The notes under the pieces were generated by a model. It ran no database searches and was not told the DNA's origin. It saw only the letters and a list, made by a program, of their open reading frames with translations. From assembly GCF_025526975.1 (NCBI RefSeq), contig NW_026515693.1, forward strand, positions 62,001-126,000: a stretch of 64,000 nucleotides of DNA, given 5' to 3'. Numbering within the stretch: position 1 is the first letter of the stretch; every line of letters begins with the position of its first letter. A program made the position numbers and the translations under genes. This DNA comes from Fimicolochytrium jonesii. Taxonomy: Eukaryota. Positions 1 to 64,000 of the stretch are shown one piece after another.

Positions 1-1507
1 TCCTGCTGGTGTCCCCCGTCCCCAACGAAGGCTCTCCTTGCGCCTACTTTTCATTCAAAAGTCTGGCCGTCAAGAACTCCATGTCTAAGCTGTCCGTGCT
101 GCTCTCAAGGCTCGTGATGACTTGTTCATAGCTGTTTGGTAAGCTGTATATCAAGGTAGTTATGATATCGTCTTCGGGTACTGGTGTGCCAATAGCCTCC
201 AGCTCTTGTGCGAGCTGTCTGACTTTGTTGATGTGATTTGTGATCAAGCCTGACTCGTTCATGGTGATGGTAAGGAACTTCCGAGATAGGAAGAGCTTGC
301 TGGCGAGCACCTTTCGTGCGTGCACCTCAGCTAGCTTGGACCAGGCTTCCCAAGCCGTCTGAGCTGTATGCACATGCATAAGCTGAGTGTTGTTCAGACT
401 GAGGCAGATGTATGCCAAAGCCCACTTGTCCTTCCTCTCCATTGACTCCTCCTCCTCCCCTTCAGCCCCCTTTCCCTGCGACGGGCTTCCTGTAGCCGTG
501 TTCCCTTCCTTCTCCTTCTTCCCAGCTTCCACTGCCACCCAAAGTCCCTTTGCCTTCAACATCATCATCATCCTAAACTTTCACAGATGGTAGTTCTCTC
601 CCGTGAACTTATCCACCATAAGTTTCGAAGTCTCTGAGTCTCCACCCATCGTGTGTTTGAGCTAAATTCGTCGGTTTCGAGTGTGTGGACACGTTTCGGA
701 TGATGGCGTAATGTTGGACGCGTTTTTTGAGTGTCAAGTATTGCGTATCTTGTCGAGTTGAGCACTTTGGCGCGTTTTCAGTCGAAAATGGGTGATTTTG
801 GAAGGATATGTCGAGGGTAGGGTGTAGGTAGCGTCTGTAGGGGGTTGGGAACGTCTTGAATAGGATTGGCGAAGACGGCTTTGGTGATGATAAAGCTCAG
901 GGCTCATAACCTATGAAAAAGTTAGCTGATATAGGTGTATCTGGGAGGTCACTAAGACTGGTTCGCCGATGACTGAGGCACGTAGCTGCCCAAAGGGCAG
1001 TGTTATGATGTAGAGGACAGTACTGTGGCGAGAGTAGTGCGATAGAAAGCTGTGCATTGAAGAGGATAAAGTGAAGAGAGGGGATGGGCAACACGTCTGG
1101 CTTTTATAGGATTTAGGAGCTTCTTTCCTGGGGATCTAGCTATGGGGCCTCCAAAGCACCCTCTGAGACCCCCTCAGAACGCCCAAGCCGTCTCTGAGTG
1201 CCGCCGTTAAGGTTTGTAAGATTTTGCCAAGTCTGTGTGGCCTCATAGGTACCTGCTGATGCCCCATGGGCGTCTGCCAAGTCCGCAGAAGGTGCTACAG
1301 ACTCCCACAAGCTCACTCAAGCCCAATCTAGCTACTACAACCCAATCGCAGCTCCATACAGGCATGACTGTCCGCTATGAGCTCTAAGAACATCATGAAA
1401 GCGCAGTGCTGACGCCTAGATGTCTGGGAAACGATCCAGACATCTTGAGAGCATCCCAAGACGCGTCCCAAGTCTTGCAGAGTCTTCTGAGTGCCGCATT
1501 TTGATGC
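1..1507 (-). mobile_element. Ty1/Copia element 5' portion (LTR ~912-1507, half-tRNA-iMet PBS, decayed gag); same family as 24616-29903
   Basis: Reverse complement aligns with 24620-26190. PBS GGTTATGAGCCCTG at 911..898 directly follows the LTR. Gag (UBN2-like, KWALAYICLSL...AWSKL) starts at ATG 649, has a TGG>TGA stop at 583..581 and runs off the window edge. Confidence 0.92.
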
Positions 1508-2645
1508 GAACCCAAGCTGCCAAACCCGTTGATCTGTGTTCCCCGAGACAAAATCAAGGTCCCTGTTCCTGAACCTGCCTCCTCCAAACCTAGTACCCAG
1601 AACACTGGCACCCCCAAGCCTAGTAACCTAGGCCCTGTCCAGACAATCCAAGTATTGTTTACAAAATCCAAATCCCCAGCCTTGCCCAATGCTCCTAAGT
1701 CTACCTTGGAAGCACTCCTCCCAGACAAATACCAGGAATTTGCTGATTTGTTCAAAAAGAAGCATGCAGACACCCTCCCAGAACATCAACCCTATGATTG
1801 CCCAAACACCCTTGAACAAGGCAGGCAGCCCCCGTTCAAACCCATCTACAACCTAAACAAACCAGAAATGAAGGCCCTTGGCGAGTACCTTGAAGAGAAC
1901 CTTGCCAAGGGCTTCATCTTGCCCTCCAAGTCCCCCTGAAGAAGAAGAATGGGTCCCTTTGCCTCTGCGTGCAATCTAGTGCCCTGAACAGCATCACCAT
2001 CAAGAATCGCTACACTATACCTCTCATCAGTGGCATCCTGGATTGATTGCATGGCGCCTGATGCTTCACCAAGACTGACCTGTGCAGCGCCTAAAATCTC
2101 CATTGGGTACTCCATGAGGATGAGTGGAAAACGGCATTCCGCTGCTGCGACGGTCTCTTTGAGTCCAGTGTGATGCCCTTTGGCCTGTCGAACGCTCCTG
2201 GCCTATTCCAGCACTTGATGGATGACATCTTCTGAGACATCCTGGATGTGTATGTCATGATCCACCTTGATAGAGCATCATCACCTAGCCCTCCACTCCC
2301 GGAAGTTCACCCCCAAGGCGATCAACTACAAGGTCCACGATAAGGAACCTTGCAATCCATGATGCATTCACGCAGTGGCGACACCATCTCACTGGTGCTT
2401 CTCACCGCATCACCGTCCACTGTGATCATAAGAACATCGATCACTTCATGAGCACCCAAAAGCTGAATCGTTGTCAACTTTATCATCACCTATCGCCCTG
2501 GGTCTCAACAGCACCAGGCCAATGCTCTCCCTCGTCGGTCGGAATGTGAGCTAAAGGAGGTAAAATAACCCTTTGACTCCCAAGAAAGCACAGTCCTACC
2601 CTCTAACCGCCTTCACCTCTTTGCCGCATACTTCCTCCTCCTTGA
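1508..2645 (+). pseudogene. Degenerate Gypsy pol fragment (RT/RNase H) related to the 38545-44422 family
   Basis: ORF 1529-1939 (YQEFADLFKKKHADTLPEHQPYDC...PPFKPIYNL...[14 protein letters not shown]) parallels pol 40211-43282. Downstream RT/RH motifs are broken by stops and deletions. Confidence 0.88.
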
Positions 2646-5600
2646 ACAACTGGACCTGTTCCGATGGGGAGTATCCAGGTCGGTCATCGTGCGCAAGATT
2701 GCCCTAAAACGGGGAAGTGTCATGCCGTCCTCAAGCTGTGCCTTGAGCCCAACAACGATTGAAACACCTTCCAGAAATCTGCCCGGTAATGGGAATCCTG
2801 ATCTCCAACGGTCACAGCTACAGTACCTATATGGTGCCATACCTCACTGAAGTGAAGCTGGGCCACCTTGACAGTTGTCGTGGATGTTGCAGGTATAAAG
2901 TACGCGCGCAATGACAGCTAGTCAATGAAGACAATAATATTGTCGTAGAATGCATCACTATGCACCTTCCCCCTCCCACGACCGTGTTATTGGCATTGAG
3001 ACAGAATCCATACCTTTTTGTGTGGCAACGTCGGTCGGGAATTGGGAGCAAACAAAGCAAGCCAACACGCTTATTCTTCGGCAACTTGAACCTTTGGCAA
3101 CACCCACAAGTCTTTGTGTACCTTCTCACATCTGCGTCCATATTGGGTCGGTAAAATTTGCCTAAAACCTTGCCCAATGTACCTTGTATCACCATATGCG
3201 AGCCAGAAAGCAACGAGTCGTGGTACGCTTGCAATATAATTCCTTGTAAAGCAGCTGGGACCTCAAACTTATTGTGATACAGTAATCATCCTTGCTCATT
3301 GATCAAAAAGCGTCAATCGAATGTAGACTGCCGTTCCTTTGGCTCTGACAACGCATCTTTCCAAGAAGCGAAGTACTCATCAGTCTCCAAGGTTTGTATC
3401 CAATCCTCAAGTGTAACATTCCCCAAGGGAATATACTCGACAGACATATGGCTGCAACGATCTCAGCTTGCCTGTTACACTTGGCGCAGCGCGGCGCGTA
3501 ATAAGGGTTACAACTCAACACATCTGCAACAGTGTTCCAACAACCAAGTTTGAATTGCTGCAGGAATTCAACCCATTGCGCTTGGCGATGGCAAAGGACG
3601 GGCTGTGCCCGCAGCCAGACCAAACTAGCGTGATCAGTGAACGCGCAAGATGGGCGGTCAATTGTCCAATCCTGCAAGCATTGCCTATTTGCCTTGCATA
3701 TCTTGACCAGAGCTAATAGCTCTTGTTCGTGCACGAGCTAATAGCTCTTGTTTGCCTGCATCTTCCGCCCAAAGAGAGAGATTGGCTTTAACCATGGCTG
3801 ATTCTCAAATCCCTTCACTGAGGTAGGCAACAGTGATGGGTAATGCTCCGGTGGATCTGCCAGCTGGGCAAGCCATCCCCCTATGGCAAAACCCCGATGC
3901 ATCCGTATACACATATAAATCTTGCTGTGGGTTGTAAGATGCGAGCATAGGAGCTGTAAGAATAGCTTCCCTTAGCTTCACAAAAGCTTCTTCTTTGACA
4001 TCGTCCCAGTGCCAAGGCCCATTGCCCGACTGTAGCTCTGTCAATGGATGCGCAATGCATGCATAACATTCGATGTATTGACTCATGTAATTTGTCAACC
4101 CTAAGAAATATTGGACCTCCTTCTGTTTTGTAGGGCGTGCAAAACTTTGCACGGCGTCCAATTTCGAGGGTGCAATGGCCATCGTATCCTCTCCCAGGAT
4201 ATGGCCGGAGAATTCAAGCTTTTTTGCATCTACAGCCAAAACGCTATCCACATGAGCGATATGCTCCTCAGCCGTTTCTGAGGAGATTAAGATACCATCC
4301 ATGCAAGATATTACATATGCATCCTACATCTTGCCCAATATGTGATTGGTTAATCATTGGAATGTTGCTGACGCATTTGTCAATCCAAACGGCATAACCA
4401 AATGCTCAAAATGCCCAAACAGCTACCAAAATGCTGTTTTGTCTCTACCAGCCTGGCAAACCAAGAGGCGGTGATATGCATCCTTGATATCCACCAATGA
4501 CTTCAAATTCTTTCCAAGTACCCAAGATTCGGTAACGGCGTACGATCCTTTATCGTTGCTTTATTCAGCCCACGATAGTCAATACACATGCGGAGACCGC
4601 CATCCTTTTTCTTACCAAACAACACTGCGGCGCCCTACGGGCTCTGCGCGTGTTGAATCCAAGCGCGCTTGAGCATGAGAGTAACCTTCTCGTTCAGCTC
4701 TTTGAGTTTGGCTTTGCTCATATGTCGTAAAGGATTGAAGACTGGTTTCGTACCAGGCTCCAGCTCAATATGGAAATCATCCTCTCCTCTATCGGGCGGC
4801 AACTCGGCGTGCTCGACAAACAAACTATCCACGTACTTCTCGAAAGTTGGATAAAGAAGGTAATCCGATGGCATGCCCAAATCAACCTTCTGGCCTGTAA
4901 CAGCGCTCATTTGAATCTCTGGCTCTGGTTCAGCGCTATCGCGCTCATCTGTGGGAACATAAGCGGGGGCCAAATTCACTGCAGCTTCCATGTCCATCGC
5001 GTACGCTATGTAACGCTTCCCATACACCTTCTTTCGAGATAAGCAAGTGAGCTTCTTATAAGTTACATCGCCTTCACTCAAGTCTTCTTGTTCAGGCATC
5101 GCCGCCTTGAAGCGTTTAGACTTCTTTCTGATGGCAAAAAACCGCAGATCGGCCGCTTTACAGGATGATTGGGATTCCCACTTTCTGGCTACCGGTCTGG
5201 CAACCAGGGTGTGTTCAAGTTCATCTGCACAGAAGCATAGAATGGGAATCTCATCATCTATGTGCTCGAAACAAACACCGTCAAGCATATAGATCCACGG
5301 TCATCCAAGGATAACATCTACCCGCAGAGGAGGAACCACAATTGGAAGCCTTTCTCACGAATAGTGTCATTGATCCCCCCATAAGTGAAGATTGCCACAA
5401 AATAGCTTGTTGGCGTTGAATGTATGGCCATCGTTGCCCCAGGCAACATCAACTGGTGTTTTGAGGTTATAGCTTTGAAAACCATGTTTTGACACCCATC
5501 CCTGACTGACGTACCATACTTGTTGTGCATTCTGTATCGATCAAAATGTGACAAAACTTGCCATAAAGGTCAAATGCACATCGTGCAATCAACGCATCGG

Positions 5601-8176
5601 GTTGCAGTTGCAGTGCTTCAGGCCTTGGAAAAACGGTTTCAGTCTTGTCTGGCCGAGCCTCAAGTTCCTCATCAATGGACACCATTGCCCAATGAGACAA
5701 ATAAAGGGTGTCTTTATTTAACATCTCTACTGAAATGACTTGTTCTGCCCGGCATTCCAATGTGGCTTTTCCTGAACCTCATCGGCGTTTTTATCCTTTG
5801 TTTTTTTCAGGACAATCCTGTGCACGATGACCCATCTTGCCACAATCAAAACACTTCATGTATGGGAGGTCAGGGCTGTGCGTAAGGTTTAGCAGCTTCC
5901 GCCTTTTTTGCTTTCCCCCCCCTTCTTGCCCGCAGTACCGCGGAGGAAGAGACGTTAGCTCGTTTAGGCGCATTGCTACTACCAGAAGCAAGCGCTTTAT
6001 CGTTCGCGTTGGGTCCCTTATCAGCGAGACGACGTACAGTGTAACAATGCTAGGTCCGTTGCCAGAGGCTAGCTCTGTCTCCGCCTCGATGTATTGAAAG
6101 AATTCTAGAGTCTCTACCTCCCAGGGCGCCGCCCGAAGGCCTTTCTTCTCTTCGGGAGTCACCCCCGAGCGTAGGACTTTAATATAATCTATGCTACACG
6201 TGATCTCATGCCTTACGCGTTCCCCCCACACTAGGGTGACACCTGCAGCACCTCATTACATACTGTGAAAGAGAGTAGCGCACAATCCATCAAACAAAGC
6301 AATGGAAATGGAACCAGCGGGTGTTGCTCCCTATGATCGACCATCGTATGCAACAACGACTGGGCAATCTCATAGCCAAAGGTGTTGGTCTCATCACGAG
6401 TAAGACCGCAAAGAAACAGATTATTCAAATTGTGGGGGGTAACAACCTCCAAGTTGCGCTGTGCCTCAGCAACGATACGCTTGAATTCTGTCACGTACAA
6501 ATCCATCGACTTATGAAAAGTCATACGATGCAGAGCGTTGAGCGCGTTGGTTTTCGTGTTCGTAGGATAAAACGCTAGTTTGAAAGCCGTTTCAAAATCC
6601 TCTTTCCGCATGTCAAGCCTGCATGCGGTGTCAAACCAGGTACGTGCGTTGCCTTCAAGCGAGCTGGATACCTTCTGCATGTACTTAAAGTCGTCAATCG
6701 GAAGACCAAAAGTAACCATGAAGTCCGTATGCTTCTGCAAAAACGTGTCGACAAAAGCGGCCTCGCGCCGTTTGCCATTAAACGGATGCTGCGAGATCCA
6801 TGTGCCATGATGCCTACGCTGCTTGATATAGAGCGGATCCACAGACCCATCCTGCTGCACATCACGGTGCATTGTGGACTCACGCTCCAACGTAGCTCGC
6901 AAACAATCCTGTCGAGCCTGATGTTCGTTGGCATGTTGATTGCAAACTTCTGCTTGAGCAGCATCAATTCGGGCATTGAACTCCTCACCGGAGATTGTCA
7001 ACATAGCCGTAGCGGGTGGGTTACCAGCAGGAGGTGGAGATGGTCCACCGACCTGAATACCCTCCATTGGAACAGGTCCCGTCGTTTGAGGAGGAAGAGG
7101 AAGGCGAACTTCAACACGAGGCTCGTCAACCAAACTCTCCGGCTCCTCAACGATCTCAGTAATACCAGCTGTACCCCCAGGAGTGTTGTCCTCACTCCTG
7201 GTAACTGTACTACCCGTTGACGTACTCATGACGACCTTCTGGCCAGTGTAATCACGTTTTCAGTTTGAATAACCTCAAACAACGACGAATAGGTCCAGAA
7301 TGCGGACAGCAGTACTCCGTTGATGTTGTATAGCTCAGTACCTCGAGCAAATACACACAAACAACTAGGTTTCGAATCAGGTATATGCCGTATGCAATAA
7401 CCCAAATTCGGGCATAGATTTCCCCTCTTTTTGAGCGAAAAATCAAAATCCACCATGTCCGATGTGGGCGGGCTTTGGCTATGTTGATCCTAGACAGGAT
7501 CTGAAGCTACAGTTTAAAGAGGCCTTTGAGAGGATCAAGAAGAACCCTAACGGGTTAGCTCTGTCCTAAAACTGAAAGACTTTTCCTATCCGCCCGTTTT
7601 CGCTTAAGTATCGAATTAACGACGAAGGCGATGACGGATAACTCGTTTTGCAGTGATTCAAAAATCCCAAAACGTTCAGGTAAATTCAAGGTAATTCTCT
7701 AGATTGGGAAGAACCTTTTGGGGGTCATTTCGGTCAAAACTGCTGCAGTTTTGCTATACGGAGGTTATAGTGGCAATGAAAAACCCGTTTTTTGATATCT
7801 CCGTACCCGTAGGTCGAATCTCTGTGAAACTTTCACAAGTCTTCAAGCTCAGTGTGCTCTAAGAGGTTTCCGAGTTTGAAGAGGATCGAATTACTGGGGT
7901 AGGATTCTAATCCGTGGACGGGTTACTAATTGGCTACTAGTAAACACGCGTTTATGTTGACTATGTGTCGACCGTTGAACGTATACCCTCAAGATGTTGA
8001 TATACCGAAAGAGTAAGGTATGGATGGCAAACTGTGAGTTATGGCGGTTTGTTTAACCATCCAGGTGCGAAAAGCAAGGTGGTTGCAACGTATCAGTCGT
8101 TCCACTAGGTAAATAACCTAGAGGTTGGCGCTTCTTGACTATAGCGCATTAGGGGCTTCAGGAGTTGCGGTGGACA
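2646..8176 (-). mobile_element. Decayed Ty3/Gypsy element 'B' (gag, zinc knuckle, protease, RT, RH, partial IN; candidate 5' LTR from 7456)
   Basis: Gag-like ORF 6231-7229; CFDCGKMGHRAQDC knuckle (5791-6231); ILIDTECTTS protease; RT/RH fragments (WIQHAQSP, FLGLTNY, YTDASG, HEQELLA); IN zinc-binding fragment. Minus strand ...GGACA|TGGTGGA at 7456 looks like an LTR end plus a tRNA PBS. The outer LTR boundary (8176, TGTCC...GGACA) is tentative. Confidence 0.8.
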
Positions 8177-8819
8177 TTGTGCTAGACATCCTCAAGGCAA
8201 TATGAAATGTCTAGAAGTGTTGTATCGATATTCTGTGACAATTGCTACATCCGCAATTTTGCCATGCTGAAGTTGCCAATGCCTTTATCCACTACGAAGG
8301 TCGTTCCGGTCCCAAAAAGTTATTCTACCATGTGTTGTTGACTACCTTTGTAACGTCAGAGGAAACGTAGACGATATTGGGCCCTTCTGAGAGGGCTGAG
8401 AGCAGTGTATTGTAGTGAGGAAAAAAGTAAGAAGCTCTTTGCAGCGGCCGCTCGACTGACAGCTTTATATATGGGCTGCCAGTGGGGCTTGCGTGGCTTC
8501 AGTGAGGCTTGGCGCCTTATTCAATGTATCACCGAGAGCTCGGGTGGCCAGCCCGGGTCTCGGATCAAGTAGAAGTAAAGAGATATAATATGAAATACAC
8601 GTGAAGATGAGATATCCCCGACACCTCCCTCAGATCCTGAGGAGGGCGCCGAATAAGTAAGAGGTGAACTACAAGGGATATGTGAAGAAAGGGAGAGCTC
8701 ATGTTCATTTTAAAGTGTTGACGCACTTGTTCATTTTATAGTGTTGACGACCTGTGTGCAGTGTGTGTTTGAGGCAAAGGCGTCCCTAAGCCGACGTCGT
8801 GTGTGATGTGTGTGTGTAA

Positions 8820-9146
8820 TGTAATGTGGAGTGTCTGGTCTTATTGGGGAACGACACGTCGCGTCTGTTAGACAGGCCTTGGGGAAAAATACCTGTATGT
8901 GATGGGAATATACAGGTATTTCCTGGCCTACGACGCGTCTTGACAGTGTTCTCCAGTTGGCTCCGTCCTCATGGGTACTTCAACAGTGCTCGTCATGCGT
9001 TCCTATGCACAACAAGTAGTTCTTTTACTACATACCGAATAGCAGCGCCGGCGAACACCCAGTCCGCCTACAATACCTTACAGCAAAGTAGTTATTGTAT
9101 ACGAACATCAGTAATACAACCCATGTGGAAGGTAGTCCACATCACA
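8820..9146 (+). mobile_element. 327-bp solo LTR inserted into the LTR of element A
   Basis: TGTAATGTGG...CCACATCACA termini; 5-bp TSD TGTAA (8815-8819 and 9147-9151); absent from the homologous LTR at ~20120. Other copies at 22051-22253 and 31314-31643. Confidence 0.93.
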
Positions 9147-10592
9147 TGTAAGGTCGGTTCTTGCGTCGCCGCGCGTGATGTGATGAAGTTTACGTCGGTA
9201 TTGTCAGCGGTGTGATTGATAGTGAGCGGTTCTTGCGGCGTCGCGCGTGTGATGTGATATGAGATGCTCTATGCTGTTCGTCTCCGTATCCACAAAGATT
9301 GTGGGTGAGCTTTTTGCCGTCGTTTGTAGGCAGGTGTGTAGCAAAGTGCGGATTCGGGTTCCCAAGTAGGGTCAGGATAACCGAGCCATTTGACTAGAAG
9401 ATTTTGTACGGCGCGTCGCTCGTCGATGATATCTTCTACAACCCATTCAGGTTGTCCTCGTTCTTCGATTGGTGGAGGAGGTTGAGGAACTGCACGTTGC
9501 GGATACTGCTCTTCGCGATATGGTCGTAAAATATTGACGTGAAAGACGGGCTGGATGCCGCTGATCTTCATTGGTAATAAATCGAGTTTGTAGGTATCAG
9601 GATGTGCTCCCAGTGCGATAATGTTGAATGGTCCGATCCACGTAGCTGAGTATCGAAGTCTTCTTCGAGCGTCTACCTCTAGGTTGATTCCTTGTTGATT
9701 TAGGTCGACGAGGTCGCCAATTTTGTATGCGACTGGCGTTCGACCTTTGTCATGTTGACATGCGAATTGATCTTGCGATCTCTGAAGGTTTTTGCGTACG
9801 ATACGGGCGATATCTTCCTGCCCTTTTTTGAAGAGTTCGATTTCGTTTCGATCTACAGCTCAAAGTTTGAGTTCCTGTCCTTCGAGTGTTGGATTCCAAC
9901 CCGGGAGGATTGGAGAGCGTCCGAGATCTACCTCAAATGGTGATAAACCTTCATATTCCTCCCTCGGAGCGGTGTTGTATGCGAATTCGATTAAAGGCAA
10001 TAGTTTCTTCCAATTGCTTTTGTCGTAGTTGAGGTATTGCTTCCAAATCCTTTTCAGGGTTTGGATGGCTCGCTCAACTTTGCCGTCAGTTTGCTGATGA
10101 CCAGCCGTAGCGAATTCGTGTTTTACGCCGAGGAGAATATCGAATGCGAGGAAGAAGTCGGAAAGTGCGCGAGGTTCGCGATCCGTAACAAAGACTTTTG
10201 GCGTACCGACATGTTTCCAAACATGGTCTAGAAAGACTTGGGCTAGTTTGCGTCCAGTGATTGTCTTCTTGATTGGTGTCAGAATCACACGTCTGGAAAG
10301 GTAATCAATGCAAACGAGACAAGAGTTTGTTTCATCTACTTCGAAAATGTCGAATCAGATCGTGTGCCATCTTCCAAAAGGTATAGGAAGAGGTCGAAGA
10401 AACCCGTATCGATGATGACCAGGTTTGGATTGTCAACAGGATTTGCAAGTTCCAACGTATTTGATGACGTCGGAGCGTACGGTAGGCCAGTAATAGTCCG
10501 TAAGAATTCTCGCAAGAGTCTTCTTAACACCGAGATGTCCTCCGGTGGCGAGTTCGTCATGGAATTTCCGCAAAATCTTCGGGCGAATGTCT

Positions 10593-13127
10593 TCAGGAAC
10601 GTATAGACGTCCTTCGTGTCGTACTAATCCATTTTTGAACGTATAACGGAGTTCTTTCAAGTTTTCTCGTGTTGAGGCTTTCGAGAGATTTCATCGAGAT
10701 AATCCGAATATGGATCTTCGCATAGCGGTGGTTTCCATTCTTCTTCTGAGCAGACAGGTGAGTTTGTGGATTGTCTGTCGTAGCATTGGAGGAAGGTTCA
10801 TTGACAAGCATGTTGCTGATCTGCGTATGCATGTCGAGGCGTCGTTGACAATCTACACCCTGAGGTGCATAGATTGGATTGTGGGAGAGCATGTCGGCGA
10901 TATGATTCCATCGTCCAGGTAAATACTGGATGTCGAAATCATACTCTTGTAGCTTTTCCACCCAATTGGCTTGTCTTCTGCTCAAATGGGGTTGCGCTTG
11001 GATGAATTTGAGTCCCTTGTGATCGCTAAAACATCGGAAGTAACGACTGATGAGATATGGTGGATTGGCGATCAACATCTTGACAAGAGCTAATAGCTCC
11101 TGTTCGTGCGTAGGATATCGAGTTTCTGCGTCCTTCATCTTTCTAGAAAAGAAGACCACAGGCCGGAGCGGAGGTAACTTCTTCCATTGTCCGACGAGAG
11201 TAGGCAGATTTGTAGGGATCGTTTCATTGCCAGAAGGTTGTCCAATCCAGCCAGCGATAGCGTAGCCTGATGAGTCGGTATAGACATAAATTGGCTTGGT
11301 TTCATCGATTGTTGCTAGCGTAGGCGCATTGATCAACGCTTCTTTCAACTTTTGAAATGCCTCTTGTTGCCCAGGACCCCATCGAAATTTAACTTTCGAA
11401 GATTGAATACTTGATAGGGGCAGAGCGATGTCCGAATAACCTTGTACGAAGTCGAGGAAGTAGTTCGTGAACCCGAGAAAGCTTTGAACTCCTTTTGTTG
11501 GCTTTGGAATAGCCCAATCCTTGATAGCTTGGATTTTTGAGGGCGCGATGCGAACACCATGTCTTCCGACAATATGTCCACACGATTCGAGTTCTTCTTT
11601 AGCCCATACGCACTTTGAAGGCTTGATGTAAAGGGCGTGTTGTTCAAGTTTCTTCAGGATACGATGGACGTGTTCCCGATGTTCGGCTAAGGTCTTCGAG
11701 AAAATGAAAATGTCGTCCAGATAGGTAGCGAGGAGCTCGTCGTAATCTTTATGGAAGATCTTATTCATAAGACGTTGAAATGCAGCAGGTGCGTTGGTAA
11801 GCCTGAACGGCATGACCAAATACTCGAAATGTCCGAAGCGAGTTCGTATTGCTGTTTTTTCTCGATCTTGTTTTCGTATAAGAAGACGATGGTATGCTTC
11901 TCGAATATCGATAAGTGTAAACCATTTACAACCTTGAATCCGATCCCTCATCTCACGAATATTGGGTAAAGGAGTGCGATCTTTTTTGGTGACGGAGTTG
12001 AGACCTTGGTAGTCCCAACAGATGCGTAATCCGCCATCTTTCTTTTTCGCAAAGACGACACTAGCTCCCCAGGGACTTGAGGAGTGTTGTATCCATCCTT
12101 TTTCCAGCATCGAGGTGATTTGTTTCTTGAGTTCAGCAAGTTCTTCTCTGTTCATGTGCCGAAGAGGTTGCCTAACGGGTTCAGCACCTTCAGTGAGTTC
12201 GATCTTGAAATTATCTTCTCCGCAATCAGGGGGTTGACCTTCCGGTTCCTTGAAGAGCGTACTGACGTATTTATATAGGATATCCTTGAGATGTCCTGGA
12301 TTTCCTTTAAGCTCTTGAGGAGCGTCCGGGATTTCGTTAAGAGCAAGGCGACAGACTGTGTCTTTTTCAAACTTGTTCCGTCGCCAAGCCTTATTGAATC
12401 GCTTGGAACTCATTTCTATGACTTGAGGATTGCGAAGGGCATTGGCTTGAGCGAATCGAGATACGTAATGAGGTGCGGCTTGTAGAGGACGAGTGACCAC
12501 AGGTTTGATGATCTGAACAGGTCGAACGGGTCTTTTGTGATAAACCGGATCTCGTTGTACATCGAAGTAAGGGTTGTTGTGTTTTGGGATGTATTCAACG
12601 TCTTCCCAGTTTCTTGAAGTTCTTTCGCACTTGATGGTGACAGACTGCAGTGCGCTTGGTATAGGGCCGTAATTGGTCCAGCAAAGGATAGGTAAGGTAC
12701 TCATCGAGAACTGTTCAGCGTAATTAAAGAAACGCCAGAAAGGCATTCCAAGAATAGCGTCGTAAGCCAGATTACTGACTAGCCAGGGAAGTTGTCCAAC
12801 TAAGAAAAGCGACTGAGATTCGAGATCCGATAGATCTAACTTTTCCGAAACGACCGTGTCAAGAATCATGTATGATTCTTTGTCGGCCAGCCATATCTGC
12901 TTCGGTTTGATACGTTTCTTGGGAAACTTGTGCTTTTCGACGAATGTCTTGTCAAGGAATAACCCAGTTGCGCCGCTATCAAAAAGAAAACGAGCAAGCT
13001 TGTTTCCGATGCGACAATGAGAGACCCAGAGTCCAGCATACAGTCGTTCAAAGGCAGGTTTATCGGTAGGATCGTATGTTGTGGGCCGAGCAGAGCTACC
13101 GAGGGGCTCTATCGACCTTGGAAAAAA
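10593..13127 (-). pseudogene. Element A pol (PR-RT-RH), entered by a -1 frameshift; IN and chromodomain continue in broken frames to 9269
   Basis: The -1 frame from slippery T TTT TTC (13127..13121) is open through FLFDSGATG into ORF 10593-12869 (RICWDYQGLN, YLVMPFRLTNAP, YLDD, YTDSSG). Confidence 0.88.
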
Positions 13128-14447
13128 CTCGACGATTGATTTGTAGTACTATTCTTAGTATTCGCAGACTTGACGGCGTCATCGAGAATTTCCGTAATGC
13201 GTGACCTACCATCAACCTGATTGGCTGAACCTTGTTGTTGATTAGGTTGGCGACTGCGCTGCGGAGTTTGAGCACCACGACCGCGCTGTCGAAAACCACT
13301 GCGTCGGTTCTCGGTTTGCGAGCCTTGCTGTCGATTTTCGGGATTTGACCAGCATTCAACTCTCCAATGTTCCATTTTGTTACAAAGGGGACTAGGAGTC
13401 ATTGGACGTTGACGAGGAACATGAGTAGTTTGCCATTGTCCACGTCGACAAAAGGGCTGTTGACGCTGGTAGAGAACTTGACCTGTTGTGAGACGACTCA
13501 CTCCAGGGGGATAGTATGACGTACCGAGGGCATTGAGCCCAAAGGTCATATCATCTAAGTCTTGCTCGAAATCCGTAATTCGAGGATTGGTGTAAGGGGC
13601 AAATCGTCCGCCACGACCACCGCCACGAATACCTCGACCGCGACTGGCTCCACGGCCGCCACGAGCACTTGTTGCCGAGGCAATCGGACGAGGTGTAGTG
13701 GCTTGGTTGCCGTCAGTGAACCCATGGGCCACATGAGCACGACGGGCTGCAGTGATAGCTTGATCGAGAGTGATAGGGGTGTTGATGTTGGTAGTGCTCG
13801 AGACTTCGAAGTTTGTAACGGGTTCACCGAGATAATGACCGATTACTGTATTCTTGAGAAGACCAGCCTTGAAGTATCGAATCTGATGGATAAGGGGAAT
13901 GGTGCCTTGAGTGTTATCGAGACGATGAGCGGCTTCGAGCTCATTATTGGTGTCTTGAAACTCCTTGATATATTTTTTGAGAGAGTCACCGAGCTTGAGG
14001 CCGGAGAGCTTGAGCTCAATAGTATTACGCAAATTGCGGGGATAAAAGTGAGCGACAAGAGCCGTTTGAAAAGCTGTCCAACTCGCGGGAGCGCCGGCGG
14101 CGTAAGTCGTATTGTACCACTCGAGAGCAGTACCCTTGAGGTAGGTAGTGAGCGTAGGAGCGTATTCTGCCATAGTAAAGGCTATGGCGTTGGCAGCTCC
14201 AGTACCGTCTGGTTCAGCTTGTACAGCCGGGACGGTGAAAGACTCGAGAAAGTTGTGGTGAGACGTAACGAACTCTTCGATCTTTTTGGCAGCTTTGGCA
14301 TCATCATATTCGACGAGCTTGCTCTTGTAAGCTTCCATAAGAAGTCTGAAATGTTTGGTTCATTGGGTGTCTTGCGTAACAGCACGCTCCCAAGTAGCGA
14401 AAGCATCTGCAACAGCCGCAACGATAGCTTGAGTTTGTTGGTCCATT
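13109..14447 (-). pseudogene. Element A gag
   Basis: ORF 13109-14338 with retrotransposon-gag W/F pattern and degenerate knuckle. Its N-terminus (MDQQTQAIVAA) is frameshifted relative to copy 2 (ORF 19217-19585). Confidence 0.85.
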
Positions 14448-14811
14448 CTTGCTTGTGAACGAGTGTAAGGGCGACGCCCAGTAGAGGGGCCACGTTGACA
14501 AGGAATGTCTTGGTGATGCTAGCGGTAGGTGGTGCTACCATGTAACGTCAGAGGAAACGTAGACGATATTGGGCCCTTCTGAGAGGGCTGAGAGCAGTGT
14601 ATTGTAGTGAAGAAAAAAGTAAGAAGCTCTTTGCAGCGGCCGCTCGACTGACAGCCTTATATATGGGCTGCCAGTGGGGCTTGCGTGGCTTCAGTGAGGC
14701 TTGGCGCCTTACGTAATGTATCACCGAGAGCTCTGGTGGCCAGCCCGGGTCTCGGATCAAGTAGAAGTAGATGAGATATCCCCAACAGAAGCCCTCTAGA
14801 ACGCCTTCAAC

Positions 14812-16464
14812 GTGCGTACCGAAGACACGCCTCAATCCGTCACTATGACCTGGCGACAAGCGATGGCCTCCCCTCAATCAGCTGACTTCAAGCTCGCAGC
14901 TGATAGAGAGTTCCAAGCCCTAGTTGATAACGGGACTTGGGAGCTCGTACCCCGTCCGCAAAATCAGCGCGTACTTGGTAGTACTTGGGTACTTTGTCAA
15001 ATCTTCAATCCGGACGGTACTTTCAAGAAATTCAAGGGCTGCGGTGTAGTTCAAGGTTTTCGTCAATCCAAGGGTATTGATTATAACGACACCTACGCTC
15101 CAACCCTACCCATGTCAGTTCTTCGCCTTTTCCTCTCCATTGCCGTCTCTCTTGGTATGGAAATCCATCAACTCGACGTCCCCAACGCGTTCTTACGCAG
15201 CAATATCAACGGACACGTCTATGTTGAACAATTTCAAGGCTACAATGATCCGCAGAAACCACGCGCAGACTGGGTATACCTCCTACGCAAGGCTCTATAC
15301 GGTCTCAAGCAATCTCCGCTTCTCCGGTACCGTACCCTTCGCAAAACCCTCATTTCTCTCGGCTTTACCCCGTTCAAGAACTGCCCTTGCGTCTTCTATC
15401 GCTACGCAACAACGACGCGCACTCTGGACGCTCTCCAGATGCTCCTTATCTATGTGGACGATTTCATCGCCTGCTGCTTTCCCGTACACGTCAAACAAGT
15501 GAAAGGTGAACTATGTTCTCATTTCAACTGTACGGATCTTGGTCCCATCAAGAACTGCCTAGGTCTGGTCTTCGATTACCAGCTCTCGCCGTCAGGGAAC
15601 CAACTCAAAATCAGCAATGTTACCTATATCGACGGTTTACTTGAACGATTTGGACAACAAAACGCTACCCCAGTCTCTACGCCGTGCGCCGTCTCTGCGC
15701 GTACCCGACCAGCCTCCGCAAGCCCCCCTTTTCATAGCAAACTTCTCTACCAGGAAGCAGTGGGGGCCCTCACGTGGGCATCCATTACCTGGCGCTGGGA
15801 TATTTCAACTGCGGTCGGCTTCGTCGCACGTCAAGTCTTAGCTCCTACTCAAGCCGACTGGAATGATGTACTTCCCATAATGCGCTACCTGAAAGGTACC
15901 CGCACCTTCGAGCTTACCTACAAGTCCGGTCATTCAGATCATGCTGGACTTCGCGTCTATACAGACGCATCCTACGCAGACGATGTCAACGACCGCAAAT
16001 CTACCGCGGGCATCGCCAGCTTCTTCAACGGCCAGCTTATATACTGGAAAAGCACCAAGCAGAAGTGCGTAGCTCTCAGCTCCACGGAAGCTGAGTATAT
16101 CGCCGCATCCCTCGGTTACAACGAGGTCATATGGCTCCGCTCGATCATCGCGGAGGTCTTCGGTGACAAATACGGCAACATCAAGGACCCCACGCCACTC
16201 CACATCGACAGTCAGAGCGCCCGCGAGATTGCCAACTCCACGGCTATTACTCAACGCTCCAAACACATCGACGTACGCTACCACAAGCTACGCGACGGCG
16301 TGGCAAAGAAAGACGTTGTACCCCTCGACACCGCGACGCAGGAACAACTGGCTGATTACTTCACAAAGTTTTTTCCTCCCAAGACACATACGAAATTTAT
16401 TCAAGCAATTCAAGAAGGACGCGTCGACAGCAATAGACAGCCGGCGACGACTATGTCCGAATGA
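14812..16464 (+). CDS. Copia reverse transcriptase-RNase H (C-terminal part of pol, frame uninterrupted)
   Basis: NGTWELVPRP, GIDYNDTYAP, QLDVPNAFL, LRKALYGLKQS, IYVDD, DASYA..RKST, SSTEAEY, SKHIDVRYH, QLADYFTK. Confidence 0.95.
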   Translation: MRTEDTPQSVTMTWRQAMASPQSADFKLAADREFQALVDNGTWELVPRPQNQRVLGSTWVLCQIFNPDGTFKKFKGCGVVQGFRQSKGIDYNDTYAPTLPMSVLRLFLSIAVSLGMEIHQLDVPNAFLRSNINGHVYVEQFQGYNDPQKPRADWVYLLRKALYGLKQSPLLRYRTLRKTLISLGFTPFKNCPCVFYRYATTTRTLDALQMLLIYVDDFIACCFPVHVKQVKGELCSHFNCTDLGPIKNCLGLVFDYQLSPSGNQLKISNVTYIDGLLERFGQQNATPVSTPCAVSARTRPASASPPFHSKLLYQEAVGALTWASITWRWDISTAVGFVARQVLAPTQADWNDVLPIMRYLKGTRTFELTYKSGHSDHAGLRVYTDASYADDVNDRKSTAGIASFFNGQLIYWKSTKQKCVALSSTEAEYIAASLGYNEVIWLRSIIAEVFGDKYGNIKDPTPLHIDSQSAREIANSTAITQRSKHIDVRYHKLRDGVAKKDVVPLDTATQEQLADYFTKFFPPKTHTKFIQAIQEGRVDSNRQPATTMSE

Positions 16465-16522
16465 GACATACGGAACACCCGTACCGGGACGGCTTCTGGG
16501 CACTACATACAAATCCGGCACC

Positions 16523-17176
16523 TTAACCCGCCACCGTGATAGCCGCCGCTGCCCCGGCACCGGGGGCTCGACCGGCTCCGGCTCCGCCTCCACCAGGCGG
16601 ACCCCCTGGACCACCTCCCCCGCCGTTTCCGTCACCGTCTCCATCCTCACTCGAAGACCAATCATCCATGTGCTTTTGCAAGTACTGGAGTCGCTTCATC
16701 ATCTTGTCTCGCTCCCGTCTCTCGACTGCATCACTGCGGCGCTTCGCGTCTATCATCTTTTCTTTTGATATGCCGCCTTTTGCCTTATATCGCGACTCCG
16801 AGACTGCCTTACATCCAAGGTAGTCTGCCTCCTCCATCAATGCCTTGAACAACCCCTTCTTTCGCTTCGATCGATCCAGTTCCGCCTTTGTAAACGCCAG
16901 GTGCTTCGCGAGGTTCTCATGGTTATCCTTGCGGTACCTCAACGTCGATACCTCTGTCGCCAATCGAAGAGCTTCTCTAACTCGGGCTTTCGACATCGAA
17001 GAGTTGCTTGCGGACGCTGCGGACGATGCGCGCGTAGAGCGCGTAGTCGGACGTGAGGGTCCCGGAGGAGGTGCAGCTGGAGGGGCTGCGGGCGCTCCCG
17101 TCTTACGGGCCGTTTGCTTCTTCTTGCCGTCGCCGCTCTTCTTGCCACTCCCGCTGTTCTTGCCTCCGTTCGCCAT
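16523..17176 (-). CDS. Antisense accessory protein of Copia H, 217 aa, with H3-tail-like KQTARKTG motif
   Basis: Intact ORF between pol stop and PPT; AACAATGG start context; TATAAAA at 17276..17270; basic N-terminus, Pro linker, charged helical core, acidic/Gly-rich tail. Confidence 0.72.
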   Translation of the reverse strand: MANGGKNSGSGKKSGDGKKKQTARKTGAPAAPPAAPPPGPSRPTTRSTRASSAASASNSSMSKARVREALRLATEVSTLRYRKDNHENLAKHLAFTKAELDRSKRKKGLFKALMEEADYLGCKAVSESRYKAKGGISKEKMIDAKRRSDAVERRERDKMMKRLQYLQKHMDDWSSSEDGDGDGNGGGGGPGGPPGGGGAGAGRAPGAGAAAAITVAG

Positions 17177-17688
17177 TGTTTCGCGTATCGTGTGGTAGTC
17201 TGGGATACGGTAGTTGAGTATGGGGAACGTTGGTCTTACCTCTCTGGGGCAACTGACAGCTGTCTCTTGTTTTATACTCGCGGCGTTTCCCCCCTTCTTT
17301 CATTTTACTCTTTCATTTCTTTCAATTTTAGTCATAGCTAGTCACCCAACGTCCGCCAGCTTTTCGCGTACGGCCACACCATTGTACTCATTGTTTGCTT
17401 TATCTTTCACTTAGATAGACTCATGAGTTTGAGTGGGGGTGTTGGAGGTATCATCCTCCCGAGTCCCCGGTTAGGGTTCCCGTACGTTATTTCCTCACCT
17501 GACTCCCCTCCCGCTTACGCCACACTTCCGCGTACGGGACTTCACTCTTTTCTTCCCTTTTGGACCTCGCGTCCTCTTTTCACTTTAGACTTTTCTACAC
17601 AAGACAATACATACTTCACAGTACAGCATTGCACACTACATAGAGTTCGTTCAGTCATCTGCTTCCTCTGCCGACTACTGCTAAGTGA

Positions 17689-20600
17689 TCTCGTTGAACA
17701 TTGAAGTAAGGGTTGTTGTGTTTCGGGATGTATTCGACGTCTTCCCAGTTTCTTGAAGTTCTTTCGCACTTGATGGTAACAGAGTGCGGTGCGTTTGGTA
17801 TAGGGCCGTAATTGGTCCAGCAAAGGATAGGTAAGGTACTCATCGAGAATTGTTCAGCGTAATTAAAGAAACGCCAGAAAGGCATTCCAATAAAAGCGTC
17901 GTAAGCCAGATTACTGACTAGCCAGGGAAGTTGTCCAACTAAGAAAAGCGACTGAGATTCGAGATCCCATAGATCTAACTTTTCCGAAACGACTGTGTCG
18001 AGAATCATGTATGATTCTTTGTCGGCCAGCCATATCTGCTTCAGTTCGATACGTTTCTTGGGAAATTTGAGCTTTTCGACGAATGTCTTGTCAAGGAATA
18101 ACCCAGTTGCGCCGCTATCGAAAAGAAACCGAGCAAACTTGTTTCCGATGCGACAATGAGAGACCCAGAGTCCAGCAGACAGTGGTTCGAAGGCAGGTTT
18201 ATCAGTAGGATCGTATGTTGTAGGCCGAGCAGAGCTACCGAGGGGCTCTATCGACCTTGGAAAAAACTCGAAGATTGATTTGTAGTAGTATTCGTAGTAT
18301 TCGCAGAGTTGACGGCGTCATCAAGAATTTCCGTAATGCGTGACCCAGCATCAACCTGATTGGCTGAACCTTATTGTTGATTAGGTTGGCAACTGCGCTG
18401 CGGAGTTTGAGCGCCACGACCGCGCTGCCAAAAACCGACGCGTCGGTTCTGGGTTTGCGAGCCTTGCTGTTGATTTTCGGGATTCGACCAGCATTCAACT
18501 CTCCAATGTCCCATTTTGTTACAAAGGGGACAAGGAGTTGTTGGACGTTGACGAGGAACGTGAGTAGTTTGCCATTGTCCACGTCGACAAAAGGGCTGTT
18601 GACGTTGGTTGGGAACTTGACCTGTGGTGAGACGACTCACTCCAGGGGGGTAGTATGACGTACCGAGAGCATTGAGCCCAAAGGTCATATCATCTAAGTC
18701 TTGCTCGAATTCCGTAATTCAAGGGTTGGTGCAAGGTGCGAATCGTCCGCCACGACCACCGCCACGACTACCTTGACCATGACTGGCTCCACGGCCGCCA
18801 CGAGCACTTGTTGCCAGGGCAATCGGACGAGGTGTATTGGCTTGGTTGCCGTCAGTGAACCCATGAGCCACATGAGCACGACGAGCTGCAGTGATAGCTT
18901 GATCGAGAGTGATAGGGGTGTTGATGTTGGTAGTGCTCGAGACTTCAAAGTTCGTAACGGCTTCAGCGAGATAATGACCGATTACCGTATTCTTGAGAAG
19001 ACCGGCCTTGAAGTATCGAATTTGATCGATAAGGGGAATGGTGCCTTGAGTGTTATCGAGACGATGAGCGGCTTCGAGCTCATTATTGGTGTCTTGAAAC
19101 TCCTTGATATATTTTTCAAGAGAGTCACCGAGCTTGAGGCCGGAGAGCTTGAGCTCAATAGTATTACGCAAGTTGCGAGGATAAAAGTGAGCGACAAGAG
19201 CCATTTCAAAAGCTGCTCAATTTGCGGGAGGTCCAGCGGCGTAAGTCGTATTGTACCACTCGAGAGCAGTACCCTTGAGATAGGTGGTGAGCGTAGGGGC
19301 GTACTCTGCCATAGTAAAGGCTATGGCGGTGGCAGCTCCAGTACCGTCTGATCCAGGTTGTACAGCCGGGACAGTGAGAGACTCTAGAAAGTTGTGGTGA
19401 GACGTAACCAACTCTTTGATCTTTCTGGCAGCTTTGGCGCCATCGTATTCGACGAGCTTGTTCTTGCGAGCGTCCGTAAGAAGTTTGAAACGTTCGGCTT
19501 GTTGGGTTTCTTGCGTACTAGCACGCTGCTGAGTAGCGAAAGCAGCTGCGACAGCCGCAACGATAGCTTGAGTCTGTGCGTCCATTCTTGCTTGTGAACG
19601 AGTGTAAGGGCGACGTCCGGTAGAGGGGCAACGTTGTCAAGGAATGTCTTGATGATGCTAGCAGTAGGTGGTGCTACCATGTAACGTCAGAGGAAACGTA
19701 GACGATATTGGGCCCTTCTGAGAGGGCTGAGAGCAGTGTATTGTAGTGAAGAAAAAAGTAAGAAGCTCTTCGCAGCGGCCGCCCGACTGACAGCTTTATA
19801 TATGGGCTGCCAGTGGGGCTTGCGTGGCTTCAGTGAGGCTTGGCGCCTTATGTATCGTATCACCGAGAGCTTGGGTGGCCAGCCCGGGTCTCGGATCAAG
19901 TAGAAGTAAAGAGATATAATATGAAATACAAGTGAAGATGAGATACCCGGACACCTCCCTCAGATCCTGAGGAGGGCGCCGAATAAATAAGAGGTGAACT
20001 ACGAGGGATATGTGAAGAAAGGGAGAGCTCATGTTCATTTTATAGTGTTGACAAACTGTGTGATGTGTGTGTTTGAGGCAAAGGCGTCCCTAAGCCGACA
20101 TCGTGTATGATATGTGTGTGTAAGGTCGGTTCTTGCGTCGCTGCGCGTGATGTGATGTAGTTTACGTCGCTATTGTCAGCGGTGCGATTGATAGTGAGCG
20201 GTTCTTGCGGCGTTGTGCGTGTGATGTGATATGAGATGCTCTATGCTGTTCATCTCCGTATCCACAAAGATTGTGGATGTGCTCTTCGCCATCCTTTGTA
20301 GACAGGCGTGTAGCGAAGTGCAGATTCGGGTTCCCAGGTAGGGTCAGGATAACCGAGCCATTTGACTGGAAGATCTTGTATGGCGCGTCGCTCGTCAATG
20401 ATATCTTCTACAACCCATTCAGGTTGTCCGCGTTCTTTGATTGGTGGAGGAGGTTGTGGAACTGCACATTGTGGATATTGCTCTTCGCGGTGTGGTCATA
20501 AAATATCAACATGAAAGACGGGCCAGATGCCGCTGATCTTCGATGGTGATAAATCGAGTCCGTAGGTATCGGGATGTGCTCCCAGTGCGATGATTTTGAA

Positions 20601-20702
20601 TGGTCCAATCCACAAAGCTGAGTATCAAAGTCCTCTTCAAGCGTCTACTTCTAGGTTGATTCCTTGTCAATTCAGATCGACGAGGTCGCCAATTTTGTAT
20701 GC
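17689..20702 (-). mobile_element. Chromovirus A, copy 2 (protease-gag-PBS-LTR followed by a chromodomain-coding segment)
   Basis: 17689-19679 aligns with 12550-14540; 19680-20702 aligns with 8349-9730 minus the solo-LTR insertion; several premature stops. Confidence 0.92.
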
Positions 20703-20738
20703 TTTCATAATCATACTTCTTATACGGGGTCGGGAATT

Positions 20739-21004
20739 TGTTGGAGGTTTCATACTCCCAAGTCCTTAGTTAGGGTTCCCGTAGCTTAGTCCCTGGTTAG
20801 GGTTTCTACTAGTTAAGTTCCCTTGTGACTCACCTCCCGCTTACGCCACGCTTACGCGTACGGGAGTTCACTCTTTTCTTCCCCTTCGGACCTCGCGTCC
20901 TCTTTTCTACTAAGAGACTTCAATACATACTTCACAGTACTACATCTCACACATCATAGAGTTCGCTCAGTCATCTGCTTCCTCTGCCGACTACTGCTAA
21001 GTGA
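20739..21004 (+). mobile_element. Second copy of the Copia H LTR (right boundary uncertain, may extend to ~21070-21140)
   Basis: TGTTGGAGG start and high similarity to 17440-17688 (e.g. CAGTCATCTGCTTCCTCTGCCGACTACTGCTAAGTGA). Confidence 0.85.
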
Positions 21005-22050
21005 ATTATGGGGACGGTTACAAAATCCGAAATTGGGAATATCTGCGGGTTTGACGACAAAACATTACAACGGGGTTAATCCAATCTCACTCTCAGCTCT
21101 TCCTATGAGATTCCTGAACTATCAAGTCCTCGGCAACATCAGCAAAGTACAAGTCGTGACACTCGGGGTCGTCTTGTCTATGCTCTCCGGGTCTCTGAGC
21201 GCGCCTTGAAAGTCTATCTGAAACTGAAAGAAGTCGTCGGGAGTAGAGAAGTAGAGAGCTCTGTTGTCGATCGGGATCTGTGTTCTGCGTACACGGATCT
21301 GAGTTTTTGCGTATCGTACAAAGGTCTGGGGAAAACAGGCGGGTTTTTATATGGATTTTTCTAGGCTACGGGATTTTGTCGAAGTCCAAACTCTCTACTA
21401 GTTGTCTCTAGAGGATTTAGCTACGTCTGGGTCTTTTTCTCTTTTCCTGCAGCGGTCTACGTCGTTTTTACTTTTCCCATTCGCAATTTCTACGCTGATA
21501 CAGTCTTATCGCTAATCATTTCTTCAACGTTCGGCGGGTTTTTCTTCAACGTTCGGCGTATACGGCCACCGGAAATTGGTTTTCTCGTTTCGCAGTTGAT
21601 TTCTTCAGCATTTCGGGCATCGTGGGAGCTTCTGGTTGGTTGAGAATCGGGTCGGGGGTGCTTTCATGTGTGAGAACCTCTCCTACGCCTACATTTTTCG
21701 CATGTCAGTCGTATCCGAGGACAAAATATCGTGGTGAAGACAGGTTTCGGTAAAGGCAGTTGTATTTGGTAATCGTCGGAGTGTTGGGAACGCGAGTGTG
21801 TCGATTTTTTGTCGAAAGTTTTGATGGTATTTGTCATTGTCGTATGAAAGTGAATTCATTTATTCGTCAAAGATTCTAGGCGTATAATTGGCATCAAAAT
21901 ATTATTGATTTCATGCGCAGTTCGAAGCGCACTACTACAGCGGTAGCTGGCAGAGGAGAGCGGACTATGAGTGAGCTCTATGTGATGGGGAGGCGAAGCC
22001 CTTTATTGTATAAGAACTTATACCGTGTTGCCTGAAGTAGAAAGAGGATA

Positions 22051-22253
22051 TGTTGAGGACTACCTCCCACAAGGGTTGTATGACTGATGTTTGTAGACAA
22101 TAGCTACTTTGCTGTAAGGTATTGTAGACGGACTGGATGTTTGCCAGCGCTGCTATTCGATATGCAGCCAAAGAACTACTTGTTGTGAATAGGAACGCGT
22201 GACGAGCACTGTTTAAAGTACCCATGAGGCTGAAATCCACCGGAGAACACCGT
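22051..22253 (-). mobile_element. Diverged partial LTR of the 8820-9146 family
   Basis: Aligns with 31314-31516 (GGACTACCT...CTACTTTGCTGTAAGGTAT.GTAGACGGACTGG...GGAGAACAC). Confidence 0.85.
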
Positions 22254-24611
22254 GGCGAAGAGGTCCACAGTGTGGCCGTGGGGGCCTCCCCAGGGTCCAA
22301 CATCGAGTTGTTCGAAGATGTCCGGGTGTAATTGCCAATTGTTCTTCTCAACCAAGTTGATCCAGTAAAGTTCTTTTTCGGGCGGCGGAGACAGGTAGCG
22401 GGTTCGGTCAGGGTCCTCCGAGTCGAGTTCTTATTCTCTCGACTTGGACAGGTGTTGGGGTTGTAACGATTCCTCAGCTATCATTATGTCTCCACGCGTT
22501 TCCCAGTCGCTTGCGGAGTCGGAATCACTGCCTCTTATCGGTTCTGACGGTGACCGAGCATGTGGGTTCCAGGACTAGGAGGCTCTCGGCCCCTGGCCCT
22601 GCCAGGGAAAGTGCCGCTTGTCAGCATCGGCATTTCCCACCTCAGGGCTTTGTTTCTTGGGGCATACTGGTCTCCCCGTCTCGCGGTCCATGTCCTCCTG
22701 AAGTGGTTACCCCTGCAGGCAAAACACTTTCCATCTCCGATCCTTGGTATTCCTCTCGACGACTGGCCATTGGTAATCTGCACCTTGGCCATTTGGCGGC
22801 AATTTCAGCAACCCCCTCCTTCACAACTTCTTGTACCTGCGTACTGAGGTCATTCTGCCCCTGCTGGCCATAGTCGCTACCTGGGTACGGCTGGCAGAGG
22901 TAGGGACCTTGTTGTCGGTCCATCATGTACGCTCCGTAACCGGAGTCATCATCCCCGTCATTGTCAAATTCTGTCAGGTTTACGGCCCCTCCTAGATGTC
23001 CACATCGGCTACCGGTTAAACGTAGATCCTCTTTGAACTCGGCGATTTTGTTCTCCGCCGCGTGCTTTGCTAGGTTTTCGACATCTGCGGTAAGCATTGT
23101 ATTAGGTAGGGCAATTTGAACGGCTGTCTTCACAATGGGCAACGGGGATCCTCGCTGAGGCCAGAACTACTTGTTATGCTTCCTGTTGCGGTGATGATGG
23201 CTTCGTTTGTCTTCCAAAGAAAAAGCAGAAGAGGAGCCACTGGTGCTCGACCCTGAGTCCGGTGAGGACGAGGAGGAGCTTCGGGCATGGCGTCGGCTTT
23301 GGAGCCGTTTCTTGTCGATCCTTCGGTACCTCCTCGATTTTGTCTTGCTCACGAGGCCTGTGGCCTTGGTAGAAGGCGTACTTGAGTTGGCCTAGCTTAA
23401 CAGCAACGTCACCGAGGCAGGAATTAGCTTCCTGAGTCGAATTGAGAAGTCGCGCAACGTTTCCTGCTTGAGTTTCTTCATGCTGGCTACTTTTCCCGAG
23501 TGGTAGATAGGAGGTATCTTCTCGTCATACTGAGCTAAGAATTGCTCCTTGAATTGCTCAAACGGAGTGTTGGTCAACGACAGACTGTTCCACCATTTCT
23601 TCGCTCCATCCTTGAAGAGGGGATCAAACTTGGGCACCATGTCATTGAGGTTATCGAAGTACCTTTGGTCTACGGCCCTTTGAGCTTCGTACTTCAGCCT
23701 CTCGAGGAATCTGTACGCGTCTTCTCCCGGCTTGCCCTTGAATCTTGCCGAGATGTCATTCTTCAACTTCCAATGGGCTCGCTCAAATCCTGTTGCGGCC
23801 GCTTCAAGTACCGTGGCCGCCGTTGGGGCCACTGGGGTGGCTCTAGCACATGGTCCGTCTGCCATTTCCTCTTGATCCTGATCGGGATTCCTTCTGCCAA
23901 CCGGTGTGTACCAGATGTCCTCTTGTTTCAGTCCTTGGTTGGGGGTCTTTGCTCGGGCTTGTTCTTGAGGAGTCACCGGGGCAACAGCGGAAGTAGCTGG
24001 ATGGATGGATGGATAGGTAGATGGTGGTTGCACAATAGAATACACAGGGGGATTCGGGGATGGTGGGCTTGGTACGGGGGCAGCAGGACTGCTAGGTGGG
24101 CCTGATACGGGGGCAGCTGGACTGCTAGGTGTGTCCGGTGTCAGGGACAGGTTCACGCCAGATGCTGAGCCTTGGTCTGGCAACAATTCCTTGGACGATG
24201 ATTCCTTGCCTTGGAATTGCGTACTCTCTGTGCTGCTAGGACGAGTCGTTTTCGATCGTATGCTGCTCGTTGGGCTGTCACACTACTTGCAGCAATTGCT
24301 TGCTGGGTCGACGAGCGGCTTGAGAGGAACGGAGACTAGCAAGAAATTCTGCGTCAGCCAGTTTCGCTATCTTGATCTTGGTGAAGATCTATCGTCTGAT
24401 CTTCAATCTCTGGTGGAGATTGGTGCCTCGCTTCTCCACAGGGCAACAGAGAATGCGACGCGGGGTAGGTTTCTTGTAAGGTGGCAGATGTGGTTTGCCG
24501 ATCCGTTCTGGGAAATGACCTCGTAGATTCCTTGTAATTCCTTCCTTGTTTTTCCTTTAAGGTGGTCTCTTCTTTTCCAGCCCCTGAGATAGGTCCTAAA
24601 TCGGGTCGTTC
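22254..24611 (-). pseudogene. Decayed Gypsy-like gag(-protease) relic 'E'
   Basis: ORF 23392-24186 (FKGKPGEDAYRFLERL...AKKWWNSL...FEQFKEQFLAQY) is gag-like. Degenerate knuckle KCFACRGNHFRR and MLDPG protease-like motif lie in broken frames. Confidence 0.72.
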
Positions 24612-24615
24612 GGAG

Positions 24616-27600
24616 TGAGATATCATCAAGATGCGGCACTTAGAAGGCTCTGCAAGACTGAGGACGCGTCTTGGGAGGCTCTGAAGATGTCTGAACCGTT
24701 TCCCAGACATCCAGGCGTTAGCACTGCGCTTTCTTGATGTTCTTAGAGCTCATACCGGTCAGTAGTGCCCGTAGGGAGTTGTGATCAGGTTGTAGTAGCT
24801 AGATTGGGCTTGATTGAGCTTGTGGTAGCCTGTAGCACCTTCCGCGGACTTGGCAGACGCCCATGGGGCATCAGCAGGTACCTGTGAGGCTACGCAGACT
24901 TGGCAAAACCTTCCAAACCATACCAACCTTAACTGCGGCACTCAGAGACGCCTTGGGCGTTCTGAGGGGGTCTCAGAGGATGCTTTGGACGCCCCAGCAC
25001 ATAGCTAAATCCCCAAGAAAGGAGCCCCAGATTCCGATAAAAGGCAGACCTGTTGCCCCTCCCCTCCTCTCACATTATCCTCTTCAATACACAGCTTTCT
25101 ATCGCACTACTCTAGCCACAGTACTGTCTTCTACATCACATCACTGCCCTTTGGGCAGCTACGTCCCTCAGGCATCGGCGAACCAGTCTTAGTGACCTCT
25201 CAGATACACCTATATCAGCTAAGGTTTCAATAGGTTATGAGCCCTGAGCTTCACCGTCTTTGCCACCATCATTTTCACTAAAACCGTCTTTGCCGATCCT
25301 ATTCAAGACCTTCCCAACCCCCTACAGACGCTACCTACGCCCTCCCCTCGACGTATCCTTCCAAAATCACCAATTTTCGACCGAAAACGCACCAAAGTGC
25401 TCAACTCAACAAGATACGCACGACTTGACACTCAAAACGCGTCCAACGATATACCATCATCCAAAACGCGTCCACACACTCGAAACAGACAAATTTCGCT
25501 CGAACACACGATGGCTGGAGACTCAGAGACTTCAAAATTTATGCTGGATAAGTTCACGAGGGAGAACTACCATCTATGGAAGTTTAGGATGATGATGATG
25601 TTGAAGGCGAAGGGACTTTGGGTGGCAGTGGAAGCTGGGAAGAAGGAGAAGGAAGGAGATACGGCTACAGCAAGCCCATCGAAGACAAAGGGGGCTGAAG
25701 GGGAGGAGGAGGAGTCGATGGAGAGCAAGGACAAGAGGGCTTTGGCATACATCTGCCTCAGTCTGAACGACACTCAGTTTATGCATGTGCATACAGCTCA
25801 GGGGGCTTGGGAAGCCTGGTCTAAGCTAGCTGAGGTGCACAAACGAAAGGGCCTCGCCAGCAAGCTCTTCCTACGTCGAAAGTTCCTTACCATCACTATG
25901 AACGAGTCAGACTCGATCACAAACCACATCAACAAAGTCAGACAGCTTGCACAACAGCTGGAGGCTATTGGCGCACCAGTACCCGAAGATGATATCATGA
26001 CCACCTTGATATACAGCTTACCAAACAGCTAGGAACAAGTTATCACGAGCCTCGAAAGCAGGGCGGACGACTTAGACATGGAGCTATTGACGGCCAGATT
26101 TCGGAATGAAGAAGCTAGGCGCAAGGAGAACTTGAAACGAGTCAGATCGACTGGAAACGCCTTCGTTGGGGACGGGGGACACCAGCAGGAAGCTGGGGGT
26201 TCAGTCAGATTTGCCAGGAAGAAGGGAAAGTGCAATCACTGTGGCATTGAAGGGCATTGGAAGAACGAGTGCAAGAAGCTCAAACGAGAGCTAGCTCAAG
26301 CCAACAATGCAAATCAAGCCGAATCACACCAGGCCAGCCAGGGAACTGGGTTCCTCTTCATGGCAGCTATGAAACGCACTGAAATCAGCCCAGAGTGCTG
26401 GATTATCGATTCAGGAGCCTCCTCACACATGACACACATCAGGGAATGGCTCCAGGACTACAAGACTCTGGAAACCGAGATCCAGGTCCAGCTAGCTGAC
26501 AACCGGTCAGTCCTAGCCATCGGAACAGGCTCCATCTTGATCAGAACACACGGGGAGCACGCTGGCACCCTTCGAAATGTCTGGTTCGTTCCCAAAATGG
26601 AAAAGAACCTCATTTCAGTAGCCCAGCTGACTGAGACCGGAGCACAAGTAGAGTTCTTGAGTGCAGAGTGCACAATCAAGACCAGGGACGGTGCTCTTGC
26701 CTTCGGAGCTCTCAAGGAGAACGGTCTGTACACCATAGCAGCCCACGCTATCCCTGAACACGCCTACTCAGCAGGAGTACTTCGTGGCACACCCTTTCAT
26801 ATCTGGCATCAGAGACTCGGTCATCTGAATGCCCAAGACGTCCAGAAGCTCACCAACGGCTACCCACGTGACATCAGAGTCACCGGACATCCTGATGGCC
26901 ACATCTGCGAAGTCTGCACGCTCTCCAAGCAGTCCAGATCTCCCTTCCCGAAGAAACAAGCTACCCGAGCCACAGAAGTCCTGGCACTCGTCCACACTGA
27001 CCTCTGTGGCCCCACAAGGACGTCTACCTTGTGGGGGATGTACCTACTTCGCATCATGGATTGATGACAAGTCCAGAATCGTCTGGGTCAAGCTCCTACG
27101 CAAGAAAAGCAATACCTTTGATGCCTGGGAGGAATACAAGGCTCTTATGGGGAGACAGACTGGGAAATCAATCAAAGCCCTCCGATCAGACAAAGGAGGC
27201 AAATACGAATCCATCCAATTTGCCCTCGCACTCAGAAAGGCTGGAATCCAACACCAGCGCGCTGCTACCGACACCCCACAGCAGAACGGAGTAGCGGAAC
27301 GTATGAATCGAACTCTACTCGAAATGGCACGCTGCCTACTCACCCGGGCTGGTCTCACACATGAATACTGGGGAGAAGCTCTGCTCGCAGCTGTCCACAT
27401 TCGAAATCGTTGCCCGACGGCTGCCCTAGACAACTTCAAGACGCCGTACGAAGCCTTCTTTGGTTGCAAGCCCATCCTCCTTCATCTCAGAGTTTTTGGA
27501 TGTATAGCCTATGCTATGCTTCTCAAAAAAAACCAAGGAAAGCTGGACAACAAAGCCAAGAAGTGCCTCTTTCTCGGTTATAGCTCTTCCAGCAAAGCCT

Positions 27601-29903
27601 GGAGGCTCCGGTCACTCGAACCCGATGATCAGGGCGCCATTATCGAATCAAGAGACGTCCAGTTCCATGAAAACAAGTTCTACAACAGCCTCGACAACGA
27701 GGATACGCATGAAGACACGTCAGATAGCTCCTATGACAGCTTAGCGAGCTTTGAATTCGATCCTGAGCCTGACAGTTTTGCACGCACCCAAGCGCACAGA
27801 CAACACCGAATTACGCCCACACGCTGCAGAGTGGGATTCTGAGCTCCCTGACGCATCTCCCAACCCACAACCTGACACTGATCAATGGGCAGAGGCCCCA
27901 GAGGACCAGGAAGACCAGAAAGATGACGATTGAGTGCATCATGGACGCATCACACGCTCCGAGAGCACTCGAGTACGCCAAAGCAACCTTGCCTATGCCC
28001 TGGCTACCGAAGTACTGCCCACAGAGCTCAAAACCCTCAAGCAAGCTCTAAACTCGAACCACTCAGCCAAGTGGAAGGAAGCCATGGATGCTGAATACGC
28101 ATCCCTCGTCTAGAACGGCACCTGGGAGCTGTGTCCAGCACCCAAAGATCGCAACCTTGTCGGCTGCAAGTGGATTTACAAGATCGGGACGAATGCTGAT
28201 GGCAGTATCGAACGCTACAAGGCTAGACTAGTCGCCCAAGGCTTGTCACAAGAAGAGGGAGTTGACTACAATGAAACATTCGCACCAGTGGCCAAGTTCG
28301 ACACCATTCGGCTACTCCTGTCGTGGGGAGCAGCTCAGGACCTCGAAATGGACCAAATGAACGTATCCACCGCATTCCTGAACCCGACACTCAGTGAGGA
28401 GATCTATATGAAGCAGCCACCAGGCTACATCAAGCCAGGAGAAGAGCATCTCATGCTTAAACTCAAGAAGACACTCTATGGTCTTAAACAAGCCCCCAGG
28501 GAATGGAATATCGAAATCCACGGCACTCTCGTTGAGAAACGCTTCACACGTCTTGATTCAGACCATTGCGTCTATATCAGATTCTTTGAGGGCTGGCTAC
28601 TCATCCTGATTCTCTATGTGGACGATCTCATACTTATGAGCAACTAGAGACTCGATCTTGACAACTTCAAGGCGAAGGAACTTCAGAAGGCGTATGAGAT
28701 GCGTGACCTTGGTGCCCTACACTACTTCCTGGGCCTCCTAGTCACCCGAGACCGAGCCAAACGACTCCTGACGCTCAACCAGACTGGGTACATCGAAAAA
28801 TGCCTTGAAACATACGGCATGATCGATTGCAAGCCTGTATCAACTCCCAGCATCGTGGGAAGCCCTCTCACCAACGAAATGGCACCTCAAACGCCTAAAG
28901 AGACTGCAGAGATGCAGGACATGCCCTATTGAGCCATTGTAGGCAGTCAAGACCAGACATAGCCGAAGCAGTTGGAGCTGTGAGCCAGTTCTTAGCCAAT
29001 CCAGGCAAAGGACATTGGAAAGCTGCCAAACGCATTCTGGCTTATCTCAAGACGACCAAACACCACCAACTTCGACTGGGAGCGGTGCAAGGAACCCCCA
29101 AACTCGTGGAGTGGTCAGACTCAGACTGGGGAGGCTGCCCAGACACTCGAAGATCGACCACAGGATACCTCTTCACCTTCGGCGGTCCAGTAAGCTGGAA
29201 ATCACGCAAACAACGCACTACAGCACTCTCCTCCACCGAAGGCGAATACGTGGCACTCACTGACGCCTGTAAAGAAGTCATGTGGCTCAGATCTCTACTC
29301 AGAGAACTGAGCACGCACCAATACAAGACAGAACTCGTCCAAGGCCCCACAGTCATCTGGGAAGACAACCAAGGAGCTATGGCACTCGCCACGAACCCAG
29401 TTCACCATGCACAAACCAAGCACATTGACATCAGATACCACTTCATTTGTGAACAAATCGCACACAAGACAGGTATCCTCCAGTACTGCCCAACAAAGGA
29501 GATGATAGCTGATGCGCTCACCCAAGCCCTCCCCATGCCGGACTTCACATGTGTGAGAGCTGCGATGCACTTAGAGGCTGCAGAGCCGTCAAGTGAGAGG
29601 GAGTATTGAGATAGCATCAAAATGCGGCACTTAGAAGGCTCTGCAAGACTTAGGACGCGTCTTGGGAGGCTCTGAAGATGTCTGGAACGTTTCCCAGACA
29701 TCCAGGCGTCAGCACTGCGCTTTCATGATGTTCTTAGAGCTCATAGCGGTCAGTAGTGCCCGTATGGAGTTGTGATTGGGTTGTAGTGGCTAGATTGGGC
29801 TTGATTGAGCTTGTGGTAGCCTGTAGCACCTTCCGCGGACTTGGCAGACGCCCATGGGGCATTAGCAGGTACCTGTGAGGCTACACACACTTGACAAAAC
29901 CTT
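24616..29903 (+). mobile_element. Ty1/Copia element 'F', near full length but inactivated (5' LTR 24616-25232, PBS 25233-25246, truncated 3' LTR 29604-29903)
   Basis: Order is gag (ATG 25511), knuckle CNHCGIEGHWKNEC, PR WIIDSGASSHM, GAG-pre-IN WHQRLGH, IN (VHTDLCGP, LRSDKGG, PQQNGVAER), RT YVDD, RH SSTEGEY. Several stops and frameshifts. PPT AAGTGAGAGGGAG. Confidence 0.96.
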
Positions 29904-30289
29904 AGTGGTCGATTGTTCCCTGAGATAGGTCCTAAATCGGGTCGTTCACAGGTGGAGACAATCTACTTGTGGAGAGTGCAAGGTAAAAGGTAGAGACCAA
30001 CTAAATCCCTATTCTCACCACACAAGTAGACACGCTTGGGCGTACTCCGTGTATTGGCAACCCCGGACTGCTAGGCATAGGTACGCTAGTCAGTTGGGTC
30101 AAATGGGCACTTATGGTACAAACTTAGGGTCTAGTCTATATCTGTCAAGATGCTCCCCGGGCAATTTACGCCAGTGTCGTCATCTTTATGGGGGAGGGGA
30201 AGGGGGGGTGTGTCCCTATCCTAATACTGATCACACTGGTGATACGCGCACAAATACTAATCTCCTCTTGAATCATATCCGCGTACGCT

Positions 30290-31313
30290 GTCAACCTGGT
30301 CACTTTCACAAACTCGTATGTTTCCGGGTGTGGTCCTCCCTTCTTCACAATGAAGGGTCTGAGCCAGCTCTGTCTAAACTTGAACGGCTTCTTGTTGAAA
30401 GCAAGGATCGTTATCTCCTTGCTGTTCAACAGGACTTTATCTCGATGAAAAAATGCCAATGGAATGTAGACACCTGTTCCTTTGGCTGGGATAACGCATC
30501 TTTCCAAGAAGCGAAGTGCTCATCAGCCTCAAGCGTAACATTCCCCAAAGGAATATACTCAACCCACATCCCCATGGCCGCAGCAGTCTCAACTCCCTTG
30601 TTACACTCGGCACGGCGTGGTGCGTAATAAGGATTACAACTTAGCACATCCGCAACGGTGTTCCAATGACCACGTTGATATTCAATATCAAATTTGAATT
30701 GTTGCAGGAATTCCACCCACCATGCTTGGCGATGGCTAAGAAAGGGCTGTGTCTGCAGCCAGACCAAACTAGCATGATCGGTAAACGCTCGAAACGGGCG
30801 ATTGCTTGTCTGATCCTGCAAGGAATCCCTATTTGCCTTGCATATTTTACCCACAGCTAATAGTTCTTGTTTGTGCACGGGGTAACGTGTTTCAGCGAAC
30901 TGCATCTTCTGCCCAAAGAAAACGGTGATGGGTAAGGCTCTGATGGATCCGCCGGCTGGGCAAGCCATCCTCCTATTGCAAAACCCGACACATTTATGAA
31001 CACGTATATATCTCGCTCTGGGTGGTAAAATGACCAAACCACGTCCGAAACGCTGTTTTATCTCTATTGGCTGTGCGAACCAAGAGGCAGTGATATGCAT
31101 CTCTAATGTCCAACAAAGACTTGAACTTCTTTTCACCTACCCAATCTCTGCAACATTTGGTAACGGCGTACGATCCTTTATTGTTGCTTTGTTCAGCCCA
31201 CAATAGTCGATGCACCGACGGAGACTGCCATCGTTTTTCTTAGCAAATAGCACTGCGGCACCCCATGGGCTCTGCGAGTGCTGAATCCAACCACGCTCAA
31301 GCATGAGTGTAAC
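30290..31313 (-). pseudogene. Internally deleted pol fragment of the Gypsy B family
   Basis: Aligns piecewise with 3290-3900 and 4420-4690 (HKQELLA, FTDHASLVWL, WVEFLQQF); interrupted at 31314 by an LTR. Confidence 0.85.
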
Positions 31314-31650
31314 TGTGATGTGGACTACCTTTCACACGGGTTGTATAACTGATGTTCGTATACAATAACTACTTTGCTGTAAGGTATCGTAGACGGACTG
31401 GGTGTTCGTCGGCTCTGCTATATGATATGTAGTAGAAGAACTACTTGTTGTGCCTAGGAAGGTGCGACGAGCACTGTTATGGTACCCATGAGGTCGGAGT
31501 CCACTGGAGAACACTGTCTGGAAACACGTTTCCTTAGACAGCGAAAGGTCTTTTGCTGACCTCGGGAACATGTTTCACTTAGACAGCGATACATGTTCCA
31601 CTGACGCGTCGCTCTCCAATAAGACCGGACAACCCACATTACACCCCCCC
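31314..31650 (-). mobile_element. 3' LTR (31314-31643) with polypurine tract, 8820-9146 family
   Basis: Reverse complement of the solo LTR, preceded on the minus strand by GGGGGGG (31650..31644). Confidence 0.88.
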
Positions 31651-34600
31651 AGATTCTACGACGCGAACCTGCCCAGCAAGCTCAAGCAGAGCAGAATATG
31701 AAGGTGTCCGGGATCGCACCCAGCGCAATCCTTACTGGTCCTCGTCGTTGTCAGTCCAAATAACCATGGTTGTGCAGCGAAAAACCATGGTTATGCAGCA
31801 AAGTAACCATGGTTCTGCAACTGGACGTCAGAATAGTGTGTCATTCACGAAACCTTTCCAGAGGACTCTCGTGGGTAGCGACGCTTGCAAACCATTCTGA
31901 TTCAATGGTATTTGCCATCCAGGCTACCTGCTGCCGGCAGCGGGTATCCCAGCTGTGAATGCAACGGGTGTGCTTTGTATCGCACGTTGCCTAAAACAAG
32001 TTGTTGGGCAATGGATGTACGCAACCATCGAGCCAACGAAGCTCTGCCGTTCAAAGTCAACGCCTATGTGTATCTCCGGGCATACACACCACCGAGTCTC
32101 CAGGAGTGATCAGTTCCTGCTTACTCATTACGGACGGCGGCCGTAAACGTATTTACCCAATGCGGATGTTGTGTACCATCAAGGGGTCGTGTTAACACTT
32201 GTTTTGTGTAGCACGTTGCGCTCCCTTTCACAGCTTTTGACTTATGTCCAACGATATCGTGAACGAGACCTTCTCTACTCGATTACAACGATATCCGATG
32301 TGTTATTGGACAGAAGGTCCCATCCAGCTACAGATCATTCATGGCCTCCAGCCAACCGTGCACTCTTGCATCGCAGAGCCTCAGTTCCCTTAGAGTGCTT
32401 CCACTTTCGCTTATCTGTAACAGATTCTAATTCACCATGGACCAAGATGAAGTCGTCTAACGCAGCGCAGTCTTTCGCTCGCTCGTGCGTTTCCCATGAC
32501 GTCTGCTCAGGTGGGTAACCCTTTCACTGACAGCTCGGAAGGCCTTCCACCTAGACAGCGAAAGGTCTTTCACTGACGCTGGGTGTTGATTCCTGGTCCT
32601 AAAGGGCTTAAGGAAGAAACAGGCCTACATAAAGTGGAAGAATAGAAGTGACCATTGTAGAGATGTAGGAACCCAATTAGAATCTGGACCAGAACTAACT
32701 TGAAAGATTCCTGGTGACAGCAAACAATCACGAAGTGATTATGACACAATCCTGAACCAATGCAATTTGCTGGAAGAGTTCTTGCGGATTCGCTATTACC
32801 TACTAACGAATCTTTTTAACTAGGAGCAATTAATAAGGTTGCCTGTAAGTCACATTGGTGATTACTATTTTTCCTGGTGCTTGTTATGATCTCGACGACT
32901 GAGGCGGCAGCGAAGTAGAGAAGACAAGGCGAGAGCGATGGGCGACAAGAGATTGTATTGGCGGAACAAGAGACAAGAACTAGAACAAGAGATGAGAAGA
33001 ACTGGTGTTAATCTGCTGGGGAGGAAGGGAATGGACGAAGAGAGGCCGGCTATTTATAGATAGGCAACCCAGCAGGCCAGAGAACAACAACAACAAGAGG
33101 GGACTGGGGGGGGCGCCAGCTATGCTCCTAGAGCGTGCGTGGCGAGCGTAGAGAGCATTGCTACAGCTGCTGGCTATGGGGGAGTAGTGGGGGATGTGGA
33201 CAAGCCGAGGGGGATTGGCAAAATGTGAGGAGAGAGGAGGAGTGGCGATATTGCGGGAGGATTGGCGAAATGAGAGGAGAGAGGGGGAGTGGCATTGACA
33301 TTGACATTGACACTGACATTGACACTGACACTGACATGGACATTGGCGCTTGACATTGGCGGTTGACATTGGCGGCTGTCAGTAGGTAAGCTTATGGTAT
33401 GGGCGCGTCGTCCATAACATCACCCCTCTCTTTAGCGGCGGCGGCGGCGGCGTCGAGTTTGGTGTGGCCGCAGAGGAGGTGCTACGGGGACAGAGGAAGG
33501 CTTGTTGGGGTACGCGCTGTGGAAGTCCTGGAGGAGTGCGTCGGTATGGGTGAGGTGTTCCACGGGCTCCCCGGTGTTCTCGGAGTCAGGCCAGCCCTGC
33601 CATTTGACCAAGTACTGAAGGCGACGACAATGGATGCGAGAGTCAAGGATGGCTTTGACAACCCACTCTTCTTGACCCTCAACGGTCTCTGGGGGCGCAG
33701 GTTCGGGTTCGTGTCCTTCGGGGATGGTGAAGCGGGGTTCGAGGAGCGAGACATGGAAGACATCGTGGATTTTGTACATAGGCGGGAGCTTGAGCCGGTA
33801 GGCGACGGGATTGATTTTTTCAACGATGGGGAATGGCCCAATCTTGCGATGGTCGAGTTTCTGAGAGGGCCGGGTTGTCTGGAGGTTTTTGCGGAGGAGC
33901 CAGACGTGGTTGCCAGGCTTGAAGTCCGGTCCAGGAATTCACTTAGCGTCGGCGTAGCGCTTCATTCGATCTTGCGCTTCTTTGAGCTCTAGGACGAGCT
34001 GTTCGTGGAGTTCCCTGATTTGTTTAGCGCGGGCTTCAGCGGCGGGGTTGACGGATTCGGAGGTAGCAGAGGCAGCGAAACTGAAGCGGGGGTGGAGACC
34101 CTTGTTGGCATAGAAGGGGGTGGTCTGGGAAGCGGACTGGTGGGTGTTGTTGTAGGCGAACTCGGCGGACGACAGAAGCTGCTTTCCAGTTGTCCTGTTG
34201 GTGGTTGCAAAAGCATCGGAGATACTGCTCCAGGATCTGGTTGATGCGTTCCGTATGGCCGTCGCTCTGGGGGTGGAAGGCCGAGGAGAGGTTGGCTTTC
34301 GCCCCAAGGAGTTCGAGAAGTCGACGCCAGAACCGGGACTTGAACTGGGGTCCTCGGTCAGAGATGATGTCGTCGGGGAGGCCGTGGAGACGGATGATAT
34401 TGTGGAAGACTAGGTCGGCGGTGGATTTGGCGGATTCTGACTCGCTGCAGGCAATGAAGTGGGCCATCTTGGTGAGGCGACAGTTGACATTCAGGATGGA
34501 GTCGTACCCATCAACGGGAGGCAGACTCGTGATCAAGCCCAGGGACCAAGATCCCCAAGGGCGGGTAGGGATACTGTTGGGCTGGAGTAGGCCGTAAGGT

Positions 34601-37600
34601 TTTGTTGACTGGATTTCGCTTGGCTACAGATATCGCAGGGACTTGACGTAGGCCTTGACGAAGCGCCACTGGCTGGGCCACCAGTAGTTGCGGGAGGCGA
34701 GTTCGAGCGTCTTGGACATCCCAAAGTGGCGTGCTAGGGGTGTATCGTGCATGTCGTGGCAGACTTCAGCTTGGAGCTCATTGGTGGGGACATAGACAAG
34801 GTTATTGTGCAGCAGGATCCCATCTTCCTCTGAGAACCGCTTGATACAATCTTGGGTTTCCTCGGTCCGTTGGGCGAGGGGTATCTTGAGCTTTTCGCGG
34901 ATGGTCTTAGCGAGGGGATCAGAGGCCTGGGCGGCCTTAATCTTGTCAAGCAGCGTGTATCCATGGGTGTGAGGTAGGCCGCGGCGAGTCGAAGACGTTC
35001 TGGAGTCAAAATTGTGGTTGCCTGGGAGCGGAACGCTTCTTCCCCCTCTTTTAGCTCATGTTCGGAGCGTCGGGAGAGGGCATGGGCTTGGTGCTGCTGG
35101 GAACCTGTGGCGATAGGTAATGACAAAGTCAAAATCCGAGAAGAATATCGACCAGCGGGCTTGGCCGCGGTTCAGGGTGCGGGTGGTCATGAAGTACTGA
35201 AGGTTTTTGTGGTCGGAGTAAACGGTGATCTTGTGACGGGCGCCAATGAGATGGTGTCGCCACTGGGCAAAGGAGTCTTGGATGGCCAGAAGTTCCTTGT
35301 CATAGATCTCGTAGTTGATCTCTTCGGCCGTGAATTTGCGAGAGTGGAAGGCCACGGGGTGGAGCTGATTGTCCTGGTCCGGCTGGAGGAGAACTGCGCC
35401 GAGAGCGAAGTCGGAGGCGTCAGTTTCGATGACGAAGGGCTTCTCTGGGTCAGGGTGAGCAAGGATGGGGGCGGTGGTGAATGCATTCTTCAGGTTCTCG
35501 AAGGCGGTGTTTGCGGCGGGTGTCCAGGCAGTACGGGATGTCTTTCCGGGTCAGGGCTAGTGAGCGGGGTAGCGATCTTGGAATAACCTTGGATGAATCA
35601 GGCGATAGAAGTTGGCAAAGCCGAGGAACCGCTGGACGCCTTTGACATTCTTGGGAGATTCCCAATCCGTGATGGCAGCGATCTTCTTGGGGTCCATCTG
35701 GATGCCTTTCTCGGAGATGATGAAGCCTAGGAACTCAATGGATTCGCGGTTGAATTCGCACTTCTCTGGTTTGGCATACAACCCATGCTGTCGGAGGCGG
35801 GACAAGACTTCGCGGACATGTTTGGGGTGATCTTTGGTGTTCTTGGAGAATATCAGGATATCGTCGAGGTAGACGACAACAAACACATCGAGGATGTCGC
35901 GGAAGATGTCGTTCATCAGGTACTGGAAGACGCCAGCAGCATTGCTGAGTCCAAGGGGCATGACATTGTATTCGAATAGGCCGTAGCGGCAGCGGAAGAT
36001 GGCCTTCCATTCATCGCCCGGGCGCATGCGTAAGAGGTTATAAGCGCCGCAGAGGTCGATCTTGGTGAGACGGCGGGCGCCGCGCAAACGATCCATGATA
36101 CCGTTGATCAGGGGCAGGGGGTAGCGATTCTTCACCGTGATGCTGTTCAGGCCTCGATAATTGACGCAGAGGCGGAGAGAACCGTCCTTTTTCTTCACGA
36201 ATAAGACTGGCGCACCGGCAGGGGACTTCGAGGGTTTGATGAATCCTTTGGCGAGGTTTTCTTTGAGGTATTCGCAGAGTGCCTTCATTTCTGGTTCGCT
36301 GAGGCTGTAGATCGGGCCGAAAGGTGGCTGCTTGCCTTCTTCCAGATCGATTTGACAGTCGTAGGGCCGGTGCTCGGGGAGAGCGTCAGCATTTCTCTTT
36401 TTGAAAACGTTGGCGAAGTCTTGATATTCGGGGGGCAGGAAGTCTTTGATGTCTTTCTCGGGTGTCGGGGGGTTACTGGGGCTAGGCGAGGCCGGGAGAT
36501 CGGGTTTCGCAGGGTTGGCGTAGGCGACAAAGACCTGGTCATGCCTTGCTGCGACCTGGAAGGCTGGGGCGGAGATGAACGAGACTCGGAGCGGCGTGGG
36601 AGCCGGTTCTGGGGTGCTGGAGCGAGATACCTTGGGTACAGGAATTGACCATGTTTTGTCGACGGGGACTTCATCCTGGGAGATGCGGATCAAGGGCTCA
36701 GGGGTTCTGGCGGGTGCCGGGCTCGGTGGTGCTGGAGAGTGGTCCCACTTCGCGAATTCATGGTACGACAGTCGCAATGGAAACCGACCGAAAGGTTCTT
36801 GAAGTCAAGGTTAATGTTGTGGAGGCGGAGCCAGGGGAGACCAAGGAGGATTGGACCGTGGGGTGATTTGGTGACATGGAAGACGAGTTCTTCGAAGTGG
36901 TCGTCGACCCACATGCCTACTGGTTGGGTGTGATGGGTGGCTGGCCCAGCAGAGCTGGTTGACCGTCAACGAGTTCGATCATCAGGGGACGCTGATGCGG
37001 GACTAGGGGGATGCGGTGTTTGCGGGCAAAGTCTCTGTCAATGAAGCAGGACAGGGCGCCGTTGTTGATCATGGCTGAGGTAGGTATTGGGGTGCGGCTG
37101 GATGATATCATGATGGTAACAGGGTAGTTGAATGGTTCGACGGGACCCAGCGCAAGCATGGCGCGGGGGTTAATTTCGGAGTTTTCGACATGGGCAGCAG
37201 CTAGGAGGGTTGTGTCGGCTATAACGGAGTCGGGAGCCGGGGGGGTGGCGTCTTCCGTTGCAGGAGCTGCGAGGTTAGGATGCCCGGGGCGGTGTGTGTT
37301 GTCCAGTCGCTGGGGCTTTACTGCGGCTGGACTTTGGGAAAACCCTGTTCGGTGGAGGGTTCTTTTATGTTGACATTGGCGGCACGGGTGGTGGTCTTGT
37401 TCTTGACGGGGCAGGCCTTTGCAATGTGCCCCGCGCCACCGCAGTAAAGGCAGAGGTTGTTGGAAATGCGGCGTTGGCGTTCCTGAGGGCTCAGGAGGCC
37501 GTGGGGACGAGCGGCGTCAATCTGCATAGGCTCGCTGTGGTCGACAGTGGTGGTAGTAGTAAACAAGGTATGGGGAACAGGGAAGGTCTGGCGGCTTCTG

Positions 37601-39125
37601 TTTTGCTCCAGGCGGCGCTCAAACAGTCGGTTATTGCACTGGATAGCCTGCTCCATCACCGCATCAATGGTGGCCGCAGGGGGCATTGTGAGCATCAGGG
37701 CTTTGACGTCTTCTTTGAGGCCATGGCGGAAGGTAGCAATTAGGGCCTGGTCGTTCCAGGAGACATCACATTGTAGCTGGCGGAACTCAGCGACGTAGTT
37801 GGTTGCTGCACGGGTTTGGCGAAGGTTCTGGAGCTTGTTTTCAGAGGTGCGGACCCTGTTGCTGTCTCCGTAGACCGATTGCATCTGACTGATAAACTAT
37901 TGAAGTCCTGAAGGCTGTGATCTTGGCGTTCAACTAGGGGTGCCATCCAGGCTTGCGCAGTGCCGGTGAGGCAGGTGCCAATAGTTTGGATCTTGATGAT
38001 GTCGCTGGGGTAGCGGTCGGGCTGGAGAGCAAACAACAACCGGATGTTGTTCAACCACCCACGGGAATTTGCTGCGGGTACCATCAAACTTCTCGGGCGA
38101 GCTGATTCTTGGCTCCAGGGCAGGGTTGGTGACTTGGGGACGGGTGTACGTATCGGCTTGAACCTGGGTGGCGATGCTCTGGGCAGCTTGTGCGTCGGCT
38201 TGGGCTTGCGCTAGGTTGGCCTGCAAGTTGGCATTTTGGCTTTGCAAGGCGGCAATGGCTTGGCACATATCGTTCCATTGCTCGGCGGTGAAAGGTACGT
38301 ATTCGGGTTGGGACATTGGGAAAAAGGTTTGTCGGATGCAGGGCTGGACGGGTTCTCAACTTCGCAGTGTTGGAGCAGATCAAACTGTTATGATCTCGAC
38401 GACAGAGGCGGAAGCGAAGAAGAGAAGACAGAGCAAGAGCGATAGGCGACAAGAGATTGTATTGGCAAAACAAGAAACAAGGACTGGAACAGTAGATGAG
38501 AAGAACTGGTGTTGATCTGCTGGGGAGGAAGGGAATGGACGAAGTGTTATGGACGACGCGTCCATACCATGCGCTTACCTCATGACAGCATCCCAACAGT
38601 CAGTCAATGTCAATTCCCTGCCAAAACCTGACATCTGCCAAACCTCGCAGCCGCACGCAGCCGCGCTACCCCACACCTGCCACTGCCTTCATTTCTCCAC
38701 GCAGCCGCACGTAGCCACACCTCCCAACACTCGGCGCTTACAAACCCTTCTCCATACTTCCCCACGTACCCGCCCACAGCCTCAGCGTAGCCACCCCATC
38801 CCCAGTCTTCTGTTTCTATGCTTCCCCACCCTTGGCGCTTCTCTTGGCTTCCCTCTCATTCCGTACCCTTCTGCTTCCCCACGCTTCCCCAGCCTTCCCA
38901 GAAAAACATAAATAGCCGCCTCCCCTGAGCTCCCCACTTCCTGATCCCCCAGCAGATCAACACCAGTTCTTCCTAGTCTTGTTCTAGTTCTTGTTTCGGT
39001 CTGAATACCATTACATGTCAACAACCTGCACCACAAGTCGCCTCTATTTCCCTCGGCTCCGCCCATTCATAACAGTTTGATCTGCTCAACAACCCCCAGC
39101 CGCTGTACCTCCACGCCAAATCACC

Positions 39126-40052
39126 ATGTCCGACGCCCTTCCCCTCACGGCCGAAGCCTGGCAAGCCATGTGCAATGCGATTGACGAACTTCGAGCGCAG
39201 AATACCACCCTACAGGCCGAACTAGCGCCAACCCAGACCACTGCCCCTGCCACCCACGCCCCCGAACCCAAAATCAGTCTCCCAGACAAATTTGATGGCA
39301 CCCGAAGCAAGTTCCGTGGGTTCCTCAACCAGATCCGGCTCATGTTCGCCCTCCAACCCAGGCGCTACCCCAACGATCAGACCAAGATACGAACTATTGG
39401 CACCTACCTCACTGGCACCGCCCAGGCCTGGCTGGCGCCCCTTGTCGAACAAGACCATCATTCCCTTACAAACCTGGATGATTTCATCCAGCAAATGCAA
39501 GCAGTCTTTGGAGACAGCGACAGGATCCGCACGTCCGAAAACAAGCTCCAGAACCTTCGACAAACCCGTGCAGCAACAGAGTATGTAGCTGAATTCCGAC
39601 AGCTGCAATGCGATGTGTCGTGGAATGACCAGGCATTGATTGCCACCTTCCGTCGCGGCCTCAAAGAAGACGTCAAGGACTTAATGCTCACGATGCCCCC
39701 TACTGCCTCAATCGACACCGTGATGGAACAGGCCATCCAATGTGACAACCGATTGTTTGAGCGCCGTCTAGAGCGAAGCAGGAACCGACAGCCATATGTG
39801 CCAGTTACCACTAGCCCCACCCTCATGAGCCCCGACAACCGCCCAGACGACCCTATGATCATTGACGCTGCTCGTCCGCGAGGACCCCTCACACCGCTAG
39901 AGCGCCAACACCGCATCACAAACAAACTTTGCCTCTACTGTGGTAAACCCGGCCACATAGCCAAACTCTGCCCGAACAAGATACGCACGGCGAATGTCGC
40001 GGTTAAGGAACCTGCACCCATCCAGGATTTTGCCCAAGTCCAGCTGCAGTAA
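39126..40052 (+). CDS. Gag of element D (308 aa, CCHC zinc knuckle)
   Basis: PEPKISLPDKFDGTRSKFRGFLNQ, LRQTRAATEYVAEF, CLYCGKPGHIAKLC. Confidence 0.95.
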   Translation: MSDALPLTAEAWQAMCNAIDELRAQNTTLQAELAPTQTTAPATHAPEPKISLPDKFDGTRSKFRGFLNQIRLMFALQPRRYPNDQTKIRTIGTYLTGTAQAWLAPLVEQDHHSLTNLDDFIQQMQAVFGDSDRIRTSENKLQNLRQTRAATEYVAEFRQLQCDVSWNDQALIATFRRGLKEDVKDLMLTMPPTASIDTVMEQAIQCDNRLFERRLERSRNRQPYVPVTTSPTLMSPDNRPDDPMIIDAARPRGPLTPLERQHRITNKLCLYCGKPGHIAKLCPNKIRTANVAVKEPAPIQDFAQVQLQ

Positions 40053-43000
40053 AGGCCGAGCAGCTGGGCAACACCTGTCCTGGGCCTTCTCACCACGCAA
40101 GTACTGCCAAGGGAGAAGCCACAAAACCTTGCTCCGATCCTGGCATCTCCAGCAACACCCTTCTCCTGACCACCAACAATGTCAATCTCCGATCTGAGAT
40201 ACCCTCACCCATGCGGATTATGGGCCCATCCTCACCATTCGAGTACCCTGTTACCCTGCAGATATCGGCCCAGCGAGCTCCAGTTCAGCTTTCAGCACTA
40301 CTTGACACCGGTGCGATGTCGTGCTTCATCGACGAAAGTTATGCCCGCAAGCACCGCATCCCACTTGTCAAGAAGGAGGACCCCATTGCGCTTGAACTGG
40401 TTGACGGACGTCCCAGCCATGCGGGCTCCATTACCCATCACACCCAACCTTTGGGCATGTGGGTCAACGACCATTTTGAGGAGGTGGTATTCCATGTGAC
40501 ATGTTCCCCGCATGCGCCAATCATCCTGGGGCTTCCCTGGTTTGAGCTCCATGATGTGGAGCTACACTGGAAGACTCGCACTCTTTGCGTCCGCTGCCAT
40601 TGCGGTTTTGGACAATACGCCTCCTGGGATGCCCTGCCAACAGAACCTAGCCCGAAGCCCTCAAGAACCCCTGAACCTCTGATCCGTATCCATCAAGACG
40701 AGATTTCAGTCTCCCTAGCCCAGACACCCAACACACTGGACCCAGCACCCACACCGATCCACGTATCGTTTATGAGCGCCCCAGCTTTCCGTGTGGCGGC
40801 AAGGCATGACCAGGCATTCATTGCCTACGCCAATCCGACCAAGTCAGATTCCCAAGCCCTGGCGACCACTCCTCCAAAAGATCCGAAGGCCATCATTCCT
40901 GAAGAATACCAAGATTTTGCGGACGTCTTCGCCAAGAAGAACGCGGATACCCTCCCAGAGCACCGACCCTACGACTGTCCCATCGATTTAGAAGAGGGCA
41001 AACAGCCACCGTTCGGCCCAATCTATAGTCTCAGCGAGCCTGAAATGCAGGCACTCTGTGACTACCTTGAAGAGAACCTAGCTAAGGGGTTCATCAAGCA
41101 CTCCAAGTCTCCCGCCGGTGCCCCAGTCCTCTTTGTCAAGAAAAAGGACGGTTCCCTCCGTCTGTGCGTCGACTATCGTGGACTCAACAATATCACCATC
41201 AAGAATCGCTATCCCTTGCCCTTGATTAACAGCATCATGGATCGTCTTCGAGGGGCACGCCGGCTCACCAAGATTGACCTCCGGGGAGCCTACAACCTTC
41301 TTCGGATCCGGCCAGGGGATGAATGGAAGACAGCGTTCCGATGTCGCTACGGCCTATTCGAGTATAATGTCATGCCGTTTGGGCTCACCAATGCCCCTGG
41401 AGTATTCCAACACCTCATGAACGACATATTCCGTGACATTCTCGACGTTTTTGTTGTGGTCTACCTTGACGACATTCTGATCTTCTCAAAAAACCCAGAA
41501 GACCACCCCAACCACGTCCGAGAGGTGCTCTCACGGCTCCGCCAGCACGGGCTGTATGCGAAACCGGAAAAATGCGAATTCAACCGTGACTCTGTTGAGT
41601 TCCTGGGGTTTATCATCTCCCAGCAAGGCATTTCCATGGACCCAAAGAAGACGGCTGCCATTACCGAATGGGAACCCCCGACGAATGTCAAAGGCATCCA
41701 GCGCTTCCTTGGTTTTGCCAACTTCTACCGGCGATTCATCAAAGGGTACTCTGCGATCGTTGCACCCCTGACCACGCTCACTCGCAAAGACTTGCCATTC
41801 AAATGGACCCACGCTGCACACCTAGCTTTTGAAACCCTCAAGAAAGCCTTCACCTCCGCACCTATCCTGACTCACCCCGACCCTGACAAGCCCTTCATTG
41901 TCGAATCCGATGCCTCCGACTTTGCCCTTGGCGCCGTCCTCCTTCAACCCGACGACACAGATCAACTCCACCCCGTGGCCTTTCACTCCCGCAAATTTAC
42001 TCCTGAGGAAATCAACTATGAGATCTACGACAAGGAACTCCTGGCTATCCAAGACTCATTTGCTCAATGGCGACACCACCTCATTGGTGCCCGCCACAAG
42101 GTCATCGTTTACTGTGACCACAAGAACCTCCAGTACTTCATGACTACCCGTACCCTCAACCGCCGCCAATCCCGCTGGTCAATCTTCTTTGCTGATTTTG
42201 ACTTTGTCATCACATACCGCCCTGGTACCCAGCAACACCAAGCTGACGCCCTCTCTCGTCGCTCTGAATACGAGCTAAGGGAGGGGGAAGAAGCATTCCG
42301 CTCCCAGGAAACCACGATCCTCACCCCTGACCATCTCCGCCTGGCCGCCACTTATCTGACCCCACTGGACTCCTCGCTCCTTGACCAAATCAAAGCTGCC
42401 CTGGCATCCGATGTGTTTGCGCAAACCATCCGGCGACAGCTTAGGGCCCCCATTGCCCAGCAATCTCAAGAAGACCAAGAACGGATAAAGCGATTCTCCG
42501 AGGAAAATGGGGTTCTGCTGTACGACAACCTTGTCTACGTCCCCACCAACAAGCTCCGTGCTGAGATCTGCCGGGACATGCATGACACGCGTTTGGCAGG
42601 ACACTACGGCATGTCAAAGACCCTGGAGCTCATCTCACGCAACTACTGGTGGCCTAGCCAGTGGCGTTTTGTCAAGTCCTACATCAGGTCCTGCGACGTA
42701 TGTGCTCAAGCCAAGACCAGCAGACACAAGCCCTACGGTCTCCTCCAACCCCTGCAGGTCCCTGACCGCCCCTGGGGGTCAATTTCCATGGACTTCATCA
42801 CAGATCTACCCACCAGTGATGGGGTTGATTCTGTGCTCGTTGTCATCTGCCGGTCCACCAAGATGGCGCACTTTGTACCGTGCAGGAAAACTGCCACCGC
42901 TGAGTCAACTGCAGATCTGATCTGGCACCATGTCATCCGGCTCCATGGACTCCCCGACGATATTGTATCTGACCGTGGCCCACAGTTCAACTCCCACTTC

Positions 43001-43880
43001 TGGAAACGTCTCTTCGCTCTCCTGGGAACCAAGGTCAACCTCTCATCGGCGTTCCATCCCCAGAGCGATGGACAAACCGAGCGGACCAATCAGATTCTTG
43101 AGCAATACCTTCGCTGCTTTTGCAACTATCAACAAGATAACTGGAAGGAACTCTTGTCTTCTGCTGAGTTCTCTTACAATAACACCATCCACTCCGCCAC
43201 CCAGACAACCCCCTTCTACGCCAACTATGGAGTTCCATCCTCGATTCAGTCTGGCTTCCGCCACCACAACCGAATCCCTTAATCCTGCAGCCAAAGCTCG
43301 TGCCAACCATCTCAAGGAAATCCATGAACAGCTTGCCACTGAGCTCAAGGAGGCCCAAGGACGCATGAAGCGCTTTGCCGATGCTAAGAGGGCACCTGGC
43401 CCAGACATGAAACCCGGGGACAGTGTCTGGCTCTTACAGCGGAATCTCAAGACTCTCCGACCTTCCCAGAAACTTGATCACCGTAAGATTGGCCCCTTCA
43501 CAATCACGGAGAAGATCAACTCGGTCGCATATCGCCTCAAGCTTCCCCCATCCTACAAAATTCACAACGTCTTCCATGTCTCCCTTCTTGAACCACGTTT
43601 CACCATTCCGGAGCGAACTGAGCCAGAACCCACCCCACCAGAAGAAGTCGAAGGACAGGAGGAATGGATTGTGGAAGACATTCTCGACTCCCGTATTTGA
43701 CGCACGCACCTTCAGTACCTCATCAAGTGGCAGGGTTGGCCAAGCTCGGAGAACACATGGGAGCCAGTGGAACACCTTGCCCGCTGTCAAGAGCTTGTTG
43801 CCCAGTTCCACCAAAAGTACCCCGACAAACCCCGACCAAAGCCTGCCAACATCAAAACAACATCCGGACGCCGTGGCTAA
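40031..43880 (+). pseudogene. Pol of element D: PR-RT-RH-IN-SH3-like-chromodomain, two late lesions
   Basis: -1 frame open from 40031 into ORF 40211-43282 (LLDTGA, YLDD, SDASD, ISMDFI, SDRGPQF, SDGQTER). Continues in ORF 42930-43700, then past a TGA into QYLIKWQGWPSSENTWEP. Confidence 0.93.
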
Positions 43881-44807
43881 AGGAGGGGGTGATGTTATAG
43901 ACGACGCGTCCATACCATGCGCTTACCTCATGACAGCATCCCAACAGTCAGTCAATGTCAATTCCCTGTCAAAACCTGACATCTGCCAAACCTCGCAGCC
44001 GCACGCAGCCGCGCTACCCCACACCTGCCACTGCCTTCATTTCTCCACGCAGCCGCACGTAGCCACACCTCCCAACACTCGGCGCTTACAAACCCTTCTC
44101 CATACTTCCCCACGTACCCGCCCACAGCCTCAGCGTAGCCACCCCATCCCCAGTCTTCTGTTTCTATGCTTCCCCACCCTTGGCGCTTCTCTTGGCTTCC
44201 CTCTCATTCCGTACCCTTCTGCTTCCCCACGCTTCCCCAGCCTTCCCAGAAAAACATAAATAGCCGCCTCCCCTGAGCTCCCCACTTCCTGATCCCCCAG
44301 CAGATCGACACCAGTTCTTCCTAGTCTTGTTCTAGTTCTTGTTTCGGTCTGAATACCATTACCTGTCAACAACCTGCACCACAAGTCGCCTCTATTTCCC
44401 TCGGCTCCGCCCATTCATAACACGAAGAGAGGCCGGCTATTTATAGATAGGCAACCCAGCAGATCAGAGAACAACAACAACAAGAGGGGAATGGGGGGGG
44501 CGCCAGCTATGCTCCTAGAGCGTGCATGGCGAGCGTAGAGAGCATTGTTACTGCTGCTGGCTATGGGGAAGTAGTGGGGGGTGTGGAGAAGCCGAGGGGG
44601 GACTGGCAAAATGAGAGGAGAGAGGAGGAGTGGCGATATTGCGGGAGGATTGGCGAAATGAGAGGAGAGAGGGGGAGTGGCATTGACATTGACATTGACA
44701 CTGACATTGACACTGACCTTGACATTGACATTGGCGTTTGACATTGGCGGTTGACATTGGCGGCTGTCAGTAGGTAAGCTTATGGTATGGGCGCCTCGTC
44801 CATAACA

Positions 44808-45408
44808 CGAGAGCGATGGGCAACAGGAGATTGTATTGGCAAAACAAGAGACAAGGACTAGAACAAGAGATGAGAAGAACTGGTGTTGATCTGCTAGGGA
44901 GGAAGGGAATGGACGAAGAGGGGGCGGCTATTTATAGATAAACAACTCAGCAGACCAAAGACAACAACAAGAGGGGACTGAGTGAGCGCCAGCTCTGCTC
45001 CCTAGCCTAGAGCGAGCGTAGCAGGCATAGAGAGCAAGCTACAGCTGCTGGCTGTGGAGAAGTACTGGGTGGATTGACAAATGGCCGGAGATTGGCTCAC
45101 AGATGGGTGGGGTAGAGGAGGAGCGGCGAATGGGGGATTGGCGAAATGAGAGGGGAGAGGAGGAGTGGCAATATTGCGGGAGGATTGGCCAAATGAGAGG
45201 AGAGAGGAGGAGTGGCGATATTGCGGGAGGATTGGCGAAATGAGAGGAGAGAGGGGGAGTGGCATTGACATTGGCATTGACATTGGCATTGACATTGACA
45301 TTGACATTGACATTGACATTGGCGTTTGACATTGGCGTTCGACATTGGCGTTTGACATTGGCGGCTGTCAGTAGGTAAGATTATGGTATGGGCGCGTCGT
45401 GCATAACA
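44808..45408 (-). mobile_element. LTR remnant of the C family lacking its first ~48 bp (plus-strand left end)
   Basis: Aligns with 32929-33419, has one extra 47-bp repeat unit and ends in CATAACA at 45408. Confidence 0.9.
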
Positions 45409-46581
45409 GCAATGAGCTTCTCTGCGCGAACCGTCTTATGCTGCGGCACCAGCGCAAGTCCAACTCGAGCGATCTTTGTTTGCTGGTCAGTGCTAACATT
45501 CGACATCTCCAGCTGGGCTGACATCCAGCGCTGGAGGTAGTTATCACGGCTATAACGGAAGCTCAGATCCATAAGAATAGAGACAAAGACATGGCGACGC
45601 TTTCTATCCATCGTTCCTGGTTGCCATTCGGGTTTGAGGCCCCCGAGCAACTTCATTTTTGCGTCAAACAGCCCATCGCACCTTATGTTCATATGGACAA
45701 TGAACTCCTCCATGTGTCCGACAGGGTGCTGAAGATGCCCATGATGATCCTTGAACGGGAGGAGGTTCAGAAGGCCGAGCCTCTGTTCATAACTTCGCTC
45801 CACACGCTGAGTAGCATCAACATCCATTGCGGGATCAGGAACATTGATCTGGGCGTCAATCTCCTCACCCACGGCATCTTCATCCGCAGTCTCCTCCTCG
45901 GCAGCGACAATGGCACCCCAGAATGCTCCCTCCACGGGATCATCAGCTGGCTTTGGCATCAACGTCTGAATAACACTGGCAGCCGATGTGGTCCGGGATC
46001 GGCGAGCTGAGGCGGTGGGGGCATCCAACACAAACTCAGGCTCAAGGTGGCGCTTGTATCGACGCATTTCTGAGATGGGCAGCGGGTCAAAACTACGTTG
46101 AGTGCGCACTGTGGGAGGGGGCCCGGCAGTGTAGCCAGGGGACCTGGGGGGAGGAGTGTCCCCGCCGGTGGGGTGAGGAGCGCCGTCACCGCTGGGGGGA
46201 GTGCCGTCGGAGTTTGTCAGCGCATCGCGAGGCCGGCCCAAAACAATCAGCCTCAAGTGAGTTGATAGTGCACCGCGCCGTTCGGACCTTGACCATGCAT
46301 TTCCGGCATCCATACAGCGGGACAGCATCCTCAAGTTCATTGGCCGGTGGTCGGAGGGAGAAGCCACCTTCTGAAGCTTTTAGCCAGGAGCGTACCTCTG
46401 GGCTCAATTCCATGTACTGTTGCCCAATAACTTTTGCAGCAGCACTGCGGCGACGAAGGGGAGGTTTTGTGCAGGGAGCATCTGTTACTCTATTCCATAT
46501 GTCACAGAACACATGAGTCTCCCGTTCCTTTGCCGCTGCGGTACGCAGCTCTGAGAGTTGTTTACGGGTTTGACGACGCAT
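45409..46581 (-). pseudogene. Frameshifted, LTR-truncated gene of unknown function, possibly a DNA-transposase N-terminal region
   Basis: Overlapping ORFs 46186-46581 (Cys-rich) and 45381-46367. The latter reads into the LTR, so the natural C-terminus is missing. Confidence 0.45.
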
Positions 46582-47638
46582 CTAGAGAAGCCTTCCCCAA
46601 GTCAGTTTGAGAGTCCCCGGGCTGAAATTTTCCCCAACCCTTTGCCATACCTGATGGTTGGAGGGCCTGAATTTCAAGACGTGTCTGACGCTGTTGGCAA
46701 ACGTCTTGCTAGTAGCACGTTGTTTGGGGGTTGGCGCTTTCCAGGAGTTCTGCTTGGTAAAAGTCCGCGGTAAGTAATTACTTTGTCCAACAGACCAGCT
46801 AGTGTTGCTCCTCATACCTGTTTTAGTTATCCCACAAAGTCTCAGGTCAGTTGGGTGTGTGTGGTTTCGCCATTCCCCAAAGGAATGCTGAAAAAAGGAG
46901 CTGTGGAAAAAGCGTCGGCGGAGTTGTGTACTGCCCTCGCGACGGACCCGCGTCTGCCGAATGTGAGCGCTGAGCGCCTTCCTCCAATCCCCCTGCAATC
47001 CCCCAAGCGCTCCAAGCGTGGGCTTCCAGCATCACTTTATGGTCAGCCACTGCCTTCACCCTTCTTACGTTCATCCACACAACTACAGTACCAGTACGAC
47101 GGAAGATGATCATGATATGGCGGTCCTTCGTGCGCGGTCTTCCCACGGGCCTGCTCTGGTTGCTTTTCCCATTGCCATCTCGGTCATCCCAACTCCATTT
47201 CTGTCATTTGTTTCTCGAATCCATCAGCTCATTGCTTAGGCTTTCTTCAAGGACAAAGCAATGCCAGAGCATAATTGGATACGCATATCTTGTTGCAGGT
47301 CGTTGCAATTGTGTACAAACAGCACTTGGAGGAGAGCCATTAAAATCTTGCAGTCCCGGCTCACGTGTGATTTATTTGATGGGATCTTTGACTTCTTTGA
47401 TGCGATCTTTCGCGCGTGGCTCTCACTCACTTCACTTTCACTCGGACTCCACAATTCTCACGTTTCAGTCACAATTCTCCCAATAAAAGACGCCGAGAAC
47501 TCCCGACGGACTTCACCTCATCAGACTCGAAAACACGAAAAGTACATCAAAGGTGGGCTGTCGTGTAAAGTGTGAGTGAAATCCAACGCTAACTCGCGCT
47601 CTGTGTTTTATGTAGTTTTGATTCGATAGGACGTCAGA

Positions 47639-49090
47639 ATGAGTGTCCACGATAGATACCAATCCCCACTAACATCCCGCTATGCGTCTGCGGAGATGGC
47701 ATACAACTTCTCTGACGACAAGAAGTTTGGAACATGGCGGCGGCTTTGGATTACTCTCGCAAAGGCTGAAGCACAGCTTGGTCTCAAGGATGTGACGAAG
47801 GAAGCCATCGCCGAGATGGAGAAGGCCGCCCAGCAGCCTATCGATTACACTATGGCCGCCGCTGAGGAGAAGCGTAGGCGACACGATGTCATGGCCCACG
47901 TTCACACGTTCGGTGTCGCAGCGCCCACCGCTGCAGGCATCATTCATCTGGGTGCCACGTCGTGCTATGTCACTGACAACTCGGAGCTGATCATGATGCG
48001 CGATGGTTTGGATATTCTCCTCGGCAAGTTGGCCGCCGTAGTCCAGGAGCTGGCAAGCTTCGCTAAAGAGCATCGTGCTCTGCCCACCTTGGGTTTCACT
48101 CACTTCCAGCCGGCGCAATTGACGACGGTCGGTAAACGTGCTTGCCTGTGGCTGCAGGATCTGCTTCATGACCTGCGTAACATTCAAAGGGCTCGGGATG
48201 ACTTGAGGTTCCGCGGTGTGAAGGGCACTACGGGAACACAGGCTTCGTTCTTGGCCCTCTTCGACGGAGACCACGACAAGGTGGAACAGCTGGATGATCT
48301 CGTCACAGAGATGAGCGGTTTCCCTGCTGCTTACCCTGTCACCGGTCAGACCTACACCCGTAAGGTCGATCTCGACGTCTTGAACGCCCTCTCCTCATTC
48401 GGTGCGTCGGCGCACAAGATCGCAACCGACTTCCGTCTTTTGGCACACCTGAAAGAGCTCGAGGAGCCATTCGAGAAGGACCAGATTGGATCCTCGGCAA
48501 TGGCTTACAAGCGTAACCCCATGCGCTCCGAACGAGTTTGCTCCCTCGCCCGCCATCTCATGACGCTTGTCGGTAACACCCACGCCACCGCCGCGACGCA
48601 ATGGCTGGAGCGAACCCTCGACGACTCTGCCAACCGCCGCATCTCCATCCCCGAGGCCTTCCTGACCGCCGACATCATCATCTCCGTCCTTCACAACATC
48701 GTCACGGGCATCGTCGTCTACCCTTCCGTCATTGGACGCCGCATCGCACAAGAGCTGCCCTTCATGGCCACCGAGAACATCATCATGGCCATGGTCAAGG
48801 GTGGAGGTGACAGGCAGGAATGCCACGAACAGATCCGCGTGTTGTCCCACGAGGCAGCGCGCGAAGTCAAGGAGCACGGGCGTGAGAACGATCTCATCGA
48901 ACGTATCAAGAAGACCCCGTACTTTGCGCCCATCGTGTCTCGTCTGGATGAGTTGATGGACCCCTCCACCTTTGTCGGCCGTGCGCCGCAGCAGGTCGAC
49001 AAATTCCTCAAGGTTGACGTTGAGACGGCGCTTGAGAGGTATAAGGATCGCCTTGCCAAAGGTGTCAAGCAGTCGGAAGTCAATGTTTAG
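47639..49090 (+). CDS. ADE13: Adenylosuccinate lyase
   Basis: [41 protein letters not shown], signature [11 protein letters not shown]. Probable 5'-UTR intron ending at 47615 (GCTAAC branch point). Confidence 0.98.
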
Positions 49091-49406
49091 GTCTTGCTCT
49101 TGAGTGTTTAGGTCTTGCTCTTGCCCTTAGGCGTCTGTTACCCTGAACCATAGCCGTAGAGTCCGTAGAGAGCCTTTCAAAGTATCGCCTTTCGAATATT
49201 CATGATCATGACACATAAGCGTGCTAATGGGGGTTTTGAGGGAGGTTCACCTTGTCGCCGTCCTCCAACCCAAAATATCGCGGGCTCCAAACTCTAACGC
49301 CACTAAGTGCGAAAACGACTGTTTCCGTCAAAACCACTTTGAATTGCACCAACTCGTGCAGGGGTTAACTGTGCAGACACCACACCACGAGGGCAACCCT
49401 GCAAGC

Positions 49407-49858
49407 ATGCCCAACCATCCCACACCAGTGCAAAACGGTAAGATCGAGGTGGAAAACTTTTGTCCGGCGATCGTTTCCGGCCATAAGGTGCTGATCACTA
49501 CCGCCCTTCGCTCTCCTTCTCCCACACAAAGGCGATCTCGCAGTGAAAACGAAACCAGACGTTGACGCCCAAGCGCTAGCGCAGCGGCTTGGGCTCACCT
49601 ACATCGTAAGTCCTACTCGTTCCCTTCTCTCGTAGCCGAATATTCGTTCCCTCCCATCGCAACTCGACGCGTTTTGCAAACTGACGACTTGTTTCCTACG
49701 CACAACAGGGTCCGATAGGTGAACTCGAGAACCAGTTCATATTCCGGCCAAACGACACAAACGCCGCATCTGAGGTGCAGGAGCAACTGCAAGCGCAGCC
49801 TGAGGTGGAGAATGTGTCTATACAGGAAGCTAAGCGGAGGCTGTTCAAACGGAGTTGA
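49407..49858 (+). CDS. Small 3-exon gene (84 aa): stand-alone peptidase S8B (kexin/furin) pro-domain-like protein
   Basis: Exons 49407-49437, 49532-49605, 49709-49858; introns GTAAGA..CTGAT..AAG and GTAAGT..CTGAC..CAG. Spliced frame is open and ends PEVENVSIQEAKRRLFKRS*. Confidence 0.75.
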
Positions 49859-50365
49859 TATGCATGTCATTTCTCATGGGACGGCAGAACGGACTTGGAT
49901 TGTAATAGACAGCGGTTTGATAGTCCATGAGCAAAAGTCGCCGGCCCCATTCACCTCACACAACCAACCCAACAGCGCGAACACGACCATCACTCATCAG
50001 CCCAAGGAACTCGTCCACCCGGGAACCGATGTGTTTCCAGTGCCTTCCGACCACCCCCAATCCCACGAAGGACCAACTCCTATACCCATCCCGACCATAA
50101 TAGTCATCTGCCCTTCCAACATCCTTTCTCCATGTTCTTGTTCCCCATCACATCCCTTCATCTAGTCCCTCATAATACGACTAGTAACCAGGAAGCCCGC
50201 GATAGTCGGCGATCCTCACATGTTTATTTGCAACAGCTGATGATGAGATAAATAAGAATCTGTGCACACACGGCGTCGTCATATTTTGAATTACAAGCCA
50301 ATCCGTCTATACAGTGCGTCGGGGAATCGTAGTCGTGAGGTCGCCAAATTCGTCGACTCCAGCGC

Positions 50366-51289
50366 TTATTCCGCACCCCACTCGCCGGTGGAGGCAGCCC
50401 AGTCACCGGTTTGAGCAGAGGCGAGAGCAGCAACGTCAGCGACACCAGTTCCAGAGGCCTCCCACTCAAGGTTAGCGGGGGCGGCGGTGGTAGTCTCGGC
50501 TCCCCAGTCACCAGCGGCGGCCTCACCACCGAACTTCTCGGGGGCGGCGGCAGCAGCCTCAGCCTCCTTCTCAGCTTCTTCGGGGTCACGGTAGAAGAAC
50601 ATGTCAACCATAACGTCCCACTGGCTGGAGCGAGCGATGGTTCCACGGATGCGGAGGACCTCACGGGCCAACAACCAGTAAGCAAGACCAATGGCGTGCT
50701 TGGCCTTGTTGTTGGTGGGGATAGCAACGTCGACGTGCTTGAGGGGAGAGTCAGTGTCGCAGAAGGCAATGACGGGGATGTTGACGTACGAGGCCTCCTT
50801 GATGGCCTGGTGGTCGGTGCGGGGGTCGGTCACCAAAAGGACACGGGGTTCACGGAAAGTACGGGTGATATAGTTGGTGAAGGTACCGGGGGTGAAACGA
50901 CCGGCGATGGCCTGAGCGCCGGTGTACTGGGCGAACTTCAAGGCGGCACGCTGACCGTAAGGGCGGGCGGCGATCACACAGACGTCGGCGGGGTTCTCGA
51001 CGGCGGCGATGATACGGGCGGCGAAGACAAGCTTCTCCCAGGTCTTGCCAATGTTGATGATGTGGATACCGTCGTTACGGCGCTTCCACACGTAGGGGTT
51101 CATCTGGATGTCCAAGTTCTTGGTTCCGATGTGGGTCTAGTATACAGAGAGATCCCTCGTCAACTCCAAGTTCCAAATCCATCTTCCCCCACAATCGGGT
51201 ATGCGTCGTCGCAAAATAAGTACCTGGGCAGCCAACATGGACTGGACCTCCTGCTCGGTGGCATTGAGAACGGCGGGAACCTTGCTCAT
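50366..51289 (-). CDS. RPS0: 40S ribosomal protein uS2 (S0/SA), 278 aa
   Basis: Exon 51289..51224 (MSKVPAVL...MLAAQ), intron 51223..51137, exon 51136..50366 (THIGTKN...[10 protein letters not shown]...[18 protein letters not shown]). Likely 5'-UTR intron from GTAAGT at 51654. Confidence 0.98.
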
Positions 51290-51899
51290 GGTTGCAAATT
51301 GGCTCGTCAAACTGGAGAACTGTCGAAAGAGTAAGGGTACGACAGCGCTGGAACGGCGAAGAACGGAAACATAGAATTAGGAAATCCGGGTTCATAGTAA
51401 TCCTCTGCCGTTGCCGTTACTCCTCGCCTCCTCCTGCCCTCCTCTCTGCATCCTCCCTCTTATGTTCGGTTTCCATTTCGCAATTCGTCTCTGATCCTCC
51501 ATGACATGTTCATTCGTCATCCATCCATCCATCACCGCGGCACAAATTCATCCATCCATCCATCGATTCGTCGATTCGTCGCCCTACATGTCGGCCGTCG
51601 CCTGCTCTGTTGTCCTGCCTGTACCTCTGTCGTCGTCCGCCGCTGTATACTTACCAGGTGTTCGAATAGTAGCCTTGCTCGTTGCTAGTACCAATCCGAC
51701 GAAAGCGCGAACTCCAAACCCCAGTATCAACTGCACTCCCGTGCGTCCAAGCCATGTGCGCCTTTTAAACGCGTTTTAATCTCAACCCTTTGTTTGCTCT
51801 CGGGAACGCGATGGTCACCACTTTCGACTCGCAGCCTTTGAGGAGGTCGTTTTTCTCAACTTCCCAAAAGTACTAGCTATCGGCTACGACGCATTCAGT

Positions 51900-53144
51900 A
51901 TGACCGCTGTTACAGATACTGCACCAGCAGAGTCAGCAGGGTCTTCGTCCGAAACAATCTCGAAAACAAACGGTGCACCACCGCCAAGTGCAGCCGAGAG
52001 TCATGGTCTTTTCCAATTCACAGCTGAGGATGAATGGCTGCTATCCATAGTCGACGCTGAGGAGGTGGCGCCAAAGAAGCAGCGTCATTTCATCGACCGC
52101 GAGTACAGAATGCGGGCTACGTACGACGGGGTGAGTTATCTTTTCCGGAAGTTGTTGGTCCGAACTCCGCTCCGTTAGGGTGGGTGAAGGGTGGCCGTGC
52201 GGGCAAGGTCAAAGGGTCCGCAAAGTGAAAGTGAACGGGTCGCTAATAATTCTCCGCAGTGGTTTCAGCCTCAACCGAATGCGACGGGAGACCTTGCACC
52301 GGCGGTGACTGCTCTGTATAGCTTGAAGCTAGGACCCAATCAACTTATCAGTAGCATGGAGCACCACTACGTCGGTCAGAACTACTCTGCAGCGCTCGAA
52401 CTCGCTGAGATGTATCTGAAAATCAATCGGGGCGGAGATCTCGGGGACTCCAACAACACGGGGGACGCACGGCCATCCAGCTCATCATCAAAAACGAAAC
52501 CGCAAAGGAAACCTTTGAAAGAGACCGAGGTCCTGGAGATCGCCGGACGATGTCTGCTCAAATTGAACCGCGCCGCCGACGCCGCTGAAGCGACCCGGGG
52601 ACTGAACTTGTCGAAAGAACCAGGCCATCTGTTGTTTCGCGCAGAGGTGCTGATGCGCGCTGGTTCGGCGCCCGGCGAATGTGTGGATAGACTACGGGCG
52701 TATCTAGCCGCCCGGCCGGCGGATCCGCAGGCGTTTGTCGTGTTAAGTGGCATGTTGGAGGCGTGCGCGGCTGCGGCAGCGAAGCGGGAGGAAGGTGGTG
52801 GGAATGGGGCGGCTGTAGGATACCAGTGGGCGCAAAGAGCGATGAAACATGCCAGGCAATTGTACGAGCGCTCCCGACGGCCTGACACACCAGTAGCGCA
52901 ATTGCAGGCGCGCAACGGACTGCAACGACTGGACAAGGATATTGAGCGGTTGGGGGAGTGCATAAACGTGGAAGACGCGGTAGCAGATGTGGCCATAGGG
53001 ACTGAGGCTAGCAAGGCCTTTGGGTCGGTGTTCACGCAGGAGCAGCTCGATTGGATACGCGAGGTGATTTTCACGGAGAGTGAGGTTGCTGGCGAGGAAG
53101 CGGACGAACCGGAAGGCGGTGGGGTAAAGGGACTGTCGGGGTAG
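51900..53144 (+). CDS. Uncharacterised alpha-helical/TPR-like protein (~371 aa, 2 exons)
   Basis: Intron 52131-52259 (GTGAGT..GCTAAT..CAG) joins ORFs 51900 and 52191 in frame. TPR-like patterns (YSAALELAE; GRCLLKLNRAADA). Confidence 0.75.
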
Positions 53145-53396
53145 ATTTCGTCGTCATGGCAGGCAGTTATTTTGTAGATGGAGGTATCGAGCGTAGACAT
53201 GAGGGCACCAGCGCATCCACCGCACGTACATGGGTATATCACTTCTGCTTATGAATTACCATGGCCGATTTTTGGATTAGACCAGCAAAGACTTCATTTC
53301 TAAGATATGCGTATGGTAGCGCCTGGTCAAACCACTCGAGAGATAACAATCTCTCAACGCACAGCTGAGCTAGCTATAGGATAGAAGCTCATCCAT

Positions 53397-54157
53397 TCAC
53401 CATACGCCGATCCCAGCGCACGCCGTCATAATCTGCTCAAACATCGCTCTCTCCGCTGCTCCAATCCCACCCTCCTCATCGTCAAACTCCTCCCCGTCAG
53501 CCAAATCGTCCCCATCCTCCGCCGCTGCCGCCGGCAGCTTCTCCAACGCGATCCCCAACACTAACCCTCTCTTTTCCCCCGGCCGCGCTGCGCACATGCG
53601 TTGCAGGATATGCGATGCATACACCTGATGCAGCAGACCCTCGCCAGATGTCCGTGCGGTGCCCAGCAGTGGCCGCACGGAAACGCCGACCAGTGGTGGT
53701 GGCGGGAGGGGTTGTGTGGAAGCGGTTTCAGTGTAAGTTGGCCCGACGAAGGAGGCTTGCGTGCTGGTGGACGCAGAAAGGTTTGTCGTTGCCGTCGCTG
53801 CCGTCGTCGTGTCGCGAGTTGCTTCGAGCTGTGGAAAGGAGTGGTAATTTAGTGGGGGAGAGTTACCATCCTGTGTGCGATCATATCCGTTCACGAGTTG
53901 GAATTCTCTCCCTACGCCCCGTGCCTACTCACCAGACACCCAATAGTTCCGACCTGCGATATCGTTATCATAATCCTATTGGCAAACTGCGTGTGAATGA
54001 TGGTTGTCGGGATGCTGAGAAGGTTGGAAGGCTTTCCAGCTGGGACGGTGACATTAACCGTCGTTTGGACCGTTTTGGTGGGGAACGCTGGGGCAGTGGC
54101 GGCGGCTGCTGCTGCTTCCGACGCTGCCGACTGAGCCTCGGTATATTGATATGTCAT
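53397..54157 (-). CDS. PAC3: Proteasome assembly chaperone 3-like protein (~218 aa, 2 exons)
   Basis: Intron 53932..53829 (GTGAGT..CAG) is in frame; motifs FANRIMITISQVGTIGCL, VRPLLG, QVYASHI, LVLGIAL. Confidence 0.8.
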
Positions 54158-54652
54158 GGCTTGGGTGGTGTGCACCAGAATAATGCTGCGAGCGTATGGA
54201 ACCGAAATGGAGGGATCTGGACGTTGGCGCGTGGCTTGCTTCAAGTTGCTTGACACTTTCCAGCTGTCCAAGCTTTCAAGACTTTCAAGATGACGGCCAT
54301 CACAACTTCCGAACGGCAAATCTGCCTCCCGAGTCCCCAAGACACATCCGACTGTCTACTACGGCACCCACACTTCAGGTGGTACTACTGACCTCACGTC
54401 AGACTGTTATCCCCTGCAGCATGGGGCATCGCGCCACGTGTGGATACCGCAACGGCTGTACGAAGTTTGACGGCGGCACCCAGTATTGAACATCTGCTTA
54501 TGGATTGTTACAACTATAGGGCTAATGGGTATATAACTCTTCTGCATACTCTACACGAGGAGAAAAGGGAAAAGCTACCACAAGCTGTGAAGGATACTCC
54601 CCCGGTACACTAAGCATTCTAACCGTCCTATCCACGTGTCACCAAAACTCCA

Positions 54653-57600
54653 TCACTTTTTTTTCCTCCGCTTGCTCGACTTCTTCGGCACACCCATAGT
54701 CTGTCCTGCACCAGAGAGCCCTTCAACATTCACCGACTGACGCCTCCTCCGCAAACTCGACCGGTTGCCGTGACCGTGTCTCGGCGCCTGCGATGGCCCG
54801 CCACAGGGGTCCATATGGTCAGTCGCCATATCCAGCTCCGCGCCACTGCCGCCAGCATCCACTACCGCCATCCCTGTTCCAAGGGTCTGATTGAACGTGG
54901 CCTTTGCAGACTCCTTGATTGCCCCTTCAATCGCGAATCGACGTTCCGTGCGGCGGCGGAAGGCCGTTATGGGGATCTTGCGCCATCGGTCGGGGTCTGG
55001 GGCTGGAGCGGTGGATGCCGCGTCGGTCGACGATCCAGAAGATGCTCCTGGTGAGCCGCTTCCGTTCGTGGGTGTCGTGGCATCGGGATCGTTCATGAAC
55101 TGGTCGATGTCTAGGATGTCATCGAGCGACATGGACTCTGCGGACATCTTACGCTGCGACCTCTGGGAACGAACCGGCACCGGAGCGGGAATCGCGATTT
55201 TCGGAGCAGCTGTGGGGATCGGCGCCGGGCCCGTGGTCGCCATATTCCCTGCCTGAACCGCAGCAGGTTGGACCGCGTCGATGACCATGGGCGTTACGGA
55301 AGACGATGATGCGACCGCTGCAGGCGGCGCAACATGCTCTTGTTTCCGAGGTTGCTGAACTTGCAGACCTGCTGGATTTGCTAAAGCCTGCTGTACCAAC
55401 GCCGCAAATGCGGCCGTCGACGAAAACGATGCTGATGAACTGAAGTTGAGCGGTGCCGGGCTTGATTTCTGGCTGCCTGACAATCCTGTAGGCAACCCGT
55501 TTGGCGTGGCTGCCGGTCTTGGATTGGAGGGCGTGGAAGAATTGGTCGTGGGTGTCTGCGACTGGAAGCTGCTATTGGGAGTCGGGGCTGCTGGTTTCGG
55601 CGATATCGTTGGGGAATAGTTGAACTTGTGCAGACCCAGGACCGCTTCTGTGAGACTCGACGGAGAAGGGACACCAATACTTCCAGTTACCCCGTTGTAG
55701 GTGCTTGCATTCATCCCCATCGCAGGTTTGGATGCTAACGGCGTCTGACTCGGTGTTGATGACGCTGAAGAGCTCAGTGGGCTAGGCGCGAGCAACCTTG
55801 TCAGGTGCGATGCAGCAGGAGTTGGAGCGGTATATTTTCCCGCCGCCGCGGTCGAGTTCCCTGCTGCAGCTAGGCTATTGGCGACACTGGCAGCATAAGC
55901 CGCCGCAGCAGCAGCGACGTTCGGAGAACTGAAAATCCTCGTTAGCTCCTCGACTGTTTTCGGGAAATCGAACGGTAAGAGCGAAGGCATCGTCAGTGGG
56001 CCGGTTGTGGACAGCGGTTGCGTCACTGGAGTTGATGGTCTACTCATCGAAGCGGATGATGCAGTGGGAGTAGAAGTCGATGTCCTTGTTGCAGGTTTAT
56101 TCTGGTTGATCGCAGCGGCCGCGGCTGTGCTCGACGCCTGCGGATTGCTAGCAGCAGCGGCAGCCGCCCCTGCAAAGCCACGGCTAAACAAACCACCTTG
56201 CAAGATCGAATTCGTGGCAGCTGCCAGCGACGCCGAGGTTGTGTACGGAATAGACGTGGATGAAGGGGTGGTTCCGGATGTCGCGGATGGTTTGGACGCC
56301 GTGGCAGATGCGGCGGCCAGCGCGGCTTGAGCTGCCTTCATCTTGGCACTCAAAGCGACGCTCTCCATGAGCTTTTGCAGGTCTGCTTTCGACAAGGGCT
56401 TCGTAGCGGATGATGATGGTAAGGCAGCACCAGAAAGGCCAAGGGTGGGCCCTTTACTGGTCCCCGGCAGGGATGTTGACGTTACCGAGGTGCTGCTATT
56501 CGCGACGGAAAGTGGCCTGGGTATCGATGTTGCGGTTGTGAGTGATGATGGGGCAATGCTGGATGATGCGGGTACTGCAGTTGATGTGTGAGATTGCGTG
56601 TAGGTGGGTTGTGATATTGATGCGGAGGTGGATGCAAATGATGGTGTAATAGATGCGCTGCGATTTGAGTTTGTCATGGCAGACCAGATTGCAGCCGATA
56701 GGGCGGCAGAGGATGGAAGGGACGCAATTGGGGCTGCGGTGGACGGTGAAGCGGCTGGTGTGGCTTGCACGGCTGGAGCCAGAGCAACTTTTCCTGCCGG
56801 TTTCTTCACAGCCGTCAAAGGCTTCGACGAGGAACTGGCGTCGTTGGTTGCGGTTGCTGTGCCAGCGTCCGAAATGCTTGCCGTCCGGCTTACTGTTGCC
56901 GGCCGTTTCATAGTCATCGTGGGCTTCCGCTTCACCTTCCCACCGCCCGTTTTGACTGGCCCGCCTTTGTCATCCGGGGGATACGAGAAAACCATTGTCT
57001 TTGTCGTTGTGACGATCTCGCCATTGGCGTTGACGTCGTCTCTCTTGAAGTCGAATGAAATGGTTTTTGGTGCATTAGGATCTTCTGGTTGAGACGGCAA
57101 AGGTGGTGGGACTACTGTGACCGGCGTGGTGACAGTGGAGGTTGACGGTGCTGATGGTGCCGGCAACTGTTGCACGTTCAACAGGTCTGCGGCGGTCGCT
57201 TCGTGCTTGATCTGACTGATGTCGGACACCATATCCATGCCCTGTATTGCATTACCTTCGGTTTTGATAATGGTGGCATCACCAAAGAAGTCTAACTCGG
57301 GTGGTAACACGTCCCCCGTGAACATATCGGTGGTCGTCAGCACGCTCAAATCGTTCAGAGAGTCCAGATCGAGGTTGAAGTCGTTGAGCAGTTTGCTCAA
57401 GTCCAGGTCTGTAACCGTGTCGAGCACCAGATCCATCGGATCGTCCAACATCATCACCTCGTCTTCGAGAAGGGGAATGGCGCTCTCGGTTTTAACAGGA
57501 ACGTCGGTTGCGGATTCGTCCATAGCCGTCAATGAGGAGAACCGAGTGGCCACTAGATCGTCCACAAACATGCCGTCTGGTTCCATCTCGTTGAGCGCGC

Positions 57601-59014
57601 CGCCGGGTGGATCGCTGACTGTTTGAGGTTGTTCAGTTTCCTCGTCGTCGCTGTCTTCATCCGAGCCCGACGATTCGAACGATGAGGTGGATCCAGACGA
57701 TTCTTCGACATCGTGTTCGCTCTCTTCTTCATCTTCGTCATCGGAATCGCTCCATCCCAATAGTCTCTGGTCTGAACCCCATGGTATATGTTGCTCCGAC
57801 CCGGCGTCTCCGCCTTCACCGTCGCTATCGTCCCCATCGCCCAACATGTCGCCAAAATTCCCCGATGCGAGCTGTTCACTGTCGGCATCGGATTGCGTGG
57901 ATTCGCGACGTGCAAACACGGTACGGTCACCCTCTTCATCCGAGCTGAAGATATTCTCGTCGAAATCGAGCATAGAGTTCATCCTCGCCTCCCCAACTGG
58001 CATCTGCGGGATAGAAGCTACCACCACAGACGCTATTTCCGGACTCAAAACGCCTTTCCGTAACGAGTTCTTCTTTACGGGCTTTGCCTTCGCAGTGGCT
58101 TTTCCCTTCGCCTTGCCTTTGGCCTTCGCTACGGTCTTCGGAGGATCTTCAGGTAGATGTTCCCGTCCCTTTCCACCTTTCGCTTTGGATGCCGTTGCTG
58201 GTGGAGTGGGTATTACTGCAGCTGCCGGGGTAGATTTCGATGGGACCTTGCATGCAACCGCGGGAGGTAACGTCGCAGAAACTGTGGGAGCCTCTACGAC
58301 AGCTGGTGCACCATTGCAAGTACACTCTCCGTCGCAGAGCACGCAGATATCGTCTTCGGATAGCGCCGCACCTGCAGCGCCCATCGCCAGCACAGACTTT
58401 TGAGATTTCCCTGGTATTCCCTTGCGACCTTTCCCCGTAGTCTTCCCAGGTGTCTTCCCTACTAATGGCGTAGAATGCAGTTCCATGCTGTCGGATTCTT
58501 CTGGTGCTGGGACTTCGCATTCGGCACAGATGAACGTCTTTTTCTTCTTGGCGGATGCAGGCTTGATGCCAACACATTTTCCATGATACCATTCCATACA
58601 CCTATCGCAGGCTATCATGAACTGTTTGCCATCGTACTCAGTCCTGCATATGCAGTAGAGCTGCCCATCGGTATGCAAGGCGCCGCCGGATGCCTTCGAT
58701 TTGGCTTTCGTCGTTTTCGTCTTTGGTCCCGGTTTAGTCGATGATGCGGCGGCCCCGCGACCTTTTCCCGCATTTTTCTTTCCCTTTCCTGCCGTTTCGC
58801 TACTGGCGCCAATCGATGGTTTACTGTTGTGCGTGGCGCCGCGTTTTCCTTTTGCTGCGGCCTTGGTCTTCCTTGCAGCAGGTTTCTTTGGGGGAGAGGC
58901 CGACGAAGCGGAGGAGTCGCTCAAGTCCGACAAAGAGGATGCGTCCGAATCGAAGAGCTGTTGATTTGCAGGCATTTCGGACGACGTCCGCAAACTCGTT
59001 GGCGACCGTTGCAC
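54653..59014 (-). CDS. Large PHD-finger chromatin protein, largely low-complexity (first ATG at 58975)
   Basis: C4HC3 PHD YCICRTEYDGKQFMIACDRCMEWYHGKC...FICAEC; CVLCDGECTC cluster; acidic and Ser/Thr/Ala-rich regions; basic C-terminal NLS. Confidence 0.88.
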   Translation of the reverse strand: MQRSPTSLRTSSEMPANQQLFDSDASSLSDLSDSSASSASPPKKPAARKTKAAAKGKRGATHNSKPSIGASSETAGKGKKNAGKGRGAAASSTKPGPKTKTTKAKSKASGGALHTDGQLYCICRTEYDGKQFMIACDRCMEWYHGKCVGIKPASAKKKKTFICAECEVPAPEESDSMELHSTPLVGKTPGKTTGKGRKGIPGKSQKSVLAMGAAGAALSEDDICVLCDGECTCNGAPAVVEAPTVSATLPPAVACKVPSKSTPAAAVIPTPPATASKAKGGKGREHLPEDPPKTVAKAKGKAKGKATAKAKPVKKNSLRKGVLSPEIASVVVASIPQMPVGEARMNSMLDFDENIFSSDEEGDRTVFARRESTQSDADSEQLASGNFGDMLGDGDDSDGEGGDAGSEQHIPWGSDQRLLGWSDSDDEDEEESEHDVEESSGSTSSFESSGSDEDSDDEETEQPQTVSDPPGGALNEMEPDGMFVDDLVATRFSSLTAMDESATDVPVKTESAIPLLEDEVMMLDDPMDLVLDTVTDLDLSKLLNDFNLDLDSLNDLSVLTTTDMFTGDVLPPELDFFGDATIIKTEGNAIQGMDMVSDISQIKHEATAADLLNVQQLPAPSAPSTSTVTTPVTVVPPPLPSQPEDPNAPKTISFDFKRDDVNANGEIVTTTKTMVFSYPPDDKGGPVKTGGGKVKRKPTMTMKRPATVSRTASISDAGTATATNDASSSSKPLTAVKKPAGKVALAPAVQATPAASPSTAAPIASLPSSAALSAAIWSAMTNSNRSASITPSFASTSASISQPTYTQSHTSTAVPASSSIAPSSLTTATSIPRPLSVANSSTSVTSTSLPGTSKGPTLGLSGAALPSSSATKPLSKADLQKLMESVALSAKMKAAQAALAAASATASKPSATSGTTPSSTSIPYTTSASLAAATNSILQGGLFSRGFAGAAAAAASNPQASSTAAAAAINQNKPATRTSTSTPTASSASMSRPSTPVTQPLSTTGPLTMPSLLPFDFPKTVEELTRIFSSPNVAAAAAAYAASVANSLAAAGNSTAAAGKYTAPTPAASHLTRLLAPSPLSSSASSTPSQTPLASKPAMGMNASTYNGVTGSIGVPSPSSLTEAVLGLHKFNYSPTISPKPAAPTPNSSFQSQTPTTNSSTPSNPRPAATPNGLPTGLSGSQKSSPAPLNFSSSASFSSTAAFAALVQQALANPAGLQVQQPRKQEHVAPPAAVASSSSVTPMVIDAVQPAAVQAGNMATTGPAPIPTAAPKIAIPAPVPVRSQRSQRKMSAESMSLDDILDIDQFMNDPDATTPTNGSGSPGASSGSSTDAASTAPAPDPDRWRKIPITAFRRRTERRFAIEGAIKESAKATFNQTLGTGMAVVDAGGSGAELDMATDHMDPCGGPSQAPRHGHGNRSSLRRRRQSVNVEGLSGAGQTMGVPKKSSKRRKKK

Positions 59015-60004
59015 AAGTACGGGACCGTTGTTTTAACCCTAAGCCACGTAACAAGGCCAACCAAGCTCTCTGCTATCACTGTCTGAAGGCAATTGAAAGG
59101 TCCCTATGTCCCGCGTTTTTACAAGACTGCCAGACGTAGGTTTGTCAAGCTGTGAAGCGTGGGTCCTGTCAGGAAGGGTTCCTGTTTGCGTATGGTACTA
59201 GAACTATCTCTTCTAAAAGTGTCTGTGGGAAAGAACCTTGCTGCAAATTGCGTTTACCGAGGGTGCTAATAACCGAGTGTAATATGGGAGCGTATGGCGT
59301 CCTTAGGAAGTCCCAGTGGACAGATTTGTCAATCTCCCGTCTTCACTAAGAGGACGAGTTTCCCTAAGGCGCCTCACGAACGCGGCGGCACCGGAAGACC
59401 GGTTCCGAAAATCATCACTCGCTCCAGTTGGTTGGCTGCCCAAACTGCCCAACACCGCGGACGCCGGCAATTCCCGGCTTCTGCAAGTTGTAACTAAATC
59501 CGTGGTCCGTCCGTGCGTCTTCTGGCCATTGTAAGTTACTGTATAACCATAGGACGTACGAGTCGGTATACGATCACTTCATGTGTCGTAAAGTAGGACA
59601 TTCCATGTCCTCTAGCGCAAGCAAACTGCTGCGTTGCAATGCGTTCCACATCGACCTCTCGACAGCCCGATGCTGAGCCCGATGGAGTAGTACTGTATAC
59701 AGTTTGTGGATCGCGGAGGTGTTGAACTTTCAGACGGGTGGCCACAGGAATGACGGGTCGCGTCTAACATGTGCAGGCAAACGCTGAGCTCGCCATCAGA
59801 AGAGCACGGCTCGTCCCTTGTCCGAACACTTTCGCGCGGGCATCGTTGACCAGGCAGGCCTGCACATTCACATGCACATGCAGGCGAAGCTTCCACGCCA
59901 TCATCACTCACCGACGTCGCCTTGAAAGGCTCTCCTTGCTAAATTCGGGAGGGCAGCAGAACTCTACACAGCACCTTAGCGAAATCTTGACACACCACCC
60001 AGTC

Positions 60005-62740
60005 ATGACGAATCCCGCGACCTGCAGAGACGCCTCTCGATTACTAGACGAGGCCATCGCTACGCTGAAACGTGCTCGTGTGGATGCAACCGCCTCCCAC
60101 GCAACTGCCCGCCATCGGTTTCTGGATGACGCGGAGAAGGTGGCTCTTCGCAACGAGCTGCTGGCATGGTACGACGCCGAGCAGCGCATCATGCCTTGGC
60201 GCCTTCCATCGGGAGCAAACATGTCTGTCCGTACGTCTCAATTCGTCTCAGAGAGAGAGAATGTATGATGCCAACAGCGGACGTTCTTAGGGACTTGGCG
60301 AGAAAGTACAAGTACCGCAGAAACAGGATTTGGCGCAGCGTGCCTACGAAGGTAGGTTTGAACACGTACCTGCCAGCGCGAGCAATTAACGGAGTTGCAA
60401 AACTAGTTTGGGTGTCTGAGATTATGTTGCAACAAACCCAAGTGGCAACCGTGATCCCGTTCTACAAGAGGTGTGGTTGGTGATTTTTCGGCCTTTATCC
60501 GGCAGAACAGCGGGCCCTAACTCCATCGCGAACGTAGATGGATGGCACAGTGGCCTACGATATTCATGTTGGCTGAAGCCGATGGAGAGGTCAGCTGGAG
60601 CAGAATCTCGGGGAAGAAATGCTCAGACTATCCACTTATTTGATGTTCAGGACGTGCACAATGCATGGGCCGGACTAGGTTACTATTCACGAGCTCGCCG
60701 GCTTCATGAAGGAGCGCAGCTGGTCGTGAAGAAGTTCAACGGACGATTACCTTCCGACCCGACCGCAATGGAGAAGGAGGTCCCCGGGATAGGCCCTTAC
60801 ACGGCAGGCGCCGTGGCATCGATTGCCTACAATGTTTCTGCGCCTCTGGTGGATGGGAATGTTGTGCGCGTGCTATGTGAGCATCCGGAATCGGTACAGC
60901 CATTGCCTACCGCGTGCCGTGGCGATAGTCATTGATTTGCTTCCTCCTGTAGCCCGTTTGCGGGCGCTTGCCGCGGATCCCAAATTGAAGGAATCGATAA
61001 CTACGCATTGGTATGTTGGGTTGGTTCTATGGAATTTGATGTCTTCCCAAGCTGAAATTTGTAGCAGGTCACTAGCAAAAAACGTACTAGATGTGGACCG
61101 GCCAGGACATTTCAATCAAGCGTTGATGGATCTGGGCGCAACCATATGCACGCCACAGAACCCTGAATGTGGACGATGCCCGATCAAAGCATTCTGTCAT
61201 GCGCATGCAGAGGTAGGGAGGATCGTGAACAACTCCCAGAAATTCCGCTCACTGGCTGGGTTCGCGACGTCCACCCTTTCCCAGACGAAAGCGATCAAGA
61301 TTTTGGCACAGGAGAAGTTCGGCAAGGCGAAGGGACAAGATCCGCCAACCGTGGAGATGGAAGGTCTGTGGCTGAGAGCTCGTGCATCACTTTCAGCGGA
61401 GACTGAGTTGTCGTCAACTGCTGATATTGTGGAACGAAAGACATTTGTCATGCATGCCCACCGCTGACCGATATCGAGGATGCAGGGGTGACCCGGTACC
61501 CCGCAAAAGCTGTAAAGAAGGCCGCACGGATCGAAGGTACACATGCCTCGTTTGCTCTATCCCGAGCGAAGAACTGAAATGAAACCTTCCTAGCATGTGC
61601 CGTTTGTATCCTTGAACACGTTCCGGAACAGGGGCCGTCTCGGTATTTGTTGATGCGGGGGCCAAAGAAAGGTAGGCGCCAGATCGTGTCACTCAACCTT
61701 ACTCGTGGTGTATAACGATCTTGATACAGGCCTTCTTGCGAACCTTTGGGACTTTCCGATGGTGATCCTTGAAAGCCCCGACGTGGAAGAATCGCAAGTG
61801 TCACCAAGTTTCCAGATTCGTCAAGCGTCAATCGATGATTGGCTGCTTAGCAATGCAGGGCTCGACCTGTTGCCCGGTGACGGACTCAAAAGCGAAGAAA
61901 AGGATGACCTTGAGGGGTCCACCCGCATTCAGTCGCGGAAGGATCTTGGGTCTGCGGTTCATTTGTTTTCACATATCCGACGAAGCATGCATGTCGAGCA
62001 TATTGTCGTCACGGGGCCGCTACCCGCAGTATCGACAGCGCTGCCCCCGGTTGTAGGAGGAGCGAAACGGAAGAGCACAGCAGGAAAGAAGGCGGCTGCG
62101 GTCAAGGGGAAGAAGTTGAAAGGGAAAGATGTGGGGAAAGGGAAGAAGAAGACAGTAGTTGATGACAATGACGAGTTTGCTGCGGATCTGCCCGATGCGG
62201 GTGAGGACGAGCCGCGAGAGTTGCGCTGGGTTACTAAGGAGGAGATGCTGGGGACGCAAGGCACGCGCACCGCGAAGAATGCCGCTACGGTTCCTGTTCC
62301 AGCAACTTTGAAACGCGCGTTTGGTCTGCTGAGTGCGGAAGGATCAGGCGCCGTCCCAAAAACACGCAAGCGGGCGGCCGCTGACCCTGGCGCTGCGAAA
62401 GTGTCGGGATCCGCTGGTGGAGGGCGTGCAGCGAAGAAGATCAAGCGGCGGCGGCCTGGGGATGAGTCTGAAACGGAAGAGAGCAGTGCGAGTGATACTG
62501 GCGAGGACGATAGTAGGGAGGAAGTTGAAGAGGTAAACAGCCTTCCACAACTGCTACCCAAATGCTCACTGCTCATCCCATCCACAGAAGGCCTTGCCAC
62601 CCGCAAGGGAAGGAATCCGCCGCAGTACTCGCATCTCGACTTCCAAGGTATCTGTGTCTACGACAACGACGCCATCGTCTGGCAGACAGAAGCAGATGCA
62701 GCAGACGTCAGTCGCGTCGTATTTCACCCGGACGGCGTAA
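60005..62740 (+). CDS. MUTYH: A/G-specific adenine DNA glycosylase (MutY/Myh1), multi-exon
   Basis: LLAWYD..R.MPWR, AYE/VWVSEIMLQQTQV, WAGLGYYSRARRL, HhH VPGIGPYTAGAVASIA, VDGNVVRV, Fe-S CTPQNPECGRCPIKAFC, NUDIX-like GLLANLWDFP, C-terminal PIP box. Start codon and some junctions are approximate. Confidence 0.95.
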
Positions 62741-62987
62741 CAATGAGTGTAGCCAAGAGTCGATATGAATTTAATGTTTGCTATGTAAGCAAACTGCAGT
62801 GGACCTGTCAGTCGCTCCCAAGGCGAGCGGCAGGCATCACGCGTCAGGACATATTATAATCGATCCTGTTGTGGAGACGATGGTATTACAAGTTTGAATT
62901 ATAGCTTCCCCTCGCGGTGGATGCCGTGCGGTGAAAGCCCCGTGTGTAATCTAGAATCTACTCCTATATAGACAGACTTCTGGCAAG

Positions 62988-64000
62988 CTAAAGGTCTGCA
63001 GCAAGCCTTGCGATCTCGCCCTCCTCGTCAGTCGCTACCACTATCGCTCTCAACCTACTGCCTTCCTCGCCTATTTCAACCACCTTGTCCTGATCAACGA
63101 CACACTTCTCATTCTGCGCCTCGTCAATCCGCAAGCCTAGACACTCGAGCCCATGGCATATCTGTGAGCGTACGTACGCGCTCTTTTCCCCAATTCCGCC
63201 CGTGAATACGAGGCTGTCAGCGCCGCCGCACGCGACGAAGTATGCTCCGATGTACTTTTGCACGCGATACTAGAGAGTAGGGGGAGATGATTTTAACCAG
63301 GAGTGCCATCGAAACAGATGATGAAAGACTGATTACTTACGCAAAACATATCCACGGCAAGTTGTGCCCTCCGCTTCGCTTCTTCATCACCATCATCCTT
63401 CGAAAGCACCTTCCCTTGAGCCAGACTCACGATCTTGCCCATGTCACTCTCCCCACATATCCCAATCAAACCCGATTTGTGATTTAAAACGTCCTCCACT
63501 TTCGTGATCTTGGGTCCGTCTGGCGCAGCCGGGACAGCAGGTGTTTTCTCCGTGACGGAGAACGCGTCAGAGGAGACATGGTATGGCGCGCTGGGGTCAA
63601 TGTCGCCGCTTCGTGTACCCATCATTAGCCCTTCCAATGGCGTGAAGCCCATGGAGGTGTCGATGCTCTTGCCGTGTTTGATGGCGCATGCGCTAGCGCC
63701 GTTGCCGAGATGTAGGATGATGAGCTTCAGTTGCTCGAGTGGCTTGCCAAGATGTTTGGCTGCGGCGCGGGAGACGTAGGAGTAGGATATGCCGTGGAAC
63801 CCGTATTTCCGCAGACCACTCTCGTTGCATGCATCATACGGCAGCGGGTACCTCCACACCTTCTCCTCCAACGTTTTGTGGAACTGTGTATCAAAAACCG
63901 CCACCTGCTTCGCGGCTTTCAGATCCGCCACATTCAGGGCGGTCCTGATAAGCATTACACTAGGATGATTGTGGAGCGGCGCAAGATCCGAAAGCTCATC
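62988..64000 (-). CDS. ackA: Acetate kinase, 3' part (5' end outside the window)
   Basis: LAPLHN, AVFDTQFH, RKYGFHGISY, HLGNGAS, TSMGFTPLEGLMMGTRSGDIDP, VFTGGIGE, TDEE; intron 63340..63270. Confidence 0.97.

What the first reader, a model, noticed from the sequence alone, without database searches (positions are those of the whole stretch)
16523..17176. Copia element carries an antisense gene with a histone H3 K4-K9 tail mimic (candidate anti-silencing decoy)
Seen: an intact 217-aa minus-strand ORF sits between the pol stop (16464) and the PPT/3' LTR, tail-to-tail with pol. Residues 20-27 (17119..17096) read KQTARKTG, versus H3 residues 4-12 KQTARKSTG: six identical residues spanning K4 to K9, in a G/K-rich unstructured N-terminus. 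A Pro linker, a ~110-aa charged helical core and an acidic/Gly tail follow. Known: ARK(S/T) is the motif methylated by Clr4/DIM-5/G9a-type enzymes and read by HP1-type chromodomains; G9a itself carries an ARKT mimic; canonical Copia elements encode only gag-pol. Inference: the element encodes a decoy or adaptor for the H3K9 heterochromatin machinery, in a locus also occupied by chromodomain-bearing elements. There is no free ARTK N-terminus, so K9 mimicry is more plausible than K4 mimicry.
Basis: partly seen in the sequence, partly recalled or inferred. Interest (0 to 1): 0.88.

Follow-up and report, generated by a model that had tools for sequence, protein, structure and literature searches.

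The report
Copia antisense gene with H3K9-like tail
A broken jumping gene, likely from a fungus, carries an intact extra reading frame on its opposite strand whose floppy front end matches six residues of histone H3 around the silencing site lysine 9; it is likely a real accessory gene and may act as a decoy for the host's silencing proteins, but conservation of the motif could not be tested.

Summary
A 217-aa minus-strand ORF lies between the pol stop and the PPT/3' LTR of a 5'-truncated Copia element. Residues 20-27 read KQTARKTG, with K25 equivalent to H3K9.

The ORF is probably a real gene: chance 0.4-1% in shuffles, gene-like codon score, TATAAAA 100 nt upstream, AATAAA 121 nt downstream, and one probable homologue (P0125, E 2.6e-7). 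It fills a 975-nt spacer; 26 of 28 comparable Copia loci have 222 nt or less.

The mimic is unproven. A K9-spanning 6-mer arises by chance in about 0.05% of composition-matched shuffles, any H3-tail 6-mer in 0.3-0.4%. The gapped alignment to H3 is not significant, and Copia RNase H gives chance H3 6-mers. The motif fits HP1-type readers and SUV39H1-type recognition but departs at T11/G12, which DIM-5 needs. P0125 as recorded lacks the tail. A chromodomain docking prediction passed only weakly. No genome, family copies or RNA data were available. The core is not a degenerate histone fold.

Antisense accessory ORFs are known; an H3K9 mimic in one was not found in print.

The parts
16523..17176 (-). 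Antisense accessory ORF, 217 aa (P0001): basic disordered N-tail (1-57, net +10), helical charged core (about 58-176), acidic Gly/Pro tail
17096..17119 (-). KQTARKTG, H3 K4-K9-like motif (K25 = K9), preceded by G-K-K hexapeptide repeats that include an 18-nt tandem duplication at 17119-17154
17270..17276 (-). TATAAAA 100 nt upstream of the ATG, candidate antisense promoter; no ATG between it and the start; start context AACAATGG
   Evidence: 5 such sites in the window; 5% by local shuffle
16396..16401 (-). AATAAA 121 nt after the ORF stop, inside the 3' end of pol; candidate poly(A) signal
   Evidence: about 1% by shuffle
14845..16464 (+). Copia pol remnant, RT + RNase H, open frame; family signature W-x-x-[IV]-[ST]-W-R-W-D-I shared with P0005/P0006
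17431..17439 (+). Polypurine tract
   Evidence: sequence
17440..17688 (+). 3' LTR (TG start; ends ...AAGTGA, not CA)
14775..14790 (.). 5' truncation junction with a Gypsy LTR; gag, protease and integrase are lost
20739..21004 (+). Sister LTR (82%), likely the 5' LTR of a related copy whose 3' part is not in the window
33519..33665 (-). Neighbouring Gypsy chromodomain with aromatic residues at the three cage positions (W, W, W); context only, used as an HP1-type proxy

Best explanation
The ORF is likely a real antisense accessory gene of this Copia family, and its disordered N-terminal QTARK(T) motif is likely an H3K9 mimic that, once methylated, would bind HP1-type chromodomains and so blunt or redirect silencing of the element. 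Shown: the ORF, its position between pol and the PPT, the motif, and candidate TATA and poly(A) signals. Inferred: transcription from its own promoter in the 3' spacer, nuclear entry through the Lys-rich tail or KRKK, an elongated helical core that may oligomerise and display several tails, methylation of K25 by a SUV39H1/G9a-like specificity rather than strict DIM-5 specificity, and reader binding. This copy itself is a truncated relic.
For: An ORF of 217 aa or more appeared in 8, 14 and 19 of 2000 shuffles of the 966-nt spacer. Codon score is 0.112 bits/codon (13 known genes: -0.06 to 0.30; above 14 of 15 shadow ORFs; the other five frames 0.002 or less). TATAAAA, no upstream ATG, and AATAAA are present. 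Probable homologue P0125: 35% identity, E 2.6e-7; core score 22.3 bits versus a maximum of 15.1 in 20,000 shuffles. The spacer is unusual: 26 of 28 fetched Copia loci with a detectable 3' LTR have 222 nt or less and 0 of 28 hold an antisense ORF of 200 aa. A K9-containing H3 6-mer arose in 63 and 48 of 100,000 composition shuffles. SUV39H1 reads K4 to R8 and accepts T at +1 (PMC8303541). The G9a mimic has K-T and binds HP1 (PMC9768651). Complex prediction of tail 8-40 with the window's Gypsy chromodomain gave weak support: 0.54 versus best of 3 controls 0.02, at least 90% contact agreement, partner pLDDT at least 59. That mark was reached by 51 of 78 solved and 2 of 108 mismatched pairs, but at 0.60 or under by only 5 of 78 solved and by all 4 passing mismatches of 180; peptides are uncalibrated and likeness to solved chromodomain-H3 complexes may explain it. 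TE copies show about 2.7-fold more transitions at CpG in 3 of 5 pairs, consistent with host methylation of TEs.
Against: P0125 as recorded begins at the core and has no tail; its start may be a gene-caller choice. Its core alone scores only 20.7 bits (E 41 library-wide). The best gapped alignment to the H3 tail was matched by 459 and 287 of 5000 shuffles, hhalign probability was 1%, and phmmer against PDB did not retrieve H3. Any H3-tail 6-mer arises in 0.3-0.4% of shuffles, and Copia RNase H DRKSTGG gave 2 chance 6-mers in 79 loci. A host protein in the window also has AARKT. K4 sits in a KKK run, so the specific part is QTARK. DIM-5 needs R8-G12 (PMC3248561) and the motif has G, A at +2/+3. 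The synonymous codon signal is about zero (0.003). This family is not CpG-depleted (o/e 1.18) but neither is a neighbouring Gypsy without a known extra gene (1.09-1.17), so no escape from silencing is shown.
Confidence: 0.4

Rival explanations
1. A real antisense accessory gene like maize Grande gene23 or Botrytis brtn: a basic, nuclear, nucleic-acid-binding or scaffolding protein whose Lys/Arg-rich tail is a nuclear-localisation or charge segment and resembles H3 by chance.
For: All evidence for a real gene. The homologue as recorded lacks the tail. Net charge is +20. Chance 6-mers occur at 0.3-0.4% per such protein, and a genome-wide scan meets many such proteins. The tail is built from G-K-K repeats. 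Grande's product is nuclear (PMC7264820).
Against: The match is centred on K9, continues as T-G, and sits in a histone-tail-like N-terminal position; about 0.05% by shuffle.
Confidence: 0.35
2. A host gene fragment or piece of another mobile element captured or inserted once into this copy, and not a family feature.
For: Only one copy is available. The region is a nest of insertions and deletions. The genomic context of P0125 is unknown.
Against: No terminal repeats or convincing target duplication flank the spacer. No Pfam family and no similarity to other elements in the window. The gene fits between pol and the PPT with its candidate poly(A) signal inside pol. Transduced genes are usually in sense orientation (PMC7264820).
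Confidence: 0.12
3. A chance open frame in a GC-rich spacer; if transcribed, it is the antisense RNA that matters.
For: GC is about 60% with low-complexity ends. The core alone is open in some frame in 434 of 5000 shuffles. No synonymous codon bias.
Against: Full-length ORF chance is 0.4-1%, there is a probable protein homologue, and the codon score is frame-specific.
Confidence: 0.08
4. A captured histone H3 gene decayed beyond recognition, with the motif as a remnant of the tail.
For: By eye, core segments recall H3 alphaN and alpha2 (RY-x-K, AL-x-E...YL). One very gap-permissive alignment beat all but 4 of 1000 shuffles.
Against: An H3 profile scored the protein -0.4 bits, matched by 515 of 2000 shuffles, and the core by 1427 of 2000. 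hhalign aligned only the 13-residue motif. The models are long helices, not a histone fold.
Confidence: 0.05

Closest known systems
Antisense additional ORFs between pol and 3' LTR (aORF-3R): maize Grande gene23, rice RIRE2, Silene Retand, bean PvRetro13, Botrytis Boty brtn (PMC7264820 main text; PMC11963269 passages)
   Same: Same position and orientation; no database match; candidate own promoter upstream of the ORF as in Grande; predicted nuclear basic protein.
   Different: Here a Copia element, in a 975-nt spacer (Retand: 2.9-6.6 kb); no TRP28 or SMC domain; carries an H3K9-like motif. 'histone' does not occur in the Retand survey's main text.
Cellular H3K9 mimics: G9a K185/GLP K205, LIG1 K126, ATF7IP (PMC9768651 passages)
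   Same: Short ARK(T)-type motif in a non-histone protein; Thr after the target Lys as in G9a.
   Different: Those are host proteins with demonstrated methylation and reader binding, and they act in the silencing pathway. Here nothing is demonstrated and the gene is transposon-borne.
Viral histone mimics (influenza NS1, SARS-CoV-2 ORF8) and plant VANC anti-silencing proteins (all recalled, not read here)
   Same: A parasite-encoded protein proposed to subvert host chromatin.
   Different: Different motifs and hosts; VANC proteins belong to DNA transposons and act by sequence-specific DNA binding (recalled).
Chromovirus integrase chromodomains, e.g. MAGGY (PMC3350952 passages)
   Same: A retrotransposon engaging the H3K9me system.
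   Different: MAGGY reads the mark to target integration; this protein would imitate the mark.

Membership tests
Ty1/Copia LTR retrotransposon | RVT_2-type RT followed by RNase H as the last pol domain | tested here: met
Ty1/Copia LTR retrotransposon | PPT and 3' LTR | tested here: met
Ty1/Copia LTR retrotransposon | gag-PR-IN upstream of RT, paired LTRs, target-site duplication | tested here: inconclusive
   5' part deleted at about 14780; relative P0127 extends upstream into a region that matches the window's other Copia at 27099-27677
aORF-3R antisense accessory genes | Long antisense ORF between pol and 3' LTR | tested here: met
aORF-3R antisense accessory genes | Present and conserved in most copies of the family | not testable with these tools
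   No genome; no related loci; one contextless homologue
aORF-3R antisense accessory genes | Antisense transcript from its own promoter | tested here: inconclusive
   Sequence signals only
H3K9 histone mimics | ARK(S/T) core in an accessible disordered segment | tested here: met
H3K9 histone mimics | Motif selectively conserved | tested here: inconclusive
   P0125 lacks the region as recorded
H3K9 histone mimics | Methylated by an H3K9 methyltransferase and bound by a reader | not testable with these tools
   Weak docking prediction without a methyl group
DIM-5/SUV39H2-type substrate | R8-K9-S10-T11-G12 context | tested here: not met
   Motif is R-K-T-G-A against requirements in PMC3248561 and PMC8303541
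Histone H3 | Histone-fold core homologous to H3 | tested here: not met

The most novel reading that the evidence does not exclude
A fungal Copia family encodes, from its own antisense promoter, an oligomeric decoy whose H3K9-mimic tail is methylated by the host and soaks up HP1 and chromovirus chromodomains: a retrotransposon anti-silencing factor by histone mimicry that could also divert rival chromodomain-guided Gypsy integrases.
Probability: 0.3. Interest if true: 0.85.

Novelty: new variant of a known kind. Interest (0 to 1): 0.52.

Why it matters
Antisense accessory ORFs of LTR retrotransposons have had no known function since their description (PMC7264820). A short, mutable H3K9-like motif gives a direct test (K25R, QTARK swap) of the idea that they counter heterochromatin. 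If true, it would be a retrotransposon using histone mimicry against its host, which five literature searches here did not find described. If the motif is incidental, this is still a new antisense gene family in a Copia lineage.

Tried and rejected
No genome is held for the window. No sequencing run was listed for 14800-17690; that is no evidence on expression.

Homologue searches. Word-based searches found none for the whole protein or the core. ESM Atlas gave no usable hit twice. No related loci for P0001 or alignment A2 in metagenome, viral or prokaryote contigs. RT-based scans returned 79 distant Copias at 27-35% identity from 3 of 64 parts of the metagenome collection and nothing in viral or genome contigs. 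P0126 is a repetitive Ser/Thr/Pro-rich match to residues 24-78 and was set aside.

Structure. Foldseek PDB found no match. VIA-align wide gave only generic long-helix matches, best Z 7.6, none 8 or more; this is uninformative on fold. The A2 profile against PDB gave only weak hits (best E 0.043).

Degenerate full H3: tested and not supported. A 40-nt GT-AG intron in the 5' UTR (17239-17200) is possible, but the two host introns I read are about 70-90 nt, so it was left as speculation. CpG content as a sign of escape from silencing is not specific to this family. No Rfam match at 14500-22100. An RNase H tree was attempted but the script returned nothing and it was not rerun. The region after the sister LTR matched no Pfam family and tblastx against the 79 loci printed nothing.

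Full report
Observation. The ORF at 16523-17176 on the minus strand encodes 217 aa, and residues 20-27 are KQTARKTG. It lies 58 nt past the stop of a Copia RT-RNase H ORF (14845-16464; RVT_2 E 2e-44) and upstream of a PPT and an LTR at 17440-17688. H3 genes fetched from IMG/VR contigs confirm six identical residues, K4-K9.

Setting. The window is eukaryotic, with intron-bearing RPS0 and acetate kinase genes. I read it as an early-diverging fungus from recall of such sequences; no call tested this. Bases 1-45,000 are a nest of Copia and chromodomain Gypsy elements. The element in question is cut at about 14780, where it abuts a Gypsy LTR, so gag, protease and integrase are missing. A sister LTR at 82% lies at 20739-21004. 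The closest RT relatives are P0005, P0006 and P0127 at 52-54%; the next hits are about 35% over the same span. Transitions were about 2.7 times more frequent at CpG sites in 3 of 5 repeat pairs; the two short LTR pairs showed 0.7 and 1.5 times. This suggests that the host methylates its transposons.

Is the ORF a gene? Probably (about 0.85). In 2000 dinucleotide shuffles of the 966-nt spacer an ATG ORF of 217 aa or more appeared 8, 14 and 19 times under three schemes. A codon model from 13 known window ORFs scores it 0.112 bits per codon, inside the range of those genes (-0.06 to 0.30) and above 14 of 15 shadow ORFs; the other five frames score 0.002 or less. The synonymous part of that signal is nil (0.003). 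TATAAAA stands 100 nt upstream with no intervening ATG; there are 5 such sites in the window, three of them in LTR sequences, and the local shuffle chance is 5%. AATAAA stands 121 nt after the stop, chance about 1%. Of 79 distant Copia loci, 77 had RNase H on the plus strand and 28 of these a detectable 3' LTR. In 26 of the 28 the LTR starts within 222 nt of the pol stop, and none of the 28 holds an antisense ORF of 200 aa. The window's other Copia has no spacer.

Homologue. A full HMMER scan of 1.84 billion representatives gave 2 hits. P0125 (149 aa, Logan, contig 2,249 nt) aligns over residues 65-201 at 35%, E 2.6e-7. It shares L-R-x-R-K-D, E-x-L-x-x-H and Y-x-G-x-K and the acidic Gly/Pro tail. 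About half of the score comes from outside the core: the core alone scores 20.7 bits, E 41 library-wide, though 22.3 against a best of 15.1 in 20,000 shuffles. BLASTP with composition adjustment gave E 5. It is a probable, not certain, relative. It starts where the core starts and has no tail; its start codon and context could not be checked.

Structure. Two AlphaFold models (mean pLDDT 61 and 60, pTM 0.23-0.25) give a disordered N-terminus, two long helices and a disordered C-terminus. The heptad pattern is weak (best a/d hydrophobic fraction 0.44), so oligomerisation is only a guess. I noticed H3-like spacing in the core by eye and tested it: an H3 profile and hhalign gave no support.

Is the motif a mimic? 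For: a K9-containing H3 6-mer arose in 63 and 48 of 100,000 composition shuffles, and the post hoc pattern KQTARK[ST]{1,2}G in 0 of 200,000. It lies in an N-terminal G/K/S-rich tail. SUV39H1 reads K4 to R8 and accepts T at +1 (PMC8303541, passages). G9a's mimic has K-T and binds HP1 when methylated (PMC9768651, passages). That HP1 contacts mainly Q5-S10 is recalled. A docking prediction of residues 8-40 with the window's Gypsy chromodomain scored 0.54 against a best control of 0.02 (at least 90% contact agreement, partner pLDDT at least 59). The tool rates this weak: the mark was reached by 51 of 78 solved and 2 of 108 mismatched pairs, but at 0.60 or under by 5 of 78 solved and all 4 passing mismatches of 180. 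Peptides are uncalibrated, and likeness to solved chromodomain-H3 complexes may explain it. MAGGY-type chromodomains bind H3K9me2/3 (PMC3350952, passages).

Against: any H3-tail 6-mer arises in 0.3-0.4% of shuffles, and the gapped alignment is matched by 6-9%. H3 is not retrieved from PDB while ribosomal L15 is. In 1.2 million six-frame residues there were three 6-mer matches, two of them Copia RNase H RKSTGG, and a host PHD protein carries AARKT. A four-residue G9a-type motif is in over 17,000 proteins in a Scansite search (PMC10611923, passages). DIM-5 needs R8-G12 (PMC3248561, passages), while the motif has G and A at +2 and +3. The homologue lacks the tail as recorded. CpG content does not single out this family. 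I put the chance that the motif is selected at about one half.

Mechanism. Most likely the spacer promoter drives an antisense mRNA ending inside pol. The basic protein would enter the nucleus, K25 would be methylated, and the tail would occupy HP1-type chromodomains, as a decoy or as a tether. Every step after the sequence anatomy is inferred. The main rival, an accessory nuclear protein with an incidental motif, is nearly as likely.

Known context. Antisense ORFs between pol and the 3' LTR are described for Grande, RIRE2, Retand, PvRetro13 and the fungal Boty, with unknown function; Grande's is nuclear and has its own promoter (PMC7264820, parts 1-2 of 3, the whole main text; PMC11963269 and bioRxiv 10.1101/2021.04.13.439636, passages). 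Searches for a retrotransposon-encoded H3 mimic (listings only) found none; the library lacks most subscription papers, and no supplements were read. Earlier AI notes of this scan report H3-like tails in other retroelements and one fungal Copia antisense gene; these are unchecked leads, not support.

Verdict. Observation confirmed; likely a real accessory gene; mimic plausible but untested. New variant of a known kind, interest 0.52.

Noticed in passing
window 17440-17688 and 20739-21004: Both LTRs of this Copia family end ...CTAAGTGA rather than CA, and the sister is followed by ATTATGGGG, which recalls the GGTTATGGG half-tRNA primer site of some Copias (recalled).
   Followed up: partly
window 12548-14779 and 17687-19917: A 2.2-kb Gypsy segment is duplicated at 93% on both sides of the Copia fragment; tandem chromovirus copies with nested insertions and a deletion.
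   Followed up: partly
window 43698-43700 (+): A Gypsy with 99% identical LTRs (38545-39074, 43893-44422) has a stop codon inside its chromodomain.
   Followed up: no
window 9147-22047 versus 1-6200, 22254-29903 and 38545-44422: CpG o/e is 1.1-1.26 in the internal regions of Gypsy A and this Copia family but 0.61-0.76 in other elements.
   Followed up: partly
L008 and L009, RNase H: The conserved Copia RNase H motif DDRKSTGG matches H3 R8-G13 exactly; a chance match and a useful control.
   Followed up: yes
window 54653-58975 (-): A 1440-aa PHD-finger host ORF with an AARKT motif near its N-terminus (58876).
   Followed up: no
L037, 1.6 kb after the pol stop: Another Copia with a long pol-to-LTR spacer holding a 163-aa antisense ORF.
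   Followed up: no
L067, within 1.2 kb after the pol stop: A 313-aa antisense ORF that looks bacterial (signal peptide, glycoside-hydrolase-like by eye) beside a Copia pol; possible chimeric contig.
   Followed up: no
window 17200-17239 (-): Possible 40-nt GTAAGA...CCCAG intron in the 5' UTR of the antisense gene.
   Followed up: partly
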